DNA of 64,000 bases from Escherichia coli (lineage in GTDB: Bacteria > Pseudomonadota > Gammaproteobacteria > Enterobacterales > Enterobacteriaceae). The position numbers and the translations under genes are program-made. Location of the stretch: the NCBI RefSeq assembly GCF_024502345.1, contig NZ_JALDNN010000003.1. The stretch is one strand, 5' to 3'. Positions within the stretch are counted from its first letter, which is position 1, and the number at the start of each line of letters is the position of its first letter. The notes under the pieces are model-generated. The model worked only from the letters and a program-made list of their open reading frames with translations, did not search any database and was not told the DNA's origin. Shown one piece after another: positions 1 to 64,000 of the stretch.

Positions 1-816
1 ATTAATGAGTTGCCTGTAACGTCGCTGGTAAAGCCATTGACACAAGTGCATCTCAGCCTGTATCTGAAAACAACGCATTTATCTCAGTTCGTCCCTGACT
101 ACGTTGAGTCTCTGAAAGATTGTCCGGTTTCGTATGATATCGGCCTTGAACTTCAGCAGTGTATCAACAGTGCTGAATTGCTCTGTGAAGACATGGAGTC
201 ACTTGAGTTTATCTCTGTATGGATAGAGCTCTATACGTGTAATTCAAAGCAACAGCGGTTTGAGAAAAGTAACTTTTCTTTTCGAACTGAAGATATCGAG
301 CTGGCTAAGATGCTGTCTTGCTCGCATGAAATCTTAATAAGTCAGGCGGCTTGTTTCTGGCTTTTGTATTTTGAAGATTTCATGAAATATGTTCGTAATA
401 GGCTCTGTGCATTACTCAGACAGGTTTTAATTTTGATTGCAGGACTGCGAAATGTATACCTGCAACGGAATGAAGATCAGTTGATTAAGAGAGTTAAGCA
501 CGGGAATGAAATGCTGGAGGTGACTCTTAAAGCTGTTGCACTATGTTCAATGGAAAGGTATCTGAAATCATATGCCTCTTTACGAACAGAAGCGGCGGCT
601 TCTGGGTTTATCAAATGCATTCAGTCTTATATCAGTACTGGTTGGAGACATGGCTATATAGTCTGTCAATATTCAAAAAATGGACGGTCTCTTGGTAAGT
701 CATTACCACTTTTTATAAAAGAGACATCTGAGCATAATATACAGAAACGTGTCAATCGCCTTATATCTTCCACGATTTCGGGGCGAAATAAAGATTTAGG
801 TCTTTACGATTTCTGA
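1..816 (+). CDS. hypothetical protein, 5'-partial (open from window edge); first gene of same-strand array
   Basis: Frame 1 is open from base 1 (track ORF 10..816 begins at an internal TTG); AT-rich codon usage; followed 70 bp later by next array gene. Confidence 0.4.
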   Translation: MNELPVTSLVKPLTQVHLSLYLKTTHLSQFVPDYVESLKDCPVSYDIGLELQQCINSAELLCEDMESLEFISVWIELYTCNSKQQRFEKSNFSFRTEDIELAKMLSCSHEILISQAACFWLLYFEDFMKYVRNRLCALLRQVLILIAGLRNVYLQRNEDQLIKRVKHGNEMLEVTLKAVALCSMERYLKSYASLRTEAAASGFIKCIQSYISTGWRHGYIVCQYSKNGRSLGKSLPLFIKETSEHNIQKRVNRLISSTISGRNKDLGLYDF

Positions 817-886
817 TTAACATTACCCATCCGGGGATTACATCCCTGATGGGTGTAATCCCATTTTTTATTTAAGTGAGGATTAC

Positions 887-1822
887 ATGAAAATTATTGA
901 GAAAATCATTAATGCATTTCTGATATCGCGTAAACATTCAGTGAAGGTCAGTAATGTTATCTGCTTGAGTGGCACCGACGGTAAATTTACTGGAATATGC
1001 TGTGACGCCGATGTTTCATTTGATTTTCTTTATTCGTATGCCCCCGCATACAGTTCAACATTTTTAGATATCCCGTTTCCTGGGTTTGAAGACCAGGACA
1101 TCGCGGATTGTGTTAAATGTCAGTTAGATGTAGTTAAAAATAAACGGAATCGGTCTTTTTTAATTGACCATATTAGATTTCCAGTTTCCTCAAGGGAAGG
1201 ATTCACTCTGACACGCGGTGATAGTTACGACGTGACTGAATGTGAATATAATAAGGAACGATTGCTACATCTGACCCGACAAGGACGTTTTTGTGAAGAC
1301 TATCTCACGTTCAAGGATGGCCTGAGTTCCTTCTTTTCATTTGTGAATTTCGAATTACATGAAATAGTGAAGGAAGGTATACGTTTGGCACTTGATGTTT
1401 TAAACAAGATTACATCTGATCAACCAGACCGTCTTATAAAAGACTTTAAGTATCATGATTGCTTCGGCAGTTATAATGTACAAATATTTTCTAAGGGTCT
1501 GCCAGTTGATATCCTTGAAACGATGATTGCACCTGATAGGTTGTTGTCTAACTTGTCAGGTAGTCGTCAGATTATGAAAAATGCAAGTCGCTATCTTAAA
1601 GGCTTTGCCCTCAGTAATCGTGTTTACATGAAATACGGATGGCGTTTAGCAGATGTTGACACATCTGACTATGCGAAAGTTATGTCAGATAGAGAAATGC
1701 ATGCCAGAGATGATCTTAAGGCGTTTTGCAGTGTCTTTTTTAAAGAGTGTTTCGCATCCGGAAAATATGAATACGAAGCATACCTGAGTGAAAGACAACA
1801 CGCGATTCGTAACGGGTATTAA
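887..1822 (+). CDS. hypothetical protein, array member (311 aa)
   Basis: ATG preceded by GAGGA SD and conserved hairpin module; N-terminus MKIIEKIINAFL resembles next ORF (MKAIYKIIEAML); no recognised domain. Confidence 0.55.
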   Translation: MKIIEKIINAFLISRKHSVKVSNVICLSGTDGKFTGICCDADVSFDFLYSYAPAYSSTFLDIPFPGFEDQDIADCVKCQLDVVKNKRNRSFLIDHIRFPVSSREGFTLTRGDSYDVTECEYNKERLLHLTRQGRFCEDYLTFKDGLSSFFSFVNFELHEIVKEGIRLALDVLNKITSDQPDRLIKDFKYHDCFGSYNVQIFSKGLPVDILETMIAPDRLLSNLSGSRQIMKNASRYLKGFALSNRVYMKYGWRLADVDTSDYAKVMSDREMHARDDLKAFCSVFFKECFASGKYEYEAYLSERQHAIRNGY

Positions 1823-1899
1823 TACTTATTATCAACTTATCTAATCCCTGAGGGAATTCTTCCCTTGGAGAGGATTCCCTCTTAACCGAGGGCTACAAA

Positions 1900-2820
1900 A
1901 TGAAAGCGATTTATAAAATAATTGAAGCGATGCTGGTGAAAATGGGCTTTGAAGGTGCCGTGATCCAAAGTGTCAATCTGGAAACGGGTGTGATTCAGAG
2001 TCTAGTTGTTAAGGCTGATATTCCTGTCCGGACTTTAATGCCGCATTTAAGGCGATATCTGCGCGATTGTGAGCCTTTATGGGGACATGACGTGGATTAC
2101 CACCCTATAGCACAATATTGCTCAGGAGCTGCGTTGTTGAAGGCTGGGCCGGTCACTCTTGAAACCTTTCGGTTTGAGGTTTCAGTGTCAACTGCTCACC
2201 TGCGGCTTGTGGATATTGAGCCGGACTGTCTAAATGAGGGTGTGAACCGTGAAAAACTGGAGTATGTATATTACCGCTCCAGCAATGCAGACAAGGATCT
2301 AATACTTGGTATGGTTGAAAAAGGACATAATTTTATCAATCATCTGCATGAACTTTTACGCTCGCGCTTATCAACGGCTTTGCCGCTGATTTTCGCAGTT
2401 ACAGAAAAGATTGCGGAGAGTTCAGTTCCACAAGTAGTCACCAGCTTTTTCAGTGTTGACCATCAAATCAATGCCCAGATAGTAGTCGAACCTGTACCCG
2501 TTTCAGTCGCAGACCAGATAATTTCTGCTGACTGGAATGTGTGTAGTGTTTCAGGAGCGGATAAGTTCCTGAACCATGTTAATCGTTATCTGTCGGGTAG
2601 GGTGATGAAGCGGCGTATTTACGCTGTTATAGAAGCTTGCGACGGTGGATCTTTATCCCTCAATGCGAACTTAGGTTGCTTTACATCACCTCTTCTCGTA
2701 ACTGAGTATAAAATGGTTCAGTCACACTCTTCATCGCTTTATCGAAAGGCTATAAATAACTCGCTTAAGCAAGTTAATTCGTATGCTCCAGAGCATTCAG
2801 ATGACCTGCTTTCTATGTAA
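1900..2820 (+). CDS. hypothetical protein, array member (306 aa)
   Basis: ATG preceded by SD-like GAGGG and hairpin module; N-terminal similarity to 887..1822. Confidence 0.55.
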   Translation: MKAIYKIIEAMLVKMGFEGAVIQSVNLETGVIQSLVVKADIPVRTLMPHLRRYLRDCEPLWGHDVDYHPIAQYCSGAALLKAGPVTLETFRFEVSVSTAHLRLVDIEPDCLNEGVNREKLEYVYYRSSNADKDLILGMVEKGHNFINHLHELLRSRLSTALPLIFAVTEKIAESSVPQVVTSFFSVDHQINAQIVVEPVPVSVADQIISADWNVCSVSGADKFLNHVNRYLSGRVMKRRIYAVIEACDGGSLSLNANLGCFTSPLLVTEYKMVQSHSSSLYRKAINNSLKQVNSYAPEHSDDLLSM

Positions 2821-2892
2821 TTAATTTTACCCATTGGGGAAGCGTATTCCCCGTGGGGGTTGCTTCCTTTCTTCATTAAAGAGGAAGTGAAT

Positions 2893-3828
2893 ATGTTTAA
2901 TGAAAGTGATGATAAAAACTTTGTTAGTGCAATGCTTAAATGTCAACTTGGCCTGAATATAAGCCAAGAGGATATTACAATATATGACAAAGAAAATCAT
3001 TTTGAACAACTTTCTTTTAAAGCAAATGTGGCGCTTGATGATTTGTTATTTTATCTGGATTTATATATATCAGAATTGATTAAGCATAATGCGCCGTATT
3101 CTGAAACTGAAGTCCTTCGGACTAAAATCAAATACTTTCTTAAAGTATATGAAAAGTCTGGTTTTCAGAACATAAGAATTCGCGGTTATCATAACGCGCA
3201 CAGCACTATAGATATTGTCGATATCGCATCATTAATATTGGCGGGGTCTGTACCGGAGTCTGAACATGATTCAATAGATCCTGTTTTAAGAAAGGAAATC
3301 TATCAAAATCGCATGAGTGTTGAGGGTAAAGTTCTCATTGCCCGTTTTGCACTTAAGCAATTTTTCCATTCTGATTTTGGTGATTTCATCTTAGAGTTCG
3401 AGAAAAGTATCTCCAAGTGTTTGAATACTTCTCTCCAGATAATTAAATCTGTAAAGAACTCATTTAACCGTTTAGGTCAATATCAATATCAGCGTCGTGT
3501 AAAAGATGACCTGACTTTGCATCTTGATTTGAATACAGATGAATACCCGGCCTGTATGCCAGACCTTTACATCGGTTTCAAGGAGTCTGAAGGGACGACG
3601 GGAGTGTATCGCGATGATGAAAAAATCATTCGTCTTTATACTGGCGTTAGTTCCGGAAAGGATGTTCCTGTAATGATGACCGTTCGATTCACTGGCTGTG
3701 ACGGGAGTGTTTTGTCTGAATCATCGCACGGTACTTTCTGTTCCGTGGGACCTACCGGCCGAGTGCAGGTTTGTGACAGAGTTGCGTTGGTCCAAGAAGC
3801 GGTCGAAGAGTTACGGGATGTTGTTTAA
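2893..3828 (+). CDS. hypothetical protein, array member (311 aa)
   Basis: ATG at 2893 preceded by GAGGAAG SD (track ORF starts at upstream TTG 2860); shares blocks with 4005..4961 (KVLIARFALKQFFHSDF vs QVLIARFALEKFWDTHF; YQYQRRVKDDLTLHLDL vs YSYTRRITDELSLHISL). Confidence 0.55.
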   Translation: MFNESDDKNFVSAMLKCQLGLNISQEDITIYDKENHFEQLSFKANVALDDLLFYLDLYISELIKHNAPYSETEVLRTKIKYFLKVYEKSGFQNIRIRGYHNAHSTIDIVDIASLILAGSVPESEHDSIDPVLRKEIYQNRMSVEGKVLIARFALKQFFHSDFGDFILEFEKSISKCLNTSLQIIKSVKNSFNRLGQYQYQRRVKDDLTLHLDLNTDEYPACMPDLYIGFKESEGTTGVYRDDEKIIRLYTGVSSGKDVPVMMTVRFTGCDGSVLSESSHGTFCSVGPTGRVQVCDRVALVQEAVEELRDVV

Positions 3829-4004
3829 CCCTTGTTTTTTACCTCTTCATTCCAAAAAGTAACTTTGTTCTACCAAATGACCGCGCTACCTATTCTGATC
3901 AACTTGCAGGAAAGAATGGCGCAGTAGTACATATTTTTAATCCACCCACTGGGGAAGTCGCTCCCCTGTGGGGCACTTCCTTTAATAATCCTGAGGAAGT
4001 GAAG

Positions 4005-4961
4005 ATGACTAATTCTACTGATAACCAGAACTACGTTCGTGCAGTACTGGCAGGCATTGGTATTGATTTTGATGAAACAGAGATGTTTATCAGTGTCTCT
4101 CATTGCCAGAGCGACGAAGTTTCGTTTACATGCAGTATATCAGCCAGTGAGTTAAGAGAATCTGCGGGGCATTATGTGGATACTCTTAATGATACCCAAC
4201 TGGCTGGCCTGGATGCGGATGCACTCAAGAAGCGACTGGTTTACTTCCTTGAGGTTTTCGACCTGGTTTCCGGTCAATATCTGGATATTTCCGGTAAACA
4301 TTTCGCGACCAGCCGCTTTGAATACGACGATGTCTGTAGTGAGATCCTGAGTAACTCTGCGGACAGCGCCCAGCCAGGTGGCTATGATCGTGAAGAGTAC
4401 AAAAGACTGATGGAAGTTGATGGTCAGGTTTTAATCGCCCGATTTGCACTGGAAAAATTCTGGGATACGCATTTTATTGGGCTTATCAACTATGTATCAG
4501 ATGAAATAACATCCGGGCTTTATGAGGCTTATCGCACGTTCAGTGATATAAACATGGCCGGTTATACATTTAGTGAGTATTCATATACGCGTCGTATTAC
4601 CGACGAACTTAGTTTGCATATTTCACTTAAAGAGGACGATTTCGAAGAGCAATTAACCGATTGTTATATGGATGAAACAACGCTGCCGTCTGGCAAGGTG
4701 GTTTTACGCCGTAATAATGAATCAATTATTGGGATTTATGAAGGATATGCTTCAAAATCTTACTTTCCTATGGTTGCTAATGTTAGAGTCCTTGATACAG
4801 ATGGTGAAGTTGTTACTGAACTTTACCAAGGGGTGAATGTATCAGAATTAGCTGGTGGTCGGATTAAAATCCATGACCGTCAGGAATTAATTTCTGAGGT
4901 GTTCGCTAACTTACGTGAATTCATCCCAGCATCAGAGGATAAAATCTTTGATGCGGCATGA
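4005..4961 (+). CDS. hypothetical protein, array member (318 aa), paralog of 2893..3828
   Basis: ATG at 4005 preceded by GAGGAAG SD and hairpin module (track ORF starts at upstream GTG 3999); clear paralogy to preceding ORF. Confidence 0.55.
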   Translation: MTNSTDNQNYVRAVLAGIGIDFDETEMFISVSHCQSDEVSFTCSISASELRESAGHYVDTLNDTQLAGLDADALKKRLVYFLEVFDLVSGQYLDISGKHFATSRFEYDDVCSEILSNSADSAQPGGYDREEYKRLMEVDGQVLIARFALEKFWDTHFIGLINYVSDEITSGLYEAYRTFSDINMAGYTFSEYSYTRRITDELSLHISLKEDDFEEQLTDCYMDETTLPSGKVVLRRNNESIIGIYEGYASKSYFPMVANVRVLDTDGEVVTELYQGVNVSELAGGRIKIHDRQELISEVFANLREFIPASEDKIFDAA

Positions 4962-5007
4962 GTCCTGAAGGTTGAATTATATATTTTCAGGTTTTTATAC
5001 TTCTAAG

Positions 5008-5037
5008 AAGGCACGGTTATCCGTGCCTTTTTTTTTG
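5008..5037 (+). terminator. putative intrinsic terminator after the ORF array
   Basis: GC stem GGCACGG-TTAT-CCGTGCC followed by a run of 9 T, about 50 bp after the stop at 4961; coordinates approximate. Confidence 0.6.
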
Positions 5038-5697
5038 CTTTCGTCAAAACTTGCATTGATTTCACAATTTTACAACGTTCTTACTGCCCTATATGTTTTA
5101 CGGTACTGTACTCTTGGCACCGTTACATGTAAGCCTTCCATTACCTTCTTCAACCAAACCTAGCCTAATTTACATCCTTCCAGCTGTTTCCTTCTCTGCT
5201 TCTTTTACTCGAATGTTTTGCCCCTTGCTGACGTTTCCGGCAGCACACAGTCCGAATGCTGGAGCCTCCAAATTACTTTTTACTTCTTTTGTTTCGGTTT
5301 CGCGAAAATAGGTCTCTTATCTGAAAAATGGATCGTTAGAGATTTGTATACTGTTTAAAACAAAGGAGTCACTATGCCTGCCACTACAATCCTGAGCAAT
5401 AACCCTGTGAATTCGGTCTTCTCTAATGACAATAGCCATTTCACATACCGGCATATTGATTTCAGTATTGAGCTACTGCTTTCTTCAGGAACTGACTCAC
5501 AACTGGAATATCTGTTTCTCAAACCGGCGGCTGAAGTAAAGATCGATTTACAGCGCCGTTTAGCTAGTGGGGAACGTTACGTTACAACCGAGAGTTGTGA
5601 CAATTTTAGCGAAGTTGATGGCTGCATGGGACACGATTGCTGAGGACTTTATAACGGCAGGCGTCCGATTTAAAACAACACGAGACACTATCACCTA

Positions 5698-6288
5698 ATG
5701 ATGACTGAATCGTTCTTTGACTGGGTTGTGTATTGCATCACAGGCGTAATACTGGCATCTGCGTTCCTCGAAGGAAAAAGAACCCGTTTTCCGGCTGCAT
5801 TTTTTTACGGAAGCATTGTGCTGCTGGTCGTTTTGATAGTGGCCGGTGCCCTCAACTGGTGGTTCTACCGTTCTAAATTCGGCTCAGTTGTCGTTATTTT
5901 TGCCGCGACAACGCTGTTAATGACCCGATTCAGATTGGTTATTTATGCGTTCAGGTTTCGGACGCTGGTGGCAGATCTCCAATCACATGTAGCCAAGGGA
6001 TTCAGGATAATCCTTGTCTTACCCGAAAATGAAGACGAGAAGACCGTTTTGCTTAGCAAATTGTCGAAAGTGATACATTCTGGGACGTTGTTTTATACCC
6101 GAACTGCTCTGGGTCCATATTCTGGGGATCTCCTGCATGCTCTGGGACAAAAGCACCGAAATGGCGAGGGCTATCTGCTTCTTTGTGAGCAACAACTTCC
6201 GGCTCGAACCTGGCTAAGCACTGTAGAAAACGGTCAACCAGAGAAGTCTATTGCAGTTAATTTTCATTCGATCCCTGATATGGAGTGA
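5698..6288 (+). CDS. hypothetical membrane protein (196 aa)
   Basis: Long ORF with hydrophobic N-terminal segments (VLASAFLEG, IVLLVVLIVAGALNWWF, VVVIFAATTLLM); no recognised domain. Confidence 0.4.
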   Translation: MMTESFFDWVVYCITGVILASAFLEGKRTRFPAAFFYGSIVLLVVLIVAGALNWWFYRSKFGSVVVIFAATTLLMTRFRLVIYAFRFRTLVADLQSHVAKGFRIILVLPENEDEKTVLLSKLSKVIHSGTLFYTRTALGPYSGDLLHALGQKHRNGEGYLLLCEQQLPARTWLSTVENGQPEKSIAVNFHSIPDME

Positions 6289-6295
6289 TACCCCT

Positions 6296-6553
6296 ATGAG
6301 CAATACAGATTCACAGACCGTACCAGCTGATGCCCTGTGTGAAAACAGTTCTCAGGTGAAAATTCAGCTAAGTCGAAGCGCCTCACGAGCATTGACGACG
6401 GCGAAAGAAATTCTTGAAACCCGAGGGCTGGTATCCGTATCCACTGAAGACCTTGTTCAGGCCTGTCTCGAAGAAAATCAGCCACTCGACCTGGCAAGTA
6501 TCTATCTTGAGCACCGGCTAAAACAGAAGGGAACCAGTATCTGTGAATTTTAG
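6296..6553 (+). CDS. hypothetical protein (85 aa)
   Basis: ATG at 6296 with GGAG about 10 nt upstream; overlaps the end of the preceding ORF in a coupled arrangement. Confidence 0.35.
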   Translation: MSNTDSQTVPADALCENSSQVKIQLSRSASRALTTAKEILETRGLVSVSTEDLVQACLEENQPLDLASIYLEHRLKQKGTSICEF

Positions 6554-6626
6554 TGTTTTCCAACCTATTGGGGAAATTCCGGAATGTGTTTATATAGCTG
6601 TAAGTAAAGCACTCTACAGGTAAATA

Positions 6627-7163
6627 ATGAAAAGCAAAATTCACTCTTCAGGAACGTCCGGCACGAAACGAGTACTTAAAACGGATATTGCGTTGCCTCT
6701 GCTTTGTTGGGTGTTCACCAGTCCATTCAGTAACTGGACTGATAAGTTTTTTACCGGCACAGAAGTGCCGGAGGGCTCGCTGCCGGGTCTAGAACAGGCG
6801 CCTGAGGCTATCTTCCGATTTGTGCTCAATGACGAAGGTTTTGATGTTGGTTTTGACGCGGTGGGAATGGATCTCTGTTGTTTCTCTATCCCGCTTTCGA
6901 CGATGCCCACAAAGAATCTGGACGACGAAGAGACGTTGTCGAGGCTTACCGGCGACGTGATACACGGCGTCCTGCTTTCGCTTCCGGAGTACATTGAAAT
7001 GCCAGACAGGCTGGTCTATCAGCTAACTGATGAGGTCATGGCGTTCAATTCACACTGTGGCAACGGAATTCTACATGGATGGACGACGGCTCAAGAGTTG
7101 TGGCGAAACGAGATCCTGCCACGCACCACTATTTTGATGCAGCAGACATCAGTCATTCACTGA
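6627..7163 (+). CDS. hypothetical protein (178 aa)
   Basis: ORF track; same strand as neighbours; no recognised domain. Confidence 0.4.
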   Translation: MKSKIHSSGTSGTKRVLKTDIALPLLCWVFTSPFSNWTDKFFTGTEVPEGSLPGLEQAPEAIFRFVLNDEGFDVGFDAVGMDLCCFSIPLSTMPTKNLDDEETLSRLTGDVIHGVLLSLPEYIEMPDRLVYQLTDEVMAFNSHCGNGILHGWTTAQELWRNEILPRTTILMQQTSVIH

Positions 7164-7179
7164 GTTCCGGGGGCTCTGG

Positions 7180-7635
7180 ATGAAAAAGCGACTTTACCTT
7201 CTTGAATGGAAACTTCGTGAGACAAGAGCCTGGTTAGGATGGATGGTGTTCTGGATTATCATCAGTTTTATGTTTTTATCAGCGATGCTCATGACAGGTC
7301 ATTTGTTAAACAAAGTTGTCCTCCAGCCCGTTTGGCTGTGTATCTGGTCTTTACCCTGGCTGGGCTTCTTGTTGAAGGTACGCGTGACCGAGATGGATAA
7401 AGGGCTCGTGAATACACTTCAGCTCGGAGATCTGCCGGTTTTCCGCTGGAGTCGTTCTGTAGTTCCTGGCACCTGGTCTGTTGACAGAATTAATGGACGC
7501 TACCGGTTGAACCGGATTGGAACGGATGGTTTGACGGTACACTATCCGTGGCGCCTGAACTATCAGCCTTTGTTCCTGACACCGGATAAGCAGATTTCTG
7601 ATATTAACGGACGTGAACATGAACGAAAATTCTGA
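7180..7635 (+). CDS. hypothetical membrane protein (151 aa)
   Basis: ORF track; two hydrophobic segments near the N-terminus (WLGWMVFWIIISFMFLSAMLM, VWLCIWSLPWLGFLL). Confidence 0.4.
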   Translation: MKKRLYLLEWKLRETRAWLGWMVFWIIISFMFLSAMLMTGHLLNKVVLQPVWLCIWSLPWLGFLLKVRVTEMDKGLVNTLQLGDLPVFRWSRSVVPGTWSVDRINGRYRLNRIGTDGLTVHYPWRLNYQPLFLTPDKQISDINGREHERKF

Positions 7636-7846
7636 CGCAGTAGTGAGTGCCGCTACTTCCTGCCTGCTGTATGTGCGTGAAATCGAAAGGTCAGGCCCCG
7701 GTGAAATGCCGGTGTCATATTCAAATGAGCTTATCCAGAGATGGCTTAGTTCGGCTGAACGTCGTAATTTGCATTCCCGCCACAGCTTGCGTTCGATTCG
7801 TACAATTCTGAAGCACGCAAGGAAGAGCCGTCAGCCTGATTTTTAG
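7613..7846 (+). CDS. hypothetical small protein (77 aa)
   Basis: ORF track; start overlaps the 3' end of the preceding ORF. Confidence 0.3.
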   Translation: MNMNENSDAVVSAATSCLLYVREIERSGPGEMPVSYSNELIQRWLSSAERRNLHSRHSLRSIRTILKHARKSRQPDF

Positions 7847-8216
7847 AGCGTGATGCATTTGCTGGTGGAAGGGAAGGGTGTAATCCCGGATGTTTCAGTA
7901 TCGGATTTGGGCAATGTGCAGAACATACGTAATGAACTGATTGGTCTGGATTGGTGGGTGAAGTTTGGTGTAAAGCAGGACTGGCAGCGCATCAATCTGC
8001 AACGCCAGCCGGTCAGTTTTGGCCTTTTGAATGACCCTAATCGTTGTTTTCGGCATGACGGTCAGCAGGTTGAACCTCTGCCACTTTATACAACCGGCAA
8101 TCCCGGGGAATTGCGGAAGGTGCTGTAAAAGTACAACTACCGGCTGCATATCGACTCTTCAGAAGTCGTTGAAGACGTAACGGTGTTGCGCTGCTTTATT
8201 GAAACCGGAGTGATGA

Positions 8217-9176
8217 ATGGCCAGTGAAGATTTACTCTTTTACCGTGACCGGATTCTGGAGCGAATTGAAAAGCTCAGATCCTTTCTGAATGACCATCAG
8301 CCGGTGATGGCCGAGCTGATGACTGTGGGGACCGTCACACGACACGAAGAGCGGTTGAAAGAGGTGAACCCCATCGAGGTGAGTACTATTTCAGATGCCT
8401 CCGTGGATGAAATTATCCGTGTTATTCAGGATTTCTGTATCGATGACATTGATGTACTCAGCAGGAATTCGACGAAAGTGACAACCAAATACCCGGGGTT
8501 GATTATTGTTCCTGAGGGTGCCGAACAGCTGAGCGGAATTATTTGCGATATAAATGATGCCAAAAGTGACTTTGCCTCTGCAATGAAAAGGGTGAATTCG
8601 GAGAAACACATCCGGTTTAAGGAAGTTCACCGTAAGCTTCCCGGTCTGGTGACTGCGCATTCCACTCGCAAAATTCTGTTTGTGGAAGAACAGCTCAAAA
8701 AAGTTACTTTTGCCTGGCGGCTAAACCGAAACCAGGTAAAAACAAACGCAAGTGATCTCATCGCGATGCTGGATAAGCGTCGTTTAGTAGCGGTCAAATC
8801 GCCCGTGACAACTGACCTGACAGTGGTGGCGAACATCGATAGAGCGAAGGCATTACTGGAAAGAAAAGTACTGAGAGACGGCGAAGGGTATCGCCTTTGT
8901 CGAACCAATACCTTCCCGGTTCCGATAGCGCATTTGTTCACATACCGGCCTGAAGGCAAGGAGCGTGGAAGTAGCAAATATGCCGAGACTGATTACAAGG
9001 TGGTGAAAGCCTCATTACCCATTTTTGGCGTCGGACAAAAGCCAACAATTAAAAGACTTCAGGACTGGGTGCCAGCGCAGGATGAAGCACTGTCCAATGG
9101 TCGAAGGAGCAACCATAGCTACACGGAACTTGTACCCGGTGCAGATCTTGGCATTTTCATTATGAGAAAGGTCTGA
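8217..9176 (+). CDS. Tus-like (replication terminus site-binding protein family) homologue, divergent
   Basis: ATG with GGAG 7 nt upstream; 319 aa; blocks recalled from E. coli Tus: [23 protein letters not shown] vs [32 protein letters not shown] vs [18 protein letters not shown] vs VRLPGVLCY; comparison is from memory. Confidence 0.5.
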   Translation: [319 protein letters not shown]

Positions 9177-9186
9177 GGAGAAAAGC

Positions 9187-10095
9187 ATGCAATGGATTTC
9201 CACGACCAGCCAGAAACTTGATGAGAGACTTTATCGTGTCTGTGTCTGGGTGAAAAAATACCATGAGGATGCCATCAACCGTGTTGTGTTGACGGTTGAT
9301 CTCAGTAAGGCCCGCCATGACCCGATAGAGGACCAGGTACGGGCCGAGTTACTGTGTGGGCATTATTTTCTGATGCGGAAAGAGAACAACGCAAAATCGG
9401 CGCCAGCGGATCAGAACTTTGAATTTTTGCCTGACGGCCGCAACCTGAGCTGGCAGACGTCGACACCGGGGCTTCAGCACCTTCTCCTGAACAGCAATGT
9501 ACCTGAGTCCCTTAGGCCCCTGGCTGATTACATTCAGATGCGTCTGGCCAAGCTGACCATGGTCCCGATGTCGGGAACCATCATGAAAGCCGCACTGGAA
9601 GACAGCATCAGCTGGGTAAAAGTGGATCTGCGATACTACTGGCAGTATGAACTGGTTAATTCCCATCTGGGGCCTGTTCAGGTAACTCATAAGGCGCTTG
9701 TGCGATTCGGGAGGCTGGCAAAACACGATGAAAACGCTAGTGCAATTCGAATGCTTCGCCAGCGGTTGTCATCACCGTTTATTCAGGAATTTGAGATGCC
9801 TGGGGAGGAGCTGAAGCGCAAGCAGAAGATCATGAATACCGTTGATGTGAAAATGCTTTTCCACACACATTATCCGGGCCAGAAATTACTGCTGGCCCGA
9901 TATGCTAATGGTTGGGTGCTGGTGGATTGTTTCCTGTTCCACCATATCAAACCCAAAAAGAAGGCGAAAAACAAAACCAAAGCGGGTAAATCAGAAACTC
10001 AAAATATCAAATCGACGGGGAGTGAGGATCATGGAACTGGGCATTATGGTGTGCATCGTGTTGTTACTCTCACTGGCAGCGGTGTGGATCAGTAA
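9187..10095 (+). CDS. hypothetical protein (302 aa) with lysine-rich C-terminal tail
   Basis: ORF track; begins 11 bp after the Tus-like stop; no recognised domain. Confidence 0.4.
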   Translation: MQWISTTSQKLDERLYRVCVWVKKYHEDAINRVVLTVDLSKARHDPIEDQVRAELLCGHYFLMRKENNAKSAPADQNFEFLPDGRNLSWQTSTPGLQHLLLNSNVPESLRPLADYIQMRLAKLTMVPMSGTIMKAALEDSISWVKVDLRYYWQYELVNSHLGPVQVTHKALVRFGRLAKHDENASAIRMLRQRLSSPFIQEFEMPGEELKRKQKIMNTVDVKMLFHTHYPGQKLLLARYANGWVLVDCFLFHHIKPKKKAKNKTKAGKSETQNIKSTGSEDHGTGHYGVHRVVTLTGSGVDQ

Positions 10096-10375
10096 CAAGA
10101 CGGTCGGATTGCTGGAAATCCATTACTTTAAGCGGCCGCTGAGCATGGAGTATGCAGCCTGGCTGCGTGTGATGTGTGCCGGTTTGCTATTTATTTTTAT
10201 TCAGATGGTCCCGGCATTCACGTTTCTGTATACCCTGAAGCTGGTGGCACTGTTAAATCTGGGCGTGCAGACGATGAAGCTAAACGGGGTTTATAAATTT
10301 AAACGCACCGGGATGATGCCGCCGAAAGACGCCCCTCATGATCTTGGCCGCTTTAATCCATTTCGAAAGAAGTAA
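10031..10375 (+). CDS. hypothetical small membrane protein (114 aa)
   Basis: ATG at 10031 preceded by GAGGA; two hydrophobic helices; overlaps the 3' end of 9187..10095 in another frame, so one of the two may be mis-called. Confidence 0.3.
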   Translation: MELGIMVCIVLLLSLAAVWISNKTVGLLEIHYFKRPLSMEYAAWLRVMCAGLLFIFIQMVPAFTFLYTLKLVALLNLGVQTMKLNGVYKFKRTGMMPPKDAPHDLGRFNPFRKK

Positions 10376-10521
10376 TCCTCATTAGCGCCCCGAAGGAGTA
10401 TATAGTAAAAACAGTGTCTATTCGCGTGTGAGTGAGTGACAGGGCTTTACATATAACGTCAGCGGCTTTCATTTCAAACGTACATACTGTGTATAATGGT
10501 ATGTACGTTTTTTATTTGCGC

Positions 10522-10739
10522 CGAGTCCTTCGGCGGTACCCGCCCGTGAACTCTGCCGCAAGCATGCCATTTCCGATGCCACGTTTTACACCTGGCGTAA
10601 GAAGTATGGCGGTATGGAGGTGCCTGAAGTTAAGCGCCTGAAGTCGCTTGAGGAAGAGAACGCCAGACTCAAGAAGCTGCTTGCCGAAGCCATGCTGGAT
10701 AAAGAGGCGCTTCAGGTGGCTCTTGGGCGAAAGTACTGA
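10522..10739 (+). pseudogene. IS3-family orfA remnant (5'-truncated, no start codon)
   Basis: In-frame translation matches the IS3-family OrfA C-terminus (FYTWRKKYGGM motif, leucine-zipper-like region); an upstream stop lies immediately before the first in-frame codon. Confidence 0.5.
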
Positions 10740-10762
10740 CGACAGACCAGAAGCGGGAAGCC

Positions 10763-11596
10763 GTGATGTTGATGTGTGATGCGACCGGTCTGTCGCAACG
10801 TCGTGCCTGCAGGCTTACAGGTTTATCCCTGTCGACCTGCCGCTATGAGGCTCACCGTCCGGCTGCTGATGCGCATTTATCAGGGCGCATCACTGAGCTG
10901 GCACTGGAGCGCAGGCGTTTTGGCTACCGTCGTATTTGGCAGTTGCTGCGCCGTGAAGGGCTTCATGTTAATCATAAGCGCGTGTACCGGCTTTATCACC
11001 TCAGTGGCCTGAGCGTAAAACGCAGAAGACGTCGTAAAGGGCTGGCAACAGAACGTCTGCCGCTGCTCCGTCCGGCGGCGCCCAATCTGACCTGGTCGAT
11101 GGATTTCGTCATGGACGCACTTTCCACCGGTCGCAGGATCAAGTGTCTTACCTGCGTCGATGATTTCACAAAGGAATGCCTGACGGTCACTGTTGCCTTT
11201 GGGATTTCAGGCGTTCAGGTCACGCGTATTCTGGACAGCATTGCACTGTTTCGAGGCTATCCGGCGACGATAAGAACTGACCAGGGGCCGGAGTTCACTT
11301 GCCGTGCACTGGATCAATGGGCCTTTGAGCATGGTGTTGAGTTGCGCTTAATCCAGCCGGGCAAGCCAACGCAGAACGGATTTATTGAGAGCTTTAACGG
11401 ACGATTTCGCGATGAATGTTTGAATGAGCACTGGTTCAGCGATATCGTTCATGCCAGGAAAATTATTAATGACTGGCGGCAGGATTATAACGAATGCCGC
11501 CCGCACTCCACGCTGAATTATCAGACACCGTCTGAATTTGCAGCGGGCTGGAGAAAGGGTCATTCTGAGAATGAAGATTCCGACGTTACTAACTGA
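10763..11596 (+). CDS. IS3-family transposase OrfB (DDE integrase-like catalytic domain)
   Basis: 277-aa ORF with motifs TDQGPEFT and [16 protein letters not shown] typical of IS3-family OrfB; frame is -1 relative to the orfA remnant. Confidence 0.7.
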
Positions 11597-11786
11597 GTGT
11601 TGTATCTAATCGTGGGGGCAGGTCACTTGGTCGGTGCCATGACGCGACTATTTTCAGGTGATTGCTGATACAACTCACAACAGGCTTGAGCAATGTCGCT
11701 CTTTGCCGTTTCGTGGAAGTGAATAGCCCCCGTACTTAGTTTTTCAGGCACGATACCTTGATTAATGAGCTTGGAGTATTCAGGAA

Positions 11787-12606
11787 GGCACTGTTGCAAA
11801 GTTAGCGATGAGGCAGCCTTTTGTCTTATTCAAAGGCCTTACATTTCAAAAACTCTGCTTACCAGGCGCATTTCGCCCAGGGGATCACCATAATAAAATG
11901 CTGAGGCCTGGCCTTTGCGTAGTGCACGCATCACCTCAATACCTTTGATGGTGGCGTAAGCCGTCTTCATGGATTTAAATCCCAGCGTGGCGTCGATTAT
12001 CCGTTTCAGTTTGCCATGATCGCATTCAATCACGTTGTTCCGGTACTTAATCTGTCGGTGTTCAACGTCAGACGGGCACCGGCCTTCGCGTTTGAGCAGA
12101 ACAAGCGCGCGACCATAGGCGGGCGCTTTATCCGTGTTGATGAATCGCGGGATCTGCCACTTCTTCACGTTGTTGAGGATTTTACCCAGAAACCGGTATG
12201 CAGCTTTGCTGTTACGACGGGAGGAGAGATAAAAATCGACAGTGCGGCCCCGGCTGTCGACGGCCCGGTACAGATACGCCCAGCGGCCATTGACCTTCAC
12301 GTAGGTTTCATCCATGTGCCACGGGCAAAGATCGGAAGGGTTACGCCAGTACCAGCGCAGCCGTTTTTCCATTTCAGGCGCATAACGCTGAACCCAGCGG
12401 TAAATCGTGGAGTGATCGACATTCACTCCGCGTTCAGCCTGCATCTCCTGCAGCTCACGGTAACTGATGCCGTATTTGCAGTACCAGCGTACGGCCCACA
12501 GAATGATGTCACGCTGAAAATGCCGGCCTTTGAATGGGTTCATGTGCAGCTCCATCAGCAAAAGGGGATGATAAGTTTATCACCACCGACTATTTGCAAC
12601 AGTGCC
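11787..12606 (-). mobile_element. IS26-family insertion sequence, variant allele, inverted relative to the other two copies
   Basis: 820 bp bounded by 14-bp inverted repeats GGCACTGTTGCAAA / TTTGCAACAGTGCC; Tnp differs from the other two copies at three residues (EMQAERG vs EMLAERG; ALVLLK vs ALALLK; IIDATLG vs IIGATLG). Confidence 0.95.
11839..12543 (-). CDS. tnpA: IS26-family transposase Tnp26 (234 aa)
   Basis: MNPFKGRHFQRDIILWAVRWYCKYGISYRELQEM... matches the IS26/IS6-family transposase recalled from memory; start taken at the MNPFKG methionine. Confidence 0.95.
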   Translation of the reverse strand: MNPFKGRHFQRDIILWAVRWYCKYGISYRELQEMQAERGVNVDHSTIYRWVQRYAPEMEKRLRWYWRNPSDLCPWHMDETYVKVNGRWAYLYRAVDSRGRTVDFYLSSRRNSKAAYRFLGKILNNVKKWQIPRFINTDKAPAYGRALVLLKREGRCPSDVEHRQIKYRNNVIECDHGKLKRIIDATLGFKSMKTAYATIKGIEVMRALRKGQASAFYYGDPLGEMRLVSRVFEM

Positions 12607-12807
12607 GTTAATTCTGCTGGCGGTAGTCGTTTGGTTTACCCTGCCAGAGAGGAAAATACGGCAATTGGGCAAACAGCGTGCCACACCTCACTGATTAGGG
12701 TGTGGTTAACACTTCATTAATTAAACAGTCATTACTCTTACTTAACTGTGTGATATACCTATTTAGGGTTTGAAACATTAGAGTTTGAAATAGGTAAGGT
12801 CTGAGCA

Positions 12808-13953
12808 ATGACTGAGCAAACGTCCCCCGCACAACTTGATCTCGATAGCGCGGCTCAGCCCCCCAGAGTTTATATCCGGGGGGACTGGGTGTTGGCGCAT
12901 TACTGCGTTTTGGAGCCGCGCGTTGCGCAATTGCGCGCTAATATGCCCAGTGGGGGGGTATTTGATCTCAACCAACTGGGGGCGTTAGATACCGCCGGTG
13001 CAACGTTGTTAGCTCTGCTTCTGGGTGAGGACCGTGTAGCAAATTTACGCGAACTTGCGCCTAAATTGCCAGAAGAGCGGAGGATATTACTTGAAACGGT
13101 AAGCCATGTATTGCCTGACTTAACCCCTGAGTTGTCTGAAAAACCCACACGGTTTTGGCTTGAGATGCTGGCTAATACCGGCCGTTCGGTAGATAACTTA
13201 TGGCAAGATATTAAGTCACTATTGGGCTTTATTGGTCTGGCGCTGGAAACCTTGCTGGGAACACTTTTTCGCCCCTCCCGCTGGCGCATTACCTCATTAA
13301 TTGCCAATATTCAACAGATTGGCCTCAATGCTGTGCCGATCATTATGTTGCTCACCTTTTTGGTGGGGGCAGTTATCGCCTTTCTCGGTGCAACCGTACT
13401 CACTACTTTCGGCGCGGGCATTTTTACCGTCGATTTGGTGGTATTTTCTTTTCTACGTGAATTTGCGGTACTGCTTACCGCGATCCTGATGGCAGGGCGA
13501 ACAGCCAGTGCTTTTACCGCTGAAATTGGCTTGATGAAAGCCAATGAAGAGATTGATGCTATCCAAACACTGGGCTTGAATCCGGTCGAACTGTTGGTGC
13601 TACCGCGCGTCTTGGCACTATTGATCTCTCTGCCGATGCTAACCTTTATTGGCATGGTTTGCGGTATTTTCGGTGGCATGGTGGTGTGTGCCTTAACACT
13701 GGATATCTCTCCCACTATGTTTTTGTCGATTATGCAAAACAGTAATGGGTTGCAGCATTTTCTGGTGGGAATAAGTAAAGCCCCTATTTTTGCTTTCCTG
13801 ATTGCTATTATTGGCTGTCTGGAGGGGTTCAAAGTAACCGGTAGTGCTGAATCAGTCGGGGTTCATACCACCACCAGTGTGGTGCATTCGATCTTTGTGG
13901 TGATTTTGCTTGATGCCGTGGCAGCGCTATTTTTCATGGAAATGGGGTGGTGA
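12808..13953 (+). CDS. ABC transporter permease, MlaE family, with N-terminal STAS-like domain
   Basis: 381 aa; soluble N-terminal ~110 aa followed by multi-helix permease region (AVPIIMLLTFLVGAVIAFLGATVLTTFGAG...) typical of MlaE/YrbE permeases. Confidence 0.8.
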   Translation: MTEQTSPAQLDLDSAAQPPRVYIRGDWVLAHYCVLEPRVAQLRANMPSGGVFDLNQLGALDTAGATLLALLLGEDRVANLRELAPKLPEERRILLETVSHVLPDLTPELSEKPTRFWLEMLANTGRSVDNLWQDIKSLLGFIGLALETLLGTLFRPSRWRITSLIANIQQIGLNAVPIIMLLTFLVGAVIAFLGATVLTTFGAGIFTVDLVVFSFLREFAVLLTAILMAGRTASAFTAEIGLMKANEEIDAIQTLGLNPVELLVLPRVLALLISLPMLTFIGMVCGIFGGMVVCALTLDISPTMFLSIMQNSNGLQHFLVGISKAPIFAFLIAIIGCLEGFKVTGSAESVGVHTTTSVVHSIFVVILLDAVAALFFMEMGW

Positions 13954-13958
13954 GCCAA

Positions 13959-14750
13959 ATGACGCAAGATGCAATCATTCAAATTCGCGATCTGGTTAAC
14001 TGCTTTGGCGTACAGTGCGTGCATCAAGGGTTGAATCTTGATGTTAAGCGCGGCGAAGTTCTTGGCGTGGTTGGTGGCTCGGGTACCGGTAAATCTGTTC
14101 TGTTACGCAGTATTGTTGGGTTACGTCGTCCGACTGACGGGAAAATTCATGTTTTTGGCAAGGATTTAATGGCACTGTCAGGTCAATCCCGCGCCATGGT
14201 CGAGCGCCGATTCGGCGTATTATTTCAACGAGGCGCACTGTTCAGTTCTCTAACCGTGACCGAGAACGTGGCATTACCATTAATAGAAAACGCCGGATTA
14301 CCCCGGTCTGAGGCTGAGCGATTGGCTCAGGTTAAACTGGCACTGGCTGGGCTACCGCCGGGCACTGGCAGTAAGTATCCAGCATCTCTGTCGGGTGGTA
14401 TGGTCAAGCGTGTTGCGCTAGCCCGTGCCTTAGCACTGGACCCGGATATTCTGTTTCTTGATGAACCGACTGCGGGTCTTGATCCCATTGGTGCGGCGGC
14501 GTTTGACAGTTTGATCCGCACCCTGCGGGATGCCCTCAATCTAACGGTATTCTTGGTGACCCACGATCTGGATACGCTGTATACACTGTGTGATCGTGTG
14601 GCGGTGCTTTCGCAGAAAAAAGTGCTGGTGGTTGATACTCTGGATAAAGTTGCAGCGACTGATGATGGCTGGATTCAGGCGTATTTTCATGGCCCACGTG
14701 GCCGGGCTGCTTATCAGGCAGCGGCAATTAACAGTGGAGAGAGGTTGTAA
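13959..14750 (+). CDS. ABC transporter ATP-binding protein (MlaF-like)
   Basis: Walker A GGSGTGKS, ABC signature LSGGMVKRVALARAL, Walker B ILFLDEPTAGLD; ATG at 13959 follows the permease stop. Confidence 0.85.
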   Translation: MTQDAIIQIRDLVNCFGVQCVHQGLNLDVKRGEVLGVVGGSGTGKSVLLRSIVGLRRPTDGKIHVFGKDLMALSGQSRAMVERRFGVLFQRGALFSSLTVTENVALPLIENAGLPRSEAERLAQVKLALAGLPPGTGSKYPASLSGGMVKRVALARALALDPDILFLDEPTAGLDPIGAAAFDSLIRTLRDALNLTVFLVTHDLDTLYTLCDRVAVLSQKKVLVVDTLDKVAATDDGWIQAYFHGPRGRAAYQAAAINSGERL

Positions 14751-14751
14751 T

Positions 14752-15690
14752 ATGGAAACCCGTGCTCATCATGTCGTTATTGGTTTGTTCACTCTTATTG
14801 TGGTGAGTGCCGCGCTGCTGTTTTGCCTATGGCTGACAAATTCCGGTTCTGATCGCCAGTTCAGATTGTACGATATCGTTTTCAATGAGCCTGTGAGTGG
14901 CCTGTCACAGGGTAGCACCGTTCAGTACAGCGGGATTCGAGTCGGTGAGGTGACGCAATTACGCCTGGACCGAGACAATCCGAATAAGGTTTGGGCACGT
15001 ATTCGCGTTTCTGCATCTACTCCGATACGCGAAGATACCCAAGCTCGTCTCACCGTCGCGGGTATTACCGGCACCTCAAATATTCAATTCAGCAGTGGCA
15101 GCCAGACCAGCCCGTTGCTGGAGGGCAAAGATGACGAGGTTCCTATCATTATTGCTACCCCTTCGCCGATGAGCCAGTTACTGGCTAACGGTGAGAATTT
15201 CATGACCAATGCGAATGAAGTGTTGGTGCGTTTGAACCAGTTGCTGGCACCGGATAACCAGCAGCGCCTAGTAACGACACTGGATAATCTCGCGCTGGTC
15301 ACCCAAACTGTGGCTGATCAACGTGGTGATCTCCGTACCCTGTTGCAGCAGTTGGCGCAGGCCAGTAAACAGGCTAATGAGACACTGACTCAAACCAATC
15401 GCCTGCTGCGTAATGCTAACGGCTTAATGGATGGGCAGGGGAAACAACTGGTCAGTGATGCCGCCAAAACCATGGCATCGTTGCAAAATACCAGTACCAT
15501 CCTCAATAAATTGGTGAGTGAAAATAAAACCTCACTCAATAACGGGATGCAAGGGATGAATGAGCTGGGGCCGGCAGTAGATGAGCTGCGCAGAACATTA
15601 GCGACATTACGTGCCGCCGTTTCTCGTTTGGAAGAAAACCCAGCGGCCTTGTTGCGCGGCCGTGAAAGAACACAGGAGTTTACGCCTTAA
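14752..15690 (+). CDS. MCE-domain (MlaD/PqiB-like) periplasmic substrate-binding protein
   Basis: ATG at 14752 with GGAGAGAGG upstream; N-terminal single TM helix (HHVVIGLFTLIVVSAALLFCLWL) followed by an MCE-like domain and a Q/L-rich coiled-coil tail. Confidence 0.75.
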   Translation: METRAHHVVIGLFTLIVVSAALLFCLWLTNSGSDRQFRLYDIVFNEPVSGLSQGSTVQYSGIRVGEVTQLRLDRDNPNKVWARIRVSASTPIREDTQARLTVAGITGTSNIQFSSGSQTSPLLEGKDDEVPIIIATPSPMSQLLANGENFMTNANEVLVRLNQLLAPDNQQRLVTTLDNLALVTQTVADQRGDLRTLLQQLAQASKQANETLTQTNRLLRNANGLMDGQGKQLVSDAAKTMASLQNTSTILNKLVSENKTSLNNGMQGMNELGPAVDELRRTLATLRAAVSRLEENPAALLRGRERTQEFTP

Positions 15691-16331
15691 TGCTCTCTTT
15701 TAATGTGATGCGCTATGCAGGCCGCCGCGTGTGGCTATTGATGATATCCGGGGGGGCGATACTGCTCTCTGCCTGCACCATTTTACCTTCGGCCCCTGTA
15801 TCACAAGTTTATCTTCTGCCGGTGCCACCTGCAGTCAGTGTGCCACACGCGCAGACAGTAAACTGGTCATTACGGGTTTCACAACCGGCGACGAACCAGT
15901 TTCTTAATAGCTCACGCATAGCGGTGCAGCCTCAGGGCCAGGAGATTGCGGTTTATAAAAACTCCCGTTGGAGTGATTCGGCGCCGATTTTGGTGCGCAA
16001 TCGTCTTATTCAGGCGTTCCGTAGCGATGGGCGAATCCGTGCAGTCAGTAGCGACGATGATAGCTTGCAGGCTGATGTGGAGTTGAGTGGTGATCTGTCC
16101 GCGTTCCAAGGGGTATACCATGTTGGTAGCAGCGAAGTGCTGATCCGTTTTGATGCTCGGCTGGTAAGAATTTCAGATCGTAGGATTATTGCGACTCGCC
16201 AGTTTGACATTCGCCAACCGATAAAAGGTAACGAGATGAACGAGGTGGTTCAGGCCTTTGGCCTGGCCAGTGACCAGTTAGCCACTCAAGTGCTCAACTG
16301 GACGATGCAGCAATCCCCTGCGCAGGGTTGA
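15690..16331 (+). CDS. ABC-transport auxiliary lipoprotein (lipobox LLSAC)
   Basis: Start overlaps the preceding stop (TAATG coupling); signal peptide with lipobox LLSAC; position and size fit the lipoprotein partner of MCE systems. Confidence 0.6.
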   Translation: MLSFNVMRYAGRRVWLLMISGGAILLSACTILPSAPVSQVYLLPVPPAVSVPHAQTVNWSLRVSQPATNQFLNSSRIAVQPQGQEIAVYKNSRWSDSAPILVRNRLIQAFRSDGRIRAVSSDDDSLQADVELSGDLSAFQGVYHVGSSEVLIRFDARLVRISDRRIIATRQFDIRQPIKGNEMNEVVQAFGLASDQLATQVLNWTMQQSPAQG

Positions 16332-16349
16332 TATCTAAACCAGCACCGG

Positions 16350-16395
16350 TTGGTTTTATCTGAGGCGAGTTGGCAGTAGCTAACTCGCCTTTTTT
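16350..16395 (+). terminator. putative intrinsic terminator of the Mla/MCE-like operon
   Basis: Hairpin GGCGAGTT...AACTCGCC followed by TTTTTT shortly after the stop at 16331; coordinates approximate. Confidence 0.5.
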
Positions 16396-16678
16396 ATCGT
16401 CTAGTTTAATGATTCAAGGCGAATAATTGCGTCTAAGGGGAAAATATTCTCTTTATTGTTTTGTGATTAGTATCTCATTGAGTAAGGGATTAATGGTGTT
16501 TGAGTTATCTATTTCATTGTTTTTAATATGTTTTTATTTAAATTGTTCTGTGGTTATCTTTTTTGTTAAAGAGAACAATATTCTCCAAGCATTAAAAACA
16601 ACAAGAAAATAGGAAAAGTATTTCTCCCCGTAAAACCCTAAGATAAAAATAATCCAAATCACTGATTAATTACTTCAA

Positions 16679-17956
16679 ATGCAAAAAATAACACATCAAC
16701 AATTACTCGATTGGTTGAAAAAGGAAGTGAAACTTTCATTAGGTTGTACTGAGCCTATTGCTATTGCGTATGCTGCCGCAGTGGCTGCTAAATATCTCAA
16801 CGCACCGATATTAAAAATAACGGGGAATATATCGGAGAATCTGTATAAAAATGCGATGGGAGTCACTATTCCGGGAACAAGCTATTGCGGAGTCACTCTT
16901 GCGGCGGCAATAGGGGCTATTGGTGGTAACGCGGATGCCGATTTAGAAGTATTAAAAGATATTACTGCGACACAAATTACCGAAGCCTATATATTTAATG
17001 AATCAGGTAACGTGTGTCTAAACGCAGTAGATGCTACGGATTTTATTTTTATCGATATTACGCTATATAGTCTTAGTGATCAGTGCCGGGTAGTGATTCA
17101 AGGTAGCCATACTAATGTCACTGAAGTTTATATTAATAATATAAAGCAAATATTAGTCCGAGACCTAATTGCCGCCAATGATAGTGGGGTACTACCCGAA
17201 TTTTCCCTTAACGACGCATTTAAATTTGTAACCGATGTCGCCGCTAAAGACATCATGTTTATGCTGAAAAGTGCTGAGATTAATACCGCGCTTTCTGACG
17301 AGGGGCAAAGGAAGAACTATGGTTTGAACGTGAGTGGCGCGTTGTCGCAAGCCAGAAAAAATGGCTTTATCAGCACTGACTTACTGAGTCAAATGTTGAT
17401 CAACACCACTGCGGCATCAGATGCCCGTATGGGCGGCGCACCCTTACCCGCGATGTCAAATTATGGCTCTGGTAATCAGGGGATTACCGTGACAATGCCG
17501 GTAGTGACACTTGCCCGACATCTTAATACAGATGATGAAACACTGGCCCGGGCATTAGCGTTGGCCCATCTAGCCGCAATCTCAATTCATATGCGTTATA
17601 CCCGATTGTCTGCATTGTGTGCGGCGTCAACGGCAGCAATGGGGGCGGCGGCAGGTATGAGTTGGTTATTGACCCAAGATTTTCAAACTATCTCCTACGC
17701 GGTCAGTAATATGATCAGTGATATTAGTGGCATTATTTGCGATGGTGCATCAAATAGTTGTGCCATGAAAGTGTCTACCGCTACCGCCTGTGCATTTAAG
17801 TCGGTGTTGATGGCGCAACAAAATAGTGTTGCAGGGGAGCGTGATGGCATTGTTTCCTGCGATGTTGAAGGTTCTATCAATAATTTATGTAAATTAGTGT
17901 TATCGCCAATGAGGCAAACAGATAAAGAAATTATCAGTATAATGACACGTAAATAA
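16679..17956 (+). CDS. L-cysteine desulfidase CyuA/YhaM-family (serine dehydratase-like) protein
   Basis: 425 aa; N-terminal blocks LSLGCTEPIAIAYAAAVAA and GVTIPGTSYCG match the YhaM/CyuA family recalled from memory; AT-rich gene after a long AT-rich leader. Confidence 0.7.
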   Translation: MQKITHQQLLDWLKKEVKLSLGCTEPIAIAYAAAVAAKYLNAPILKITGNISENLYKNAMGVTIPGTSYCGVTLAAAIGAIGGNADADLEVLKDITATQITEAYIFNESGNVCLNAVDATDFIFIDITLYSLSDQCRVVIQGSHTNVTEVYINNIKQILVRDLIAANDSGVLPEFSLNDAFKFVTDVAAKDIMFMLKSAEINTALSDEGQRKNYGLNVSGALSQARKNGFISTDLLSQMLINTTAASDARMGGAPLPAMSNYGSGNQGITVTMPVVTLARHLNTDDETLARALALAHLAAISIHMRYTRLSALCAASTAAMGAAAGMSWLLTQDFQTISYAVSNMISDISGIICDGASNSCAMKVSTATACAFKSVLMAQQNSVAGERDGIVSCDVEGSINNLCKLVLSPMRQTDKEIISIMTRK

Positions 17957-18037
17957 ATATTACGGTTTAACCGCGTGGCCTAACGTCATTATTAATAATG
18001 ATCGGCGGGCTATCGTTAAAATTTAAAGGGACAAATA

Positions 18038-18557
18038 ATGAGCAAATCAAAATCGATCGCGACTCTGGTTATCCATGCCGGAGATCAAGTTGACCGGGGC
18101 AATAATGCTATTTTTCCACCGATTACTACCGCCAGTTCCTTCATTCAGCCAAATTTAGGCGAAGAAGGGGAGTTTTGTTATTCCCGTTGCAGTAACCCGA
18201 CAAGATATGCATATGAAACCGCCTTGGCTGAGTTGGAAGGAGGTATCTATGCTACGGCAACCGCTTCCGGTATGGCAGCAACTGCACTTATATTGGAATT
18301 GCTACCTAAGGATTCCCATGTATTAGTAATGAAAGGGGTCTATGGCGGTACTTATCGGTTGTTTGAACGTCTGCGTAAACAAACTTCAGGTACGACATTC
18401 AGTTATGTCGATCTTAATGATCTGGCGTCAGTAGAGCGCCATATTCAAGAGAATACAGGTCTAATCTGGATCGAAACGCCCACTAACCCACTGTTGGAAT
18501 TAGTTGATATTGAAGCAGTATGCCAGGTTGCCAAAAGCAGGGGCATAATGAGCTGCG
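18038..18557 (+). pseudogene. PLP-dependent cystathionine beta-lyase/gamma-synthase family gene, 3'-truncated by IS1
   Basis: N-terminal ~173 aa of a MetB/MetC-family enzyme (LVIHAGDQ..., SRCSNPTRYAYETALAELEGG, GLIWIETPTNPLL); the reading frame runs directly into the IS1 left end. Confidence 0.7.
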
Positions 18558-18612
18558 GGTGATGCTGCCAACTTACTGATTTAGTGTATGATGGTGTTTT
18601 TGAGGTGCTCCA

Positions 18613-18888
18613 GTGGCTTCTGTTTCTATCAGCTGTCCCTCCTGTTCAGCTACTGACGGGGTGGTGCGTAACGGCAAAAGCACCGCCGGACATCAGCGCT
18701 ATCTCTGCTCTCACTGCCGTAAAACATGGCAACTGCAGTTCACTTACACCGCTTCTCAACCCGGTACGCACCAGAAAATCATTGATATGGCCATGAATGG
18801 CGTTGGATGCCGGGCAACCGCCCGCATTATGGGCGTTGGCCTCAACACGATTTTCCGCCATTTAAAAAACTCAGGCCGCAGTCGGTAA
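18613..18888 (+). CDS. insA: IS1 InsA
   Basis: [43 protein letters not shown]... matches IS1 InsA. Confidence 0.9.
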
Positions 18889-19310
18889 CCTCGCGCATAC
18901 AGCCGGGCAGTGACGTCATCGTCTGCGCGGAAATGGACGAACAGTGGGGATACGTCGGGGCTAAATCGCGCCAGCGCTGGCTGTTTTACGCGTATGACAG
19001 GCTCCGGAAGACGGTTGTGGCGCACGTATTCGGTGAACGCACTCTGGCCACACTGGAGCGTCTTCTGAGCCTGCTGTCGGCCTTTGAGGTCGTGGTATGG
19101 ATGACGGATGGCTGGCCGCTGTATGAATCCCGCCTGAAGGGAAAGCTGCACGTTATCAGCAAGCGTTACACTCAGCGCATTGAGCGACATAACCTGAATC
19201 TGAGACAACATCTGGCAAGGCTGGGACGGAAGTCACTGTCGTTCTCAAAATCGGTGGAGCTGCATGACAAGGTCATCGGGCATTATCTGAACATAAAACA
19301 CTATCATTAA
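18807..19310 (+). CDS. insB: IS1 InsB reading frame (expressed as InsAB' by -1 frameshift)
   Basis: Frame encodes ...[28 protein letters not shown]... characteristic of IS1 InsB. Confidence 0.85.
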
Positions 19311-19412
19311 GTTGGAGTCATTACCAGAGTTTATTGTCAAATAAAAAGGCAGATTTCTCTGCCTTAATACACAATATACATAGTTCAAGGTACTATATAT
19401 AACGCAGGGGCG

Positions 19413-20603
19413 CTACTCATCCAGCGCCTCACGCATGAACTTCGTCATCGCTTTCTTACCTGCGTCAATGTTACGGATATAGCGGGAAACCATTTCTGCA
19501 TTGCTCCAGTTACCCATCTCCATGATCTGCAAGTGCGTGTACCCGGCATCAGCAAGTTCGATGGCGCCGCCAACCCTAACGCTGTGACCAGTCCAGCATC
19601 GGGTGCCCGCTTCCTGCGGATGAAGTTCATCCCAAAACGCTTCAAAGGCCCGGAGCAATGTGTTTTTACTGAGCATACCCTCATCATCGACAATAATGGG
19701 CTTTCCATTTTTCCCGATCGGGGGGCGGGTAGGTCGGTAAGGCATATTATGATTTTTCAGCAGCGTATTGATCTCATTCCCTTTGCTCCGGAGACCCCAT
19801 CCAGGGGGCATATATCCGCTGTCCTGAAAGTTAACTGCCTGGAAGAGATAATCCTTCGGATGGCTTTGCTGGTCCCTTTTGACCATACCCATCAGCCTGA
19901 TTAGGGTGGCAGTGAGATGAGGGGTCAGATGATAGGTAAGCAGGGTACTGACAGTGGATTTTGTCCGGTACACCGTCAGGGTAAAACTGCCTGTCTGTTC
20001 ATTCAGCACAAGGTCCTGCATCCGAATGCGCCGAAGTTCTGCTGAGCGCAACAGTGTTTCAAAACCTGTCCAGATAATGCAAAGGTCTCGGAGTTTGCGC
20101 ACCGACTGTGTCGTACCGTGGGCTTTAATCAAAGCTTTCAGGTCGGAGACTAGGAATGGCGTTGCCTGACGAGTCACTTTTTGCTCTCGGGCTTCAGCTT
20201 GTTCGAGGCTTGCAAGAATACTCTTGACCTTGGATGTGATGATCCCAGGGCGATCGAGTGCTTTCCTATGGATACTGTTCAGCGCGTGCAGACAACCTTT
20301 AATGCTGCTGTGTGACAGCGAGCCCTGAAGATAGTCCAGATAGGACAACAACGGGGGTTGAGTCACCGGGAGAGAACTGGCAGGCCAGGCTTCGTTTCCC
20401 TCCTTTCCTGCATTAGCTTGGTACCACTCGTTCCAGGAACGCAGCCATTGAAGGTAAGTTTTAGCCGTGTGGTATTTCATATGAGAAAAGTAAAAAATGA
20501 GCTCCTTAAGGTCATTATTGGGCACCTCAAACGTGACCAGTTCCTGATGGAGGTCTGAGTCTTCAAACTGTCTGGTTACTGGCTTGCTGTTCATGGTGGT
20601 CAC
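19413..20603 (-). CDS. tyrosine site-specific recombinase (phage-type integrase)
   Basis: 396 aa; C-terminal catalytic region HSVRVGGAIELADAGYTHLQIMEMGNWSNAEMVSRYIRN fits the R..HxxR..Y tyrosine-recombinase pattern. Confidence 0.85.
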   Translation of the reverse strand: MTTMNSKPVTRQFEDSDLHQELVTFEVPNNDLKELIFYFSHMKYHTAKTYLQWLRSWNEWYQANAGKEGNEAWPASSLPVTQPPLLSYLDYLQGSLSHSSIKGCLHALNSIHRKALDRPGIITSKVKSILASLEQAEAREQKVTRQATPFLVSDLKALIKAHGTTQSVRKLRDLCIIWTGFETLLRSAELRRIRMQDLVLNEQTGSFTLTVYRTKSTVSTLLTYHLTPHLTATLIRLMGMVKRDQQSHPKDYLFQAVNFQDSGYMPPGWGLRSKGNEINTLLKNHNMPYRPTRPPIGKNGKPIIVDDEGMLSKNTLLRAFEAFWDELHPQEAGTRCWTGHSVRVGGAIELADAGYTHLQIMEMGNWSNAEMVSRYIRNIDAGKKAMTKFMREALDE

Positions 20604-20808
20604 CTGAATACACTGTTTTTATTTACAGCTATTTTAGCACTGAGGTATCCACTTATGAACAGGTTCATAGCAACTAAAAAAGAGAGAGCGAGTACAACAA
20701 CGATCCGGAGATAAACATCAAATATTTGTGAAAAAAATTAGATTCTAGGGACAAAACGACATAAGATTGGGAAACCGTACTTTCGCGGGAAATAAATTAA
20801 GGTTGACC

Positions 20809-21021
20809 ATGTCCGAAACTAAGCAGGCGTATTTAATGAAATTTCGTAAGTGCTCTTCTTTCGACACACTGGAAAAAGTATTCGAACGACTCTGTGAAAA
20901 AAATGCAGGTATAGCATCACTGGAAATTTCCGGGGCATATGACCATCGAAAAGCTGAACTGACAATGAAGAAACTCTACGATAAAGTACCCGCAAGCGTA
21001 TGGACACTGGTCCGTCAGTAA
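20809..21021 (+). CDS. hypothetical small protein (70 aa)
   Basis: ATG at 20809 preceded by AAGG; sits in the integrase-adjacent accessory cluster. Confidence 0.3.
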   Translation: MSETKQAYLMKFRKCSSFDTLEKVFERLCEKNAGIASLEISGAYDHRKAELTMKKLYDKVPASVWTLVRQ

Positions 21022-21197
21022 TATGAAGATATTGGTAACCAATTTATCGCCGACTTTTCAGGAAAGGAGATTTATGAAAACGTCAGCAGTAAAATTAAAA
21101 TTTTTTAATATTCTATTAATACCTCTTCAAATAAGCTTAATTAGTAAAGTCATCACGTCATTTAAAATCCTGTTTCCGCTCCATGGTGGTAACTCGT

Positions 21198-21839
21198 ATG
21201 AGAATTAAACATCTAATATTTTTACCTGTTCCCTTCATTTCCTTTTATTTAAACGCGGCGAGCCTGGACGAAATCAATCAAAAGCTGGATGAAGGTTACC
21301 GTTACGCCTGTAACGCAACTCAGACGGGTAATGCAGAAGCCGCCTCCCTCGCGCTGGAGAACTACAGAACAAAATTCATCAACTCAGCATCACGATCTGG
21401 TTTCAGCGAGATAATGAATGTAGAAATAAACAAAGTTGTCGCGGAATTTTTCAGAAAGGGCATGATCCAGGGGAACACCAGCACTGGGGCCTGTGAGACT
21501 CCAGCGGAGCTGCTGCTCCAGACCTCTCAGGCGGTTTATTCCCGCCAGTCAAAGTCAGCACTGGCGTCAGCCCTCGATGGTGTCCGATTCACTGAATATG
21601 CGGCACAGGCCTACCCGATTTTTTATTCAATCCAAAGTACAGGTATCAGTGAGGATGAAGTAATTGAACAGATTAATAAAATAGGAAACAATGCAATAAT
21701 TAATAACCAAAATGCAATTGATGTCAGTAATGCGACAAATGCAATGAAAGAAGTAGCGAAAGTCCTTTTTTCAGCCCGAAGTGACCCGGAGCTCATGAAA
21801 TTTATGATGGATTATATTAATAACCACAAACTGCATTGA
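21198..21839 (+). CDS. hypothetical secreted protein (signal peptide)
   Basis: N-terminus MRIKHLIFLPVPFISFYLNAAS is signal-peptide-like; 213 aa; no recognised domain. Confidence 0.45.
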   Translation: MRIKHLIFLPVPFISFYLNAASLDEINQKLDEGYRYACNATQTGNAEAASLALENYRTKFINSASRSGFSEIMNVEINKVVAEFFRKGMIQGNTSTGACETPAELLLQTSQAVYSRQSKSALASALDGVRFTEYAAQAYPIFYSIQSTGISEDEVIEQINKIGNNAIINNQNAIDVSNATNAMKEVAKVLFSARSDPELMKFMMDYINNHKLH

Positions 21840-22118
21840 AGGTAATTGCGGTGTATAAAACAAAGCCATTTTCGGCCAAAAAATGAGTCAGCTGAAGAAA
21901 CGCTCGTTAATTCCGAATCCGTCCAGATTAATATGGCACACTGCTGGTGGAGGTTTTGGCAATCGGAAAAGTAACTTTTCACCCGTGTCTAATCATCATC
22001 GTTTTATCAATCCGCTCAGTTACGGTATTAAAATCTCACGAAAAATAGTCTTCTTATCGAAGTGTCATGCTGTCTTCGCCCGATATAGTGAAGGTATGTA
22101 TTCAGCGGGGCCACTGAC

Positions 22119-23192
22119 ATGCGAAAAAGCTATACCTATGGGATTCCTTTCGGACTCCATCGCGATACCGGACGGTTTCTGGACATCACGGAAGTCAGCA
22201 GAGGAAGCGCATGCAACTGCATCTGTCCTGGGTGTCGTACGGATTTGATAGCCAGACAGGGAGAGGTCAAACTCTGGCACTATAGCCACAGTACCGATCT
22301 CCTCGGTGATTGTGATGGCCTGATGGAGGCGATTCGGGGAAAAATTATTGAAGTTATTCAGGAAAAACAACTTCTAGGATTCCCGCATCTTCTGGCCGGT
22401 TACGATGGAGGCACGGTCCCACTTGATGAAGTCAGCGGCAGCGGAAGCATGTTCGGCGCAACGGCAGATCTGTTTGTGAAGGTGAACGATCTCTGCATAG
22501 CTGTGTTTCTGGACATTGACCGCAGTGTGGCCGGAAAACTGACGTTCGACCATCTCCATGCCTCGGAGATGGTAGCTGCATTGCGTATTGATCTGCCGGA
22601 TATAGAATACGAAATCAGTCAGGTTCAGCTTGGTAGACGAGATGGTACCTACAGTGAATGTATCGAGAAAATCATCATTGATGCGACGGAGTCACGCGAA
22701 TGGTTGTATCACCCCATGATGCAGGAACTGGGGACCGAGCCCCTGAAGGTATATGAGGGCCGCGAGCCAGCGGAAGCAGGACCACTTCTACAACGCCTTT
22801 CCGACAGCACCCTGAAGCTGCCGGACAACTTACCCCAGAGCATGAATGTGCTGATAAGAATGCAGCAGGCCACCATTGTGTGTTTGTGTCGGCTCACCGT
22901 CAGAGCTTCAGATATCGCCCAGACCGACGAATTCCCGCTGTTTATGCGTTACTTCCGGCTGCATTGCCTCGACACCAGTGAGCATGTGAATTACGAGAAA
23001 TTGCTTAACTGGCAGGACATGATTACAAAATCAAAGGAAGGGCAGTTACTAACGGTGGAGGAAAGGGATTATCTCCAGGAAATCGTCCGTATTGGTCTCT
23101 ATAACCACCGGCTTAAAAGTGTCTGCCTGACGGCCTGCGAAGACAATAGGGTGGGAGAATCTGAAGGACCAAAAAATTACTCATTGCTCTGA
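22119..23192 (+). CDS. CoiA-like (competence protein CoiA family) zinc-ribbon protein, putative nuclease-related
   Basis: N-terminal pattern CPGCRTDLIARQGEVKLWHYSHSTDLLGDCDG resembles the CoiA signature (CxxC ... RQG ... H.H ... DC) recalled from memory; 357 aa. Confidence 0.4.
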   Translation: MRKSYTYGIPFGLHRDTGRFLDITEVSRGSACNCICPGCRTDLIARQGEVKLWHYSHSTDLLGDCDGLMEAIRGKIIEVIQEKQLLGFPHLLAGYDGGTVPLDEVSGSGSMFGATADLFVKVNDLCIAVFLDIDRSVAGKLTFDHLHASEMVAALRIDLPDIEYEISQVQLGRRDGTYSECIEKIIIDATESREWLYHPMMQELGTEPLKVYEGREPAEAGPLLQRLSDSTLKLPDNLPQSMNVLIRMQQATIVCLCRLTVRASDIAQTDEFPLFMRYFRLHCLDTSEHVNYEKLLNWQDMITKSKEGQLLTVEERDYLQEIVRIGLYNHRLKSVCLTACEDNRVGESEGPKNYSLL

Positions 23193-23400
23193 AGAGGGAT
23201 GGGAAATTATGGGGGGGCATGGAAGCGTGAAGAGAATAAACCTGTTCGCCTTAAACAGAAACAGGCTGTTCATTTCTTACATGTGAACAGAGTACCTATC
23301 ATGATCAGACCGGTAATATAAATTGGCACAGCCATCAAAACCAATCCCAGTGGTTCTTCTTTGGTAAAAACATCCTGAATAAGTCCGTCTTCGCTTAATG

Positions 23401-23420
23401 CTAATGGACGCATACATTAG
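23401..23420. repeat. 20-bp palindrome-like site CTAATGGACGCATACATTAG, about 30 bp beyond the stop of ORF 23449..23955
   Basis: Matches the site at 23943..23962 at 17 of 20 positions in either orientation. Confidence 0.5.
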
Positions 23421-23448
23421 AATTAAGGCGTAAGGTCTAATAACTAGA

Positions 23449-23955
23449 TCAGGAGTTTCGGATTTTTGCGCGGTAGGTGTGTTTGACCCTTTCAATTGTC
23501 GCAAGAGTTGAATTCCAGTAGCGTTCAGCGTCAGAACGATAAAGATCAGCGATAGCCTCTATGGTTTTGGGGGAACAGGTTGCACTGCGATGCACACGGC
23601 CTGCCTGACCAAAGACATAGACAAGAATGGACTGGCTACCAGACCGGCCGAACAGGGAGTTGCAAAGCCGCTTCGCTGCGAGCGGTGTCAGATCGGGGAC
23701 GTCTTCCTGAGCGTTCTCGGGAACAACGAATTCCAGAATGAAGCGAAGCATCTCCGATGTCTTGAAACGCTTTACCGCCGCAGACAAACGGGCGGCACGC
23801 AGGGCAGTGTCCCAGTGGTCGCTGCTGAAATTGCGGAGCTCCGCGAGGTAATCCTCTTCCAGGCTTTCATCAGAATAATAAATGCTTTCGTAAAAGCGCT
23901 CTGCGGGTGATTGCGTCTTTTCCATTGGAGAAACCATTTTGCCTAATGTATGCAT
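23449..23955 (-). CDS. hypothetical protein (168 aa) bracketed by two related 20-bp palindromes
   Basis: ORF track; the start ATG lies within the central ATGCAT of the palindrome at 23943..23962. Confidence 0.4.
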   Translation of the reverse strand: MHTLGKMVSPMEKTQSPAERFYESIYYSDESLEEDYLAELRNFSSDHWDTALRAARLSAAVKRFKTSEMLRFILEFVVPENAQEDVPDLTPLAAKRLCNSLFGRSGSQSILVYVFGQAGRVHRSATCSPKTIEAIADLYRSDAERYWNSTLATIERVKHTYRAKIRNS

Positions 23956-23962
23956 ACGTTAG
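23943..23962. repeat. 20-bp near-perfect palindrome CTAATGTATGCATACGTTAG overlapping the start codon of ORF 23449..23955
   Basis: Self-complementary apart from 2 positions; related to the site at 23401..23420. Confidence 0.5.
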
Positions 23963-24004
23963 CATGTAGTGAAATTAAAACAAGGTAAAGACAAAGAACC
24001 GCAT

Positions 24005-24262
24005 TCAGGCGTTTCCCGGAGTAAGCAGATGGGCTGACAATTCGGCTGCGGTAATATCAAACTCAAGGTGTTTGATGAGCTCTGTTAATTGAGCGTTAAA
24101 TGCCTCCCGCTCCAGTCCGGATTGGATGAGAAAGATCAGGGCCTTTTTCAGAACGGGCGGAGTACTCGCAATGTCGAGGAGAATGTTGCCCTCAATAACA
24201 TGATCGCAATTTTCAAAAAGGTGGGCGTAACTCATTACGTGTATTCCATTTATCATTTTCAA
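24005..24262 (-). CDS. hypothetical small protein (85 aa)
   Basis: ORF track only; low coding confidence. Confidence 0.25.
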   Translation of the reverse strand: MKMINGIHVMSYAHLFENCDHVIEGNILLDIASTPPVLKKALIFLIQSGLEREAFNAQLTELIKHLEFDITAAELSAHLLTPGNA

Positions 24263-24619
24263 ATCGTGATAAAAATTAGATTACCAGAACGTCGGAAGCA
24301 AAAAAAAGCATTAAGCAGAAATGTATGGTATCCATCCTTCCTCCAGCTACCCTTGCGCCCTGATAATTTTATCCTGGGGGAGGGGGCATTGATCATTACA
24401 TACCCGATCAGAAAAGCCGGGAACCAGAATGTCACCCGGATATCGAAGATGCAACGATTCAATATTAGTGTATTTAGCGTCTCCTGGCGGCAAAGTCGGT
24501 CGGCCGGAACTGGTAAACTGTATTCCACCTCGCCCGGGCTGGCAGGCGACTGACGTCTTGTCGGTTCATAGCCGGTGGTCGCGTCTGACAATACAGGCCC
24601 CTACAGTGTAAGGATTGTG

Positions 24620-25012
24620 ATGGACGATAAAGAGCAGTTTACGAGTCTCGTGGCAAAGCATGCCTCCAGACTCACCGAAGAGCAGCTGGCCGGGTATGAT
24701 GACTGTTCCCAGTATGGTGAATGCGTCTCGCCTTCATACGAAGTATTCCGGGGGTATCGTACCCGCCACACCCTGGATGAATTTCTGGAGCTGGCCATAT
24801 CGCTGAATGCCATCCACCCGGATGAATATTTAACGGATATGCTGCTGAAGCCTCATGAGGTGATCGGTGCTCTGGCCGATGAAGGCGACCAGTTGAACAA
24901 CGCCACCCCGGTTTATATCTTCCCGGATACCGGCGTCTATGCAGCGGCCGTCAGTGAAACCCGTGTGCTCGATGCCTGGCTTTGTTGGCCATGCTACCCG
25001 GCGAACTGGTAA
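24620..25012 (+). CDS. hypothetical protein (130 aa)
   Basis: ATG at 24620 preceded by AAGGA 6 nt upstream (track ORF begins at upstream GTG). Confidence 0.35.
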   Translation: MDDKEQFTSLVAKHASRLTEEQLAGYDDCSQYGECVSPSYEVFRGYRTRHTLDEFLELAISLNAIHPDEYLTDMLLKPHEVIGALADEGDQLNNATPVYIFPDTGVYAAAVSETRVLDAWLCWPCYPANW

Positions 25013-26033
25013 TGCGTCCGTTGGAATTGCACCGGCAGGATACGAATTTAACCGACCCCGTGGCGGGAGGGTTATCACAATTGCATGTCCTCATCCCTAA
25101 AGTCCCCTGCCAGACCCATACGTGCTGTCAGGCTTCGCCTGATTTGAGATCAGTGCAAATACTTCAGCCGATAACTTTTTGTTTTCTTTTTATTTTCTCC
25201 CTGTTTCCTCAAAATTCGCGTGCGGCCTGGTCAGGGCACGATTGTCACATAGGGTGTATTGAAGCGGGCAGGATGGTCGGGTGGGCACGGCCTGGGTTTG
25301 AGTCGGACACTATGTGGGATGAGGACATGCAAAATATTCGCTTTATCTGTGAAAACTGTTGTCTACGGGCAGTCACCAGTTCAAGTTACACCATCCACGT
25401 TAGCTTTTAATAAGAGTGGTTACGATGTTCAGTACTGAGAAAAAATCAGAGCATTTAGGTCAGATCATAGTGATTGATCCCGCGCTTCTTGGGCAGGGTA
25501 TAGAGGTTGGCCCGGTCGTAGTGTTTGATTTGGGGCACGCCAGCAAAGGGGTTGCGGACTTGATGCGCGATGCTGAAAAGCTTGATGGTTTATCCCCAAC
25601 GACAATAGCAAACAGACTTTCACGATGACCGAACAAGGTCGATTCGGGCAAGGCGGCGGAGGGGCACATCTCCCAATGATAATGAGGTTATGCAACCTGT
25701 TAGTCACCGGCTTGCCTGATGTTATGATTGACATCTCTTTTGACCGGTCTGTAGTTGAGCATTAATTCGTGAGGAATACGGTATCAGCGGATAAAAGTAG
25801 CATGTTTGCTATCGCCTCCAGCTGTGAAAACCCTCGGTGGGTGCAAGAAGTTGAGAGCCGTGGGGGGATGACCCGTAAGGAATGGGCTGACTTTGTGGAT
25901 CGAAATTTTAACCCTCCTAAATAGAGTAAATTCCGATTGGCATTGTTGCAGGAATTATGGTGCCGCAGCTTATTGGGTGTTTGTCAATTGCCGGGAAGTA
26001 TTCGCTGGCATATCACTTAAACGGGAGTAGTAA

Positions 26034-26423
26034 GTGAGAGAACCTCGTCCACGCCATACATTACAGGTAGTCTGTGTCCCGTCTCTGAATATACAGGATC
26101 TGGGGCTAACCAGTTTTCATAGCTGGCTCTTATCAAAAGGCTATGACACGACCAATGCCAGGAACAACCGTACTTGCTGGGCAAGGGAAGGTGGCTGGCA
26201 CCTGAAGCGATGCAGACATCTGGCAACGGGCGAAGATCATTTCTGGTTTATCGCATTCAACGGTACCGGCGGCGACATTTTTCCTGTGAAAACCCAGCAG
26301 GACTACCGTGCTGCCTACCGCAAGCTTGAAGCGTATGGATATGCACCGGCCGTTATTGAACAATTGAACACAGGCGTTGCCTATAATCTTGCTTATTCAC
26401 GGACACCTGTGGGATGCAAATAA
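26034..26423 (+). CDS. hypothetical protein whose last codons overlap the Tn7-like right end
   Basis: ORF track; final 5 codons and stop lie inside the transposon terminal sequence beginning TGTGGG at 26408, so the native 3' end may have been replaced. Confidence 0.3.
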   Translation: MREPRPRHTLQVVCVPSLNIQDLGLTSFHSWLLSKGYDTTNARNNRTCWAREGGWHLKRCRHLATGEDHFWFIAFNGTGGDIFPVKTQQDYRAAYRKLEAYGYAPAVIEQLNTGVAYNLAYSRTPVGCK

Positions 26424-26475
26424 AGGTTCATCCGTATAAATAAAGTATCATCCGTATAAATAAAGTTTCATTCTG
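26408..26475 (+). repeat. Tn7-like right-end terminus: 5'-TGTGGGATG followed by three contiguous ~20-bp direct repeats (putative TnsB-binding sites)
   Basis: TGTGGGATG resembles the Tn7 terminus TGTGGGCGG; repeats GCAAATAAAGGTTCATCCGT / ATAAATAAAGTATCATCCGT / ATAAATAAAGTTTCATTCTG sit immediately upstream of tnsA, as in the Tn7 R end. Confidence 0.7.
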
Positions 26476-26527
26476 AGCCTGCATCCGCTATGTTGAGGTC
26501 ATCGACACAGCGGGGGCAGGCTTTCTC

Positions 26528-27355
26528 ATGTCTGGAACATTCAAGGGGCTGACCCAGGCCCAGATCGATAGAAGGCTCAAGGACGGGCGTGGTCAAGGCC
26601 AGGGATCAGACTACAAGCCGTTCATCTACACAAGGGACGTGTCCTCGCTGGGTCGCTCCCACCGCCTGCCTGGCAGCAAGACCCGGCGTTTACACCATCT
26701 TCTATCCGATCTTGAACTGGCCATCTTCCTGACCTTGGATCGGTCTCCCCATGTCACCGATATCCGTGAACAGTTTCCGATGCGGGTCGAAGATACGGTG
26801 CGCATCGCCGAGGAGCTTGGCCTGCCCCACGGTTGTTACAAGGGTACCCCGCAGGTACTGACCAGCGACTTTCTGGTGGATTTCGAAGATCCTCAGCGCC
26901 CGAGCATCGCGATTCAGGCCAAGTACAGTACCGACCTGCAGAAGCCTGAAGTTATCGAGAGGCTTGAGCTTGAAAGGCGCTACTGGCAGGAAAAAGGTAT
27001 TCCCTGGGTCATCGTTACGGAGCGCGAGGTATCCAAGGTGGCATTTGCCAATATCCAATGGCTCTATCCTGCCCATGCTGAAGGCGACATCGCTCAGGAC
27101 GATCTCGCCCATTACCAGCAGCTGTTTCTGCTCGAGTTTCAGCGTCACCCAGACCGGAAGCTGACCGCTATTGCCCAAGGACTGGATACCTCCGGCCAGC
27201 TGGAGGCCGGTCAGGCGCTCTATTGGCTACGCCAGTTGCTGGCCCGGCACTGTTTCCTTTTCGATCTTGACACTCCTTACCGGGAGCTGAAGCCGAAAGA
27301 CCTGGTTGCCAACTCTCATCAAATGCATCAGGAGCTGAGCAGTGTTGCCCGTTAA
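26528..27355 (+). CDS. tnsA: Tn7-like transposase endonuclease subunit TnsA
   Basis: Blocks RRLKDGRGQGQG, HHLLSDLELA, IREQFP, LELERRYWQEKGIPW match Tn7 TnsA recalled from memory. Confidence 0.9.
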   Translation: MSGTFKGLTQAQIDRRLKDGRGQGQGSDYKPFIYTRDVSSLGRSHRLPGSKTRRLHHLLSDLELAIFLTLDRSPHVTDIREQFPMRVEDTVRIAEELGLPHGCYKGTPQVLTSDFLVDFEDPQRPSIAIQAKYSTDLQKPEVIERLELERRYWQEKGIPWVIVTEREVSKVAFANIQWLYPAHAEGDIAQDDLAHYQQLFLLEFQRHPDRKLTAIAQGLDTSGQLEAGQALYWLRQLLARHCFLFDLDTPYRELKPKDLVANSHQMHQELSSVAR

Positions 27356-29429
27356 TCAGGTGTTCCGGATGGGGGAACTGCGAAAGCGCCTGCTTTGGTC
27401 CGGTACCGAGCAGGCAATCTGGATCGATATCGATTCGGACACGGCGTTGCCCGAACCGATATCGATTGTAGAGCTGGAGCGTCTGATCATGGAGCGGGAG
27501 CTGGAGAGCATTGCCGATCCCTTCGAGGAAACAGTCCTACGGGAGGTTGAGGAAGGTTCCCTTGATCAGCAGAAGCGTGATGAAGCTTGGGGAATGCTGG
27601 CGGATTTTGTGCACAACCCCCAGCTTTTCGTGCGGCGCCCCAGAGGGCTCATTGTCAGAGGCATCATGGAGCGCCATGGTGTCACCAATCAGACGGTGTA
27701 TAGGTTACTGAGGCGCTACTGGCAGCGAGGCATGTGCAGGAATGCCCTCTTGCCGGACTATGTCAACTCGGGCGCCCGTGGCAAGCGCAGAAAGCCGAAC
27801 CAGGCCAAGCTGGGCAGGCCCAGAGTGGTGATGGAGGGGAAAGGGAGCAATGTCACGCCGGACATCGAGCGCATTTTTCGCCGGGTCATCGAGGAACGTT
27901 TGCTCAAGGAAAAACATCCGTCCATTCCTGATGCCTACGCCGCCGGGCTGAATCTGCTCCGTGCTGTTCTGACGGAGCTGCCGACCTCCGAACTGCCTAC
28001 ATTGGGGCAGTTCCGTTACTTCTATGGGCGCGAATATCACTTCACCGACACCTTGCCATGCAGGGTGTCCGCAGTGGATTTTGCCAAGGACTTCCGACCG
28101 CTCAGCAGTACATCGACGACCGAGGCACTGGGGCCAGGATACCGCTACCAGATCGATGCCACCATCGCCGATATCTATCTGGTTTCAGAACATGATCGCA
28201 GCCTTATCGTCGGCAGGCCTGTCGTTTACATGGTGATCGACGTGTTCAGCCGCATGGTCGTTGGTATGTACGTCGGATTCGAGGGACCTTCCTGGGTCAG
28301 TGCCATGGTGGCATTGGCCAACACGGTCGCCGACAAGGTTGAGTATTGCCGCCAGTATAGCGTGGAGATCGATGCCAGCGACTGGCCGGTCAAAGGCTTG
28401 CCGGATGTGGTGCTGGCCGATAAGGGCGAACTGAATGGCACCAAGGTGGAAGCATTTTCCCAAGCCTTCGGCGTTCGCATCGAGAATGCACCGGCCAGGC
28501 GAGGAGATGCCAAGGGGATCGTCGAGCGTTATTTCCGGACGGTGCAGGAGCGTTTCAAGCCCTATGCCAGCGGTGTGGTCGAGGACACCACCAGCCGGAA
28601 GCGGGGTGGCCACGACTACAGACTTGATGCCAGTCTGACCTTGCCCGAGTTCACCCAGATCATCATTGCCGGCATCCTCTACCACAACAACTTTCATACC
28701 TTGAGCAAATACGACAGAACCTCTGGTATGCCGGGCGATCTGCCAGCCATCCCGGTCATGCTGTGGAACTGGGGCTTGGCCAACTTGACCGGCCGGTTAC
28801 GTACTGCGCCCGAGGAGCTGGTGCGGATAAATCTCTTGCCCCATGAGTCGGCCACGGTTTCGGAGCTGGGAATCAGACTGTTCGGCTGCTTCTACACCTG
28901 CCAGGAAGCAATCAGGGAGGGTTGGTTTCACCGAGGCCAGGGGCGCCGGCCGACAGGGGTAACGGTCGCATACGATCCGCGTAGCGCCGACCACATCTAC
29001 CTGCGGCCGTCCAATAGTCTCAAGGACTACTGGGTTTGCGATCTTGCCGACCGCAGTCGACGCTTCAGGGGGATGACCTTCTGGGATGTCTGGCTGCTGT
29101 CCAGAGAGGAACGGCGTAGCGATACCAACGCGGCGGCGGAAGCTTTGGTAGAGAGAGGCAATCTTCTGAAGCAGATCGAGTCCATCGTTGCCCAGGCAGA
29201 GGATGCCAGTCCGCTCAAAACGGGTATGACCACGAAGGATCTGGGAACCCAGATCCGCGAGAACAAGCAGCAGGAAAAGCGCCAGGAACGCCAGAAAACA
29301 GCATTCAAACCGGATAAAGCACAGCAGGAAAAGCCAGCCGAGGTGATCCCACTGCGGGGCGAGAAGCAGGAAGATTATGCCTTCCCAGATCTCAGTGACC
29401 TGATATTCAAGGAGGAAGAGGATGACTGA
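27342..29429 (+). CDS. tnsB: Tn7-like transposase TnsB (DDE, Mu-like)
   Basis: 695 aa; blocks TVYRLLRRYWQRG, ALLPDYVNSGARG, YQIDATIADIYLV, VVYMVIDVFSRMVVGMYVGFEGPSW match Tn7 TnsB. Confidence 0.9.
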   Translation: MLPVNQVFRMGELRKRLLWSGTEQAIWIDIDSDTALPEPISIVELERLIMERELESIADPFEETVLREVEEGSLDQQKRDEAWGMLADFVHNPQLFVRRPRGLIVRGIMERHGVTNQTVYRLLRRYWQRGMCRNALLPDYVNSGARGKRRKPNQAKLGRPRVVMEGKGSNVTPDIERIFRRVIEERLLKEKHPSIPDAYAAGLNLLRAVLTELPTSELPTLGQFRYFYGREYHFTDTLPCRVSAVDFAKDFRPLSSTSTTEALGPGYRYQIDATIADIYLVSEHDRSLIVGRPVVYMVIDVFSRMVVGMYVGFEGPSWVSAMVALANTVADKVEYCRQYSVEIDASDWPVKGLPDVVLADKGELNGTKVEAFSQAFGVRIENAPARRGDAKGIVERYFRTVQERFKPYASGVVEDTTSRKRGGHDYRLDASLTLPEFTQIIIAGILYHNNFHTLSKYDRTSGMPGDLPAIPVMLWNWGLANLTGRLRTAPEELVRINLLPHESATVSELGIRLFGCFYTCQEAIREGWFHRGQGRRPTGVTVAYDPRSADHIYLRPSNSLKDYWVCDLADRSRRFRGMTFWDVWLLSREERRSDTNAAAEALVERGNLLKQIESIVAQAEDASPLKTGMTTKDLGTQIRENKQQEKRQERQKTAFKPDKAQQEKPAEVIPLRGEKQEDYAFPDLSDLIFKEEEDD

Positions 29430-31032
29430 AGAATTCCAGCGCGGAGTCATTCCCCTGGCGCGTTACCAGGAGCAGCAGCTTCCCGAGTATCAGGACAATC
29501 CGCTCATCAGCGCATTGCCTCCGATTCCTGATCTGCAGGAGGTGGTCGATCTATTGCAGCAGCTTCCCGGTTTCGAGCCGCAGGAGGCGCTTCTGGATGG
29601 TCGGCTCAGGGCACATGCGATTGCCCGCCTGTTGCACGGCTTCTTCCAGCCGCTGAGCCATCACTTGGAGCTGGAGAGCAAGATCAGCCTGATGATCCGT
29701 CAAGGGTACATCGGTCGGAATCCGGCCAGCGGTGCCTGGTATGCGCACCTGCAGAATGGCTATCGCCGTGTCGAGGAGGAGGATCTGGATGCGGCGGTGT
29801 ACCAGAGTGTCTCCTCTACGGCCAACAGCCTGTCGCTGTTCGGCTGCTCCGGTTGCGGCAAGACGCGCACGCTGGAGCGGATTCTGGGCATGTACCCCCA
29901 AGCTCTCCATCACCCTGATTACGACATCACCCAACTGGTCTACCTGAAGATCGACTGCCCAATTGACGGTGACTTGGATGAGCTGTGCCTGAGCTTCTTC
30001 AACGAAGTAGACAAGATCCTGGGTACCCACTACAGCCGTAGCCACGGACGCAAGAAGCTGGGTACCAAACGTCTGCTGGCATCCATGTGCCAGCTGGCCA
30101 ATCTGCACACGCTCGGAGTGCTGATCATCGACGAGGTTCAGAACCTCAACGAGGCACGCTCCGGTGGTGCCGAAAAAATGCACAATTTCTTCGTGTCGCT
30201 GGTGAACACCATCGGTGTTCCGATCATTCAGGTCGGCACCCACCGGGCCAGCAAGTTCTTCCAGCGCACGTTCCGGGCTGCTCGGCGGGTCTCCGGGTTG
30301 GGCAGCATCCGCTGGGATAGGTTGCCTCGGGACGAGCATTGGAAGCGTCTGTTGAAGCGGCTTTGGAAGTATCAGTGGCTGCGAAATGCGGCGCCGCTGG
30401 ATGATGAACTGGAGGCTACGATGTACGACCTCACCCAAGGGGTCATGGACATCGTCATCAAGCTGTTCGCGCTGGCGCAGATCCGGGCGATAGTGACAGG
30501 TGTCGAGTGCATTAAGCCGCTGTTGCTGCGCAGGGTTTTCGAGGACGAGTTCAAACCGGTCCATCCGATGCTGGCGGCCTTGCGGAGCGGTAGGCCCGAG
30601 CTGATCGCCAAATATGACGACCTGCTGATGCCAGAGATCGAGGGACGGTTGCTGACCCTGACTCGCTCTCTGGATAGCGTCCCCCAACCTAAACCACCGG
30701 CCCCTCCGGCTGATGACAAGGCAAAGCGGTTGGCCGCCCTGCTCGAAGGTATGGAAATCCCGAGGGACATCGCCATTCCCATGGCCGATGAATTGTTGGC
30801 GGAGAATCCGGACATCCCGCTGGCGGCCCTGATTCACAAGGCCACGGCCTACCTCGCGCAGGACGCTCCCAAGAGGCCCGGCATTTCCAGAGTTAAGCGG
30901 ACGGAGTGGGGGTGCCTATCCGAGGAGGATCTGCGCCGACGTTATGCCGATGGGCCTGAAAGCGAGGCCTATGACAGATTCAAGCAGGCTGGCTTGATCC
31001 TCGATCTACGGCCTCTGCTGAGAGCGAGCTGA
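29422..31032 (+). CDS. tnsC: Tn7-like AAA+ regulator TnsC
   Basis: 536 aa; Walker A-like GCSGCGKTRTLERILG; operon position after tnsB with overlapping start. Confidence 0.85.
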   Translation: MTEEFQRGVIPLARYQEQQLPEYQDNPLISALPPIPDLQEVVDLLQQLPGFEPQEALLDGRLRAHAIARLLHGFFQPLSHHLELESKISLMIRQGYIGRNPASGAWYAHLQNGYRRVEEEDLDAAVYQSVSSTANSLSLFGCSGCGKTRTLERILGMYPQALHHPDYDITQLVYLKIDCPIDGDLDELCLSFFNEVDKILGTHYSRSHGRKKLGTKRLLASMCQLANLHTLGVLIIDEVQNLNEARSGGAEKMHNFFVSLVNTIGVPIIQVGTHRASKFFQRTFRAARRVSGLGSIRWDRLPRDEHWKRLLKRLWKYQWLRNAAPLDDELEATMYDLTQGVMDIVIKLFALAQIRAIVTGVECIKPLLLRRVFEDEFKPVHPMLAALRSGRPELIAKYDDLLMPEIEGRLLTLTRSLDSVPQPKPPAPPADDKAKRLAALLEGMEIPRDIAIPMADELLAENPDIPLAALIHKATAYLAQDAPKRPGISRVKRTEWGCLSEEDLRRRYADGPESEAYDRFKQAGLILDLRPLLRAS

Positions 31033-31033
31033 C

Positions 31034-32528
31034 ATGTACTTCCCCAGGCTCTACCCGGACGAACTGCTTTACAGCGGTATTGCCCGGTGCCGGGTACATC
31101 TGGGGATAGGCAGCCACAAGACCTTGCTGCACATGCTTTTCGGTGACAGCAAGGTTGCCGCGATCACCGATCTGCCCACACACCTGACTGCGTTGGCGAA
31201 CAACACGGGCTTGGATGCGGAAGGCATGATCCTGAATCACACGCTGTTCCCGCTCTATGCCCCTTTCATTCCGCCGGAGCGCCGTACCGATCTTTTTCAG
31301 GCCATGCTTGCTCCCGACCGGCCGACGATTGGTCTGTCTGGGGCCTCGACGGCCTTGGTCAAGTGGCCCGATTGGCTGCGTTACTGCCCGATCTGCTTTG
31401 AAGATATGGCTGCGCGCTACGGTGAACCCTACTGGCGGCGCAGCTGGCAGATTCAAGGGATAGATGCCTGTCCCGAGCATGGCTGTCAGCTCCTGAACTC
31501 ACCTATCCCGTTCCGTCGAGCGCAGCGGCACGAGTTTCATACAGCCTCTCCACTGTTTCTGCCCCGTGATCTTCGCGTGAGTCCCGTGGGCGAAGAGGCT
31601 ATCAGGCTCGCCAAGGCTGCTATGCAGCTGCTGGCGCTCGAAGAGGTGCAATCGCCTGGCTACGGACGCTGGACCAACCTGTACCGGTACCTGGCTACAG
31701 AGTGCGGCGCCAGGCGAGGCCGGCAGGTCAGGGCTGAAGTCATCTGGGAGAAGATCCTGGCATCCCATCAAAGGGATTGGCTTGCTGCGAACGGTCTGCT
31801 GACATCCGGAGAGCCTCCACCTTGGCTGTTGGCGATGTTCAGGAAGCATCGCAAGGGATTCAGTGCGCTGCAGCATCTGATCGTCTGGACCAGCCTGCGC
31901 CCTGGCCAGCATGCTGGCGAGCTGATCAGCGAGGCGAAGACTCGCCAGGTCGACCTTGCCTCCGAGCGGTCAGTGCAGCTGCTCCCTGCTGAGTTTGAGC
32001 AAAAGCAGCAGTACCGAGCCATTTGGCTGCAAGCACTGGCTAATCACGGTGGAGCCAAGGCAGCCAGGCAAGACGGAGCAGGGGCATGTTACGCCTGGCT
32101 CTATCGTCATGACCGACACTGGCTGATGGTTGCGAACCAGGTCAGGCAGCGCCGACAGGGCAACAACAGCCACATCGACTGGCGAGCGCGTGACATAAGG
32201 TTGGTGCGCCTGCTGATCCGGATTGGTAGAGGTAGCGAAGAAGACCTGGGCCTTCCGCGCAGGAGTCGCAACTGGTTCCTGCAGCAGCTACCCCATCGGG
32301 CATCAGTCGAGCACCGTCTCGATCAATTGCCTCTTTGCTGCACCTTCCTGGATCGCTATGCCGAGTCCGTCGGCGAGTATCAGATCCGTCGCCTGACTGC
32401 AGCGATGCTGAAGGATGTACAGACAGGCATAACGTCTAGGCGCTGGGAGCTGGAAAAGCGTTGTGGATTGGAAAAAAGCAGGGTGGCACCACTGACCACT
32501 GCGTTCATTCGATTGATAGGAAGATGGA

Positions 32529-32536
<8 letters not shown>
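31034..32536 (+). CDS. tnsD: Tn7-like target-selection protein TnsD (TniQ family)
   Basis: 500 aa; blocks HTLFPLYAPF, FRKHRKGFSALQH, YAWLYRHDRHWL, YAESVGEYQIRRL parallel Tn7 TnsD (HTLFPLYAPF, FRKHRKAFSYLQH, YAWLYRHDRDWL, YSESVEDYQIRRI). Confidence 0.85.
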
Positions 32537-34380
<1,844 letters not shown>

Positions 34381-34634
34381 GGGCATCCCGGCTGGCTTGA
34401 CCCCGCCAAGCTAAGAGATGGTGGCAGTTCGTGGATGCCGTTTCCCGGGTGCACGCGATCCGAGACCACGCGATCAAGCAGGAAAACAAGCACCTGGGCT
34501 TGCCTGACTGACCGCAGGCCGGCGACGACAAGGTGGAAAAGTTCGGCGTGTGGCTCTGGCGGCAACGATCCCGCGAAGGGCGGACGGTGCTTGAGCTGTT
34601 GAACGTAAGCGTGCGGGCAGACCGTCTTGCGCGA

Positions 34635-34800
34635 CTATGCCGGATGCCACCTATGCGGCAGCAGCTCTGCAATCTCACTCGCCCGCTGCGTCGGCAACCG
34701 TGTCAGCACATCCTTGAGATAGGCATACGGATCGTGCCCATTATTACGGGCCGACTGGATCAAACTCATGATCGCAGCAGCGCACTTGAGCATGCGATCC
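34635..34800 (-). pseudogene. IS66-family TnpC C-terminal remnant
   Basis: C-terminal ...IMSLIQSARNNGHDPYAYLKDVLTRLPTQRASEIAELLPHRWHPA matches the IS66-family transposase C-terminus; followed on that strand by a GTAAGCG-type terminal repeat near 34605. Confidence 0.5.
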
Positions 34801-35007
34801 CGCGCCGAGCATTTGAGAAGGCAACGGGATGAACGCTGGCTGGATAGCCGTGGTTTTCTGGGTATGCAGCCGAATCCATTTGTGGACGAGGTTGGCATTG
34901 AGGCTGTAGCCCAAGGCGATGTTTGCGATGGAGGCACCGGGTTCAGAACACTCCTGAATGACCTGGGCCTTGAAAGATTTGCTGTAGGTACGGCGCTGAG
35001 GGGGCAT
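34744..35007 (-). pseudogene. IS66-family TnpA-like accessory ORF remnant (element internally deleted; tnpB and most of tnpC missing)
   Basis: MPPQRRTYSKSFKAQVIQECSEPGASIANIALGYSLNANLVHKWIRLH... matches the IS66-family TnpA N-terminal HTH region. Confidence 0.5.
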
Positions 35008-35512
35008 GGAAAATCCGCTTGATGGGCCATGGCCTTCGGCGGCGGTGTCGGGAAGGTGTGTTGGCAGGACGGATACTGTTGAACTACGTTGTCTGGGGCA
35101 ACGGAGGTTTTTCGGCCCGACTCTGGAACGCGATCCGCAGCGACGACTGGGCAATTCCGCACATTGGCCTGAGCAGCCTCGGGGAAATCGTCGGCTGGGC
35201 GCGCCCAGACGAGTTTCCGCCAAGGAACATGCGCACGAGCAAGGGGCTGCGGGCGCTCGGTTACAACGTGAGGATCGGTGTTTGATCTGCGGCCGTGGGC
35301 GGCGCCCGCAAGGTCCCGATCAACCCACCGTCCCCTGCGCCGGACCGGCCCGCCCTGGCATACCGTCCTTGAAGATTTGAGTCACATCAATCGGCCAGCA
35401 GATCGCTGGATGTTGACTCTTGACTTTTGGCATATTAGGCGCAATATCTTGCAAAGTCTTGCAAGAACTTCCTCAGGCGAGGCCGCGTGACGACGGAACT
35501 TGTGGGGGTGGT

Positions 35513-35794
35513 ATGACAGCGCGCCAGCAGGCGATCTTCACACTCGACGAGTTGGCTACCTACTTAAAGGTCGGCAAGCGGACGCTCTACCGGCTCGCCG
35601 CGCACGGGGAGATTCCGGCCTTCAAGGTCGGCGGGACGTGGCGGTTTCGTCAAAGTGAAATCGATCGATGGATCAATGATCAGATCCAAGCAGGCAGAAA
35701 GAAGGAGGTGATACGTACAGATGAGCAGCCGAAGTCAGCGAAACATCCCGTGTTGCCTGGGCGCGCTATCCATAGCCGCAGGCAAACGGAGTGA
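35513..35794 (+). CDS. HTH DNA-binding protein (excisionase/MerR-like), first gene of the LHR/tLPQC-like island
   Basis: MTARQQAIFTLDELATYLKVGKRTLYRLAAHGEIPAFKVGGTWRF: excisionase-family HTH; ATG at 35513. Confidence 0.65.
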   Translation: MTARQQAIFTLDELATYLKVGKRTLYRLAAHGEIPAFKVGGTWRFRQSEIDRWINDQIQAGRKKEVIRTDEQPKSAKHPVLPGRAIHSRRQTE

Positions 35795-35829
35795 GCGAGA
35801 GTCTTCAATTTTTGTTCTGGAGGTGTGAC

Positions 35830-36399
35830 ATGGACATTGATTTCAAGAAGTTGGCTCCCTGGAACTGGTTCAAGAAGGAGCAGGAAGAACAACAGAGCAC
35901 TGCCTCGCTGCCGGTGCAGCGCAATGACCTGCCGGTAGCGGGTGGGCCCGTCAGTCCCATCCTGCAATTGCACCGCGAGATCGACCGCCTCTTCGACGAC
36001 ACGTTTCGAGGCTTCGGCTTTCCGGCGCTGGCCATGCCACGCTGGCCGTCGGACTGGCCGGGCCTGCTGAAGCCGGCGCTGGACATCCAGGAGACCGACA
36101 AGCAGTACAAGATTTCTTTGGAGGTTCCCGGCGTCGAGGAAAAAGACATCCATATCACGCTCGACAACGACGTGCTGCTGGTTCGCGGTGAAAAGCGTCA
36201 GGAGCAGGAAAGCAAAGACGGCGGTTTCCACCGGGTGGAGCGCTCCTACGGCAGCTTTCAGCGCGCTCTGAACCTGCCGACCGATGCCAACCAGGACACG
36301 ATCAAGGCCGCTTTCAAGAACGGCGTACTCACGATCACAATGGAAAAGCGCGAGGCCAGTGCGCCCAAGCAGGGCCGCTCGATCCCGATCAACGGCTGA
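35830..36399 (+). CDS. small heat-shock protein (Hsp20/alpha-crystallin family)
   Basis: ATG at 35830 with GGAGG upstream; alpha-crystallin-domain blocks (ALDIQETDKQYKISLEVPGVEEKDIHITLDNDVLLVRGEK ... GVLTITMEK). Confidence 0.8.
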   Translation: MDIDFKKLAPWNWFKKEQEEQQSTASLPVQRNDLPVAGGPVSPILQLHREIDRLFDDTFRGFGFPALAMPRWPSDWPGLLKPALDIQETDKQYKISLEVPGVEEKDIHITLDNDVLLVRGEKRQEQESKDGGFHRVERSYGSFQRALNLPTDANQDTIKAAFKNGVLTITMEKREASAPKQGRSIPING

Positions 36400-36496
36400 C
36401 GCCGATCGGCTTGTTCTCTACAGAAAAACCAAGTGAATGGCGAGGCGCCGTGACCTTCGGCGCCTCGTCAAATCAGTCCTCTCAAGGAGCATGAGC

Positions 36497-39346
36497 ATGG
36501 CCAGAAAACAATGCCAGGTCTGCGGCCAGCCCGCCACGGTGCGGGTGGAAGCCAATCTCAATGGTCGCCACAGCACCATGCTGTTGTGTGACGATCACTA
36601 TCGCCAACTGGCGCGCCAGCAAAAGCGCACCGTCTCGCCGCTGGAAGCCTTGTTTGGCTCGCGCAGCGGCTTGTTCGAAGACTTCCTCGGCAGCGACTTC
36701 TTCCGCATCGGTGACGATTCGCCGTCCATGGCGGCCGATACCGACGAGGTGGTCGATGCCTCGTTCGGCGAACCCGCCCCGGCCGGTACGGGCACTGCGC
36801 GCCGTCGCGGCAGTGGGCTCGCCAGCCGTATCAGCGAACAGTCCGAGGCCCTATTGCAGGAGGCCGCCCGACACGCTGCAGAGTTCGGGCGCGCCGAAGT
36901 CGATACCGAACACCTGCTGCTGGCGCTATCCGACAGCGACGTGGTGAAGACCATCCTGGGACAGTTCAAGATCAAGGTCGATGACCTCAAGCGACAGATC
37001 GAATCCGAAGCCAAGCGCGGCGAGAAGCCGTTCGAGGGCGAAGTCGGCGTGTCGCCCCGGGTCAAGGACGCGCTCAGCCGCGCTTTCGTGGCCTCCAACG
37101 AACTCGGCCACTCTTATGTCGGGCCGGAGCATTTCCTGATCGGGCTCGCTGAGGAAGGCGAAGGTTTGGCGGCCAACCTGCTGCGCCGTTACGGCCTCAC
37201 GCCGCAAGCGCTGCGCCAGCAGGTAAGCAAGGTGGTCGGCAAAGGGGCCGAGGATGGCCGCGCCGAGACGCCGACCAACACGCCCGAGCTGGATAAATAC
37301 TCGCGCGACCTCACCAAGATGGCGCGCGAGGGCAAACTCGATCCAGTCATCGGCCGTGCGCAGGAGATCGAGACCACCATCGAGGTGCTGGCCCGGCGCA
37401 AGAAAAACAACCCGGTGTTGATCGGTGAGCCCGGCGTCGGCAAGACCGCCATTGTCGAAGGGCTGGCGCAGCGCATGGTCGCCGGTGAAGTGCCCGAGAC
37501 GCTGCGCGACAAGCGTCTGGTCGAGCTCAACATCAACGCCATGGTGGCAGGCGCCAAGTATCGCGGCGAGTTCGAGGAGCGCGTGCAGAAGGTGCTCAAG
37601 GAAGTGACCGAGCACCAGGGCGAGATGATTCTCTTCATCGATGAAGTGCACACCATCGTCGGTGCAGGCCAGGGTGGCGGCGAAGGCGGGCTGGACGTGG
37701 CCAACGTGTTCAAGCCGATGATGGCGCGCGGCGAACTGAACCTGATCGGCGCCACCACGCTCAACGAGTATCAGAAGTACATCGAGAAGGACGCCGCGCT
37801 GGAGCGTCGTTTCCAGCCGGTGATGGTGCCCGAGCCGACGGTAGCGCAGACCATGATGATCCTGCGCGGCCTGCGCGACACCTTCGAGGCGCACCACAAG
37901 GTCAGCATCACCGAGGATGCGATCATCGCCGCCGCCGAGTTGTCGGACCGCTACATCACCGCGCGCTTTTTGCCTGACAAGGCCATCGACCTGCTTGACC
38001 AGGCGGCCGCACGCGTGAAGCTGTCGGCCACGGCTCGCCCGGTGGCGGTGCAGGAGCTGGAGTCCGAACTGCACCAGTTGCGGCGTGAGCAGGACTACAT
38101 GGCCTCGCGCAAGCAGTACGACAAGGCCGCCGAGCTGGGCAAGCGCATCGAGGCCAAGGAGACTGAACTCAAGCAGCTCGTCGAGGAATGGGAACGCGAG
38201 CGCGCCTCGGGCAGCGCCGAAGTCAAGGCCGAGCATGTCGCGCAGATCGTCTCGCGCCTGACCGGCATTCCGGTCAACGAGCTGACGGTGGAAGAACGCG
38301 AGAAGCTGCTGCATCTGGAGCAGCGGCTGCATGAGCGCCTGGTGGGCCAGGACGAAGCGGTGCGCGCGGTGGCCGATGCCGTGCGGTTGTCGCGCGCGGG
38401 CCTGCGCGAAGGCGACAAGCCGGTGGCGACTTTCCTGTTCCTTGGGCCGACCGGCGTGGGCAAGACCGAGCTCGCCAAGGCGCTGGCCGAGTCCATCTAT
38501 GGCGATGAAGGTGCGCTGCTGCGCATCGACATGTCCGAGTACGGGGAACGCCATGCCGTGGCACGCCTGGTGGGCGCGCCTCCGGGTTATGTGGGCTATG
38601 ACGAGGGCGGCCAGCTCACCGAGAAGGTGCGTCGCAAGCCCTACAGCGTGTTGCTGCTCGATGAGATCGAAAAAGCGCACCCCGACGTCTACAACATCCT
38701 GCTGCAGGTGTTCGACGACGGGCGGCTCACCGACGGCAAGGGCCGGGTGGTGGATTTCACCAATACCATCATCATCGCCACCTCGAACCTGGGCTCGGAC
38801 ATCATCCAGCGTCGGCTGAAGGCCGGTGGCGCCGCCGGCGAGGAATACGAGAAGACCAAGTCCGAGGTGATGGACGTGCTGCGCGGACACTTCCGCCCCG
38901 AGTTCATCAACCGCATCGACGAGATCATCGTCTTCCATGCGCTGGGCAAGGAGGAAATCCGCCATATCGTCGGCCTGCAGCTTGATCGTGTGGCCCGCAA
39001 CGCCGCCAGCCAGGGCGTGACGCTGACCTTCGATCAGACCTTGATCGACCACTTCGCGGAGGAAGGCTACAAGCCCGAGTTCGGCGCGCGTGAGCTCAAG
39101 CGGCTGATCCGCAGCGAGCTGGAAACCGCGCTGGCGCGCGAGATGCTGGGTGGCGGTATCGGCAAGGGTGATCACGCCAACGCCCGCTGGGACGACAAGG
39201 CCGAACGGGTGGTCTTCGAGCGCCAGGAGCCACCCGCGAAGTCGGCTGAGCCTGAAAAGCCCGATGCCGCGGACGTGGCCGAGGCACCGCCTGGCGACGC
39301 GAGCAAGCCTGCGCGCAAGAAGAAGTCAGCGGATGGCGAATCTTGA
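36497..39346 (+). CDS. clpK: ClpK/ClpG-type Clp ATPase (stand-alone disaggregase) with N-terminal zinc-ribbon-like motif
   Basis: ~950 aa; N-terminal CQVCGQPA...CDDHY; two AAA+ modules ([15 protein letters not shown] and [15 protein letters not shown]); matches the LHR ClpK / tLPQC ClpG architecture. Confidence 0.85.
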
Positions 39347-40793
39347 GCGATGGGAGGCTGTCGTGTCCGACCCCAATGGGCTGACATGGGCAGCCACCCT
39401 CGTGTCGCTGGCGGTCGCTATCCCCACAGCGGGGCATGCGGTCATCTACAAGCGTGACCCTCGATCGGCCACGCTGTGGGTACTGCTGATCGCCTTGCTG
39501 CCGCTGGGCGGTTCGCTGCTGTATGGGCTGTTCGGCATCAACCGTTACCAGCGGCGGGCGCGGCGGCTCTTCCCGGGGGCAGATCCTGCTGTTCGGCAGG
39601 ATCTCTCGCCCACGATACCCGAGGCTGTATCGCCGCCACTTGCCGGTCTGGCCCACCTGGTGGGACGCGCCACCGGCCAGTCGCTGACCGGCGGCAACCG
39701 CATCGAGCCGCTTGTCGATGGCGAGCAGGCCTACCCGGCCATGCTCGCCGCCATCGAATCGGCGCGGTACAGCGTCGCCTTGACCTCGTACATCTTCGAC
39801 AGCCAAGGTATCGGGGCGCAGTTCGTCGATGCGCTGCGCCGGGCTCATGAGCGCGGCGTGCAAGTGCGGGTGCTGATCGACGACGTGTATGCCCGCTGGA
39901 CGCCCCGCAGCGCCTACCGCGCCTTGCAGCGCGCCGGCGTTCCGGCGGCGACGTTCAACCCTACATTGATTCCCGCGCGCCTGCATGCCGCGCATCTGCG
40001 CAATCACCGCAAGCTGCTGGTGATCGATGGCGAGACGGGTTTCACCGGCGGATTGAACATCTTCAGCCCGTACTGGCGGCCCGATGCGCCGGACCAGGCC
40101 TGTCACGATTTGCACTTTCGTCTGCGCGGGCCGGTGATTGCGCATCTGATGCGGTGCTTCACCGATGATTGGTGCGATACCACGGGCGAGCGGCTCAGCA
40201 AGGGTTACTGGGGCGAACCGCCCGTAACGGCTGATGAGCAAGGAACCTCTTGGGCGCGCGGCATCGAGGCCGGTCCCGATGAGGCCCTGGACCGGATGCG
40301 CTGGACCTTCATGGGCGCTTTGAGCGCCGCGAAGCATTCGGTGCGCATCTGGACACCTTACTTCGTCCCCGATCAGCCGATGATCGCGGCGCTAAGCACG
40401 GCCGCGTTGCGCGGCGTGCGTATCGACGTGCTGACGCCCGCAAACGGCGACCATCCCACGGTGCAATGGGCCGCGCGCGCCCACTACTGGCAGGTGCTGG
40501 AGCACGGTGTGCGCATCTTCGAACGGCCTGGCCCGTTCGACCACAGCAAGCTGATGCTGGTAGACGGAGCGTGGTGCTGCCTGGGTTCGGCCAATTGGGA
40601 TGCACGCAGTTTGCGCCTCAACTTCGAGTTCAATGTGGAGGTGTACGACACCGCGTTGTCTACGCGGCTGTCATCCCTTTTTGATGCCGCTCGTGATGCG
40701 TCGGGCGAGATATCGGCGAAGGCGTTGCGCGCCCGCCCGCTGGCCATCCGCTTGCGCGACGGGGTGGCCCGTCTGTTCACCCCCATTCTCTAG
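39333..40793 (+). CDS. phospholipase D / cardiolipin synthase-family protein (two HKD motifs)
   Basis: HKD motifs HRKLLVIDGETGFTGGLN and HSKLMLVDGAWCCLGSANWDARS; N-terminal TM segments; start (ATG 39333 or GTG 39363) overlaps the clpK 3' end. Confidence 0.8.
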   Translation: MANLERWEAVVSDPNGLTWAATLVSLAVAIPTAGHAVIYKRDPRSATLWVLLIALLPLGGSLLYGLFGINRYQRRARRLFPGADPAVRQDLSPTIPEAVSPPLAGLAHLVGRATGQSLTGGNRIEPLVDGEQAYPAMLAAIESARYSVALTSYIFDSQGIGAQFVDALRRAHERGVQVRVLIDDVYARWTPRSAYRALQRAGVPAATFNPTLIPARLHAAHLRNHRKLLVIDGETGFTGGLNIFSPYWRPDAPDQACHDLHFRLRGPVIAHLMRCFTDDWCDTTGERLSKGYWGEPPVTADEQGTSWARGIEAGPDEALDRMRWTFMGALSAAKHSVRIWTPYFVPDQPMIAALSTAALRGVRIDVLTPANGDHPTVQWAARAHYWQVLEHGVRIFERPGPFDHSKLMLVDGAWCCLGSANWDARSLRLNFEFNVEVYDTALSTRLSSLFDAARDASGEISAKALRARPLAIRLRDGVARLFTPIL

Positions 40794-40820
40794 CGACACG
40801 ACTTGCGAGGAACATTGCCC

Positions 40821-42650
40821 ATGGAAAAGAAAGATCAATGGAACATAGGCTACTGGATCGTCGCCGGCCTGTTGCTGCTGACGCTGCAGAACTACTGGCA
40901 GGCGGCCAAGACCGTCGAGCCCGTGCCCTACAGCGAATTCGAGAAGGCGCTGGCCGAGGGGCGCGTCGCCGAAGTGCTGGTGTCGGACCGCACGGTCACC
41001 GGGCACCTGAAATCGCCGGACAGCCGGGGCAAGACCACCATCGTGGCCACCCGTGTCGAACCCGACCTGGCCGAGCGGCTGTCCAAGTACGACGTGCCCT
41101 ATGCGCGGGTGGTGGAAAGCACCTGGCTGCGTGATGTGCTCTCCTGGATTCTGCCGGCGGTGGCCTTCTTCGGCGTCTGGTTCTTCCTGTTCCGCCGCTT
41201 CGCCGAGAAGCAGGGCATGGGTGGCTTCCTGAGCATCGGCAAGAGCCGTGCCAAGGTATTCATGGAGAAGAACACTGGCGTGACCTTTGCCGATGTCGCT
41301 GGCGTCGATGAAGCCAAGGCGGAGTTGGTTGAGATCGTCGATTTCCTCAAGAATCCGCAGGAGTATGGACGGCTCGGGGCGCGCATTCCCAAGGGCGTGT
41401 TGCTGGTCGGCCCACCGGGCACCGGCAAGACATTGCTGGCCAAGGCTGTTGCCGGCGAGGCGGCGGTGCCCTTCTTCTCCATCTCCGGATCAGAGTTTGT
41501 CGAGATGTTCGTCGGCGTGGGTGCAGCGCGCGTGCGCGACCTGTTCGAGCAGGCCCGCGGGCAGGCGCCGGCCATCATCTTCATCGACGAGCTCGATGCG
41601 CTGGGCCGCGCGCGCGGCGTCGGCGGCCCCATCGGCGGCCACGACGAGCGCGAGCAGACCCTCAACCAGCTGCTCACGGAGATGGACGGCTTCGACAGCT
41701 CGGTCGGGCTGATCATCCTCGCCGCCACCAACCGCCCCGAAATCCTCGACCAGGCGCTGCTGCGCGCCGGTCGCTTCGACCGTCAGGTGCTGGTGGACCG
41801 GCCCGACAAGAAGGGACGGCTGGACATCCTGAAAGTCCACGTCAAGAAGGTGACGCTGGCTCAGGATATCGATCTCGAACAGGTGGCTGCGCTGACCACG
41901 GGCTTTTCGGGTGCAGACCTCGCGAACCTGGTCAACGAGGCCGCGCTGGCCGCGACCCGGCGCAAAGCGTCCGCCGTGGAGTTGCAGGATTTCACCGCCG
42001 CCATCGAGCGCATCGTGGCGGGCCTGGAGAAGAAGAACCGCGTGCTCAATCCCAAGGAGCGGGAAACCGTGGCCTATCACGAGATGGGCCATGCGCTGGT
42101 GGCGCTGGCGCTGCCCGGCACCGACCCCGTGCACAAGATCTCGATCATCCCGCGCGGCATCGGCGCGCTGGGCTACACGCTGCAACGCCCCACCGAAGAC
42201 CGCTTCCTGATGACGCGCGCCGATCTGGAACACAAGATCGCCGTGCTGCTGGGCGGTCGTGCGGCCGAGAAGCTCGTGTTCGGCGAGCTGTCCACCGGGG
42301 CTGCCGATGACCTCGCACGGGCCACCGACATTGCCCGCGACATGATCACCCGCTTTGGCATGGACGAAGGACTGGGCTACATCGCCTTCGAGGCGCAGCG
42401 GCCACGCTTTCTCGATACACCGGAACTGGCCCACGGCGGCTGCCGGGTGGCCGAATCGACCCAGGCGCGCATCGATCAGGCCATCCGCGACATCGTGATG
42501 GGCGTGTTCGAGCGCGCCTACCGGATCCTCGACACCAACCGCGCGGTGCTGGAGCGTTGTGCGCGCGAACTGCTGGCGCGGGAAACGCTCGACGAGAACG
42601 ACATCCTTCAATTGACCCAAGGACTTGTTCTAGATAGAAACGAAAAGTAG
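40821..42650 (+). CDS. ftsH: FtsH-family ATP-dependent zinc metalloprotease
   Basis: AAA module [23 protein letters not shown], Walker [10 protein letters not shown], zinc-binding HEMGHALVA; two N-terminal TM helices. Confidence 0.85.
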
Positions 42651-42728
42651 TAGGCGCTATTCAGAGTGAGCCGGCGGCTCTGTTCGGTGCGTCATCCAAT
42701 TCGCCGGCATTGTTCAAGGAGAACCGAT

Positions 42729-43187
42729 ATGTCTGCATTGACTCCGTGGGACCCCTTCCGGGAACTGGATGAATTGCAAAACCGCCTGGCGACGATGTTG
42801 GGACGGACACCCCAGCGACAGGGCGCCCGTACCGGCAACGAAGCCCTGACCACGGCGGACTGGGCACCAATGGTGGACATCAGCGAGGATGAGAACGCAT
42901 TCCTCCTCAAGCTGGATCTGCCGGAGGTCCCCAAGGATGCCGTGCGCGTCAGCGCGGAAAACGGCGTGCTCACCATCAGCGGCGAGCGCAAACTGGAAAA
43001 AGAGGAGCAGGGCAAGAAATTCCACCGCATCGAACGTGCGTATGGCCGCTTTGTGCGCAGCTTTGTCTTACCTGACAACGTTGATCCGACCAAGGTGACG
43101 GCTTCGATGAAAGACGGCGTGCTGGAAGTGCGGCTTGTCAAGGCCGAGCAAGCCAAGCCGAAGCAGATTGAAATTTCAGTCAATTAA
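42729..43187 (+). CDS. small heat-shock protein (Hsp20 family), second copy
   Basis: ATG at 42729 with AAGGAG upstream; alpha-crystallin blocks (AFLLKLDLPEVPKDAVRVSAENGVLTISGER ... GVLEVRLVK). Confidence 0.8.
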   Translation: MSALTPWDPFRELDELQNRLATMLGRTPQRQGARTGNEALTTADWAPMVDISEDENAFLLKLDLPEVPKDAVRVSAENGVLTISGERKLEKEEQGKKFHRIERAYGRFVRSFVLPDNVDPTKVTASMKDGVLEVRLVKAEQAKPKQIEISVN

Positions 43188-43208
43188 CTTCAATTGGAGT
43201 CCAACATC

Positions 43209-44117
43209 ATGAATATCAAACAGCCCCAATACATCCGTTCCGCACTTGCCCTGGCGGTCTGCATCGGACTGAGTGGACCGGTTTTGGCCCAATCGGCGGC
43301 AAGTCCAAGCGCTGCAGCGCCCTCTGTCGCACCCAAGGCGGCGCAGCCACAAGTAGACGACAAGGCCGCCCAGGAAGCCGAAAAAAAGCGTTCCGAGCTC
43401 ACTCAGGACGCCATCACGGCGCTCACCAAGACCCAGGAGGCTTTGACCCTCCTTGATGCAAATAAGACCAAGGAGGCGCTCGCTGCGCTGGAACTGGCCA
43501 CCGGAAAGCTGGAACTGGTATTGGCACGCGACGCCAAACTTGCTTTGGCGCCGGTCGATGTACGCGTCATCACCCATGATATCCACGCCAACGTGGAATC
43601 GGTAAAGAAAGCGGTCAAGTTGTCTCGGGAGTTGTTGGGTGATGGCGAGGTGCAAAAGGCCCGGCCCATCGTTGCCAATCTGGCCAGCGAAATCGTGATC
43701 GAAACCGACAACCTGCCCATGGCAACGTACCCGGCAGCGATCAAGTCGGCTGCACGGCTCGTCGACAGCGGCAAGATCGACGAAGCCAAAGCAGAGCTCG
43801 CCCGAGCACTGAACACGCTGGTGGTCACCCAAGTTGTACTCCCTCTGCCCGTGCTACGGGCCGAAGCCGCGATAGCAAAAGCTGAAAAGCTGGCCGAGAC
43901 TGACAAGCGCGATGCCAAGCAGAACGAGGAGCTCAGCACCTTGCTGTCGTCCGTGCGCACGGAGATCGAGCTGGCGCAAATCCTGGGTTATGGCAAGAAG
44001 GAGGACTTCAAACCCATCTTCGATCAGGTGAAGTCCATTGAGCAAAAGTCGGCTGGTGGCAAAAGCGGCAATGGATGGTTCGACGAGTTGAAGACGCGCA
44101 TCCAAAAGCTGTTTTGA
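43209..44117 (+). CDS. yfdX: YfdX-family periplasmic protein (copy 1)
   Basis: Signal peptide; paralogous to the next ORF (shared blocks LALAPVDVR..I.HD, LASEIVI, IDEAKA/IEEAKA, VLPLPVLRA, ILGYGKKEDF/LLGYGKRKDF); arrangement matches the yfdX1-yfdX2 pair of LHR-type loci. Confidence 0.7.
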   Translation: MNIKQPQYIRSALALAVCIGLSGPVLAQSAASPSAAAPSVAPKAAQPQVDDKAAQEAEKKRSELTQDAITALTKTQEALTLLDANKTKEALAALELATGKLELVLARDAKLALAPVDVRVITHDIHANVESVKKAVKLSRELLGDGEVQKARPIVANLASEIVIETDNLPMATYPAAIKSAARLVDSGKIDEAKAELARALNTLVVTQVVLPLPVLRAEAAIAKAEKLAETDKRDAKQNEELSTLLSSVRTEIELAQILGYGKKEDFKPIFDQVKSIEQKSAGGKSGNGWFDELKTRIQKLF

Positions 44118-44219
44118 GGTGATGAAGGGGCCGACTGCTCCATCGGTCAGTCTCGCGATATTCGCAGTCGGCCCCAATAGATTCCCCTATTTTCACTATC
44201 TCATACGAGGCATATCACC

Positions 44220-45107
44220 ATGAATGAGCAAACATCGAATCCCAACGCGATCAACGAAGGCACGAACGAACAGGCCGCGGTAAGCAGCCTTCCTGCCAGA
44301 CCAGAGCCCAAGCCTGAAGTCGTCACGGAGGTACAGCCTGAGGTTCAGAAGGAAACGGACTCGCAGGCGGCAGACAAACGTAAACAAGTCCTCGATGAGG
44401 CCGTCTCGGCCTTGGCGCTGACCAAATCAGCGCTGGCGGCCCTGGACGAAAAAGAATCCGCGCGAGCACTGGCAACGCTGGCCGAAGTGACGGGAAAGCT
44501 GGAGCTGATCGTTGCACGCGAACCCACGCTCGCCCTGGCCCCCGTTGATGTGCGCACCATCGTGCACGACTTGTTCGCCAACACGGAAACCATTGAGGCG
44601 ATGACCGACGAGGCGCTGGATGCCCTCAAACATGGCGAGGTGCAACAGGCTCGCCACGTGCTGGCTTTGCTGGCCAGTGAAATCGTGATCACGGTCACCA
44701 ACATCCCTCTGGCGTCCTATCCCGCAGCCGTGAAGGCAGTCGTGCCGCTGATCGATCAGGGCAAGATCGAAGAAGCCAAAGCCGCGCTGCAGTCAGCGCT
44801 CAGCACGCTGGTCGAGGAGCGCAGCGTGCTTCCGCTGCCCGTCCTGCGTGCGAAGCTGCTCCTGAAGCGCGCCGAGCCTCTGGTAGAAGATGGTCAGCGC
44901 AGCGAAGCATCCAATGAGCGCCTGGAGACATTGTTGAACGAAGCCCGGCAGCAGTTGGAAATGGCAGAACTGCTGGGCTATGGAAAAAGGAAGGACTTTG
45001 AGCCCCTGTACGCTGAACTCAAGAAAATCAAGGAAAAGACGGGAGGGGGAGGCTTCGGAAAAGGCTGGCTCGATGAAGTCAAGGCAAAACTGTCCAGGTT
45101 GTTCTGA
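44220..45107 (+). CDS. yfdX: YfdX-family protein (copy 2)
   Basis: Paralogue of 43209..44117 with the same conserved blocks. Confidence 0.7.
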   Translation: MNEQTSNPNAINEGTNEQAAVSSLPARPEPKPEVVTEVQPEVQKETDSQAADKRKQVLDEAVSALALTKSALAALDEKESARALATLAEVTGKLELIVAREPTLALAPVDVRTIVHDLFANTETIEAMTDEALDALKHGEVQQARHVLALLASEIVITVTNIPLASYPAAVKAVVPLIDQGKIEEAKAALQSALSTLVEERSVLPLPVLRAKLLLKRAEPLVEDGQRSEASNERLETLLNEARQQLEMAELLGYGKRKDFEPLYAELKKIKEKTGGGGFGKGWLDEVKAKLSRLF

Positions 45108-45196
45108 AACCGCTGGAGAGGGGGCGCATAGTGCCCCCTCTCTTGTCCCATGAGTGTTTGATTTTTTATTTTGTATAGATCTTTAGGAGATATTGC

Positions 45197-45808
45197 ATGA
45201 ACACAGACACCATCACCGATTCCAGTGCGGATGACCCCACCAAAGCACTGTGTTCGCTTAGCCAAAATTGGTGGCTTTTTGTGCTGCGCGGTGTCTTGGC
45301 ATTGATTTTTGCAGCCCTCGCGTTCTGGATGCCACAATCGGCTCTGTTGGCCATGACCATCATGTTCGGCGCATTTTCCTTGGTCAATGGCGCGTTCAAC
45401 TTGTTTGCAGCGGTGCGCCATATCCAGAAAAAAGAGCGCTGGGGCTGGTTGTTGTTCAGCGGCATTGTCGGCATACTTACGGGCGTCGTCGTCCTGGTTG
45501 CTCCTTGGGTCGCCACGATAGTCCTGGCTTCTTTTTTATGGGCTAGCGTGGGCTTCTGGGCGATTTTCACCGGTGTGCTGGAGATATCTGCCGCCGTTCG
45601 GCTGCGTCGGGAAATCAAGGGTGAAATCTGGCTTGCCCTCAGTGGACTGCTCTCGATTATCCTTGGTGCTATCGTCTTGTGGATATTTTTTACCCGCCCG
45701 GTCGAGTCATTCGTGGCCGCAGGCTGGCTGTTGGGTTTCCATGCGGCAGTCTATGGCGTCACGCTTTTGTTCTTGAGTTGGAGTCTTCGCAAAACGCGCC
45801 AGGGGTAA
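45197..45808 (+). CDS. hdeD: HdeD-family acid-resistance membrane protein
   Basis: 203 aa, multi-TM (WWLFVLRGVLALIFAALAFWMP..., GWLLFSGIVGILTGVVVLVAPW...); position after yfdX as in LHR-type loci. Confidence 0.7.
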   Translation: MNTDTITDSSADDPTKALCSLSQNWWLFVLRGVLALIFAALAFWMPQSALLAMTIMFGAFSLVNGAFNLFAAVRHIQKKERWGWLLFSGIVGILTGVVVLVAPWVATIVLASFLWASVGFWAIFTGVLEISAAVRLRREIKGEIWLALSGLLSIILGAIVLWIFFTRPVESFVAAGWLLGFHAAVYGVTLLFLSWSLRKTRQG

Positions 45809-45887
45809 GAGCGTGCCAAACCAAAATCTATGGATATGAGCATCCTCGATTCATGCCTCCATAGAAATGACATCGAAGGAGTCATAC

Positions 45888-46562
45888 ATGCAGATACAAT
45901 ATAGCTATCGAGCTATCGACAAAGAGTTTCATGAACCTTGGCAGAGAGCTTTGGGAAATGTGATCGAGCACGCCCTCAAGCCATTGCTCGACAAACACAC
46001 TAAAGATTCAGCGCGACTTCAAATCGTCCTTGATCGCGACAAGATCAAGCGGCAATTTCTGGCCAGTGGCTATATGCACCTGCCCGGCAAAAAGATTGTC
46101 AGTGTTACTGCATCACATGACGAGCTGACGCCCCTCGCGCAGATGCTCGCAAAGTCGTTGTTCCGTCAGGCCAAGAAGCATTTTGACCGACTGCATGCTC
46201 AGGATCAAATCAAGCGCAAAGCACGACGCGAGCGCTTGCGCGAGCTCAAGGTGCGGATTGCCGCAAAACCCGCATCAGCCGCCCATGAGGCCGAGGTGAT
46301 CCGAATGCCTCTACTGTCGAAACTTGAGGCTGTCGCAAGGCGTGAGCTGGCTTATCTGCGGGCCGTCGGCGATTTACCGCGCGATTATCCGACGCTGCGC
46401 GACGTGGTGGATGAAGCGATTGTCCAAGCTGAGGTGGAATGGCAATCCGTGCCGGAAGAAAAAGCGGTTCGGTATAAGACATGGGGGCAGCACCGTACCG
46501 GAAAGGTCAGGTGTTGCACTCAGTTTTTGCCGCCGCCAAGCATCAACCAGATAATCCGATGA
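45888..46562 (+). CDS. hypothetical protein (224 aa)
   Basis: ATG at 45888 with AAGGAG 6 nt upstream (track ORF begins 21 nt earlier); no recognised domain. Confidence 0.5.
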   Translation: MQIQYSYRAIDKEFHEPWQRALGNVIEHALKPLLDKHTKDSARLQIVLDRDKIKRQFLASGYMHLPGKKIVSVTASHDELTPLAQMLAKSLFRQAKKHFDRLHAQDQIKRKARRERLRELKVRIAAKPASAAHEAEVIRMPLLSKLEAVARRELAYLRAVGDLPRDYPTLRDVVDEAIVQAEVEWQSVPEEKAVRYKTWGQHRTGKVRCCTQFLPPPSINQIIR

Positions 46563-46645
46563 GATGCCGGTCTGTCTCACTCTCATGCAAAGGTAAGATC
46601 AACCATTTAATCCGCTTACCCCAGAATAATAGGGAGTGCATATAA

Positions 46646-47557
46646 ATGCATTTTTTGAATTTGCAGGTCACACAGGCAGAGCTCCTATCCGGCCTTATTT
46701 CCGTTTCCCAAACAGTTGCACAGATTGTGCTCGTCATGACCGTGGCGTGGCTCGTGTCCGCAGTGCTTTCGCGGGCCATCACACGCATCAGCAAAAGAAC
46801 CCGCACTTCCAAGAGATCTGCAGATGAGGTCAAACGCATTGAAACATCTCTTCGTCTGATCCGTTTCGTCAGTCGGCTGGTCGTGTGGGCCTTGGCCGTG
46901 ACCATTTCCCTCTCAATCCTTGGCATTTCTGTGGCACCGATCCTGACGACTGCGGGGGTAAGCGGCATCGCAGTGGGGTTTGCTGCGCAGAGCCTGATAA
47001 AAGACTATTTTTCGGGTTTGGTCTTGTTGCTGGAAGGGCAACTCCGCATCGGGGATATCGTGGATATTGGCGGTGTGGCAGGCCAAGTCGAAGAGATGAC
47101 GTTGCGCTATGTGCGCCTGCGTCAACTCAATGGTGACGTGGTCTATGTGCCCAACGGAGCCATCACCAATCTGACAAATAAGACAACGGACTATTCGATG
47201 GCCGTAATCGATGTCGGTGTCGCCTATCGCGAAAACCTTCAGGAGGCATTGAACGTTATGGAGAGTGTCGCCCGTGAGCTAGCTTCGGAAACAACCTGGT
47301 CAACGAGAATATTAGCCGAGCCAGAGGTCTTTGGGGTCGAAACGTTGGGTGACTCTTCGGTTATCCTGCGTCTTCGCCTCAAGGTCTTGCCAGGTGAGCA
47401 ATGGTCAATCCGGCGCGAATATCTGCACAGGATAAAACAGCGCTTCGACGAACTTGGCATCGAAATCCCTTATCCGCATCTGACGCTTTATGCCGGCCAG
47501 GACAAGGATGGAAAAGCCCCTGCCTTTCGGATCGAAGCTCCGGCTGGTGCCCAATGA
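46646..47557 (+). CDS. MscS-family small-conductance mechanosensitive channel
   Basis: 303 aa; TM helices followed by the MscS-type block GDIVDIGGVAGQVEEMTLRYVRLRQLNGDVVYVPNGAI; stop lies 11 bp before IS26. Confidence 0.7.
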   Translation: MHFLNLQVTQAELLSGLISVSQTVAQIVLVMTVAWLVSAVLSRAITRISKRTRTSKRSADEVKRIETSLRLIRFVSRLVVWALAVTISLSILGISVAPILTTAGVSGIAVGFAAQSLIKDYFSGLVLLLEGQLRIGDIVDIGGVAGQVEEMTLRYVRLRQLNGDVVYVPNGAITNLTNKTTDYSMAVIDVGVAYRENLQEALNVMESVARELASETTWSTRILAEPEVFGVETLGDSSVILRLRLKVLPGEQWSIRREYLHRIKQRFDELGIEIPYPHLTLYAGQDKDGKAPAFRIEAPAGAQ

Positions 47558-47568
47558 CACGGCCAAAA

Positions 47569-48388
47569 GGCACTGTTGCAAATAGTCGGTGGTGATAAAC
47601 TTATCATCCCCTTTTGCTGATGGAGCTGCACATGAACCCATTCAAAGGCCGGCATTTTCAGCGTGACATCATTCTGTGGGCCGTACGCTGGTACTGCAAA
47701 TACGGCATCAGTTACCGTGAGCTGCAGGAGATGCTGGCTGAACGCGGAGTGAATGTCGATCACTCCACGATTTACCGCTGGGTTCAGCGTTATGCGCCTG
47801 AAATGGAAAAACGGCTGCGCTGGTACTGGCGTAACCCTTCCGATCTTTGCCCGTGGCACATGGATGAAACCTACGTGAAGGTCAATGGCCGCTGGGCGTA
47901 TCTGTACCGGGCCGTCGACAGCCGGGGCCGCACTGTCGATTTTTATCTCTCCTCCCGTCGTAACAGCAAAGCTGCATACCGGTTTCTGGGTAAAATCCTC
48001 AACAACGTGAAGAAGTGGCAGATCCCGCGATTCATCAACACGGATAAAGCGCCCGCCTATGGTCGCGCGCTTGCTCTGCTCAAACGCGAAGGCCGGTGCC
48101 CGTCTGACGTTGAACACCGACAGATTAAGTACCGGAACAACGTGATTGAATGCGATCATGGCAAACTGAAACGGATAATCGGCGCCACGCTGGGATTTAA
48201 ATCCATGAAGACGGCTTACGCCACCATCAAAGGTATTGAGGTGATGCGTGCACTACGCAAAGGCCAGGCCTCAGCATTTTATTATGGTGATCCCCTGGGC
48301 GAAATGCGCCTGGTAAGCAGAGTTTTTGAAATGTAAGGCCTTTGAATAAGACAAAAGGCTGCCTCATCGCTAACTTTGCAACAGTGCC
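47569..48388 (+). mobile_element. IS26 copy 2
   Basis: 820 bp with 14-bp IRs GGCACTGTTGCAAA / TTTGCAACAGTGCC; Tnp identical to copy 3 in translation. Confidence 0.95.
47632..48336 (+). CDS. tnpA: IS26 transposase Tnp26
   Basis: 234-aa IS6-family transposase beginning MNPFKGRHFQRDIILWAV. Confidence 0.95.
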   Translation: MNPFKGRHFQRDIILWAVRWYCKYGISYRELQEMLAERGVNVDHSTIYRWVQRYAPEMEKRLRWYWRNPSDLCPWHMDETYVKVNGRWAYLYRAVDSRGRTVDFYLSSRRNSKAAYRFLGKILNNVKKWQIPRFINTDKAPAYGRALALLKREGRCPSDVEHRQIKYRNNVIECDHGKLKRIIGATLGFKSMKTAYATIKGIEVMRALRKGQASAFYYGDPLGEMRLVSRVFEM

Positions 48389-48709
48389 GAAGAAACAACC
48401 GCGTACTGGATGATTACCCCACCAAAAGGGAAAATATTAGGCGTTGTCAAAGGGAAACCTGCGTGGGTTGATATTCCTCCGCCAACACAGGAAGAGCTGA
48501 TCCAGGTCGCTGAGCGTGAGAAAAAGCGACTAATTAATGTGGCTAACGACTTCATTAATAGTAAACAATGGCCTGGTAAAGCGGCAATCAAACGACTGAA
48601 AGACAATGAACTGGTGCAATACAATCTGTGGCTTGATTATCTTGATTACCTTGAATCAACAGACGCATCAACAGCACCTGATATTGACTGGCCTGAGATG
48701 CCAATATAG
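48389..48709 (+). pseudogene. phage tail-fibre assembly protein (Tfa) C-terminal fragment, 5' end removed by IS26
   Basis: C-terminal ...LWLDYLDYLESTDASTAPDIDWPEMPI matches the conserved Tfa C-terminus (..VDTSTAPDIEWP..) recalled from memory; reading frame abuts the IS26 end. Confidence 0.6.
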
Positions 48710-48819
48710 GAACCTTTTGTGGATTGAGATTTTTAATGTCAGCGAAGCTCTTCGTCAAAAGTGAAACTCTGATAACCTGGTTCTACTGACGAACAGAAGG
48801 ATAAGCAGGAGATCGCTTT

Positions 48820-49380
48820 ATGATTATTGGGTATGCACGAGTATCAAGTAACCATCAGGACACCGAGCTTCAGATGCAGGCGCTCAGAGCTGCTGGCTGT
48901 AAGTTAATTTTTGAGGAAAAGGCTTCTGGCCGTAAGACGAACCGACCAATTTTGAAGAAAGTGGTTGAGATGCTTGAACCCGGTGACGAGCTGGTCATCT
49001 GGAAGCTGGATCGTATCGGTCGCAATGTGCTGCACGCATTATTGACGTTTCAGAGCCTCGCAGAACGCAATGTTAACATCCGTTCTATTACTGATGGCGT
49101 TGACCTGAGTACCGCCAGTGGGCGCTATAACTTCCGTAATATTCTCTCTGCGGCACAATATGAGTCTGATCTGAATAGTGAACGCACTTTGGCGGGGTTA
49201 GCGGTTGCCCGCGCTAAGGGGAGGATTGGCGGACGTAAGCCTAAGTTCACTAATGAGCACTGGGATGCGTTTGAACGGGAAATTAAGTCCGGCTGCTCAC
49301 ATCGTGATATAGCTCTCAAATATGGAGTCGGCCTGTCGACTCTCTACAAACGTTATCCGGCTCAGCAAGAGCATCAGTAA
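48820..49380 (+). CDS. serine recombinase, DNA invertase family (Gin/Hin/Pin-like)
   Basis: 186 aa; MIIGYARVSSNHQDTELQ ... GRIGGRKPKF ... LSTLYKRYPA parallels Mu Gin (MLIGYVRVSTNDQNTDLQ ... GRIGGRPPKL ... LSTLYKKHPA). Confidence 0.85.
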   Translation: MIIGYARVSSNHQDTELQMQALRAAGCKLIFEEKASGRKTNRPILKKVVEMLEPGDELVIWKLDRIGRNVLHALLTFQSLAERNVNIRSITDGVDLSTASGRYNFRNILSAAQYESDLNSERTLAGLAVARAKGRIGGRKPKFTNEHWDAFEREIKSGCSHRDIALKYGVGLSTLYKRYPAQQEHQ

Positions 49381-49389
49381 ACACTCTTT

Positions 49390-49500
49390 GCGTTCATTTT
49401 TGCACTGTGCAGAATGTGTCTTTTTGGCACCTTCCGACAGTGCAAAATTTATCGCGTTTTTGTGCAAAAAAAATCGCCGCGCTACAAAACGTGTGCTATA
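49390..49500. repeat. cluster of TTTTGCAC-containing repeats in both orientations (possible Mu-like transposable-phage end sites)
   Basis: TCATTTTTGCACTGTGCAG, CGACAGTGCAAAATTT and GTTTTTGTGCAAAAAAAATCGC lie just downstream of the invertase gene; related motif recurs near 52410-52475; coordinates approximate. Confidence 0.35.
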
Positions 49501-49622
49501 CTTGTGCTCATGCGGTTGGATTTCCTATCCCCCCGACCCGCGCTGCGGCGGGCCGAAAAATCCCAGGGATGGGTTTTTTCGGTGTTTTCCTCGTTGGCAC
49601 ATTCAAGAGTAAGGAGCGTTCC

Positions 49623-50231
49623 ATGAAGCTGTATTACACCCCCGGCGCCTGTTCCATGGCCCCGCACATCGCCCTGCGCGAAGCCGGCCTGAAATTCGAC
49701 CTGGAAAAGGTCGACCTGATGACCAAGAAAACCGAATCGGGCGCCGACTTCACCGCCATCAATCCCAAAGGCTACGTGCCGGCGCTGCAGCTCGACAACG
49801 GCCAGGTGCTGACCGAGGTCGGCGTGGTGCTGCAATACATCGCCGACCAGAAGCCGGGCAGCGGACTGGCCCCGGCCGCCGGCACGCTCGAGCGCTACCG
49901 CCTGATGGAGATGCTGAATTTCATCTCCACCGAGCTGCACAAGAACTTCGGTCCGCTGTTCAACCCGGCGGCCGGCGACGACGCCAAGAAAGCAGCCATC
50001 GAGATGATCGGCAAGCGCCTTGGCTACCTCGACCAGCAGCTGGCCGGCAAGCAGTATCTGCTCGGTGACACCTTCACGGTGGCCGACTGCTACCTCGCCA
50101 CCATGCTCGGCTGGTGCCAGTACGCCAAGCTCGACCTGTCGGCCTGGCCGAACATCGGCGCTTACGCCGGCCGCGTGATGAGCCGCCCGGCGGTGATCGA
50201 GACGATGAAGGCCGAAGGCCTGATGGGCTGA
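49623..50231 (+). CDS. glutathione S-transferase
   Basis: ATG at 49623 with AAGGAG upstream; 202 aa; GST N- and C-terminal domain blocks (MKLYYTPGACSMAPHIALREAGL..., DTFTVADCYLATML); high GC. Confidence 0.8.
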   Translation: MKLYYTPGACSMAPHIALREAGLKFDLEKVDLMTKKTESGADFTAINPKGYVPALQLDNGQVLTEVGVVLQYIADQKPGSGLAPAAGTLERYRLMEMLNFISTELHKNFGPLFNPAAGDDAKKAAIEMIGKRLGYLDQQLAGKQYLLGDTFTVADCYLATMLGWCQYAKLDLSAWPNIGAYAGRVMSRPAVIETMKAEGLMG

Positions 50232-50314
50232 GGGCCACCTGCCGATGCGGCGCGGGTCACGCCCGCGCCGCACGGCGTCAATCCATACCCCCCATCGATT
50301 CCCCAGGAGCCCCC

Positions 50315-51106
50315 ATGCTCGTCGAACGCATCTGGACCGGTAATTCGTACCGCAACTTCAACTACCTGATCGCCTGCCCCGAGACCGGCGAAGCGCTGGC
50401 GATCGATCCGCTGGACCATGAAAAAACCCTGAACACGGCCAGGGTCAAGGGCTGGCAGATCACGCAGATCCTCAACACGCACGAGCACCACGACCACACC
50501 GGCGGCAACGCGGCCGTGGTGGCGGCCACCGGCGCCAAGGTGATCGCGCACCACAAGGCCGCGGGCAAGATCGAAGGCATGGACCGCGGCGTGAAGGCCG
50601 GGGACGTGATCAAGGTCGGCCGGCACATCGAACTGGAATGCCTGGACACGCCCGGCCACACGATGTGCCACATCTGCCTGCGCTCGCACACCGACGAGCC
50701 GGCGCTGTTCTCCGGCGACACGCTGTTCAACGCGGGCGCGGGCAACGTGCACTACGGCGGCAGCGTGGACGAGCTCTACACCACCTTCGTGCAGCAGCTC
50801 GCGAAGCTGCCGGAGAACACCCGCGTCTACCCGGGGCACGACTACATCGAGAACAACCTGCGCTTCACGCTCGCGCGCGAGCCCGGCAACGCGGCCGCGC
50901 AGGCATTGCTGCCGCGGGTGACCGGGCATGACCCGGCCACTTCGGTGGTCACCACGCTGGCCGAGGAGAAGCGCTTCAACACCTTCTTCCGCCTGGCCAG
51001 CCCCGAGGTGATCGCCAAGCTGCGCGAGAGCTTTCCCGAGCTGCCGGAACAGCCCGACGCGAAGACCGTGTTCACCAAGCTGCGCGAGCTGCGCAACCAG
51101 TGGTGA
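50315..51106 (+). CDS. MBL-fold metallo-hydrolase (hydroxyacylglutathione hydrolase / glyoxalase II-like)
   Basis: ATG at 50315 with CAGGAG upstream; metal-binding motif THEHHDHTGG; ~263 aa; high GC. Confidence 0.75.
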   Translation: MLVERIWTGNSYRNFNYLIACPETGEALAIDPLDHEKTLNTARVKGWQITQILNTHEHHDHTGGNAAVVAATGAKVIAHHKAAGKIEGMDRGVKAGDVIKVGRHIELECLDTPGHTMCHICLRSHTDEPALFSGDTLFNAGAGNVHYGGSVDELYTTFVQQLAKLPENTRVYPGHDYIENNLRFTLAREPGNAAAQALLPRVTGHDPATSVVTTLAEEKRFNTFFRLASPEVIAKLRESFPELPEQPDAKTVFTKLRELRNQW

Positions 51107-51151
51107 GCAGCGGCCGGCGCCGGCCCCTTACTTCAGCGTGAACCGCACGGT

Positions 51152-52165
51152 GTGCACTTCCATGTCTGCGCAGTCGATGGCGTGTTTGAGGAAGTGGCGG
51201 GCGAGGAGGGCGATGCTGCTGATGCAGCTTCTCAAAGCTCACCATCGCGCATCATCTTCCACCCCGCCACCGGCGTGACTGCGGATGCCGTGGGTCAGGT
51301 GCAGGCCAGCTTACGCAAACGCATCCTGCGCGCCTTTGTCGGACGGGGCCTGCTGGAGAGTTTCGAGGCCCAAGAGATGCTGGGCTACAAGCACAGCGGG
51401 TTTTCGGTGGACACCAGCGTGTGCATAGCGGCGCACGACCGCGCCGGGCTGGAGCGGCTGCTGCGCTACTGCGCCCGCCCGCCGTTTGCCATGGAGCGGC
51501 TGCGCAAAGCGGGCAGCGAGCTGGTCTACCGCTGCGCCAAGCAGCACAGCGAGCCCGGCAGCCTGCCTCACAACAAGCGCGGCGTAAAGGCCGATGAGAT
51601 CACCCTCACCCCGCTGGAGCTGATTGAACGTATCGCCAAGCTGGTGCCCCCGCCGCGCACGCACCGCCACCGCTACTTTGGCGTGCTGGCACCGAACTCA
51701 CCCTTGAGGCCTGCCGTCACGGCGCTGGCGCGTGATGCAGCGGTGAAACCGGCGCAGGTGCAAGCCGAGCCAGCCAGCACGGCTGCAGGCGAGGGCGCAC
51801 TTGGGGTAAGAAGCCCACTGCCAACCCAGACCGAGCCCGCCCAGCCGGTGCCACCCAAGCGCCCGGCGCACTATTTGTGGGCGGTGCTGATGGCCCGTAT
51901 CTACGAGGTGTTCCCGCTGCTGTGCCCCATCTGCGGCGGGCAAATGCACATCATCGCCTTCATCACACACAGTGCCGATATCCGCCAAATACTGGAGCAC
52001 ATCGGGGTGGAGACGGAGCCGCCGCACATCACCCCGGCACGCGGGCCGCCACTGTGGGACGAGTGCGACGCGCAAGCCGCAGAGGGCGTGGAGCCAGCCC
52101 CAGACTGGGATGAAGCGACCCAACCGGCCCCGGACTTCGAGGTCGATCAGCGCGTCAGTTGGTAG
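51152..52165 (+). pseudogene. IS91-family (rolling-circle, HUH) transposase, C-terminal fragment
   Basis: No credible N-terminus; retains blocks HFHVCAVDGVF, RYFGVLAPNSPLR and zinc-ribbon-like LCPICGGQMHIIAFIT followed by ILEHIGV..PP, as recalled for IS91-family transposase C-termini. Confidence 0.55.
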
Positions 52166-52399
52166 GGTGGCAACAGCGGTTAACAGTGGTTTTGCCAACG
52201 TTGCGAGGCAGCGCTGCGCCTGTCACCGCCAAAAACGGGTCATACCGAAAAATCTCGGGCAACTGGCTTTGAGAAATCAACCCAGCAGTCCCCTGTGTGC
52301 ATGCCTGAGACGCCCCAAACTGTGGGGAGGTGATCGTTTTTGCATGGGGGAGAGGTCTTGATAAAATGCCGGGAGGGCTTGCGGTAAGCGAGATTGAGA

Positions 52400-52480
52400 G
52401 AAAAACTGAGTTTTGCACTACTAAAAAAGAAATGAGAAAAAATAGCTATTTTTGCGTTTAATTTTGCACTTTTATGAAAG
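52400..52480. repeat. TTTTGCAC-containing direct repeats upstream of the Mu-like c/ner module (possible transposable-phage left-end sites)
   Basis: GAGTTTTGCACTACTAAAAAAGAAA and TAATTTTGCACTTTTATGAAAG about 45 bp apart; same core motif as the 49.4-kb cluster; coordinates approximate. Confidence 0.3.
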
Positions 52481-52582
52481 TCTTTAGATCCGTTTTAAAG
52501 ACCGTTTAAGCATTTATCAATGCCAGGCACTATACCGTATAGTAGGTTGGTATGTAAGAAGTTGGCTCTGACACCATCTAGC

Positions 52583-53215
52583 TTAAACGGCCTTCTTGTC
52601 TTCACTTGTTAGGCCAGATTCGGCTGCCTTCTGATCAAGTTCAGATGACCCTTTTTTCATCTGCTCATGTATTCGAAGTAAGCGCTCTTGTTCTGCTTGT
52701 GGTAGTTCTACCAGTACGCTGAGCGTATCGTTATATTTCGAGAGAAGATCTAGTACACCTCTAACCCCCATCCTTGCATAGATATCGATGAGTTTCTTTT
52801 TCTCATCGTGGTCTAATGCTTCAAAAAACATTGCCCATGTTAGAGATAAAAATTTGTCATCCTTAAGTGGCACTGCTGTAAATGCGAAAGGACTTGAGCC
52901 ATCGGTTAAACCATTCTCTATGATTGGTTGAGCCTGTCCATTGCTGCTATGAGCTTCATCCAACATGTAGACGCCATCCTTACCGGTCGCTAGCCACGCA
53001 AGGCTCACGTTTTCTATCTCTGAAATTTTCACCAGGATTTCCACACTCGGAGTGGCTGAACGTGCGAAGTAGTTGTTCAGCGTCGAGTATGGCAGGTCCC
53101 AATCTAGAGAAACTTTCCTGAGACTTCTCCCTTTGAAAAGAGACTTCATCCTATCGCGAATACTTTCTTTTCCTGATTGAGCAAAAGAAACATTCTCTTT
53201 CTTTACTGTATTCAT
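52583..53215 (-). CDS. Mu-like phage repressor c homologue (HTH)
   Basis: 210 aa; divergent from and adjacent to the ner-like gene as in phage Mu; C-terminus ...DKKAV as in Mu Repc (...KKAV); HTH-like N-terminal region. Confidence 0.55.
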   Translation of the reverse strand: MNTVKKENVSFAQSGKESIRDRMKSLFKGRSLRKVSLDWDLPYSTLNNYFARSATPSVEILVKISEIENVSLAWLATGKDGVYMLDEAHSSNGQAQPIIENGLTDGSSPFAFTAVPLKDDKFLSLTWAMFFEALDHDEKKKLIDIYARMGVRGVLDLLSKYNDTLSVLVELPQAEQERLLRIHEQMKKGSSELDQKAAESGLTSEDKKAV

Positions 53216-53397
53216 TTTCTTTTCCTTTTAACTGGTTGAAATAATTAATTAAAATTGATTTTCTCACCTGAGTTTTCTCACATGAGAAAAGAAAGAGCTT
53301 TATTTGCTTTACTCTTTCTCAAATTGGATCAATACTTATCCCAACGGATAACCCCTGCGGATTATCCGCCCGGTTAACTTTTTAGGGTAATCGAAGT

Positions 53398-53625
53398 ATG
53401 GAAATAAATGAAGTACAGCGTGACTGGCATCGCATTGATATTGTCGCCGAGCTGCACAAGCGTGGCGTCACTATGCGCGGCCTTTCCGCCAGCGCGGGAC
53501 TAAAACCCGACACGCTGAAAAATGCGCTGGCACGCTCTTATCCAAAAGGAGAGCGCATTATTGCAAATGCTCTCAATTTAGAACCCGCCAGTATCTGGCC
53601 AAGCCGTTACAACAAGGACCTGTGA
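53398..53625 (+). CDS. Ner-like DNA-binding protein (Mu Ner / Nlp family)
   Basis: 75 aa; RDWHRIDIVAELHKRGVTMRGLSASAGLKPDTLKNALARSYPKGERIIANALNLEPASIWPSRY parallels Mu Ner (RDWHRADVIAGLKKRKLSLSALSRQFGYAPTTLANALERHWPKGEQIIANALETKPEVIWPSRY). Confidence 0.75.
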   Translation: MEINEVQRDWHRIDIVAELHKRGVTMRGLSASAGLKPDTLKNALARSYPKGERIIANALNLEPASIWPSRYNKDL

Positions 53626-53742
53626 CATGTTCGTGACTGTTAACGAATTAGTTGGCGTCCCTGGACTGCCAACAACACAACAAGGACTGCGATACAGCCT
53701 TAAAAAAAGTGCAGGCAACTCCCCTGAACTGGTTCGCAAACG

Positions 53743-54562
53743 GGCACTGTTGCAAATAGTCGGTGGTGATAAACTTATCATCCCCTTTTGCTGATGGAGC
53801 TGCACATGAACCCATTCAAAGGCCGGCATTTTCAGCGTGACATCATTCTGTGGGCCGTACGCTGGTACTGCAAATACGGCATCAGTTACCGTGAGCTGCA
53901 GGAGATGCTGGCTGAACGCGGAGTGAATGTCGATCACTCCACGATTTACCGCTGGGTTCAGCGTTATGCGCCTGAAATGGAAAAACGGCTGCGCTGGTAC
54001 TGGCGTAACCCTTCCGATCTTTGCCCGTGGCACATGGATGAAACCTACGTGAAGGTCAATGGCCGCTGGGCGTATCTGTACCGGGCCGTCGACAGCCGGG
54101 GCCGCACTGTCGATTTTTATCTCTCCTCCCGTCGTAACAGCAAAGCTGCATACCGGTTTCTGGGTAAAATCCTCAACAACGTGAAGAAGTGGCAGATCCC
54201 GCGATTCATCAACACGGATAAAGCGCCCGCCTATGGTCGCGCGCTTGCTCTGCTCAAACGCGAAGGCCGGTGCCCGTCTGACGTTGAACACCGACAGATT
54301 AAGTACCGGAACAACGTGATTGAATGCGATCATGGCAAACTGAAACGGATAATCGGCGCCACGCTGGGATTTAAATCCATGAAGACGGCTTACGCCACCA
54401 TCAAAGGTATTGAGGTGATGCGTGCACTACGCAAAGGCCAGGCCTCAGCATTTTATTATGGTGATCCCCTGGGCGAAATGCGCCTGGTAAGCAGAGTTTT
54501 TGAAATGTAAGGCCTTTGAATAAGACAAAACGCTGCCTCATCGCTAACTTTGCAACAGTGCC
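53743..54562 (+). mobile_element. IS26 copy 3
   Basis: 820 bp with the same 14-bp IRs; interrupts a molybdoenzyme gene on its right side. Confidence 0.95.
53806..54510 (+). CDS. tnpA: IS26 transposase Tnp26
   Basis: Identical in translation to copy 2. Confidence 0.95.
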   Translation: MNPFKGRHFQRDIILWAVRWYCKYGISYRELQEMLAERGVNVDHSTIYRWVQRYAPEMEKRLRWYWRNPSDLCPWHMDETYVKVNGRWAYLYRAVDSRGRTVDFYLSSRRNSKAAYRFLGKILNNVKKWQIPRFINTDKAPAYGRALALLKREGRCPSDVEHRQIKYRNNVIECDHGKLKRIIGATLGFKSMKTAYATIKGIEVMRALRKGQASAFYYGDPLGEMRLVSRVFEM

Positions 54563-55246
54563 GTTTTACTTTCCCGCACAATCAACAAGCTGGAGCCGGG
54601 TTCTTGCACATTCCCGCAGGAGTTCAATCATAAGCGTTGGCTGGACCAGGAATTCAATGACGGAATGGCCAAAATGTTTGGCATCTCCTCATGGGATGAC
54701 TTACTGGATGGCCCGAAAAAAGCCATTTTGCCGAGTTCTGCGGCCTGGTATGACCGCAAATTTAAAACCCCCTCAGGAAAGTTTGAGTTCAGATCTGAGC
54801 TGTGTGAGAAAAATGGCCATACGGCGCTGCCGGAATACAAACCGGAGGCGAAAAGCACGCTGCCATTCCACTTGTTTACACCGCATGTGCAGTTCGGTAT
54901 CCATTCCCAATTTATCAACCTTGACTGGATGCAGGTCTTCTATCCGGAGCCGTTTGTCTATATGCATCCGATTTCCGCAGAAAAAAGAGGCATTGCCGAA
55001 AACGACCTGGTGAAAGTGTTTAACACCGTAGGTGAAGTAGAACTGCGTGCGAAGGTGACCGCTAACGTTCCGGAAGATTTCCTGGTGATGTACGAGGCGT
55101 GGTTCCCGAAAAGGAAATACAACGTTCAAAACGTGGTGGCAGATACCCCAGCCGATATGGGGTTGATGAAAACCGGTGCGCCAGGTGCGGCTATCCACAG
55201 TCAGTTTGCGGACATCATTTTGATCAGTAAAGGAGCAGCGGCATGA
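54563..55246 (+). pseudogene. DMSO-reductase-family molybdopterin oxidoreductase catalytic subunit, 3' fragment (5' part removed by IS26)
   Basis: Frame encodes the C-terminal molybdopterin-dinucleotide-binding region (...VKVFNTVGEVELRAKVTANVPEDFLVMYEAWFP...); followed by Fe-S and anchor subunit genes. Confidence 0.65.
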
Positions 55247-55800
55247 GACGCGCGTTTTTAGTTAATAGCGATAAATGCATCGGCTGCCGTGGCTGTGCAA
55301 TGGCGTGTAAGAGTTTTAACCAGTTGGAACCTGAACGTTTCTGGCGCTATGTCTACCCGCTGGATAAAGAAATTTATCCGCATGAAGAGCGGGCGTTCTA
55401 TTCGCTGGCCTGTAACCACTGCGAAAACCCGGCCTGTCTGGCGGCGTGTCCGGTAGAGGCGTACACCAAGCGTGAAGATGGTGTCGTGGTGCATAACCCA
55501 GAGCGCTGTATTGGATGCAAAAACTGTATCCGCAACTGCCCATACGGTGCGCCGCGTTTTAATGAGGAGACGAAGAAAGCGGAAAAATGCAGCATGTGCT
55601 ACGAGCGCCTTGATGTTGGTATGCAACCGGCTTGCGTGAATGCCTGTCCGGTAGGTGCGCTGACGCTTATCGATCTGGATGCCGATCCTATACCTGACAA
55701 TGCCGTACAGTATCCGCCGGGATTCCCGCGTATGCCGCAGCTTAATCCTGGCACGCGTTTTATCCTTGCGCGTCAGCCGAAGCAGCCGGAGGGTAATTAA
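55243..55800 (+). CDS. 4Fe-4S ferredoxin-type electron-transfer subunit (DmsB-like)
   Basis: Four Cys clusters (CIGCRGCAMAC, CNHCENPACLAACP, CIGCKNCIRNCP, CSMCYERL...CVNACP); start overlaps the upstream stop. Confidence 0.8.
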   Translation: MRRAFLVNSDKCIGCRGCAMACKSFNQLEPERFWRYVYPLDKEIYPHEERAFYSLACNHCENPACLAACPVEAYTKREDGVVVHNPERCIGCKNCIRNCPYGAPRFNEETKKAEKCSMCYERLDVGMQPACVNACPVGALTLIDLDADPIPDNAVQYPPGFPRMPQLNPGTRFILARQPKQPEGN

Positions 55801-56567
55801 TGGAAAAGTATGAACTTCCGCTGGTCATTTTTACCGTATTGAGCCAGATGTCGGTTGGGATCACGCTCATTCTGACGCTACGCACGCTGCAAGGAAAACT
55901 GGAAAGCAAACGCCTGTACTGGCTGGTAAGTGGGCTGGTTCTGGCGGTGGCGTCCGTTGCAGCGATCCTGCACCTTGCGCATCCGGATCGCGCCTACGAT
56001 GCCCTGATTAACCTGCAGCACGCCTGGCTGAGCCGTGAAATTCTTGGCGCCACCTTATACGGTGCGGCGGTCGGGGTGACGTTTTTGGCAAAAGGGCACA
56101 AAGCGCCAGCTGTTCTGGCCTCTGTTCTCGGTATCGCGCTGGTGGCGGTGCAGGGGATGACCTATGCTGCCCCGGCAATGGTGGCGATCGCCAACGGTCT
56201 GACAATGCTGTTGTTCTTTATCACGGTGTGGGTGATGGGGTGTGCGGCGATTCCACTGCTTAACCTTGCACCTGCCGTTGCCGCATTACGCCAGGGGATT
56301 GTTGTGTGTATGGCGGTCATGATCGCCGCGCCCATTATCTGGCTAAGCGGCGGCACCATCATGCAGATGACGGCGCATGCCTGGCTGACGTCGCCGCTTT
56401 ATCTGGCGAGTCTGGTGTGTCTGGCGGTGGCCTTTGTGCTAAGCCGTCAGGGAGAGCGTCGCGCAAAAGCGCTTTTTGTCCTGCTGTTTGTTGGCATATT
56501 CCTGAGTCGTCTGACGTTCTTTGGCGATACGATCAGCACCATCGTGAATATCGGTCATTTGTATTGA
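55800..56567 (+). CDS. DmsC-like membrane anchor subunit
   Basis: 255 aa, about eight hydrophobic helices; translationally coupled to the Fe-S subunit gene. Confidence 0.7.
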   Translation: MEKYELPLVIFTVLSQMSVGITLILTLRTLQGKLESKRLYWLVSGLVLAVASVAAILHLAHPDRAYDALINLQHAWLSREILGATLYGAAVGVTFLAKGHKAPAVLASVLGIALVAVQGMTYAAPAMVAIANGLTMLLFFITVWVMGCAAIPLLNLAPAVAALRQGIVVCMAVMIAAPIIWLSGGTIMQMTAHAWLTSPLYLASLVCLAVAFVLSRQGERRAKALFVLLFVGIFLSRLTFFGDTISTIVNIGHLY

Positions 56568-56636
56568 TCGTGAGGTAATAAAAACCCCTGTCAGGCGTTA
56601 ACCTGACAGGGGTTTTCTTTAGCGAATCAGTGGCTG

Positions 56637-57065
56637 TTAACGAACAACCAGCACTGGCAAAGTCGCGTGGCGGACAACGCTGGAAGCGTTTGAGCCGAGC
56701 AGATGGGTGCTGATTGATGGGTTACGCGACCCAATGACAACGACATCTGCATTCAACTCTTCACCCAACTCGTTGACCACATCACGGACACTGCCAAAGC
56801 GGACGTGTTGCTTAATACGGGAAGGATCGATGCTGAAGTGACCGACCATCGTTTGCAGACGGGTTTCCGCTTCGTGTTGCAGATGCTCTTCAAAACGACG
56901 GACATCGGCCGCAAAGCGGTGCAGGCTTAAGCTCGCTGAGCCTGGCAGCACATGCAGCAGATGGATAACCCCTTTATCCTGGGCCAGAAATTCTGCATGG
57001 CGAATAGCCTTGTCGCTCAGTTCCATTTCGAATACATCAACAGGCATTATGATTGTGTTGTACAT
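56637..57065 (-). CDS. uspG: universal stress protein UspG
   Basis: [30 protein letters not shown]...[18 protein letters not shown] closely matches E. coli UspG (YbdQ); AAGGAG 7 nt upstream of this ATG; synteny with rnk. Confidence 0.85.
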
Positions 57066-57248
57066 AAACATTCTCCTTGTCATTACATGAACACATAACA
57101 GCATAGTATTAAAAATGATTCTGTCAGTCACGACACAGATTTATGTTTTGCGAACAGGAAAGAAAGCGAGGAGCAGGGAGATCTAACCGGAAAGAGGATG
57201 CAGATGCATCCTCTGTAAGATAAAGCGAGTGGCTTTGATAAGACAGAG

Positions 57249-57659
57249 TTAGCGCAGGTAGTCGCCTGCAGCTTCAGGCTGGTACTCAAGCTCAATAACT
57301 TCGAGGTGCGTTGAGGTCCCGCCTGGCAGTTCCCAGTGAATGGTATCACCAACGCGCAGCCCCAAAAGTGCAGCGCCGACAGGTGCCATTACCGAAAGCT
57401 GTGTGCTGCTGTCAGTCATAGTGGCCGGATACACCAGGGTACGCACACGGACTTCGCCATCACTCAGATTGCGGAATTTCACGCGGCTGTTCATGGTCAC
57501 GACATCGTGCGGCATGGTTTCTGGAGAACACATTTGGGCACGATCCAGCTCGGCGTTAAGGGCGTCGGCAATCGGTAAACCAGCAAACGCAGGTTGCTCC
57601 AACAGGCGGTCAATGCGTTCCGCATCGAGGTCGTTAATGATGATAGTTGGTCTGGACAT
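57249..57659 (-). CDS. rnk: regulator of nucleoside diphosphate kinase Rnk (GreA/GreB family)
   Basis: 136 aa; [44 protein letters not shown] closely matches E. coli Rnk. Confidence 0.9.
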
Positions 57660-58238
57660 TTATTACTCCATGTCGTCGATACTGCGGGTGCGCAGGTAAA
57701 TAATCCCAAAAGAAAACCCTCACCGTCAGGCGGCAAGGGTTTAGCTTTTATGATGATACTGAGACTTACCCCATGTTTGAAGTGATTTAGTTCACATTCA
57801 GGCAAATCATCAATATTGTCGCGTATGGTGTAATGTCAGTCAGTTAACGAACCTAAGGTAATAAATCTGTTGCCTCCGTCGCATTGCTACGTTCACCTTA
57901 TGTTATTCACTTCTCTGAAACCATCCTACCTGTGAACGTGTTAAGGGTACTATCGCCGTACCCTTAACAATCCCGGCGGGAGCCTGGGTTGCAAGGGAGG
58001 CGGCGGTGAGCCTCCCTTGCTCGTTCACGGGTATCAGTGCTTCAGAGAAGTGATACCGCTGAGGTGAACGGAACCCTGAGCCGGGATCACATGTTCCCTA
58101 TAATGCTTAACTGACAAGCATTACGCGTATGGTGTGATTTTAGCCGAAAAACGTGATCGTTCTCCAATTTGCATTATGCTTTTTAAGCGCTCGCTGCGGG
58201 CGCGTCAAACAACTCAGTGTTCCGCGACAGGAGATCTC

Positions 58239-59069
58239 ATGAGCCAGTACGACAAACTTACCTTGAAAGACGGCAGCTATTTGCATTTTAAAGATTGGGG
58301 AAGTGGACAGCCCATTGTCTTCAGTCATGGTTGGCCGCTGACGGCAGATGCGTTTGAGGATCAGATGTTATTCCTCGGGTCGAAAGGATTTCGTGTGATC
58401 GCCCATGACAGGCGTGGGCATGGGCGTTCGGCCCAACCCTGGGATGGTCACAATATGGAGCAGTATGCTGACGATCTGGCTGAACTTACCGCGCATCTCA
58501 ATCTTAAAGATGCCGTCCATGTCGGACACTCTACCGGCGGCGGGGAAGTGGCGCGGTATATTGGCCGCCATGGAACGCAGCGGGTCGCAAAAGCGGTGTT
58601 AATTGGCGCGGTGACGCCCATTATGATCAAGACTGACTTTAATCCAAATGGCGTGCCGAAAGAGGTATTCGATGGCATCCGTGAGGGGGTTGTGAACGAT
58701 CGCGCCGCCTTTTTCTATGAATTGACCGCTGCATTCTATGGCTACAACCGTCCTGGCGCAAAAGAGTCGAAAGCCGTCAGGGAAAGTTTTGTTGAACAGG
58801 GTTTACAAGGTTCCATCAAAGCGTTGTACGACTGTATCCACGCGTTTTCGGAAACAGATCTGCGTGAGGATCTCAAAAAGATGACCATCCCGACGCTGGT
58901 GATCCACGGTGATGACGATCAGATTGTCCCGTTTGAAACCTGCGGAAAGGTCGCGGCGGAAATACTGCCTGATTCGCAGTTGAAGGTATATGTCGGCGGC
59001 TCGCATGGCATTTGCACCACCCATAAACAACAGATCAACGGTGACCTGCTCAACTTTATTCAGTCGTAA
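58239..59069 (+). CDS. alpha/beta-fold hydrolase (non-haem haloperoxidase/esterase-like)
   Basis: ATG with AGGAG upstream; nucleophile elbow GHSTGGG; ~276 aa. Confidence 0.7.
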
Positions 59070-59165
59070 TCGTTGGCAGATTGTTCTACGCTGATCTTCT
59101 TTTTCCAGGGGGATGAGCGAAGCATAATTTGTGCTGCGCTGACGTTAACTTCAACAGGGAACGCT

Positions 59166-59789
59166 ATGTATTTCTATCAACCGTCACAGGGACACGGCTT
59201 ACCGCATGACCCGCTAAATGCCATCATTGGACCGCGCCCGATTGGTTGGATTGCGTCGCGTGACGGCAATGGTCGGCACAATCTGGCACCATACAGTTTC
59301 TTTAACTGTTTTAACTATCATCCGCCGATTATCGGTTTCGCCAGCAGCGGCTGGAAAGACAGCGTGCAGAATATTATTGAAACCGGTGAATTTGTCTGGA
59401 ACCTGACGACTCTTGAGCTGGCCACTGCGATGAACGAAACGTCAGCCAGCTTGCCGCACGGTGAGGACGAGTTTTTTGCCGCCGGGCTTAGCAAGGCAGA
59501 TAGCCGGATAGTCAACGTGCCGCGCGTGGCGCAAAGCCCGGTCAATTTTGAGTGTCGCTTATCGCAAAGCCTGCAACTAACTACCGCTGATGGCTCACCG
59601 GTTGATACCTGGCTGGTATTGGGGGAAGTGGTGGGCATCCACATCGATGAAACGCTCCTGGAGGACGGCATCTATCAGACGGCGAAAGCGAAGCCGGTAC
59701 TGCGCGCAGGTGGGCCAACGGCATATTATTCGATCAGTGAAACACACCGTTTTGATTTAGTTCGCCCGGACGCCCGAGCAAAACGCTAA
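59166..59789 (+). CDS. flavin reductase-like domain protein
   Basis: 207 aa; N-terminal region IGPRPIGWIASRDGNGRHNLAPYSFFN typical of flavin-reductase-like FMN-binding proteins. Confidence 0.6.
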   Translation: MYFYQPSQGHGLPHDPLNAIIGPRPIGWIASRDGNGRHNLAPYSFFNCFNYHPPIIGFASSGWKDSVQNIIETGEFVWNLTTLELATAMNETSASLPHGEDEFFAAGLSKADSRIVNVPRVAQSPVNFECRLSQSLQLTTADGSPVDTWLVLGEVVGIHIDETLLEDGIYQTAKAKPVLRAGGPTAYYSISETHRFDLVRPDARAKR

Positions 59790-59830
59790 GCTTACGGACC
59801 GACGCCAGCTTGCAGCGTCGGTCGCAAGTT

Positions 59831-60637
59831 TCAATATCCCACTTTGTCGATAATAAACTGTTTACCGCAGATACCTGGATGCGGTTGCGGTAAGAATGAC
59901 TGTGCAGATAACGTCTGGTTGATGTTGTCGGCTTTCAGGGATAACTGGATCTCAGTGAGATACGCCGGATTGCCGTGGCAGCTTAGCTTCACAGCTTTGA
60001 CGTTCTCTTTGCCCCAGCTTTTGGCAACTGCGGCGTCAAATGCGTTACGGCTGACAGTTTTGCCGTAGTTTTCCGCCAGGAATTTGCCCACCTCGCTGTT
60101 CTTAACCTCATTATTCAGCCGTACCATCGTGCCAAAGTACGCGTCGGGATCAAAACCGAAACACGCGCCATGTTTGGCATACTCGTAACGTTCCAGACAG
60201 GATCTCCCTCCAGCGCCGGGCATTACGGCGCTGAGTTTTGCTGCGCTTTCCAGCGACAGCCCGGTTTCGGGGGCCGCGCATTTACGGCTGGCACGTGCTT
60301 CAGGCAGGTTGGGAATAGGGCGAGTCGCGCAGCCAAAACGCATCCAGCGGCGGTTGTCGACTCCACGGGCGGCAATGGATTTAGGCAGGCTGGGCCATAA
60401 ACCGTGAACGGTCAGGAAATCCGCTTTGTCTGCGCTCTCTTTTTGTAAACGACATTCGTCAGGCTCCTGACGATTACGCTCGTGTTGGCTCTGACAAAAT
60501 CCGGTTTGCCAGGAGAGGGCCAGCACGTAGCTGTCAAAATCAGTGTATTGTTTTGCCTGAAGTTCATCGGCCTGAGCTGCAGAAACTGGCAGCAGAAGCG
60601 CTGCCAGTAATGAAGAATAACGCCATGTTGATGTCAT
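59831..60637 (-). CDS. rna: ribonuclease I (RNase T2 family)
   Basis: 268 aa with signal peptide; RNase T2 catalytic block FLTVHGLWP; synteny rnk ... rna-citT as in E. coli. Confidence 0.85.
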   Translation of the reverse strand: MTSTWRYSSLLAALLLPVSAAQADELQAKQYTDFDSYVLALSWQTGFCQSQHERNRQEPDECRLQKESADKADFLTVHGLWPSLPKSIAARGVDNRRWMRFGCATRPIPNLPEARASRKCAAPETGLSLESAAKLSAVMPGAGGRSCLERYEYAKHGACFGFDPDAYFGTMVRLNNEVKNSEVGKFLAENYGKTVSRNAFDAAVAKSWGKENVKAVKLSCHGNPAYLTEIQLSLKADNINQTLSAQSFLPQPHPGICGKQFIIDKVGY

Positions 60638-60747
60638 GATGATTTCGGATACTTATATAAATTCTGAATATCATCTATTTAATCATAAAAAATGCCAGTC
60701 AGGTTTAGCTGACTGGCATCATTTTCATCAGGTGTGAACCGAAATGA

Positions 60748-62211
60748 TTAGCTCCACATCGCCAGAATCGGCCAGCCGACCAGCAGAAGCATAGAGATGT
60801 AGATAACGCCGAAGATAGCACCCAGACGCCAGTAGTCTTTGGACTTCACATAACCACAGCCGTAGATGATAACGCCAGGGCCTGTTGCATATGGAGTCAG
60901 ACAGCCCATGATACCGATGGACAGTACCAGCAGGATACACAGGTGTTCCATCGGCACGCCCGGGATACCTTTACCGACAGCCAGAATAACCGGCAGCATG
61001 GTGGCAGTGTGTGCAGAAAGGCTGGCAAACAGGTAGTGAGCAAAGTAGAACACCAGCACCAGCACGATTACGGTCGCGTTAGGCGAGAAGCCTTCCAGGT
61101 GCGTGCTCATGGTGTTGGCGAACCAGTCGATGAAGCCTGAACGGGTTAAACCATTCGCCATAACGACCAGCGTGGCGAGGTTAACCAGGGTGTTCCATGC
61201 GCTGTTATAGCGGGTAATGTCTTTCCACGGTACCACATGCAGCGCCAGCATCAGGGAGACAGCAAGCAAACCCACTGCGGTTGCATCAATCAGTTTACCA
61301 CCGAAGACCCACAGGCCCAGGCTGAGCAGAACCAGACCGATCAGCGTTATCTCTTTACGGGTCAATTTACCCATGCCTTTCAGTTCATCACCGGCCCATG
61401 CGGCAACTTCAGCACTGTGAGTGACCTCTGGTTTGTACAGAACGTATGACAACCACGGAGCAACGATCAGCAAAATAATACCAACCGGCAGGAAGCTGAG
61501 GAACCATTGCAGCCAGCTGATTTGAATACCGGCAATTTTGTTGACGAATTCCAGACCCAGTACGTTTGGCGCAGCGCCGGTCACGAACATAGAGGAGCTC
61601 AGGCTGGTACTGATTACCATCATCCACATCAGGTATCCGCCGATACGGCGCGCGGAAGGATCGTTCGGGAATGATTTAAACAGCGGCGGCAGGTTTTTGA
61701 TAACCGGGAATACGGTACCACCGGTACGCGCGGTGTTAGACGGTGTAAACGGCGCCAGCAGAATGTCGATGATAACAATCGCATAGCCCAGCGTCAGGGT
61801 GCGTTTACCCATGAATTTCACCAGGAACAGCGCGATACGACGACCCAGACCGGTGACTTCATAACCCAGTGCGAAGATAAACGCACCAAACACCAACCAC
61901 ACGGTGGTGCTGGAGAAGCCCGCCAGACCCCATTTCAGCGCTTGCTTACCCGCTTTAAATGCCGGGTCGGCCAGTTCTGAAGCATCAAACAGCAGATAGT
62001 TGCTGCCGATAACGCAGATCGTTACGGCGATAAAGCTGATCGCTGTTGCCGGAATTGGCTCCAGGATCATACCGACGATCATCGCCACAAACACGGCAAA
62101 GTAGTGCCAGGCCTGTGGAGGCATTCCATCAGGGACGGGGATAAGAAACATGACGCCCATTACGACCAATGGGGCCAGTAACTTCCATATTTTATCTTTT
62201 GCTAAAGACAT
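60748..62211 (-). CDS. citT: citrate:succinate antiporter CitT
   Basis: 487-aa polytopic transporter; N-terminus and overall pattern match CitT; adjacent to citG/citX/citF. Confidence 0.9.
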   Translation of the reverse strand: MSLAKDKIWKLLAPLVVMGVMFLIPVPDGMPPQAWHYFAVFVAMIVGMILEPIPATAISFIAVTICVIGSNYLLFDASELADPAFKAGKQALKWGLAGFSSTTVWLVFGAFIFALGYEVTGLGRRIALFLVKFMGKRTLTLGYAIVIIDILLAPFTPSNTARTGGTVFPVIKNLPPLFKSFPNDPSARRIGGYLMWMMVISTSLSSSMFVTGAAPNVLGLEFVNKIAGIQISWLQWFLSFLPVGIILLIVAPWLSYVLYKPEVTHSAEVAAWAGDELKGMGKLTRKEITLIGLVLLSLGLWVFGGKLIDATAVGLLAVSLMLALHVVPWKDITRYNSAWNTLVNLATLVVMANGLTRSGFIDWFANTMSTHLEGFSPNATVIVLVLVFYFAHYLFASLSAHTATMLPVILAVGKGIPGVPMEHLCILLVLSIGIMGCLTPYATGPGVIIYGCGYVKSKDYWRLGAIFGVIYISMLLLVGWPILAMWS

Positions 62212-62236
62212 GTGTGTGATTCTCCGGAAAGGATCT

Positions 62237-63142
62237 TTAATTGTGATAATGATGAACTTGTGAAATCTGAGCTAAGAACCAGGTGACGATCAGCAGATCG
62301 GCGCAGCCTCCGGGACTGAGGTTGCGTTCAATGCACTGTTGGTCGAACTGGTGTAGGTATTCGAGATCGGCAGGGGTACGAATCCCCCCTTGCTGCATCA
62401 GGGCAGTGGCCTGCTGCTGTAGCCAACGCAGACCTTCTGCGCCGCCACGTGAAGCCACGTTGGTGTCGCCGTTGATAGACATCAGCAGCAATAAAGTGTC
62501 GAGTAACGCCAGTTCAGGGTCGCGGCCCTGAGTCAGCAGTGCGCGGTAGTGCGGCAGGGCATGCTGGATGACTAGCGGGTATCCCGCTTCGGCTTCGCCC
62601 CGTGCGCCGGTTAATCCCAGTTGCTTATAAAGACGTTGGCCTGCCGTGAGTTGTTGATTGTTCTGGCGCAGTTCGCGCTCGGTCAGACCACGGCAAAATG
62701 TCGCTGCCGTAGAGCAAATGGTTTCAGCGGTAACAGTTAGTTGGAGCTGGTGCAGGCGGCCAATGGCGGCGCACAGCAGGCCCAGAGAAAAGATGCTTCC
62801 TTTATGAGTGTTCACCCCGGCGGTGGCGCGGAACATATCAGCTTCGCAGGCCATGCCCAGCGGGCGCAGTCCTTTCAATACATCCTCAGGCGACAGCTGT
62901 GCGCTAAACGCCCCATATTCAATAAAACGTGGCAGCCAGGCCTGAATAGCCTCGGCGCTGCGATGAAAATCTTCCAGCGCCATATCTTTATGCGCGCCGT
63001 TGTTAATACGATCTACCAGACCGGGTTTGGGTGACAGGTTGACTTCAGTCAGCATGGCGCGCCACGCGAGCGTTGCGTAAGCATCAGGCAGATCCAGAGG
63101 AAGGACTGCATTATTGGTTGATGTTGCGGGAATCGGCATCAT
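62237..63142 (-). CDS. citG: triphosphoribosyl-dephospho-CoA synthase CitG
   Basis: Start taken at [11 protein letters not shown] (track ORF extends 24 codons further upstream); blocks [48 protein letters not shown] match E. coli CitG. Confidence 0.85.
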
Positions 63143-63665
63143 GCAGCAGTGCCTCCATCTGAGTGAGTAAGTCGGAAAGTGCGTGGGTTTTACCCCGCGC
63201 ACAGTCGGCAGCACTTTGCTCGCACAGCAGACAGCGGCGGGCAGGGAGTGCGAAATGACGCCGGGACAGAATTTCCCCTTCAGGGGTCAGGACATCGATG
63301 TCCCATAGCCGTCCCAGCGGGTGTGAATGCTCAAGTTCAATCGTGGCGAGCTTGAGGTCGTGGGCCGGAGCCTCAATAGACAAAAGACCTTCTGGACCGC
63401 TGGCAGAAACCAGCGCTGTTTGCTCCCTGACAATCCAGGCTGATTGTTCCGCCAGCGCGAGCAAGGCGGTTACGCCGTGATTAAAGATGCGACGGGTTAA
63501 TGCGCTGTCTTTAATCGGACCCGGTGCGACTACGGTGAACGAGACCAGTGGCGCAGAGTGGCGTGTCAGCCAGTCCTGTTGCCTTGCTTGTCTCTTATCG
63601 CGGCTGGCGAGCAGCTCGGGAATCGAAACCGCGTGTTGGGTGGCGAGTTCAGGGAGCAGGTGCAT
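63111..63665 (-). CDS. citX: apo-citrate lyase phosphoribosyl-dephospho-CoA transferase CitX
   Basis: 184 aa between citF and citG, overlapping the citG start; position and size fit CitX. Confidence 0.85.
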
Positions 63666-63668
63666 GGC

Positions 63669-64000
63669 TTATTCCTTCACCTGATGCACAACGTCAATCA
63701 CTGAACCGTCGCGATAACGCACAACGGCAATCACGCGGTCAGTGAATTCGATAGCGCGTGGCTGACCGGTGAGTTGCTGTGTACGTTCGCGCAGCCATTC
63801 AATGGACACCACTTTCATACCGGCTTCTTTCAGTCGTTCTGCCAGTTCCGGACGTGCAGGGTTGACGGCGATACCATGGTCAGTGACCAGAATGTCAACG
63901 CTGGAGCCAGGGGTTACGCAGGTCAGCACGTTATCAACCAGCGTCGGGATGCGTCCGCGAACCAGCGGTGCGACGATGATGGAAAGCGCTGCGGCCACAG
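63669..64000 (-). CDS. citF: citrate lyase alpha subunit CitF, C-terminal part (5' end beyond window)
   Basis: Open to the window edge on the minus strand; stop at 63669 just upstream of citX; C-terminal sequence consistent with CitF. Confidence 0.8.
   Translation of the reverse strand, partial: VAAALSIIVAPLVRGRIPTLVDNVLTCVTPGSSVDILVTDHGIAVNPARPELAERLKEAGMKVVSIEWLRERTQQLTGQPRAIEFTDRVIAVVRYRDGSVIDVVHQVKE

Follow-up and report, generated by a model that had tools for sequence, protein, structure and literature searches.

The closest described relatives of the operon reported here are two four-gene systems that join parts of the Mla and Pqi pathways. MpcEFDA of Brucella abortus was described as an "Mla-Pqi chimeric" system (EMBO J 2025, PMC12436622); its proteins copurify as one complex in pull-downs, mpc mutants are sensitive to deoxycholate and have altered vesicle lipids, and the system, alphaproteobacterial and chromosomal, is reported to be conserved in the Hyphomicrobiales (PMC12436622). 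The macrophage survival and deoxycholate phenotypes of Mpc are known for Brucella only (PMC12436622). For PA3211-PA3214 of Pseudomonas aeruginosa (PDB 13HQ, 13HR, and 13HS), cryo-EM covers the periplasmic and outer-membrane part, the inner-membrane ABC part not being resolved, and the preprint gives no description of a STAS domain (10.64898/2026.05.09.724024). When PA3211 was deleted in P. aeruginosa lacking mlaBCDEF, neither SDS/EDTA nor doxycycline revealed a phenotype (PMC10374164), so that barrier maintenance is not a general role of such systems.

The operon analyzed here lies in Escherichia coli DNA (GCF_024502345.1, NZ_JALDNN010000003.1); "the window" denotes the whole stretch of 64,000 nucleotides that was analyzed. 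It is of a kind already described, to which the window copy adds a member. We consider it highly probable that the operon encodes an Mla-Pqi hybrid transporter of the Mpc/PA3211-PA3214 type, assembled as homology would predict, and that it was captured from a Yersinia-like source.

Results

Four translationally coupled open reading frames, all on the plus strand, occupy positions 12808 to 16331, where the sequence-only reading had placed them. The permease stop codon lies 5 nt 5' of the ATPase ATG at 13959; if the ATPase instead starts at the alternative GTG (13947), the two genes share 7 nt. A gap of 1 nt separates the ATPase gene from the MCE gene, and 1 nt is common to the MCE and lipoprotein genes. 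The RefSeq labels of all four genes were already right at the family level, and a literature search by the RefSeq protein accessions found nothing.

The first gene encodes a permease of 381 aa (12808-13953), with an N-terminal STAS domain and a MlaE-family transmembrane domain. In a profile search, PF02405 (MlaE) matched residues 165 to 374 (E = 1e-69), and TIGR00056 scored 241 bits against a cutoff of 212. The transmembrane domain spans approximately residues 138 to 377, and the extra N-terminal domain approximately residues 9 to 105. Modeled alone, the latter took a STAS fold with good confidence (pLDDT 88), with MlaB as its nearest structural neighbor; the AF2 model of the full-length permease, built with 63 sequences, had a poor transmembrane part (mean pLDDT 64) and was therefore kept only for the N-terminal domain. 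Since Pfam gave no match on the window permease's own N-terminal 141 residues, even at E ≤ 10, the STAS assignment draws on a profile, the structure model, and homologs, which together identify a cytoplasmic MlaB-like STAS domain fused to a MlaE-type permease. Orthologs from other Pseudomonas are 62 to 66% identical to the permease over its full length, including the N-terminal domain. A permease from Methylocella (Hyphomicrobiales) is 41% identical over residues 5 to 380. Methylocella was rejected as a stand-in for Mpc; the third gene there bears a different annotation ("auxiliary lipoprotein," 374 aa), and the match is one of permease homology only, not of architecture.

The second gene (13959-14750) encodes a MlaF-like ABC ATPase of 263 aa from the ATG, or 267 aa from the GTG at 13947. 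It matches PF00005 (E = 5e-31), and the Walker A, Q-loop, LSGG signature, Walker B, and H-loop motifs are all intact; judged by these motifs, the ATPase adjoining the permease would be catalytically competent.

The MCE protein, 312 aa (14752-15690), has an N-terminal transmembrane helix, a single MlaD domain (PF02470, profile search), and a tail of about 190 aa predicted to form a helical needle. This tail matches the C terminus of PqiB (NF008070, positions 407 to 538; E = 3e-11), the likeness to PqiB being confined to the C-terminal 130 residues. Over all 312 of 312 residues, the protein aligns without gaps to PA3213 (PDB 13HR) at 60% identity (E = 9e-117), and its C-terminal RTQEFTP corresponds to KTKEFTP of PA3213 (K306-P312), which was seen bound in the groove of PA3214 (10.64898/2026.05.09.724024). 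One MCE domain, a transmembrane helix, and a long C-terminal helix are the features of a needle-type MCE protein, to which class we would assign it.

The last gene encodes a PqiC-like outer-membrane lipoprotein of 213 aa (15690-16331), which matches PF03886 (E = 3e-20) and has the lipobox LSAC, with Cys29 followed by Thr at +2. It is 54% identical to PA3214 (PDB 13HR/13HQ; E = 9e-65) and also matches XCC0632 (2IQI; E = 2e-21). A PqiC-like lipoprotein in last position, together with an MCE tail that matches it, places the operon in the Mpc/PA3211-PA3214 type.

Downstream is a strong intrinsic terminator (16362-16391, or to 16397 at its widest; plus strand), in which a T run comes after a stem of 13 bp; it folds at -22.5 kcal/mol (z = -5.2), a stability that none of 200 shuffled sequences attained. 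Upstream, positions 12607 to 12807 (plus strand) are native to the operon, being homologous to the upstream region of Y. aldovae. A scan for consensus sigma-70 promoters found none upstream of the operon, but alignment revealed a block at about 12736 to 12780 that is conserved across Yersinia and contains an extended -10-like TGaTATACC; we infer that it is a putative promoter or operator, and the operon may be expressed in its plasmid hosts. A hybrid promoter supplied by IS26 was also considered and rejected: the inverted repeat contains a -35-like TTGCAA, and no acceptable -10 was seen by eye at 16 to 18 bp.

Each gene-level proposal of the sequence-only reading was thus recovered: the soluble STAS-like domain in the first ~110 residues of the permease, the ATPase, the MCE-domain protein with a long coiled-coil tail, the lipoprotein, the coupled or overlapping starts, and the clean intrinsic terminator. 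Its designation of the operon as an Mla/MCE-type system needs refinement: the operon is an MCE ABC system, as proposed, but its architecture is that of an Mla-Pqi hybrid and not that of a plain Mla system.

PA3211-PA3214 has the same gene order and an MCE protein of equal length, and the window MCE protein retains the xTxEFTP tail with which PA3213 occupies the lipoprotein groove; the likeness by sequence concerns PA3213 and PA3214. Unlike PA3211-PA3214, the window copy is plasmid borne, between IS26 and IS1, and of a Yersinia-like lineage. MpcEFDA, matched by architecture, agrees with the operon in all four components and in their order: a MlaB-homologous STAS-MlaE fusion, a MlaF-like ATPase, a MlaD-like coiled-coil protein (331 aa, compared with 312 aa in the window), and, last, a PqiC-like lipoprotein. 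Both MpcEFDA and the window operon are without MlaC and MlaA.

Comparison with E. coli MlaFEDB (6XBD, 6ZY2, and 7CGE) revealed a common permease fold family (E = 1e-28); both systems also have an ABC ATPase and only one MCE domain, which a transmembrane helix anchors. The homology of permease, ATPase, and MCE domain to MlaE, MlaF, and MlaD might suggest a second copy or divergent allele of mlaFEDCB, maintaining outer-membrane lipid asymmetry through a soluble MlaC shuttle. We regard this as highly improbable, and at the level of architecture it is refuted. The interval from IS26 to the terminator contains four genes only, none of them MlaC-like, with no MlaA gene and no separate MlaB gene; MlaB is a separate protein in E. 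coli, whereas the STAS domain of the window is fused to the permease. Scores against the equivalog-level models for MlaE, MlaF, and MlaD all fell below cutoff (NF033619, 152 versus 315; NF008809, 166 bits versus 441; TIGR04430, 53 versus 135). MlaD lacks the ~190-aa helical tail, and the partner lipoprotein of the window protein is PqiC-like; E. coli Mla, having no needle, uses soluble MlaC and MlaA-OmpC/F and not a continuous PqiC-capped tunnel. With E. coli PqiABC, the operon shares a helical needle at the C terminus of the MCE protein and a PqiC-type outer-membrane lipoprotein, predicted to be octameric and to bind the MCE tail as it does there. PqiB, however, carries three MCE domains, and its inner-membrane partner PqiA does not belong to the ABC transporters; since the window operon has one MCE domain, no PqiA, and an ATP-driven MlaFE-like engine, membership in the PqiABC family was rejected.

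Mycobacterial Mce1 (8FED) resembles the window operon in its YrbE/MlaE-like permeases, ABC ATPase, and single-MCE proteins with long needles but has six different MCE proteins and two different permeases and lacks both a PqiC-like lipoprotein and a STAS fusion. With one MCE gene and one permease gene, and with a TIGR00996 score of 57.5 against a cutoff of 140.5, the operon was not assigned to the actinobacterial Mce systems (Mce1 to Mce4). Matches to Mce1 are distant (E = 1e-17 for the permease and 4e-5 for the MCE protein), as are those of the MCE protein to the Mtu_fam_mce model. These distant matches would fit a machine of the same build that imports an exogenous hydrophobic nutrient or xenobiotic (a sterol, fatty acid, hydrocarbon, or bile-derived compound), as actinobacterial Mce does, its job being uptake from the outer membrane and not the balancing of the cell's own phospholipids. 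The absence of an outer-membrane integrity phenotype upon PA3211 deletion (PMC10374164) would fit as well, transport across the outer membrane is left open by the authors of the preprint (10.64898/2026.05.09.724024), and a related plasmid lineage adjoins TolC-family and SMR efflux genes. We nevertheless find such an importer distinctly doubtful: the Brucella mpc mutants are sensitive to envelope stress and changed in vesicle phospholipid content (PMC12436622), and no genes for the catabolism of hydrophobic substrates are linked to the operon, either in Yersinia or on the plasmid.

The operon lies within an IS-rich insertion of 9,012 bp (10391-19402; ~9 kb) in an IncHI plasmid backbone; the corresponding site of pMAK1, also an IncHI plasmid, has no such insertion. 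To its left is IS26 (820 bp, 11787-12606, minus strand; DDE_Tnp_IS240, E = 4e-48; inverted repeats ggcactgttgcaaa and tttgcaacagtgcc), which forms the left boundary of the captured segment and ends 201 bp upstream of the permease start. To the right of the operon are an SDH_alpha-family gene (PF03313, 425 aa, 16679-17956, plus strand) and a gene for a Cys/Met PLP enzyme (PF01053, plus strand), the latter shortened by IS1; together they are contained in 16679 to 18562. IS1 itself (18558-19325, plus strand), identified by alignment to the IS1 copies of L001 and pMAK1 and annotated there by RefSeq, is the right boundary.

The GC content is about 35% at 16500 to 16999, which covers intergenic DNA and the start of the SDH_alpha gene, and about 43 to 44% over the rest of that gene. 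The same two genes follow the operon in Yersinia (77 to 81% nucleotide identity), and the operon and downstream block are syntenic with Yersinia chromosomes at nucleotide identities of up to 83%. Because the AT-rich SDH_alpha gene is a native neighbor of the operon in Yersinia, it is no evidence of a mosaic boundary. The proposal that the operon sits between IS26 and an AT-rich cyuA-like gene is hence correct as to position but not as to that gene being a boundary; it was captured along with the operon. That the operon is an acquired module, distinct from the core mla locus, was confirmed by the insertion absent from pMAK1, by its presence in 41 of 5,426 complete E. coli genomes (in every case at ≥99% identity), and by the subcutoff MlaE, MlaF, and MlaD scores.

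Of 80 genome loci (from Yersinia, Serratia, Budvicia, Raoultella, and Pseudomonas), 77 have the four genes in colinear arrangement. In a search for the exact donor, Yersinia pekkanenii came out best among the GTDB species representatives (90% amino acid and 83% nucleotide identity). A metagenome-assembled genome labeled "Enterobacter sp." (P0013, 93%) was rejected as the donor, being the same plasmid fragment with a 71-bp gap. Judged from sequence and synteny, the captured DNA is a fragment of a Yersinia-like chromosome, comprising the operon and its two downstream genes, held between IS26 and IS1.

About 145 sequenced plasmids of gut or enterobacterial hosts carry the operon at ≥99% identity, and the lineage found in the window travels in IS26-rich regions beside a heat resistance locus. 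In at least four genera the plasmid copies are all 99 to 100% identical, which implies a recent spread that selection has not yet tested; copies so alike can show no trace of purifying selection in the hosts where they now reside. On these plasmids the operon could thus be an inert hitchhiker, moved by IS26 and IS1 beside genes that are selected and contributing nothing to its hosts. The flanks are IS rich and rearranged, with truncated neighbors; one plasmid copy has ISKpn26 inserted under the match; and in the window 159 bp of the upstream sequence have already been lost to IS26, which lies nearer to the operon by that distance (measured against L001) than it does in pECO-6357 and the majority of the copies. 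Against this reading, the four open reading frames are intact and the native upstream block and terminator are retained. Moreover, the four-gene operon occurs on plasmids in at least three independent lineages, that of the window and two others (the lineage beside the efflux genes is another than the window's), and a useful operon would account more readily for such repeated capture. In our judgment, hitchhiking is somewhat unlikely.

Discussion

Our results point to an Mla-Pqi hybrid transporter, and homology suggests how it might be assembled. In the inner membrane, two permeases and two ATPases would make up an ABC transporter of the MlaFE kind, in which the cytoplasmic N-terminal STAS domain of each permease may dock on the ATPase and stabilize or regulate it, as free MlaB does for MlaF. 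On the periplasmic side, six copies of the MCE protein would assemble into a ring, with the long C-terminal helices bundled into a hydrophobic needle that crosses the periplasm, and the TQEFTP tails would plug into the grooves of an octameric PqiC-like lipoprotein ring at the outer membrane. ATP hydrolysis would then drive lipids, probably phospholipids, through this tunnel between both membranes. A stable complex (E2F2D6A8) is known only from Brucella, by pull-down (PMC12436622), and in part from P. aeruginosa, by cryo-EM (10.64898/2026.05.09.724024). For the window operon, we infer the assembly and its stoichiometry, as well as the substrate, the direction of transport, and expression in the plasmid hosts.

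As annotation, the finding is ordinary. The operon is, however, a natural construct: it is complete, it is already in E. coli, and two of its products are 54 to 60% identical to the solved P. aeruginosa proteins. It could thereby serve for work on the regulation that a fused STAS domain exerts on an MlaFE-type ABC engine.

In the literature, E. coli and its near relatives are usually credited with three MCE systems (Mla, Pqi, and Let), none of them of the ATP-driven needle type; the operon would therefore be a fourth, foreign lipid transport machine. Conjugative plasmids bring it to clinical, wastewater, and food isolates, where, if expressed, it could alter how lipids are balanced in the outer membrane and how well bile or detergents are tolerated. 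A further proposal, which we think unlikely at present, is that Mla-Pqi hybrids recur on plasmids as selected cargo, making the envelope of Enterobacteriaceae more robust to bile salts, detergents, disinfectants, or heat. If this were true, isolates from hospitals, wastewater, and food would contain mobile tolerance determinants of a new class, namely, a horizontally transferable trans-envelope lipid bridge.

Results

Window positions 12808-16331 are filled by four ORFs, all on one strand, and the RefSeq labels for all four genes are correct at the family level. The first encodes a permease of 381 aa that matches Pfam MlaE over residues 165-374 (E=1e-69) and TIGR00056, "MlaE family lipid ABC transporter permease," at 241 bits (cutoff, 212), leaving ~135 extra N-terminal residues outside the MlaE part. 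The second gene encodes an ABC ATPase (PF00005) with intact Walker A, Q-loop, LSGG signature, Walker B/Glu, and H-loop motifs. The third protein, starting with the ATG at 14752 and 312 aa long (RefSeq calls the same start and length), has a single MlaD/MCE domain and a tail of ~190 aa that aligns with the needle region at the PqiB C terminus (NF008070 positions 407-538, E=3e-11); the fourth is an "ABC-type transport auxiliary lipoprotein" (PF03886) with the lipobox LSAC, Cys29, and Thr at +2. Permease and ATPase genes are separated by 5 nt or overlap by 7 nt, the ATPase and MCE genes are 1 nt apart, and the MCE and lipoprotein genes overlap by 1 nt, spacings that are consistent with translational coupling. 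At 16362-16397 lies a terminator, a GC-rich 13-bp hairpin with a T run (-22.5 kcal/mol, z=-5.2). The sequence-only reading had described such an operon, with a long-tailed MCE protein, a lipoprotein, overlapping or coupled starts, and an intrinsic terminator, and these findings bear it out on each point.

That reading had also placed a STAS-like domain at the N terminus of the permease. A Pfam search with the window's own N-terminal sequence matched no model. A profile built from 40 sequences of this domain had STAS proteins at the top of its PDB matches (TM1442, E=0.003; MlaB, E=0.1), and in the alignment an invariant LDTAGA motif pairs with VDTGGLA of MlaB, T62 being equivalent to MlaB T52. 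Pfam STAS_2 was matched by 35 of the 40 homologous domains (best E-value, 4e-8), and AlphaFold2 modeled residues 9-105 as a beta-beta-alpha-beta-alpha-alpha domain at pLDDT ~90-96. Since profile, model, and homologs concur, the domain is identified, by homology and prediction, as a divergent STAS domain of the MlaB type, joined to the permease at its cytoplasmic N terminus.

The nearest chromosomal relatives are found in Yersinia, with 86-91% amino-acid identity for the permease and nucleotide identity of up to 83%, followed by Serratia and Budvicia (~75%), Raoultella terrigena (70%), and Pseudomonas (62-66%); of 80 loci, 77 have all four genes in colinear order. Downstream of the Yersinia operon come the SDH_alpha-family and Cys/Met-PLP genes that also follow it in the window; in Y. 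aldovae they are adjacent to it, and in other species an extra OYE gene intervenes. Homology to Yersinia also covers the 200 bp upstream of the permease, and in some copies mltB and a fragment of an amino-acid permease, both upstream neighbors of the operon in Yersinia, are found beyond IS1. Because all these flanking sequences are Yersinia neighbors, sequence comparison indicates capture of a larger Yersinia-like chromosome stretch from an unsampled donor, with later trimming by IS26 and IS1. The AT-rich "cyuA-like" gene, which the earlier reading named as a flank of the acquired operon, is a native neighbor that follows the operon in Yersinia too; it would be part of the captured stretch rather than a separate acquisition. 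The SDH_alpha-family gene is intact in the window (16679-17956, 425 aa); in one Yersinia chromosome (L003, 13017-14296) it is split into ORFs of 271 and 153 aa in different frames, suggesting a frameshift or pseudogene.

Compared with the IncHI plasmid pMAK1, window 10391-19402 is a 9,012-bp insertion made up of an IS3-family remnant, IS26, the operon, two further genes, and IS1. This location, together with the Yersinia relationship, supports the earlier view that the operon was acquired and is not the core mla locus. The left end of the insertion is the IS3-family remnant (10391-11786; ORF 10763-11596 with rve, rve_3, and HTH_21 domains), which IS26 cuts. Positions 12607-21000 match E. coli plasmid pECO-6357 at 100% identity. 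PLSDB has 145 plasmids with the operon at 99% identity or more, in Klebsiella, Citrobacter, Escherichia, Enterobacter, Kluyvera, and Raoultella; among 5,426 complete E. coli genomes, 41 have it, with 37 copies on plasmids and 7 on chromosomes.

IS26 (11787-12606; 13929-14749 in pECO-6357) lies 159 bp nearer the permease start than it does in most other copies, pECO-6357 and AW1.7 among them, truncating an annotated 83-aa hypothetical ORF (WP_001515736.1), which is consistent with an IS26-mediated adjacent deletion. A 45-nt block at ~12736-12780, containing TGaTATACC, is conserved across Yersinia and kept in the window; since a consensus promoter scan upstream of the operon found none, this block is the best promoter candidate. 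Like the IS26 transposase ORF (11839-12561), two further ORFs (47614-48336 and 53788-54510) start with TTG and are 240 aa long, so the window probably has three or more copies of IS26, a number sufficient for rearrangements mediated by it.

Other features of the region were noted. In a close IncHI relative of the plasmid, isolated from beef trimmings (NZ_CP061755.1, 245243-251094), a further IS26-bounded segment directly upstream of the operon carries genes for cupin, chlorite dismutase-family, and thermonuclease proteins. The IncHI backbone at 10-4961 holds five tandem ORFs, similar in length (268-322 aa) and all hypothetical in related plasmids, that look like a paralogous array. About 10 kb from the operon lies an island (25001-48388) with a Tn7-like transposition module (TnsA, TnsB, TnsC, TnsD, and TnsE; ORFs ~26528-34151) and then a heat-resistance locus that includes clpK and ftsH; plasmids of E. 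coli, Klebsiella, and Salmonella Senftenberg match the island at 99.5-100% identity.

Discussion

A PDB sequence search was decisive for the operon's identity, as judged by homology. The MCE protein aligned without gaps over 312/312 residues with the "Mce/MlaD domain-containing protein" of 13HR (60% identity, E=9e-117), and the lipoprotein aligned with that of 13HR/13HQ/13HS (54% identity, E=9e-65). The three structures come from a 2026 preprint about the P. aeruginosa PA3211-PA3214 system, in which PA3214 forms an octameric ring and the PA3213 hexamer a needle of ~170 Angstroms (10.64898/2026.05.09.724024). Independently, Lannoy et al. (EMBO J 2025, PMC12436622) described Brucella MpcEFDA as a "Mla-Pqi chimeric" system, with exactly the composition and gene order found here: MpcE is explicitly stated to combine MlaE with an MlaB-homologous STAS domain at its N terminus, MpcD is an elongated MlaD whose needle is a coiled coil, and MpcA resembles PqiC. 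All four Mpc proteins copurify, and mpc mutants are deoxycholate sensitive, survive poorly in macrophages, and have changed vesicle lipids (PMC12436622). This architecture already has a name and a partial structure.

By homology, an MlaFE-like ABC engine of 2+2 subunits would sit in the inner membrane, where the built-in STAS domain may touch the ATPase as a regulator or stabilizer. Above it, a hexameric MCE ring would lead into a hydrophobic helical tunnel. At the outer membrane an octameric lipoprotein ring would cap this tunnel and grip the MCE C-terminal tails (the window protein ends in RTQEFTP), and ATP hydrolysis would drive lipids along the tunnel. Deletion of PA3211 in P. aeruginosa lacking mlaBCDEF gave no SDS/EDTA or doxycycline phenotype (PMC10374164), and uptake of an exogenous hydrophobic compound therefore stays a live alternative; an envelope-spanning ABC-MCE-lipoprotein lipid complex appears most likely.

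By tblastn, three separate plasmid lineages carry the same four-gene operon, the window's and two unrelated ones. The second (~71% permease identity) is found on Klebsiella IncF plasmids (NZ_CP084857.1, 31445-34971), and the third (~54%; NZ_CP026208.1, 185651-189339) on IncHI/IncP hybrid plasmids and P. aeruginosa megaplasmids. Its neighbors, in a transfer region of IncP/ICE-like type, are genes for TolC-family, SMR, and DUF3313 lipoprotein products. E. coli ECONIH5 holds the window's lineage and the ~54% lineage on two different plasmids. The spread of the plasmid copies, which are too alike among themselves to reveal selection, may reflect either selection for envelope tolerance or mere hitchhiking. 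What is modestly new here is the mobility of the Mla-Pqi hybrid operon.

Follow-up and report, generated by a model that had tools for sequence, protein, structure and literature searches.

A truncated PLP lyase gene beside IS1 in an Escherichia coli IncHI-type backbone, probably the edge of a captured Yersinia-like block

Introduction

In a 64,000-nucleotide stretch of Escherichia coli DNA (hereafter the window), an intact gene of the L-cysteine desulfidase family, referred to here as cyuA-like, is followed by the 5' part of a PLP lyase gene that runs into the left inverted repeat of an IS1 element, as an earlier note on this DNA had described. From comparisons with plasmids and Yersinia chromosomes we conclude, with a probability of roughly three in four, that the truncated lyase gene was not broken in this replicon but marks the edge of a Yersinia-like block captured by IS1, which would later have deleted adjacent plasmid DNA. 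Here, we describe the genes on both sides of the junction, the distribution of the junction among plasmids, and a proposed history with its alternatives. The features concerned are as follows.

10383..10390, no strand: left arm TAGCGCCC of a backbone inverted repeat, split by the insertion (comparison with pMAK1)
10391..10538, no strand: left end of a 9,013-bp insertion, putative distal border (148 bp) of a Gamma-Mobile-Trio (GMT) island, adjoining the left inverted-repeat arm in IncHI and Citrobacter backbones
10539..11786, plus strand: ISSen4 (IS3 family) remnant, 5'-truncated (annotation of the 99.9% identical L004 and L090)
11787..12606, minus strand: IS26, left boundary of the Yersinia-like segment (annotation)
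12607..16391, plus strand: Yersinia-like cluster of mlaE, ABC ATPase, mlaD and auxiliary lipoprotein genes (Pfam matches), with a terminator at 16362-16391
16679..17956, plus strand: cyuA-like gene, L-cysteine desulfidase family, intact (425 aa; PF03313 match)
18038..18557, plus strand: 5' fragment of a trans-sulfuration-family PLP lyase gene, pseudogene (172 codons plus 1 nt; partial PF01053 match)
18558..19325, plus strand: IS1, complete, 768 bp, no target-site duplication (insA 18613-18888, insB' frame to 19310, A6C at 18864)
19326..19403, no strand: GMT island remnant, gmtY-proximal end, 78 bp (identity to island ends in Citrobacter plasmids)
19404..19415, no strand: spacer and right arm GCAGGGGCGCTA of the backbone inverted repeat, overlapping the integrase stop codon
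19413..20603, minus strand: tyrosine recombinase gene of the IncHI backbone (PF00589 match; adjoins the naive site in pMAK1)

The cyuA-like gene and the lyase fragment

The cyuA-like product is matched by PF03313 (SDH_alpha; E 4e-52 in Pfam), with zero matches in NCBIfam, and aligns over its full length with CyuA of E. coli K-12 (50% identity, E 2e-121); its Yersinia orthologues are 81-88% identical. Cys23, Glu25, Arg250, Asn266, Cys314, Cys354, Cys361 and Lys364 are kept and align with the catalytic and [4Fe-4S] residues of MmCyuA. In this alignment, Cys314, Cys354 and Cys361 correspond to C287, C329 and C336 of MmCyuA, the strictly conserved [4Fe-4S] cysteines, and the catalytic pair Cys23 and Glu25 lies in a GCTE motif (residues 22-25). 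An N-terminal Cys/Glu pair is stated to be unique to CyuA as compared with serine dehydratases (PMC12647591; PDB 9he0/9fsl). The three cluster cysteines and this pair, together with the overall identity, make up the likeness of the product to E. coli CyuA and MmCyuA. The gene is an intact orphan with all catalytic residues present, and its product is a predicted cysteine desulfidase, which would convert cysteine to pyruvate, NH3 and H2S. In E. coli, cyuPA encodes an L-cysteine importer and the desulfidase CyuA (PMC9040844), whereas in Yersinia the gene is accompanied not by CyuP but by genes for a cystathionine-gamma-lyase-like enzyme and an NhaC-family transporter.

The lyase open reading frame extends from 18038 to 18562, of which the native part stops at 18557; the end of IS1 supplies the final codon, GGG, and the stop codon, TGA. 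Alignment to a full-length homologue gives the fragment 173 of the 386 residues of the Yersinia orthologue, that is, about 45% of the protein, with 94% identity to residues 1-173 of the Y. frederiksenii protein. A full-length member of the PF01053 family (Cys_Met_Meta_PP; CGL, CGS, CBL and MGL enzymes) has a domain of about 380 aa, whereas the fragment covers profile positions 1-170 of 381 only (Pfam). Over its whole length, the complete Yersinia orthologue can be aligned with XometC (PDB 4ixs; E 1e-129), S-x-K PLP motif included, and in this resembles the cystathionine gamma-lyase-like enzymes of the family; its PLP lysine is Lys200 (in STSKY), and the window fragment, which stops at about residue 172, therefore lacks it. 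Because this lysine and the C-terminal domain are missing, the fragment is predicted to be inactive, and RefSeq labels it 'PLP-dependent transferase, incomplete, missing C-terminus'. Every NCBIfam lyase equivalog score fell below its cut-off, and hence no lyase subfamily is assigned.

The 3' part of the lyase gene is absent from the window (tblastn with the Yersinia protein recovers residues 1-173 only) and from all PLSDB plasmids, where the best match of the C-terminal 213 aa is 74% identical at the amino acid level and lies on unrelated Salmonella and Edwardsiella plasmids. A search with the 173-aa fragment returned only fragments and proteins no longer than about 300 aa, and was replaced by a genome scan with the cyuA-like protein. 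A full-length frame recoverable by correction of a sequencing error, which the earlier note had kept in view, is excluded by the window, which holds no 3' lyase, and by the identical junction in 91 independently assembled plasmids.

A Yersinia-like segment on the left

Positions 12607-18557 of the window are collinear with Yersinia chromosomes at 77-82% (about 80%) nucleotide identity; the mla cluster matches three Yersinia loci (L005, L007 and L008) at 77-80% and in the same order, and, upstream of mlaE, the plasmid DNA corresponds to the 3' end of an MFS gene. The mla cluster and the cyuA-like gene are, as judged from this collinearity, parts of one captured segment. The closest Yersinia found is about 80% identical to it, and the genomes compared include no nearer donor.

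In Yersinia, the intact cyuA-like and lyase genes are followed by a third gene, giving a module of three: cyuA-like, the 386-aa lyase and a 469-aa NhaC-like transporter, in that order. The window has kept the cyuA-like gene and lacks the lyase beyond its 5' fragment as well as the transporter gene. This corrects the reading of the locus as a two-gene sulfur-amino-acid catabolic module that was lost here: one of the genes is still intact, and what looks like a loss in this genome appears to be the boundary of a captured segment, inherited unchanged in at least 91 plasmids.

IS1 and its flanks

The element at the junction has the hallmarks of the IS1 family, which are a length of about 768 bp, imperfect terminal inverted repeats of roughly 23 bp, and insA and insB' frames with an A6C -1 frameshift. 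Its InsA and DDE_Tnp_IS1 domains are matched by PF03811, PF12759 and PF03400, and the AAAAAAC motif lies at 18864. It is the sole IS1 copy in the window, where the left inverted repeat (IRL) GGTGATGCTGCCAACTTACTGAT and the matching right one (IRR) are each found once, with 0 matches expected by chance; a second IS1 with reciprocal flanks was sought in the window, which holds the single copy only. The sequence of this IS1 has 0 of 768 mismatches among all flank variants in other records, and other IS1 copies on related plasmids differ from it at 14-25 positions.

A simple IS1 insertion leaves a direct target duplication of 8-9 bp. Here, the 9 bp on the left (TGAGCTGCG) and on the right (AGAGTTTAT) are different, as had been reported, and re-inspection revealed no duplication of 5-12 bp at any offset and no 5-mer common to the 20-bp flanks. 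A positive control is given by plasmid pKFu015_1, in which a second IS1 interrupts the cyuA-like gene and is flanked by a clean 8-bp duplication (TAATATCG). Direct repeats are described as typically lost when IS1 transposes within a molecule (PMC9330008), and a missing duplication, as expected after a deletion or fusion, is no argument against the identity of the element. The deletion or fusion mediated by IS1 that the earlier note had suggested is supported, unrelated DNA having been joined in the absence of a duplication.

A GMT island remnant and the IncHI backbone on the right

The same note held that the DNA to the right of IS1 was not formerly contiguous with the lyase gene, which stands, and that this DNA is an integrase cluster, which does not: IS1 is immediately followed by the 78-bp tip of a GMT island, and the integrase gene lies in the backbone beyond. 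The tip is 100% identical to the island end beside gmtY in three Citrobacter plasmids (L088, L085 and L089) and 91% identical to the gmtY-side end in Vibrio alginolyticus pL294. GMT islands are reported to insert into inverted-repeat sites (preprint 10.1101/2023.03.28.534373), and the window island is flanked by the two arms of such a site, which in pMAK1 is uninterrupted (tagcgccc-gca-ggggcgcta), as it is in most of the pMAK1-like IncHI plasmids sampled. A second insertion site, AAAACGCCC...GGGCGTTTT, flanks the island in Citrobacter plasmids. The 148 bp at the left end of the insertion are placed with the island by their position, as a putative distal border; the neighbouring ISSen4 is complete in the Citrobacter plasmid L091.

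The window island resembles known GMT islands in an end homologous to the gmtY-proximal border and in an insertion between inverted-repeat arms with a naive form in sister plasmids, but differs from them in that gmtY, gmtZ and gmtX were not found in it; these genes are present at the homologous position in L088 and partly in L089 and L085. With their loss, the window island would be unable to move by itself. The 396-aa integrase, for which NCBIfam gave zero matches, was considered as part of the IS1 event and ruled out, as it is a backbone gene that stands beside the naive site in pMAK1.

With L088 as the intact island reference, the right flank of IS1 was found to start, in plasmids with a constant left flank, at L088 position 9348 (in gmtZ), 11919 (codon 11 of gmtY) or 12001 (the window), and to be 100% identical from there onward in each case. 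Such nested right end points in related plasmids are as expected for adjacent deletions anchored at IS1. The same IS1 is also found with a leftward deletion in ATCC 98082, where the cyuA-like gene and the lyase fragment are gone; there, moreover, the APC fragment meets the GMT tip with no IS at the point of contact, which counts against the history proposed below.

Distribution of the junctions

The same junction between lyase and IS1 occurs in 91 PLSDB plasmids and in 28 complete E. coli genomes (30 E. coli records), none of which has a continuation of the lyase past it. In 59 plasmids, the IRR of this IS1 adjoins codon 2 of a Yersinia-like mltB, and all plasmid copies of this mltB have that junction. 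The plasmid MltB is 92% identical to MltB of Y. enterocolitica, and mltB together with the APC fragment matches the Y. enterocolitica locus at 80.8% nucleotide identity; in that species, mltB and mlaE share a strand, with mltB some 7 kb upstream. The two ends of one chromosomal segment are therefore linked by a single IS1, the pattern that IS1-mediated capture as a circle or tandem leaves behind. The commonest right neighbour of this IS1, mltB, is likely also the original one. The right junction of the window is rarer, being found in identical form in 5 plasmids and the 1218KP chromosome, and the window arrangement is probably a derived deletion.

Two IS26 copies in direct orientation enclose the unit in pABWA45_1, as in IS26 pseudo-compound transposons and translocatable units; in the window, the segment has kept an IS26 on its left side only (11787-12606), and the right-hand copy would have been removed by the IS1 deletion. 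The Yersinia-like segment, carried by roughly 120 plasmids, is 100% identical across plasmids of Citrobacter, Klebsiella, Escherichia and Enterobacter. No record carries a composite with two IS1 copies, the amidohydrolase-TetR-MFS interior is on no plasmid, and the APC fragment always ends at one and the same point. A literature search returned no publication on this IS26-bounded Yersinia-like mltB/mla plasmid unit.

A proposed history and its alternatives

The donor order would have been mltB, APC permease, amidohydrolase, TetR, MFS, mlaE, ABC ATPase, mlaD, lipoprotein, cyuA-like, lyase and nhaC-like, as pieced together from Y. enterocolitica (mltB to mlaE) and from Y. frederiksenii and relatives (MFS to nhaC-like). 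In the proposed model, which comparison of the loci suggests, capture would have begun with the action of IS1 at codon 2 of mltB and codon 172 of the lyase gene, either through two direct IS1 copies or through one copy transposing intramolecularly. The product would be a circle or tandem form, a presumed intermediate in which one IS1 has the 5' lyase fragment at its IRL and mltB at its IRR, whereas the 3' part of the lyase gene and the transporter gene would remain in the donor; no target duplication is expected from this route. Next, as the plasmids document, IS26 copies cut within the MFS and APC genes, producing an IS26-bounded unit of about 9 kb that spread among Enterobacteriaceae plasmids. 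In one lineage, the unit lies in the cargo region of a GMT island, itself located in the hairpin-like inverted repeat of IncHI-type plasmids. Finally, the same IS1 would have deleted rightwards by intramolecular replicative transposition, to end points that can be read from the plasmids, taking out mltB with the APC fragment, IS26 and island cargo as well as gmtX, gmtZ and gmtY, and halting 78 bp from the island tip.

Gal-region deletions, the r-determinant of R100/NR1 and Tn9 are the classical cases of such IS1 activity. The window differs from them in that its cargo is Yersinia-like housekeeping DNA and not resistance genes, in that IS26 afterwards re-packaged the unit, and in that the case is reconstructed from comparative sequence only. 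What it has in common with IS1 adjacent deletions and circle formation is one fixed end with a nested other flank, an IS that is kept and a 9-bp duplication that is lost (PMC9330008), and, with circle or tandem forms, a lone IS bridging two ends of a segment.

The alternative with the most weight, which we nevertheless regard as unlikely, is that the window junction was made by homologous recombination between two IS1 copies, one of them 78 bp from the GMT tip, with loss of the interval and formation of one hybrid IS1. Several IS1 copies are present on these plasmids, and the end product would be identical down to the absent target duplication; with identical daughter copies at the three end points, this route would be indistinguishable from adjacent deletion. 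However, IS1 would have had to insert independently into gmtZ, into gmtY and near the tip, and to recombine after each of these three insertions; successive deletions by one IS1 are the simpler account, and among the sampled islands none has IS1 at any of those three points. The absence of differences among the flank variants (0/768), against 14-25 in other IS1 copies nearby, also speaks for a single element.

Far less probable is a simple insertion of IS1 into an intact lyase gene on a plasmid, with the downstream half lost later through unrelated events. Insertions of IS1 into genes are common, and the cyuA-like gene of pKFu015_1 shows one with its duplication, but in the case of the lyase the 3' half is absent from PLSDB plasmids (the 74% match being the best), the gene never extends past the junction in any record, and the commonest other flank of IS1 is mltB, from the opposite end of the Yersinia segment, instead of lyase DNA. 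As IS1 is a multicopy repeat, and breaks or false joins at such repeats are frequent in short-read assemblies, contigs wrongly joined across IS1 were also considered; this is barely credible for a left junction that is identical in 91 plasmids and 30 E. coli records and a right one shared by 5 plasmids and the 1218KP chromosome, across many independent complete assemblies.

Implications

Capture by IS1 followed by adjacent deletion, the reading that we prefer, makes the IS1 scar an ordinary one, that is, a known mechanism in an already annotated pseudogene. The locus may serve as a worked example of how a missing duplication and comparative data together recover a multi-step history, in which some 13 kb of Yersinia-like chromosome were captured, repackaged by IS26 and housed in a GMT island on an IncHI plasmid before IS1 eroded that island. 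It also illustrates that gene truncation on a mosaic plasmid does not have to reflect the loss of a host function.

A broader proposal, which we consider improbable as a whole, is that the 9-kb block is a decayed GMT island targeting terminator-like hairpins of enterobacterial IncHI/MOBH megaplasmids and that the orphan cyuA-like gene is kept because it is functional. If true, the host range and target type of GMT islands would go beyond the mainly Vibrio examples that define them, and the orphan gene might serve cysteine catabolism or H2S-based stress protection. In some Yersinia, the trio of cyuA-like, gamma-lyase-like and NhaC-like genes is a candidate operon for sulfur-amino-acid catabolism.

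In the window, some 17 kb separate the cyuA-like gene from a ClpK heat-resistance island, and the gene is found at 100% identity in plasmids of Citrobacter, Klebsiella, Enterobacter and E. coli.

The truncated lyase gene and its intact neighbour

The region consists of an intact cyuA-like gene, the 5' part of a gene for a PLP-dependent lyase and an IS1 element, and the following features are referred to below:

10539-12606, 5'-truncated ISSen4, then IS26 (11787-12606)
16362-16391, strong intrinsic terminator after the lipoprotein gene (13-bp stem and T run)
16679-17956, + strand, cyuA-like gene, 425 aa, full SDH_alpha domain (PF03313, E 4e-52)
from 18038, + strand, lyase ORF, matching PF01053 (Cys/Met-metabolism PLP family) only at profile positions 1-170 of 381
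18558-19325, IS1, 768 bp, sole copy in the window, InsA and DDE_Tnp_IS1 domains, A6C frameshift motif at 18864
~26528-34151, Tn7-like tnsABCDE, and ~35830 onward, sHsp20 and clpK, 99.97% identical to an annotated E. coli 1218KP record
47569-48388 and 53743-54562, two more copies of IS26

The cyuA-like gene and the lyase ORF are separated by an 81-bp gap without a + strand terminator. Native lyase sequence ends at 18557, after 172 codons and one base, and from 18558 the IS1 left inverted repeat GGTGATGCTGCCAACTTACTGAT completes a Gly codon and adds a TGA stop, which bears out in full the gene order and the break at IS1 described in the earlier note. Aligned to a full-length homologue, as that note had proposed, the fragment corresponds to residues 1-173 of the 386-aa Yersinia lyase (94% identity), whose PLP lysine, Lys200 (STSKY), lies past the break; the fragment has therefore lost 55% of the protein, catalytic lysine included. 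The 3' half is absent from the window, and none is found among PLSDB plasmids at more than 74% aa identity. The lyase is a member of the trans-sulfuration family, the full-length Yersinia orthologue aligning end to end with XometC, a Xanthomonas cystathionine-gamma-lyase-like protein (4ixs; E 1e-129); as all NCBIfam equivalogs score under their cut-offs, no subfamily is named. Public records already mark the pseudogene (RefSeq: "PLP-dependent transferase, incomplete, missing C-terminus", adjoining an IS1 transposase), and the mechanism, fusion and deletion by IS1, is well known.

The cyuA-like protein is 50% identical to E. coli K-12 CyuA over its whole length (E 2e-121) and can be aligned with the crystallised Methanococcus maripaludis CyuA (MmCyuA; PDB 9he0/9fsl). 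In the MmCyuA structure, the [4Fe-4S] cysteines C287, C329 and C336 are strictly conserved, Cys23/Glu25 form a catalytic pair unique to CyuA, and the active site also includes Arg223, Asn239 and Lys339 (PMC12647591). The counterparts in the window are Cys314, Cys354, Cys361, Cys23, Glu25, Arg250, Asn266 and Lys364, and these residues, together with the identity to E. coli CyuA, justify the name 'cyuA-like' at the level of sequence; no NCBIfam model matches the protein. The tnsABCDE/sHsp20/clpK region, a heat-resistance island of the LHR/tLST type, lies ~17 kb downstream of the lyase/IS1 site, and the orphan cyuA-like gene, ~17 kb from this ClpK island, is perfectly conserved.

A Yersinia-like module

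In a homologue scan with one genome per species, close relatives of the cyuA-like protein (81-88% aa) are found only in Yersinia frederiksenii, Y. vastinensis, Y. alsatica and Y. aldovae, followed by Bacteroidales matches at ~40%. The Y. frederiksenii gene order is MFS, mlaE, ABC ATPase, mlaD, lipoprotein, OYE-type oxidoreductase, cyuA-like (426 aa), lyase (386 aa) and NhaC-family transporter (469 aa), and window 12607-18557 is collinear with it at 77-82% nt, minus the OYE gene. This NADH:flavin oxidoreductase gene lies between the lipoprotein and cyuA-like genes in Y. frederiksenii (4353-5758 of the locus L005), Y. alsatica and Y. aldovae, and its position in the window (16331-16679) is taken by merely a 348-bp AT-rich spacer. 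In L005 the cyuA-like, 386-aa gamma-lyase-like and 469-aa NhaC-family genes (7368-9954) are spaced by 86 and 16 bp; the trio, which only a few Yersinia species have, looks like an uncharacterised operon for the catabolism of sulfur amino acids.

The intact gene pair that the earlier note proposed to look for in related genomes exists in Yersinia, but as part of a three-gene module, only one gene of which is intact in the window. The supposed loss of a two-gene module is rejected, because the native module has three genes, was never complete on this replicon and survives in its first gene; the earlier interpretation is partly supported.

IS1 junctions on related replicons

The segment is present at 100% identity in 120 PLSDB plasmids, from Citrobacter, Klebsiella, Escherichia, Enterobacter, Kluyvera and Raoultella, and in 34 complete E. 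coli genomes. A junction probe of 60 bp of lyase and 25 bp of IS1 retrieves the exact junction from 91 plasmids and 30 E. coli records, and in no matching record does the lyase continue past it. This old, widely shared junction and the missing 3' half rule out a recent loss in this genome as well as a sequencing error, whose correction the earlier note had considered as a route to a full-length lyase.

The left flank of IS1 is TGAGCTGCG, the right flank AGAGTTTAT. On re-inspection, no target duplication of 5-12 bp is present and the two 20-bp flanks share no 5-mer, in agreement with the first reading; another IS1, which interrupts the cyuA-like gene on plasmid pKFu015_1, has an 8-bp duplication, so the test is able to detect a simple insertion. 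The IS1 copy has 0/768 mismatches in every flank variant, against 14-25 differing positions for other IS1 elements of related plasmids. The right flank varies beside a constant lyase junction, and in the ATCC 98082 plasmid a leftward deletion has taken the cyuA-like gene and the lyase fragment, leaving the same IS1 next to the 16362-16391 hairpin.

Sequences on either side of IS1 (gmtZ and gmtY belong to Gamma-Mobile-Trio (GMT) islands)
pABWA45_1, AW1.7 (IS1/mltB junction in 59 plasmids in total): left, lyase fragment; right, mltB codon 2
ATCC 98082 plasmid: left, terminator after the lipoprotein gene (window 16373); right, mltB codon 2
Citrobacter p705SK3_1: left, lyase fragment; right, inside gmtZ
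Citrobacter pRHBSTW-00446_2: left, lyase fragment; right, gmtY codon 11
Window, E. coli 1218KP, 5 plasmids: left, lyase fragment; right, 78 bp from the island end

A permuted chromosomal segment

Both the mla-lyase and the mltB-APC blocks are Yersinia-like in origin. Plasmid MltB is 92% identical to that of Y. enterocolitica, where mltB(+) is followed by APC permease(-), amidohydrolase(-), TetR(-), MFS(+) and mlaE(+); the plasmid mltB and APC fragment matches this locus at 80.8% nt, a divergence equal to that of the mla-lyase part, and directly upstream of mlaE the plasmid sequence matches the MFS gene at its 3' end. On the Yersinia chromosome mltB lies ~7 kb upstream of mlaE, whereas on the plasmids it follows the lyase fragment in the same orientation, separated from it by IS1 alone; a single IS1 therefore bridges both ends of one contiguous ~13-kb chromosomal segment.

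Such bridged ends would arise if the segment had been cut out as a circle or had undergone tandem amplification, either by recombination between two direct IS1 copies or by intramolecular replicative transposition of one copy. Either route would leave a surviving IS1 without direct repeats, a typical IS1/Tn9 outcome (review PMC9330008). Later, IS26 cut this circular or tandem form within the MFS and APC genes, giving the IS26-bounded unit that is present in pABWA45_1; none of the plasmids retains the amidohydrolase-TetR-MFS interior. We infer this order of events and the circular or tandem intermediate from the permutation. Beside the IS26 at 11787-12606, 158 bp of the Yersinia-like DNA of pABWA45_1 and AW1.7 is missing from the window and a small ORF is cut, which suggests an IS26-adjacent deletion.

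Insertion site and nested deletions in a GMT island

Window positions 10390 and 19403 are adjacent in the uninterrupted backbone of pMAK1, so 10391-19403 (9,013 bp) is an insertion. The pMAK1 site, tagcgccc-gca-ggggcgcta, is a hairpin that separates a small ORF from the 3' end of the integrase gene, and most of the pMAK1-like IncHI plasmids covered by the search have it in this naive form; the insertion splits it into TAGCGCCC and GCAGGGGCGCTA (regions 10383-10538 and 19326-19415). The last 78 bp of the insertion are 100% identical to the gmtY-side end in Citrobacter plasmids in which gmtX-gmtZ-gmtY is retained, and 91% identical to that in Vibrio alginolyticus pL294. Citrobacter MOBH plasmids carry the same element in another inverted repeat, between AAAACGCCC and GGGCGTTTT. 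GMT islands are reported, in the preprint by which they were defined, to insert into naive sites containing inverted repeats, which then flank the island (10.1101/2023.03.28.534373). The insertion ends act like the two borders of such an island after loss of gmtYZX. From the homologous end, the naive inverted-repeat site and this insertion rule, we conclude that the 9,013-bp block is a decayed GMT island that received the IS26 unit into its cargo. The 148-bp left end (10391-10538) probably belongs to the island; it is also 99-100% identical to short Salmonella/Acinetobacter plasmid stretches (H114-H117; L086) in unrelated contexts, which may or may not be borders of other islands.

On the intact island of a Citrobacter plasmid (L088; gmtZ 8468-10495, gmtY 10495-11952, end 12078), the IS1 right flanks start at 9348, 11919 and 12001. 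Nested end points like these, next to an IS end that stays fixed, are the classical mark of adjacent deletions promoted by IS1, and the window represents the deepest of the three. The IS1-mediated deletion or fusion originally suggested is correct, and transposition, rather than IS1 x IS1 recombination, probably lies behind the deletions.

This plasmid family also has a second IS1-associated deletion of independent origin: in pMAK1 a different IS1 (25 mismatches; L003 7261-8028), likewise without target duplication, replaces 450 bp present at window 21275-21724. On the ATCC 98082 plasmid (L090 15257-15262), an APC-permease fragment directly meets the final ~21 bp of the GMT tip, with no IS between them. 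The most interesting residue, an incidental one, is the GMT remnant in IncHI-type plasmids together with the conserved cyuA-like gene.

Follow-up and report, generated by a model that had tools for sequence, protein, structure and literature searches.

Islands of the tLST/LHR type allow Escherichia coli, Klebsiella and Salmonella to survive heat treatments at 60 C, high pressure and chlorine. In a 64,000-nucleotide stretch of E. coli DNA (NZ_JALDNN010000003.1; hereafter the window), eleven genes resembling such an island lie between a set of tns genes and a copy of IS26. This raises the question of which island it is, whether it is cargo of a Tn7-like transposon, and what function the part that remains could still provide.

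Identity and variant of the island

The region 35513-47557 is the front two-thirds of a known heat- and chlorine-tolerance island, situated on an IncHI1-type plasmid and cut by IS26; very probably, it is a truncated LHR2/tLST2 inside a one-ended Tn7-like element. The eleven genes all lie on the + strand with the boundaries originally predicted (Table 1), and the GC-rich composition claimed for them was confirmed, with a GC fraction of 0.58-0.68 at 35-45 kb versus 0.39-0.52 for the plasmid backbone (1-26 kb); across the whole of 27-45 kb, GC exceeds that of the backbone. The order HTH-sHsp20-ClpK-cls-FtsH-sHsp20-YfdX-YfdX-HdeD, which the original prediction took for the core of the LHR/tLPQC (tLST) islands, stood when each gene was checked by profile or pairwise comparison. 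The tLST core triplet 'dna'(HTH)-sHsp20-ClpK/ClpG-GI is present and GC-rich (0.59-0.68); a review names this core 'dna-hsp20-clpG' and also describes tLST2 (PMC8290217). Also present is the envelope module (sHsp-GI, YfdX1, YfdX2 and HdeD-GI), whose genes carry AMRFinderPlus names at 95-99% identity in identical records. Gene names assigned by PGAP and AMRFinderPlus were taken from 100%-identical records. No NCBIfam HMM matched YfdX1, YfdX2, HdeD or orf11, and Pfam and pairwise comparison were used for these instead; YfdX1 and YfdX2 are the proteins called PscA and PscB (PMC8407380). ClpK spans positions 1-949 of 949 of its model and scores under the cut-offs of the ClpG, ClpB and ClpA models.

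Table 1. Features of the Tn7-like remnant, its island cargo and two of the IS26 copies in the window.
Feature	Position	Strand	Basis or remark
IS26 copy 1	11787-12606		inverted relative to copy 2
tnsA-proximal (right-type) Tn7-like end	26408-26475	+	terminal sequence TGTGGGATGCAAATAAAG
tnsA, 275 aa, intact	26528-27355	+	annotated heteromeric transposase endonuclease subunit TnsA in identical records
tnsB, 686 aa, intact	27369-29429	+	full-length match to Tn7 TnsB, PDB 7pik, E 5e-187
tnsC, 536 aa, ATP-binding protein, intact	29422-31032	+	ORF and annotation in identical records
tnsD, 500 aa, intact	31034-32536	+	residues 3-301 match Tn7 TnsD, PDB 8glu, E 1e-46; PGAP TnsD family
tnsE, 540 aa from TTG, intact	32529-34151	+	C-terminal domain matches Tn7 TnsE, PDB 5d16, E 1.6e-10
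Spacer: transposase and IstB-like remnants, 264-nt hypothetical ORF	34152-35512	.	annotation
HTH, excisionase-type DNA-binding, 'dna' gene at tLST core start	35513-35794	+	TIGR01764, 56 bits (cut-off 28.8)
sHsp20 (holdase), orf2	35830-36399	+	NCBIfam and annotation of related records
ClpK, ClpG-GI type stand-alone disaggregase, 949 aa	36497-39346	+	NF033606, 2152.9 bits (cut-off 1900)
cls, cardiolipin synthase (orfA)	39363-40793	+	TIGR04265, 291.8 bits (cut-off 290)
FtsH-GI, intact	40821-42650	+	TIGR01241, 779 bits (cut-off 600)
sHsp-GI	42729-43187	+	NCBIfam; AMRFinderPlus shsP 97.4%
YfdX1 (PscA), periplasmic chaperone-like	43209-44117	+	Pfam YfdX, E 1.2e-33
YfdX2 (PscB)	44220-45107	+	Pfam YfdX, E 6.3e-40
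HdeD-GI membrane protein	45197-45808	+	DUF308 repeats; AMRFinderPlus hdeD-GI 99%
orf11', hypothetical ORF	45867-46562 (orf11' placed at 45888-46562)	+	N-terminal 192 aa of orf11, then unrelated tail
orfC, MscS-family mechanosensitive channel	46646-47557	+	three MscS Pfam domains; last island gene kept
IS26 copy 2	47569-48388	+	cuts island and transposon at 47568/47569

Three features assign the island to LHR2/tLST2: an intact cls (orfA), an intact ftsH-GI, and orfC (MscS) inserted within orf11. The LHR2-specific orfA, split orf11 and orfC have been described previously, orfA being intact in LHR2/tLST2 and reduced to remnants in LHR1 (PMC5383660). The hypothetical ORF and MscS-type channel that had been noted after HdeD correspond to the split orf11 and orfC of LHR2. 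Specifically, orf11' is identical at 189 of 192 residues (98%) to the N-terminus of the intact 381-aa orf11, the shared part extending to about 46464, and homology of the window with the island that lacks orfC stops at 46464; orf11 is thus split by the orfC-orfD insertion typical of LHR2. The same HTH-to-orfC order, with cls, intact ftsH, split orf11 and MscS, is found in pFAM21805, the LHR2 type plasmid (KY416992), and in S. Senftenberg pSSE-ATCC-43845, the tLST2 reference (CP016838:190579-209902), at 99.5-99.8% identity. Alignment to these references, which the original prediction had called for, showed HTH to orfC to be present and the distal module to be missing: the window holds about 12.1 of 19.3 kb, with the distal genes replaced by IS26 and unrelated DNA. 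ClpK has 949 aa in the window versus 953 aa in pFAM21805. LHR1/tLST1 (E. coli AW1.7; E. coli C chromosome) shares HTH, sHsp20, ClpK, sHsp-GI, YfdX1, YfdX2 and HdeD with the window, as well as the IS debris at the 5′ side at about 97% identity. Unlike the window, however, tLST1 is without cls, its ftsH is truncated or frameshifted, its orf11 is intact and free of MscS, and the distal trx-kefB-psiE-htpX-degP genes are retained; tLST1 has neither tns genes nor a Tn7-like distal end, although the 78 bp downstream of degP are shared with the transposon-borne form.

The reading that these are clustered ordinary housekeeping paralogues (clpB, ftsH, ibpA/B, clsA) has practically no probability left: ClpK, FtsH and the sHsps do match the ClpB, FtsH and IbpA/B models with significant E-values, but they miss the housekeeping equivalog cut-offs by a wide margin (812 vs 1417 for ClpB model PRK10865, 547 vs 1008 bits for FtsH model PRK10733, 28.5 vs 212 for the IbpA model), ClpK passes the ClpK-specific exception model, GC is 62-68% vs about 50% for E. 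coli, and named LHR2/tLST2 islands match the cluster at 99.5-100% identity, so that the profile scores and this near-identity refute it and bear out the predicted island-specific xenologues.

Truncation by IS26 and contiguity of the locus

The MscS stop codon is separated from IS26 copy 2 by exactly 11 bp, as the original prediction had it. From 26408 to 47568, the window is colinear with the Senftenberg element at 99.68% identity, and homology ends exactly at the IS26 inverted repeat. The 8-bp flanks of this IS26 copy differ (GGCCAAAA vs GAAGAAAC), and therefore 47568/47569 is a deletion or rearrangement junction rather than a simple insertion. DNA downstream of the copy is unrelated to tLST, and no coding sequence of the distal module (trx-GI, kefB-GI, psiE-GI, HtpX-like protease, DegP-like protease) was found downstream of 47568 in the window, in line with the predicted absence of trx, kefB, psiE and degP, which holds for the whole window. 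Lost from the island are orfD, the 3′ part of orf11, trx, kefB, the GGDEF gene orfE, psiE, the HtpX-like gene and degP; in intact tLST2, orfD and orfE, the latter encoding a GGDEF diguanylate cyclase, are found beyond the point at which IS26 cuts the window copy. What is kept amounts to 63% of the 19,324-bp tLST2 reference at 99.5% identity, and thus falls short of the threshold by which surveys have scored a genome as tLST-positive, which asks that 80% or more of a reference variant be covered at no less than 90% identity (PMC12603250). None of the three IS26 copies in the window has matching 8-bp flanks. An IS26 composite or pseudo-compound transposon was considered as the present vehicle and rejected: copies 1 and 2 are inverted and lack target duplications.

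IS26 and other repeats are a frequent cause of misassembly, and with three copies in the window one might suspect that the contiguity of tns genes, island and IS26 is an artefact joining unrelated contigs. This is scarcely credible. The stretch from tns genes to island is repeat-free and colinear with complete elements in several closed plasmids, and between 35000 and IS26 several complete plasmids, each assembled independently, match the window at 100%. Moreover, of 5,426 complete E. coli genomes, 12 have the exact MscS/IS26 junction; these were closed independently and originate from Canada, the USA, Australia and elsewhere. Plasmids assembled independently thus share both sequence and junction, which excludes an assembly artefact. 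The truncated island is already in public databases and largely described; nothing here is new.

A Tn7-like vehicle that has lost one end

The tnsA-proximal end carries three abutting repeats resembling TnsB sites, spaced by 20 bp (TAAAGNWTCATCC at 26421, 26441 and 26461). Its outer flank reads ...cacggACACC and lies within an HNH-endonuclease gene of IncHI1; many related records begin their homology at 26408. All of tnsA, tnsB, tnsC and the target selectors tnsD and tnsE are intact, as expected of a Tn7-like element (an alternative annotated start of tnsE at 32571 gives 526 aa). Of the two inverted ends (TGT...ACA) with TnsB repeats that define such elements, the window has one: a search of the 64 kb for a second end returned none at up to 3 mismatches and none with a looser repeat motif. 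In Tn7 itself, the five tns genes are arranged at one end in the same order, TnsB, TnsD and TnsE are homologous to those of the window, and the termini (TGT...ACA) have TnsB-type repeats packed at the tnsA end and dispersed at the other; like Tn7, complete relatives of the window element show 5-bp target duplications. In contrast, Tn7 carries a class 2 integron rather than a stress-tolerance island, its proteins have diverged from those of the window (the TnsE match, for example, covers the C-terminal domain only, E 1e-10), and the window copy has a single end. No insertion at a glmS attTn7 site was seen: the one chromosomal copy examined, in E. coli EC2001, was considered as a candidate and rejected, because it is part of an IncHI1 fragment that has integrated and shares the left junction of the window copy.

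The original prediction that the island may be cargo of the Tn7-like element holds for the family, in that three other plasmids contain a complete tnsABCDE-tLST2 unit, 28-40 kb in size, whose inverted ends match and which is flanked by perfect 5-bp target duplications; it does not hold for the window copy as it stands, which is one-ended and no longer a mobile Tn7-like unit. The complete elements are those of pSSE-ATCC-43845 (28,898 bp, duplication GCTGC), pVA684-388 (27,964 bp, ATTCC) and pFAM21805 (about 40 kb including a later insertion, CATGT). In all three, 522 bp separate degP from the distal inverted end beyond it, and this end bears three dispersed TnsB-type sites. At the sole end in the window, the flank is ACACC, with no second end to compare for a duplication.

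Between tnsE and the island, as had been predicted, there is only IS debris, 34152-35512 holding just transposase remnants. Part of it (34490-35287) recurs, at about 97% identity, as the conserved flank on the 5′ side of chromosomal tLST1 islands, and around 100 E. coli chromosomes match the window only there. Since the debris separates tnsE from the island and also flanks tLST1 copies without tns genes, the island could merely adjoin the Tn7-like element, having been brought in separately by the IS remnants at 34.2-35.5 kb. We consider this very improbable: the entire island lies between both transposon ends in three plasmids, the three elements occupy different sites, each flanked by a perfect 5-bp duplication, and the interval from tnsE to the distal end has no cargo besides tLST2 and later insertions.

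The original prediction held that a Tn7-like element would be a notable vehicle for this island; such a vehicle is, however, already known. A Tn7-like transposon of P. aeruginosa CF39S has been reported to carry LHR-syntenic genes (Almblad et al. 2021; PMC8012707). Going by the published description, that element combines its LHR-like genes with tdcA, a diguanylate-cyclase gene of the same class as the GGDEF gene orfE of tLST2; it is chromosomal and from Pseudomonas, whereas the window copy is plasmid-borne and without a GGDEF gene. Among accessible texts, our literature search found no paper joining tLST with 'Tn7-like' or clpK with 'tnsABCDE', and Tn7 flanks only in passing, as in one review (PMC8290217).

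From these comparisons, the segment 26408-47568 is very probably the tnsA-proximal 21.2 kb (73%) of a Tn7-family transposon of about 28.9 kb whose whole cargo was LHR2/tLST2. The element inserted into the HNH-endonuclease gene of the IncHI1-type backbone, after which an IS26-mediated event probably deleted the distal 7.7 kb (orfD, the rest of orf11, trx, kefB, orfE, psiE, the HtpX-like gene, degP and the second end) together with the adjoining backbone DNA. R27 has the empty insertion site; the right half of the HNH gene, as known from R27, is not in the window. A synthetic junction of distal end, ACACC and R27 flank retrieved no record from PLSDB that spans an intact, ACACC-flanked ancestor at the IncHI1 site, and we therefore infer the order of events there. 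Going by the biology of Tn7, a remnant that has five intact tns genes but a single end would be unable to excise or insert as a Tn7-like unit, and would presumably move only with the plasmid or by IS26-driven rearrangement.

A broader proposal is put forward tentatively, as it is rather doubtful: that the tnsABCDE Tn7-like transposon is the primary vehicle spreading tLST2 among conjugative plasmids of Enterobacteriaceae, plausibly via the TnsE pathway, with the tns-less tLST1 and tLST3 and one-ended remnants as its decay products. The TnsE pathway favours conjugal plasmids. Counted in support are the target-duplicated insertions at three different sites, which are on plasmids typed as conjugative (IncHI2, IncF and IncR-type), and the fact that tLST1 and the transposon-borne form have in common both the IS debris on the 5′ side and the 78 bp that follow degP. 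As part of the same proposal, the window remnant would be near a 'minimal' island because all genes individually needed for heat resistance are kept.

Expected function of the remnant

Going by published genetics on LHR1/tLST1, the remnant keeps two of three functional modules in its 12.1 kb: the protein-homeostasis module is complete (sHsp20 holdase, ClpK disaggregase and sHsp-GI, with FtsH-GI, also intact, and cardiolipin synthase), as is the envelope module (YfdX1, YfdX2 and HdeD-GI), whereas KefB and the rest of the oxidative-stress/protease module are gone. Single deletions of sHsp20, clpK, sHspGI, pscA (yfdX1), pscB (yfdX2) and hdeD each lower heat and chlorine resistance, and deletion of kefB lowers chlorine resistance only, these data being for tLST1 and not tLST2 (PMC8407380). 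Since the six genes needed for heat and chlorine resistance are retained and kefB is lost, a partial phenotype is predicted. On balance, we expect suppressed heat-induced protein aggregation, some (probably intermediate) heat and pressure tolerance, and weakened chlorine protection unless the host has a second, complete tLST. Expression of the island was assumed from its identity with functional islands. A scan of 34100-36600 for sigma-70 consensus promoters gave 0 sites; terminator-like matches in the same interval were uninformative. Rfam models, which include RNA thermometers such as might lie 5′ of sHsp genes, gave no match in 26000-48500 with E values of up to 0.1 allowed.

A less favourable view is that the truncated island is a non-functional relic which, without the distal module and its own terminator, gives no measurable stress tolerance and hitch-hikes on the plasmid. 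Strains with single LHR fragments alone remained heat-sensitive, and two natural isolates with a truncated LHR showed merely moderate resistance (Mercer et al. 2015; PMC4563881); given the heat-sensitive fragment strains, the remnant may confer little heat resistance on its own. At least one host lineage with the remnant (strain 0H23) possesses a complete tLST1 on its chromosome as well, which may make the remnant redundant there, and tLST expression has a fitness cost (PMC8290217). Against this, all eleven ORFs that remain are intact, plasmids from several sources agree at 100% over the region, and none of the six genes individually required for heat resistance is missing. Furthermore, fragment F1 or F1-2 alone is as effective as the full LHR in abolishing heat-induced aggregates, and raises pressure resistance (PMC7010813). 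We thus regard a relic without function as unlikely and favour the partially functional remnant.

The occurrence of tLST on large conjugative plasmids matters for food safety, water treatment and hospital persistence. Two points arise here, neither of which alters current understanding. The window illustrates how IS26, by removing one end, fixes an island-bearing Tn7-like transposon on a plasmid, and a partial island at 63% coverage escapes surveys that demand at least 80%, yet keeps the disaggregase and envelope modules.

Gene content and variant of the island

The ORF listing, NCBIfam, Pfam and the annotations carried by public records of 100% identity gave concordant gene calls, and the gene order and coordinates of the original prediction (35513–47557) proved accurate in every detail that could be checked. 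[quoted passage not shown] The possibility that these are ordinary housekeeping clpB, ftsH and ibpA paralogues was also considered and is excluded, with scores far under the cut-offs for ClpB, E. coli-type FtsH and IbpA/IbpB. Specifically, ClpK scores 2152.9 bits on the NCBI ClpK-specific model (cut-off 1900) and 812 bits on the enterobacterial ClpB model, below its cut-off of 1417; FtsH is above threshold for the generic FtsH family but, at 547, below the 1008 required by the E. coli-type model; and the island sHsps score <30 bits against IbpA/IbpB, where the cut-offs are >200.

Features of the island, the intact tns ORFs lying 5′ of it, and the IS26 copies
Feature	Window coordinates	Strand	Size
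tnsA			275 aa
tnsB			686 aa
tnsC			536 aa
tnsD			500 aa
tnsE			540 aa
Excisionase-type HTH gene	35513–35794	+	
sHsp20	35830–36399	+	
ClpK	36497–39346	+	
Cardiolipin synthase (orfA)	39363–40793	+	
FtsH (intact ftsH)	40821–42650	+	
sHsp-GI	42729–43187	+	
YfdX1	43209–44117	+	
YfdX2	44220–45107	+	
HdeD-GI	45197–45808	+	
Hypothetical ORF	45867–46562	+	231 codons
MscS-family channel (orfC)	46646–47557	+	
IS26 copy 1	11787–12606		
IS26 copy 2	47569–48388		
IS26 copy 3	53743–54562		

The LHR2 variant is defined by four ORFs absent from LHR1, namely the cardiolipin synthase gene orfA, the mechanosensitive channel gene orfC, orfD and the GGDEF gene orfE, with orfC and then orfD inserted in the middle of orf11 (Boll et al. 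2017, PMC5383660). The window holds the hallmarks orfA, intact ftsH and orfC, and its hypothetical ORF opens with the first 192 residues of orf11, of which 189 match the intact 381-aa protein, and ends in a tail of unrelated sequence. The assignment to the LHR/tLPQC islands is thus upheld, and orfA, intact ftsH, orfC and the split orf11 identify the variant as LHR2/tLST2. The same gene order is found in the LHR2 type plasmid pFAM21805, in S. Senftenberg pSSE-ATCC-43845 with the tLST2 reference, and in K. pneumoniae pVA684-388, which run on through orfD, trx-GI, kefB, the GGDEF gene, psiE and genes for HtpX-like and DegP-like proteases. Window 26408–47568 is colinear with the S. Senftenberg copy (pSSE-ATCC-43845) at 99.68% identity, and ~63% of the 19,324-bp tLST2 reference (coordinates from PMC8290217) is kept.

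A Tn7-like vehicle with one end remaining

The window TnsB aligns with Tn7 TnsB from end to end (E 5e-187), while Tn7 TnsD is matched by the N-terminal region of the window TnsD (E 1e-46) and Tn7 TnsE by the C-terminal domain of the window TnsE (E 1.6e-10). The Tn7-like element has TGTGGGATGCAAATAAA as its terminal sequence; in the window the terminus TGTGGGATGCAAATAAAG starts at 26408, exactly where homology begins in many related records, and is followed by three abutting repeats at 20-bp spacing. The complete relatives have both ends. The element of pSSE-ATCC-43845 (28,898 bp) has GCTGC on either side, that of pVA684-388 (27,964 bp) has ATTCC, and that of pFAM21805, grown to ~40 kb through later insertion, is flanked by CATGT. 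In these relatives the distal end lies 522 bp past degP and carries three dispersed repeats, so that the asymmetry of the Tn7 ends is mirrored, with three packed repeats at the tnsA end and three dispersed at the other. The three independent, target-duplicated insertions argue that the transposon has been mobile. Because tLST2, later insertions aside, fills the whole span from tnsE to the distal end, the island is cargo of this Tn7-like transposon.

The suggestion that the island is transposon cargo is therefore upheld by the relatives, where it lies between the two ends, but the window copy is one-ended. No inverted copy of the 26408 terminus was found anywhere in the 64-kb window. Tn7 transposition depends on a paired-end complex in which TnsB has bound the two ends, and by that rule the window copy would be unable to move as a Tn7-like unit.

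The element sits in an HNH-endonuclease-motif gene of the IncHI1 backbone, whose truncated 5′ part (26034–26407) is called a hypothetical protein in related records. R27 holds the uninterrupted site, with ...cacggACACC meeting GTTAAAACG at the insertion point, in a gene at 3235–4041 of the R27 locus (L007). The right half of this gene, taken from R27, is absent from the window, and the predicted intact distal junction at the IncHI1 HNH site was found in no PLSDB record. E. coli EC2001 has the element in its chromosome (NZ_CP133811.1; L009 10741–36135), joined to IncHI1 sequence on the left exactly as in the window; the island there has an intact orf11 without MscS and keeps trx through degP, and the distal transposon end is again missing. 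This locus is a plasmid segment integrated in the chromosome. Matches to the distal 400 bp of the complete element also turned up in 42 Acinetobacter plasmids and in several other genera, pointing to a wide occurrence of related Tn7-like ends beyond Enterobacteriaceae. The transposase debris at 34490–35287 is ~97% identical to a stretch 5′ of ~100 chromosomal tLST1 copies without tns genes, and chromosomal tLST1 and the transposon-borne form have only 78 bp in common past degP. These sequences would fit, without proving, descent of tLST1 by decay from an ancestor carried on the transposon.

IS26 rearrangements and other plasmid segments

That the island is cut by IS26, with trx, kefB, psiE and degP missing, was borne out: homology to the Senftenberg copy ends at the IS26 inverted repeat (window 47568), the relatives have those genes, and the 11-bp gap between the MscS stop codon and IS26 is correct. 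Since the 8-bp flanks of IS26 copy 2 are unequal (GGCCAAAA versus GAAGAAAC) and what follows this copy bears no relation to the island, the boundary is a junction of IS26-mediated deletion or rearrangement rather than a simple insertion. Canadian, US and Australian E. coli IncHI1-type plasmids share the stretch from 35000 to IS26 with the window at 100% identity, and a 641-bp probe over the MscS/IS26 junction is matched in full by 12 of the 5,426 closed E. coli genomes (nine plasmid and three chromosomal locations), ruling out an assembly artefact. The junction is a single ancestral event passed down in one plasmid lineage. An IS26 translocatable unit carrying the island segment was rejected because copies 1 and 2 lie in opposite orientations; copy 3 has the orientation of copy 2. 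No matching 8-bp flanks were found within or between the three copies, which indicates that IS26 rearranged the DNA repeatedly and that the copies are not simple insertions.

Between the directly oriented copies 2 and 3, 48389–53742 is a candidate IS26 pseudo-compound transposon. It holds genes for a serine recombinase, a GstA glutathione transferase and a GloB-like hydroxyacylglutathione hydrolase, along with an IS91/ISCR-type transposase fragment; GC is ~0.67 at 50–52 kb, and an Azonexus hydrophilus plasmid matches part of the segment at 99.9% identity. Beyond it, 54563–64000 carries chromosomal-type genes (DmsB/DmsC-like molybdoenzyme subunits, uspG, rnk, a hydrolase, flavin reductase, RNase I, citT, citG and citX); its identity is 100% to LR890350.1 against only ~79% to the E. 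coli chromosome, which makes capture from a different enterobacterial genus probable. Shortly past IS26 copy 1, in the plasmid accessory region, 12808–17956 encodes an MlaD-family ABC transporter cluster (permease, ATPase, MlaD and auxiliary lipoprotein) and an L-serine ammonia-lyase. The closest related plasmid (NZ_LR890350.1; L002) has an annotated rpoH, for the heat-shock sigma factor, beside IS5 at 10331–11188. It lies in an IS26-bounded segment missing from the window, where 1–12606 joins straight to 12607 onward; a plasmid-borne RpoH sharing a replicon with a heat-resistance island is curious.

Literature standing and predicted function of the remnant

LHR2/tLST2 is already well described, and Tn7 flanks are mentioned in a review (PMC8290217). 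Both the island variant and its type of vehicle are known, and public genomes already contain the truncated form; describing it helps annotation and adds little new. In P. aeruginosa, a diguanylate-cyclase gene and LHR-syntenic genes were reported as 'encoded on a Tn7-like transposon' (Almblad et al. 2021, PMC8012707), and a 2025 survey of 48,183 genomes catalogued tLST2 sub-variants with transposons unmentioned (PMC12603250). None of the papers searched describes the ends of the enterobacterial element or its target duplications, and we do not put them forward as new because our literature coverage is incomplete.

When tLST1 genes were deleted one by one, loss of sHsp20, clpK, sHsp-GI, yfdX1, yfdX2 or hdeD lowered heat and chlorine resistance, and loss of kefB lowered chlorine resistance alone (Wang et al. 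2021, PMC8407380). All six of the former genes are intact in the window and kefB is missing. Fragment F1 (sHsp20, ClpK and sHsp-GI) or F1-2 clears heat-induced aggregates equally to the full island, and F1 also increases pressure resistance (Li et al. 2020, PMC7010813). In contrast, cells with single LHR fragments stayed heat-sensitive, and natural truncated LHRs gave moderate resistance only (Mercer et al. 2015, PMC4563881). Our best estimate is that the remnant would be a partially functional island conferring intermediate heat resistance, with disaggregation and envelope functions presumably kept and the oxidative/chlorine module and distal proteases lost. At least one host lineage, strain 0H23, has a complete chromosomal tLST1 alongside the plasmid-borne remnant, and this chromosomal copy could provide the missing functions.

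Follow-up and report, generated by a model that had tools for sequence, protein, structure and literature searches.

Two end pieces of one Mu-like prophage in swapped order around an IS91-family element and GST/GloB genes between IS26 copies in Escherichia coli

How do the right and left ends of a Mu-like phage come to lie in swapped order around foreign DNA? The question is raised by 5,354 bp (48389-53742) that form the exact interval between IS26 copies 2 and 3 in a stretch of 64,000 nucleotides from Escherichia coli contig NZ_JALDNN010000003.1, the whole of which is called the window here. A preliminary description, made from the sequence alone, had offered two explanations: a Mu-like prophage on a circular replicon, captured by IS26 and then trimmed, or two separate remnants brought together. 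The elements that it listed (IS26, tail-fibre-assembly fragment, invertase, repressor, ner and GC-rich genes) were all found where it had placed them (Table 1). Here we show that the segment consists of two end pieces of one Mu-like prophage inserted in an IS91-type element beside soil-bacterial GST/GloB genes. Its layout is IS26-tfa'-gin-attR-(46 bp-gstA-gloB-IS91')-attL-repressor-ner-A'-IS26. Phage DNA is left only at 48389-49486 and 52321-53742, the interior being replaced by the IS26 boundaries. A complete Mu-like phage is about 35-39 kb long and transposition-competent; no complete transposable genome is present in the segment. The GC content is 0.653 in the 2,834 bp of the middle (49487-52320), which hold an IS91-family end, gstA, a gloB-like gene and an IS91-family transposase gene that lacks its 5' third, as compared to 0.464 and 0.432 in the two phage parts, in keeping with the higher-GC middle described before.

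Table 1. Features of the IS26-bounded segment and its boundaries (positions in the window).
Feature	Position	Strand	Basis or remark
IS26 copy 2	47569-48388	+	left boundary; 820 bp, both terminal inverted repeats (GGCACTGTTGCAAA)
tfa', 3' fragment of tail-fibre-assembly gene, cut by IS26	48389-48709	+	phrog_188
Candidate surviving half of gix-type inversion site	48710-48735	.	start of homology; inverted repeat in L049
Gin/Hin-type serine DNA invertase gene, intact, 186 aa	48820-49380	+	phrog_125 and PDB 3UJ3
attR, right end of Mu-like phage	49381-49486	+	terminus ...CGCGCTACA
AAAC, right copy of target duplication	49487-49490	.	CTACA/AAACGtgtgc
IS91-family terminal 46 bp	49487-49532	+	ends ...GGATTTCCTATCCCC
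Glutathione S-transferase gene, gstA-type	49623-50231	+	NF007831 GstA
MBL-fold hydroxyacylglutathione-hydrolase-like gene, gloB-like	50315-51106	+	TIGR03413
IS91', 5'-truncated IS91/ISCR-family transposase gene and 3' non-coding region, phage-interrupted	51151-52320	+	profiles and full-length copies
AAAC, left copy of target duplication	52317-52320	.	ccccAAAC/TGTGGGG
attL, left end of Mu-like phage	52321-52500	+	starts TGTGGGGAGGTGATCGTTTTTGCA
Phage repressor gene, intact, 210 aa, divergent from ner	52583-53215	-	phrog_3037
ner-like gene, intact, 75 aa	53398-53625	+	Mu Ner structures and phrog_769
A', first 38 codons of MuA-like transposase gene, cut by IS26	53627-53742	+	N-terminus of L020 transposase
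IS26 copy 3	53743-54562	+	right boundary; direct orientation relative to copy 2

In the right-end module, 48410-48709 aligned to positions 87-181 only of the 207-position tail-fibre-assembly profile phrog_188 (E 1.5e-33), and tfa' is therefore a C-terminal fragment cut by IS26. Homology to Citrobacter and IMG/VR prophages begins exactly at 48710/48711. In one relative (L049) this position is the middle of a 21-nt inverted repeat, the repeats flanking a 1.86-kb segment, and the adjoining bases are probably the surviving half of a gix-type site. The invertase matched the DNA-invertase family phrog_125 (E 2.5e-69) and, over its full length (residues 1-185), the solved DNA-invertase structure 3UJ3 (E 2.3e-55). 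Its inverted partner crossover site is absent from the window because the invertible segment has been cut by IS26. The right-end homology ends at precisely 49486 in four other, unrelated contexts, namely traG of a Citrobacter plasmid, two E. coli P2-like prophages and one IMG/VR prophage. Since the invertase and right-end module are found inside P2-like prophages too, tfa and gin alone would not prove a Mu-like origin; it is proven by the phage terminus together with the shared target duplication.

The left-end module reads repressor (minus strand), ner and A', with A truncated and B absent, where an intact relative has a 685-aa phrog_310 transposase followed by a phrog_296 B-type protein. The remnant would therefore be unable to transpose. 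The repressor belongs with family phrog_3037 (E 2.6e-30), has left-end homologues of 23-38% identity in Mu-like phages infecting or resident in Yersinia, Vibrio and Pseudomonas, and finds its nearest database relative (36% identity) in the repressor at the same position of an IMG/VR prophage. It had been described as c-repressor-like. That holds for its place at the left end, divergent from ner, and it is a positional analogue of Mu c; structure comparison gave no match to any Mu repressor structure, and it looks like an HTH protein. The ner-like protein matched the Mu Ner structures 1NEQ/1NER (E 3.1e-21), EnrR (E 8e-23) and phrog_769 (E 2e-30). The 38 residues of A', a fragment which the preliminary description had missed, are identical to the N-terminus of the 685-aa transposase of a related intact prophage, L020 (phrog_310, E 2e-173); their best PDB match, the MuA I-alpha domain 1TNS, is weak (E 0.09). 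Close relatives of the left-end module were absent from the plasmid, phage, E. coli and representative-genome collections, and its immunity region differs from that of every database relative.

Both phage termini, which the preliminary description had proposed to define, could be fixed by independent flanks. They are of the TG...CA type, with TGTGGGGAGGTGATCG... at 52321 on the left and ...CGCCGCGCTACA at 49486 on the right. The left end begins likewise in the Citrobacter and IMG/VR prophages, which have different flanks, and the first 19 nt of attL are identical in the Citrobacter prophage. Eighteen of the 25 terminal bases of the left end match the inverted right end, forming imperfect terminal inverted repeats. 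The repeats described earlier in both border zones are real as clusters, but they do not amount to an overall excess: TTTTGCAY occurs 12 times in the window against 7.8 expected, and six of these copies lie within about 250 bp (49398-49469 and 52338-52469), at both ends oriented inward from the termini. Those of the left end are at 52338, 52411 and 52462; the right end has GTGCAAAA-type repeats at 49440, at 49462 and, inverted, at 49390-49405. Each phage end has three sites containing TTTTGCAY, putative motifs of the transposase-binding type; the blocks in which they lie are conserved in three prophages, unlike the diverging spacers in between. A single intact prophage (IMG/VR 2563366840_000011) carries both an invertase/right end 99.7% identical and a ner-A' region about 90% identical to those of the window. 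Both flanking modules thus derive, by sequence comparison, from one type of Mu-like transposable phage of about 34.5 kb with TG...CA ends. The Mu-like origin first suggested for both modules is borne out by these termini, by the repeated end motifs, and by repressor, ner and A' on the left and tfa and invertase on the right.

The gstA product scored 247.6 bits against NF007831, above the 198-bit cut-off, and the gene is 99.9% identical to an Azonexus plasmid copy. The gloB-like gene, at 190.5 bits, falls just short of the 200.8-bit cut-off of TIGR03413; it carries a GloB annotation in OW968028 and in the Azonexus and Burkholderia plasmids. The 337-aa open reading frame of IS91' is the C-terminal two-thirds of a transposase, a candidate for the HUH-type IS91 class, and matches the C-terminal parts of two profiles below their cut-offs (ISCR clade Ia, 75.6 bits with a cut-off of 925; IS91, 24.8 bits with a cut-off of 125). 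Full-length copies in the sequences L001 and L002 have a 3' part identical to IS91', and those of L002 are annotated as IS91 family. The same 46 bp, also identical, follow the transposase 3' region in both. Sequences diverge directly past ...CTATCCCC in four or five independent contexts, and the element boundary was placed at ...GGATTTCCTATCCCC because of these different downstream flanks. The 46-bp end is a defined terminus of the ori type downstream of the transposase gene, with a putative role as origin. On plasmids of Azonexus hydrophilus (NZ_CP151408.1) and Burkholderia contaminans (NZ_CP120952.1), gstA, gloB and IS91 are 99.9% identical and have the same 46-bp terminus; these modules differ in order (IS91-gloB-IS91'-gstA in Azonexus) and are free of the phage insertion. 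The IS91-family element probably belonged to a gstA/gloB module of betaproteobacterial type that an enterobacterium already carried.

Three uninterrupted IS91-family copies (one in L001, two in L002) read ccccAAACGtgtgc, the native sequence across the insertion point being ccccAAACGtgtgctatacttg. The window has ccccAAAC directly next to attL and AAACGtgtgctatacttg directly next to attR. By this alignment, the two junctions between phage and GC-rich DNA belong to a single insertion, which lies in the element's 3' non-coding end, 46 bp from its terminus. Because the flanks of attL and attR are contiguous in the native element and share AAAC, the earlier alternative of two separate remnants juxtaposed is excluded. 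The target duplication of the Citrobacter prophage is CCAC, and across 296 bp its rebuilt empty site is 100% identical to the intact traG of six plasmids; that of the IMG/VR prophage is CAGC. The duplication measured 4 bp in all three cases examined of this phage lineage (AAAC, CCAC, CAGC). It is reported as 5 bp in Mu and 6 bp in B3 (PMC8705779). For the window alone, it is strictly speaking conceivable that 5 bp (AAACG) were duplicated and one base was then lost, but the 4-bp overlap is, going by the three prophages, the normal target duplication of this lineage.

The GST-MBL-IS91 segment, as the preliminary description had suggested, could be traced on other plasmids. The IncL/M plasmids OW968028.1 and OW968043.1 (Enterobacter cloacae and Klebsiella pneumoniae, Madrid) are 99.95% identical to the window over 48301-52320 and have the same IS26/tfa' junction, that of OW968028 being identical, followed by attR-46 bp-gstA-gloB-IS91'. 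They differ in what follows IS91', namely the 46-bp end native to it, a partial copy of that end, a hydratase gene and another IS91 copy of full length. The region holds at least two direct IS91-family copies; attL, repressor and ner are absent from it. This arrangement represents the unrecombined (parental) right half. Since the IS26/tfa' junction is common to both arrangements, it predates the permutation, and IS26 did not independently capture an intact prophage in the lineage of the window.

IS26 copies 2 and 3 differ at one position, and a third copy (11787-12606) is inverted relative to them. Comparison of the 8-bp flanks gave no 8-bp duplication beside any IS26 copy, the flanks of copy 2 being mismatched. 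The outer flanks of the unit (GGCCAAAA and GTTTTACT) do not form an 8-bp target duplication around the whole either. Such a duplication is expected only after simple replicative insertion, and none is expected from conservative or homologous IS26 routes, which the present flanks fit. In NZ_LR890350.1 the backbone is 100% identical on both sides and IS26 stands at the same positions around a different 5.1-kb payload; hence the IS26-bounded payload is exchangeable. One metagenome contig is 100% identical to 48336-53796, and metagenome contig L063 has the same payload and IS26, with other sequence beyond IS26 copy 3.

The sequences compared show the anatomy, exactly where the phage ends, that both ends share an insertion site, that the payload can be swapped and that OW968028 has the unrecombined right half. 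The swapped order is best explained by a crossover between direct IS91-family copies flanking a prophage gutted by IS26. The segment is probably the leftover of one Mu-like insertion, permuted by that recombination and placed by IS26. A Mu-like phage (about 34.5 kb) would have inserted in the IS91-family 3' non-coding end, duplicating AAAC. IS26 activity would then have deleted everything between codon 38 of A and the middle of tfa, leaving A'-IS26-tfa'. A crossover would have followed between two direct repeats of the IS91-family 3' portion, at most 1.17 kb long and about 100% identical, of which the first stood to the left of attL and the second to the right of gloB. It would have joined the DNA right of attR to that left of attL, giving a circle with a single IS26, similar to a translocatable unit, or a tandem duplication. 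Through IS26, the product would finally have entered an IncHI1A-type plasmid, between or next to its IS26 copies, either by targeted conservative cointegration or by homologous recombination of one IS26 with another. We infer the order of these events; either a circle or a tandem duplication fits the sequence. The idea of a prophage on a circular replicon, captured by IS26 and trimmed, comes close to this account but needs amending: the circle need not have been a replicon, as recombination between direct IS91-family copies, such as those seen in OW968028, is enough, and the IS26/tfa' junction came before the permutation. The intermediate IS91-attL-repressor-ner-A'-IS26-tfa'-gin-attR occurs in no database record. 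No SNP marks the crossover point, because the IS91-family copies are virtually identical, and the IS26 steps (conservative transposition or RecA-dependent recombination) left no diagnostic scar here.

The evidence for a crossover within one molecule would equally fit one between two molecules, IS26-tfa'-gin-attR-gstA-gloB-IS91' and IS91-attL-repressor-ner-A'-IS26, both descended from the same original insertion. OW968028 proves that the first partner exists on a conjugative plasmid, as a unit of its own between IS26 copies. However, the second partner was found nowhere in the searched collections, and two descendants of one insertion would have to persist apart and then meet again; this route is unlikely. 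Improbable, too, is an insertion of the phage into a 2.83-kb circle made up of the 46-bp end, gstA, gloB and IS91', such as an IS91-family rolling-circle intermediate, which replicative Mu-type transposition or IS26 cointegration then fused into the plasmid, IS26 trimming the outer phage. The natively contiguous segment ends and the target duplication are as expected of a whole circular donor between two phage copies, IS91-family termini enclose the unit, and comparable units occur in shuffled form on the Azonexus and Burkholderia plasmids. Yet such a circle would have no replication gene and only a truncated transposase, the DNA linked to attR in OW968028 does not stop at the insertion site but runs on, as a linear array, through further IS91-end repeats and catabolic genes, and the shared IS26/tfa' junction would need to predate the fusion.

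Juxtaposition around foreign DNA by IS26 or IS91 activity, be it of two unrelated phage remnants or after a second round of replicative transposition, might be suggested by the occurrence of the tfa/invertase/right-end module in P2-like prophages and by an immunity region without close database relative next to a right end with many. But unrelated flanks would be expected of independent insertions or of a replicative one at a second site, whereas both junctions lie at the same IS91-family nucleotide and share AAAC, and the left and right ends are the matching pair of intact prophages. This origin is very improbable indeed, and for two unrelated remnants the shared insertion site is effectively a refutation.

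Under the preferred crossover between direct IS91-family copies, the segment is ordinary plasmid mosaicism, but unusually cleanly reconstructible. The genes that it keeps intact, those of repressor, ner and invertase, could still confer immunity to related phages or act in trans on invertible segments of resident prophages.

Like Mu and Mu-like prophages, for example the 34.65-kb one in traG of Citrobacter freundii pRHBSTW-00119_2 (NZ_CP056853.1, 128925-163577), the remnant has TG...CA ends, imperfect inverted repeats with three motifs per end (spaced on the left, contiguous on the right), divergent repressor and ner followed by A at the left, and tail-fibre assembly and a Gin-type invertase at the right; its Ner and Gin are homologous to the Mu proteins. 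In contrast to such prophages, only 1.1 kb and 1.4 kb of about 34.5 kb remain. It differs from Mu in a target duplication of 4 bp instead of 5, in a TTTTGCAC-type end motif and in a repressor without structural match to Mu c. The unit also resembles IS26 pseudo-compound transposons and translocatable units, in which two direct IS26 copies bound an exchangeable passenger without an 8-bp duplication. Unlike theirs, the passenger here has no resistance gene and is a circularly permuted prophage/IS91 junction pair, which would record a circular or duplicated intermediate.

The segment at 48389-53742 comprises precisely the 5,354 bp separating two IS26 copies of direct orientation, and no resistance or virulence gene was found in it. 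Profile, structure and sequence matches across the segment bore out every element of the preliminary description, which had read Mu-like remnants in permuted order around glutathione transferase, MBL-fold hydrolase and IS91' (truncated IS91-family) DNA. The 685-aa MuA-type transposase of an intact relative, IMG/VR prophage 2563366840_000011, matched phrog_310 (E 2e-173). A sequence match of the window repressor to Mu repressor structures was sought and none was obtained.

Features of the segment and of the IS26 copies in the window
Feature	Coordinates	Strand or orientation	Remarks
IS26 copies bounding the segment	47569-48388, 53743-54562	direct	
IS26, third copy	11787-12606	inverted	
Right-end phage module	48389-49486		46% GC
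Tail-fibre-assembly (tfa') fragment, C-terminal	within 48389-49486		phrog_188 profile positions 87-181 of 207
Serine invertase, intact, 186 aa	within 48389-49486		phrog_125, E 2.5e-69; DNA-invertase structure 3UJ3, E 2e-55
Phage right-end tail, 106 bp	up to 49486		closes with ...CGCGCTACA
GC-rich segment	49487-52320		2,834 bp, 65% GC
IS91-family element, final 46 bp	start of 49487-52320		
gstA-type glutathione transferase gene	in 49487-52320		score above NCBIfam cut-off
gloB-like MBL-fold hydrolase gene	in 49487-52320		score just below cut-off
IS91/ISCR-family element, 3' 1.17 kb	in 49487-52320		includes transposase C-terminal 337 aa
Left-end phage module	52321-53742		43% GC
Phage left terminus	52321		reads TGTGGGGAGGTGATCGTTTTTGCA...
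Repressor gene, intact, 210 aa	in 52321-53742	minus	phrog_3037
ner homologue, intact	in 52321-53742		Mu Ner 1NER match, E 3e-21
Transposase gene (A'), first 38 codons, cut by IS26	in 52321-53742		identical to the start of the 685-aa MuA-type transposase of the intact relative

Uninterrupted copies of the IS91-family element, one in the IncL/M plasmid OW968028 and two in an Azonexus hydrophilus plasmid (NZ_CP151408.1), read ...gacgccccAAACGtgtgctatacttgtgctcatgcggttggatttcctatcccc. In the window, ...gacgccccAAAC abuts the left end of the phage at 52320/52321, and the phage right end is followed by AAACGtgtgctatac... at 49486/49487. Since the native copies are continuous across both flanks, the GC-rich segment begins and ends with sequences that adjoin in the native element and overlap by AAAC, which is duplicated in the window at 49487-49490 and 52317-52320. 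Both phage/GC-rich junctions thus carry the signature of one transposition that duplicated 4 bp of its target, the order now being circularly permuted. Replicative transposition to a second site was ruled out, as unrelated flanks would be expected. The possibility raised in the preliminary description, that two separate, unrelated remnants had come to lie side by side, was rejected because the flanks are adjacent in the native element and share AAAC, and both junctions were shown to be one insertion; its overall reading proved largely right.

The Mu-like lineage of the window has the termini TGTGGGGAGGTGATCG... at the left and ...AAAATCGCCGCGCTACA at the right. The traG gene of a Citrobacter freundii IncFII plasmid (NZ_CP056853.1) is occupied by a Mu-like prophage of 34.65 kb that showed 97% identity at the right end, with homology ending at window 49486 and traG sequence beyond. 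Two P2-like prophages of E. coli, carrying the invertase and 106-bp tail as in the window, lost homology at the same base, as did the right end of the IMG/VR prophage. At the left end, the Citrobacter and IMG/VR prophages also open with TGTGGGGAGGTGATCGTTT, preceded by unrelated flanks. From these breaks in homology, the phage termini are resolved to a single base, 49486 at the right and 52321 at the left, and the suspected phage ends were thereby upheld by alignment. When the left ends of the three prophages were aligned, blocks at 1-24, 43-58, 91-99 and 110-150 proved conserved and the spacers between them diverged. The motif TTTTGCAY lies in conserved left blocks at 52338, 52411 and 52462, with inverted copies at 49440 and 49462 and another copy at 49398; six of the 12 copies in the window are concentrated in about 250 bp. 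At the left, about 70 bp separate a terminal site from two more sites, and at the right the sites are contiguous, a spacing that may resemble the attL/attR (left-end/right-end) layout of Mu. The 16-nt left terminus TGTGGGGAGGTGATCG was also retained in many otherwise diverged, often GC-rich, IMG/VR Mu-like contigs, where motifs of the TTTGGCAC, TTTCTGCA or TTTCTGGAC type come next; of the 32 hits, some are probably chance matches.

Target duplications are of 5 bp in Mu and 6 bp in B3 (PMC8705779). The Citrobacter prophage is flanked by ...ATGGCCAC and CCACCGGCAG..., giving the duplication CCAC, and the empty site rebuilt with a single CCAC was 100% identical over 296 bp to intact traG of six plasmids. 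The IMG/VR prophage is flanked by ...GTCAGC and CAGCGTG..., giving CAGC. Each of the three junction pairs examined thus shows a 4-bp duplication (AAAC, CCAC and CAGC), a small sample, and a 5-bp duplication was rejected, one-base shifts of the termini in either direction failing in all three. In other family members from IMG/VR the bases adjoining the termini vary, so the ends are truly TG and CA. As the Citrobacter and IMG/VR pairs also show 4 bp, AAAC of the window behaves as the normal scar of the lineage. Further pairs were sought among Klebsiella pneumoniae plasmids and IMG/VR loci. The prophage in NZ_CP098171, listed as a plasmid, is of a different subgroup with TTTGATAC end motifs and a right end ending in TA, and its flanks did not match; in NZ_CP097677, IS26 cuts the prophage on both sides and no duplication was readable; and protein-based IMG/VR loci yielded no pair, most contigs stopping inside the prophage.

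Relatives of both window modules are borne by the single IMG/VR prophage of about 34.4 kb, with identities of 99.7% for the invertase/right end, about 90% for ner-A' and 81% for the left end. These values suggest that the two modules are of one phage type. The sole difference lies in the central part of the repressor gene, as is usual in mosaic immunity regions. No close relative of the window immunity region was found in E. coli, phage, plasmid or representative-genome collections. In nucleotide searches, the left-end module (52321-53742) matched no complete E. coli genome and nothing in the phage collection, distant mode included, and had only partial matches (70-83%) in plasmids; the exact attL and attR junction patterns had no match in representative genomes.

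The canonical gix core (AAACCNAGGTTT) is absent from the window, only a half-site-like sequence being left. The intact relative carries a 1.86-kb invertible segment between 21-nt gix-like inverted repeats (5496-5516 and 7360-7380), of which the invertase-proximal half-site is the sole survivor in the window (48705-48735). Homology to relatives starts mid-site, immediately past the stop codon of tfa', suggesting an invertase-mediated exchange at the core. In the P2-like prophages of E. coli E41 (1007-1113) and ET734 (6650-6754), the window-type invertase gene and 106-bp Mu-type right end lie with the tail-fibre genes on one side and the tail-sheath gene on the other; homology ends exactly at ...CGCGCTACA. 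This right end looks like a fossil attR, and suggests that a Mu-like phage long ago inserted into a P2-like one and that recombination within the tail-fibre genes came later.

The backbone of the window is of an IncHI1A-type plasmid with a clpK/heat-resistance locus. An Australian E. coli IncHI1A plasmid (NZ_LR890350.1, 89200-95947 against window 47569-54562) matches the backbone at 100% identity to either side and carries IS26 at the identical two positions, with a different 5.1-kb payload (a ferritin-like gene, IS5 and a RelE/ParE toxin-antitoxin pair). No IS26 copy of the window has an 8-bp duplication. Thus, the payload was exchanged by IS26-mediated or IS26-homology-mediated events. Scanning metagenomes for the junction patterns revealed the identical permuted unit in two contigs, ERZ941706 NODE-1645 and ERZ941748 NODE-1067, showing that the unit circulates; neither could be its ancestor, as both show the permuted unit itself. 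Past IS26 copy 3 the latter contig has a truncated resolvase gene in place of the dmsBC-like genes of the window, so at least two contexts are known for the unit. Right of this IS26 copy, window 54563-64000 holds chromosome-type genes (dmsB/dmsC-like, citT, citG, citX, rna, rnk) whose identity to their E. coli chromosomal counterparts is only about 79%, and therefore represents captured chromosomal DNA of another enterobacterial species. Another instance of IS26 framing a transposable prophage is NZ_CP097677.1 (117096-151588), an IncFIA/IncR plasmid in which IS26-family copies lie on both sides of a nearly complete Mu-like prophage of about 33 kb, from transposase gene to tail fibres, adjoining blaSHV-12.

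Searching plasmids for the gstA-gloB-IS91' segment detected it in two IncL/M plasmids, OW968028 and OW968043, in the order IS26-tfa'-invertase-attR-46 bp-gstA-gloB-IS91' at 99.95% identity, the IS26/tfa' junction included. There IS91' keeps its native 46-bp end and is followed by a hydratase gene and a further complete IS91 copy, so that direct IS91-family repeats flank the region; this arrangement is the unrecombined right half. In OW968028.1 (10757-10830), IS91' is followed by two tandem copies of the final ~37 bp of the IS91-family terminus (tatacttgtgctcatgcggttggatttcctatcccc), a pattern that a rolling-circle element could leave through re-initiation or termination slippage. The simplest path would begin with insertion of the Mu-like phage into one IS91 copy, after which IS26 would replace the prophage interior. 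This copy, left of attL, would then cross over with a second copy right of gloB, giving a one-IS26 circle or a tandem duplication, which IS26 would incorporate into the IncHI plasmid. The IS91-family copies are essentially identical and SNP comparison located no crossover point; as the left-end module lacks close nucleotide matches, the proposed intermediate could not be found. An intermolecular IS91 crossover would be a variant of the same route. A small-donor or cointegrate origin, with the 2.83-kb unit itself a circle, matches the topology, but needs a non-replicating circle as phage target and fits OW968028 poorly.

Our literature searches found no description of this structure. The segment is mainly a worked example of plasmid mosaic assembly, with readable scars of four kinds in 5.35 kb: an IS91-family rolling-circle element with betaproteobacterial gstA/gloB, a Mu-like phage that jumped into it, gutting and moving by IS26, and a permuting recombination. 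It shows environmental catabolic-plasmid DNA arriving on IncL/M and IncHI plasmids of clinical type. Lacking resistance and virulence genes, the segment is of little practical importance; its unique junctions (49486/49487 and 52320/52321) make it a possible epidemiological marker, being already present in two metagenome assemblies. Wider interest lies solely in the consistent 4-bp duplication of the lineage and the fossil Mu-type right end in P2-like prophages. We lean cautiously to the view that this lineage, whose TGTGGGGAGGTGATCG/AAAATCGCCGCGCTACA termini are common in enterobacterial prophages, is a mechanistically distinct MuA-type branch with a 4-bp target stagger and with its right end and invertase fixed in P2-like prophages, of which the permuted remnant would be a normal junction pair. 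The 4-bp duplication, if general, would be a small but testable point on MuA-type transposases.

The segment is otherwise ordinary plasmid mosaicism, its parts being of well-known kinds: a Mu-like transposable prophage, a Gin-type invertase, an IS26 pseudo-compound structure and IS91-family modules of betaproteobacterial plasmids. As compared to a Mu-like transposable prophage, the window holds a remnant that does not transpose; its invertase is Gin-type but is without its invertible segment, and its repressor is analogous to Mu c by position.
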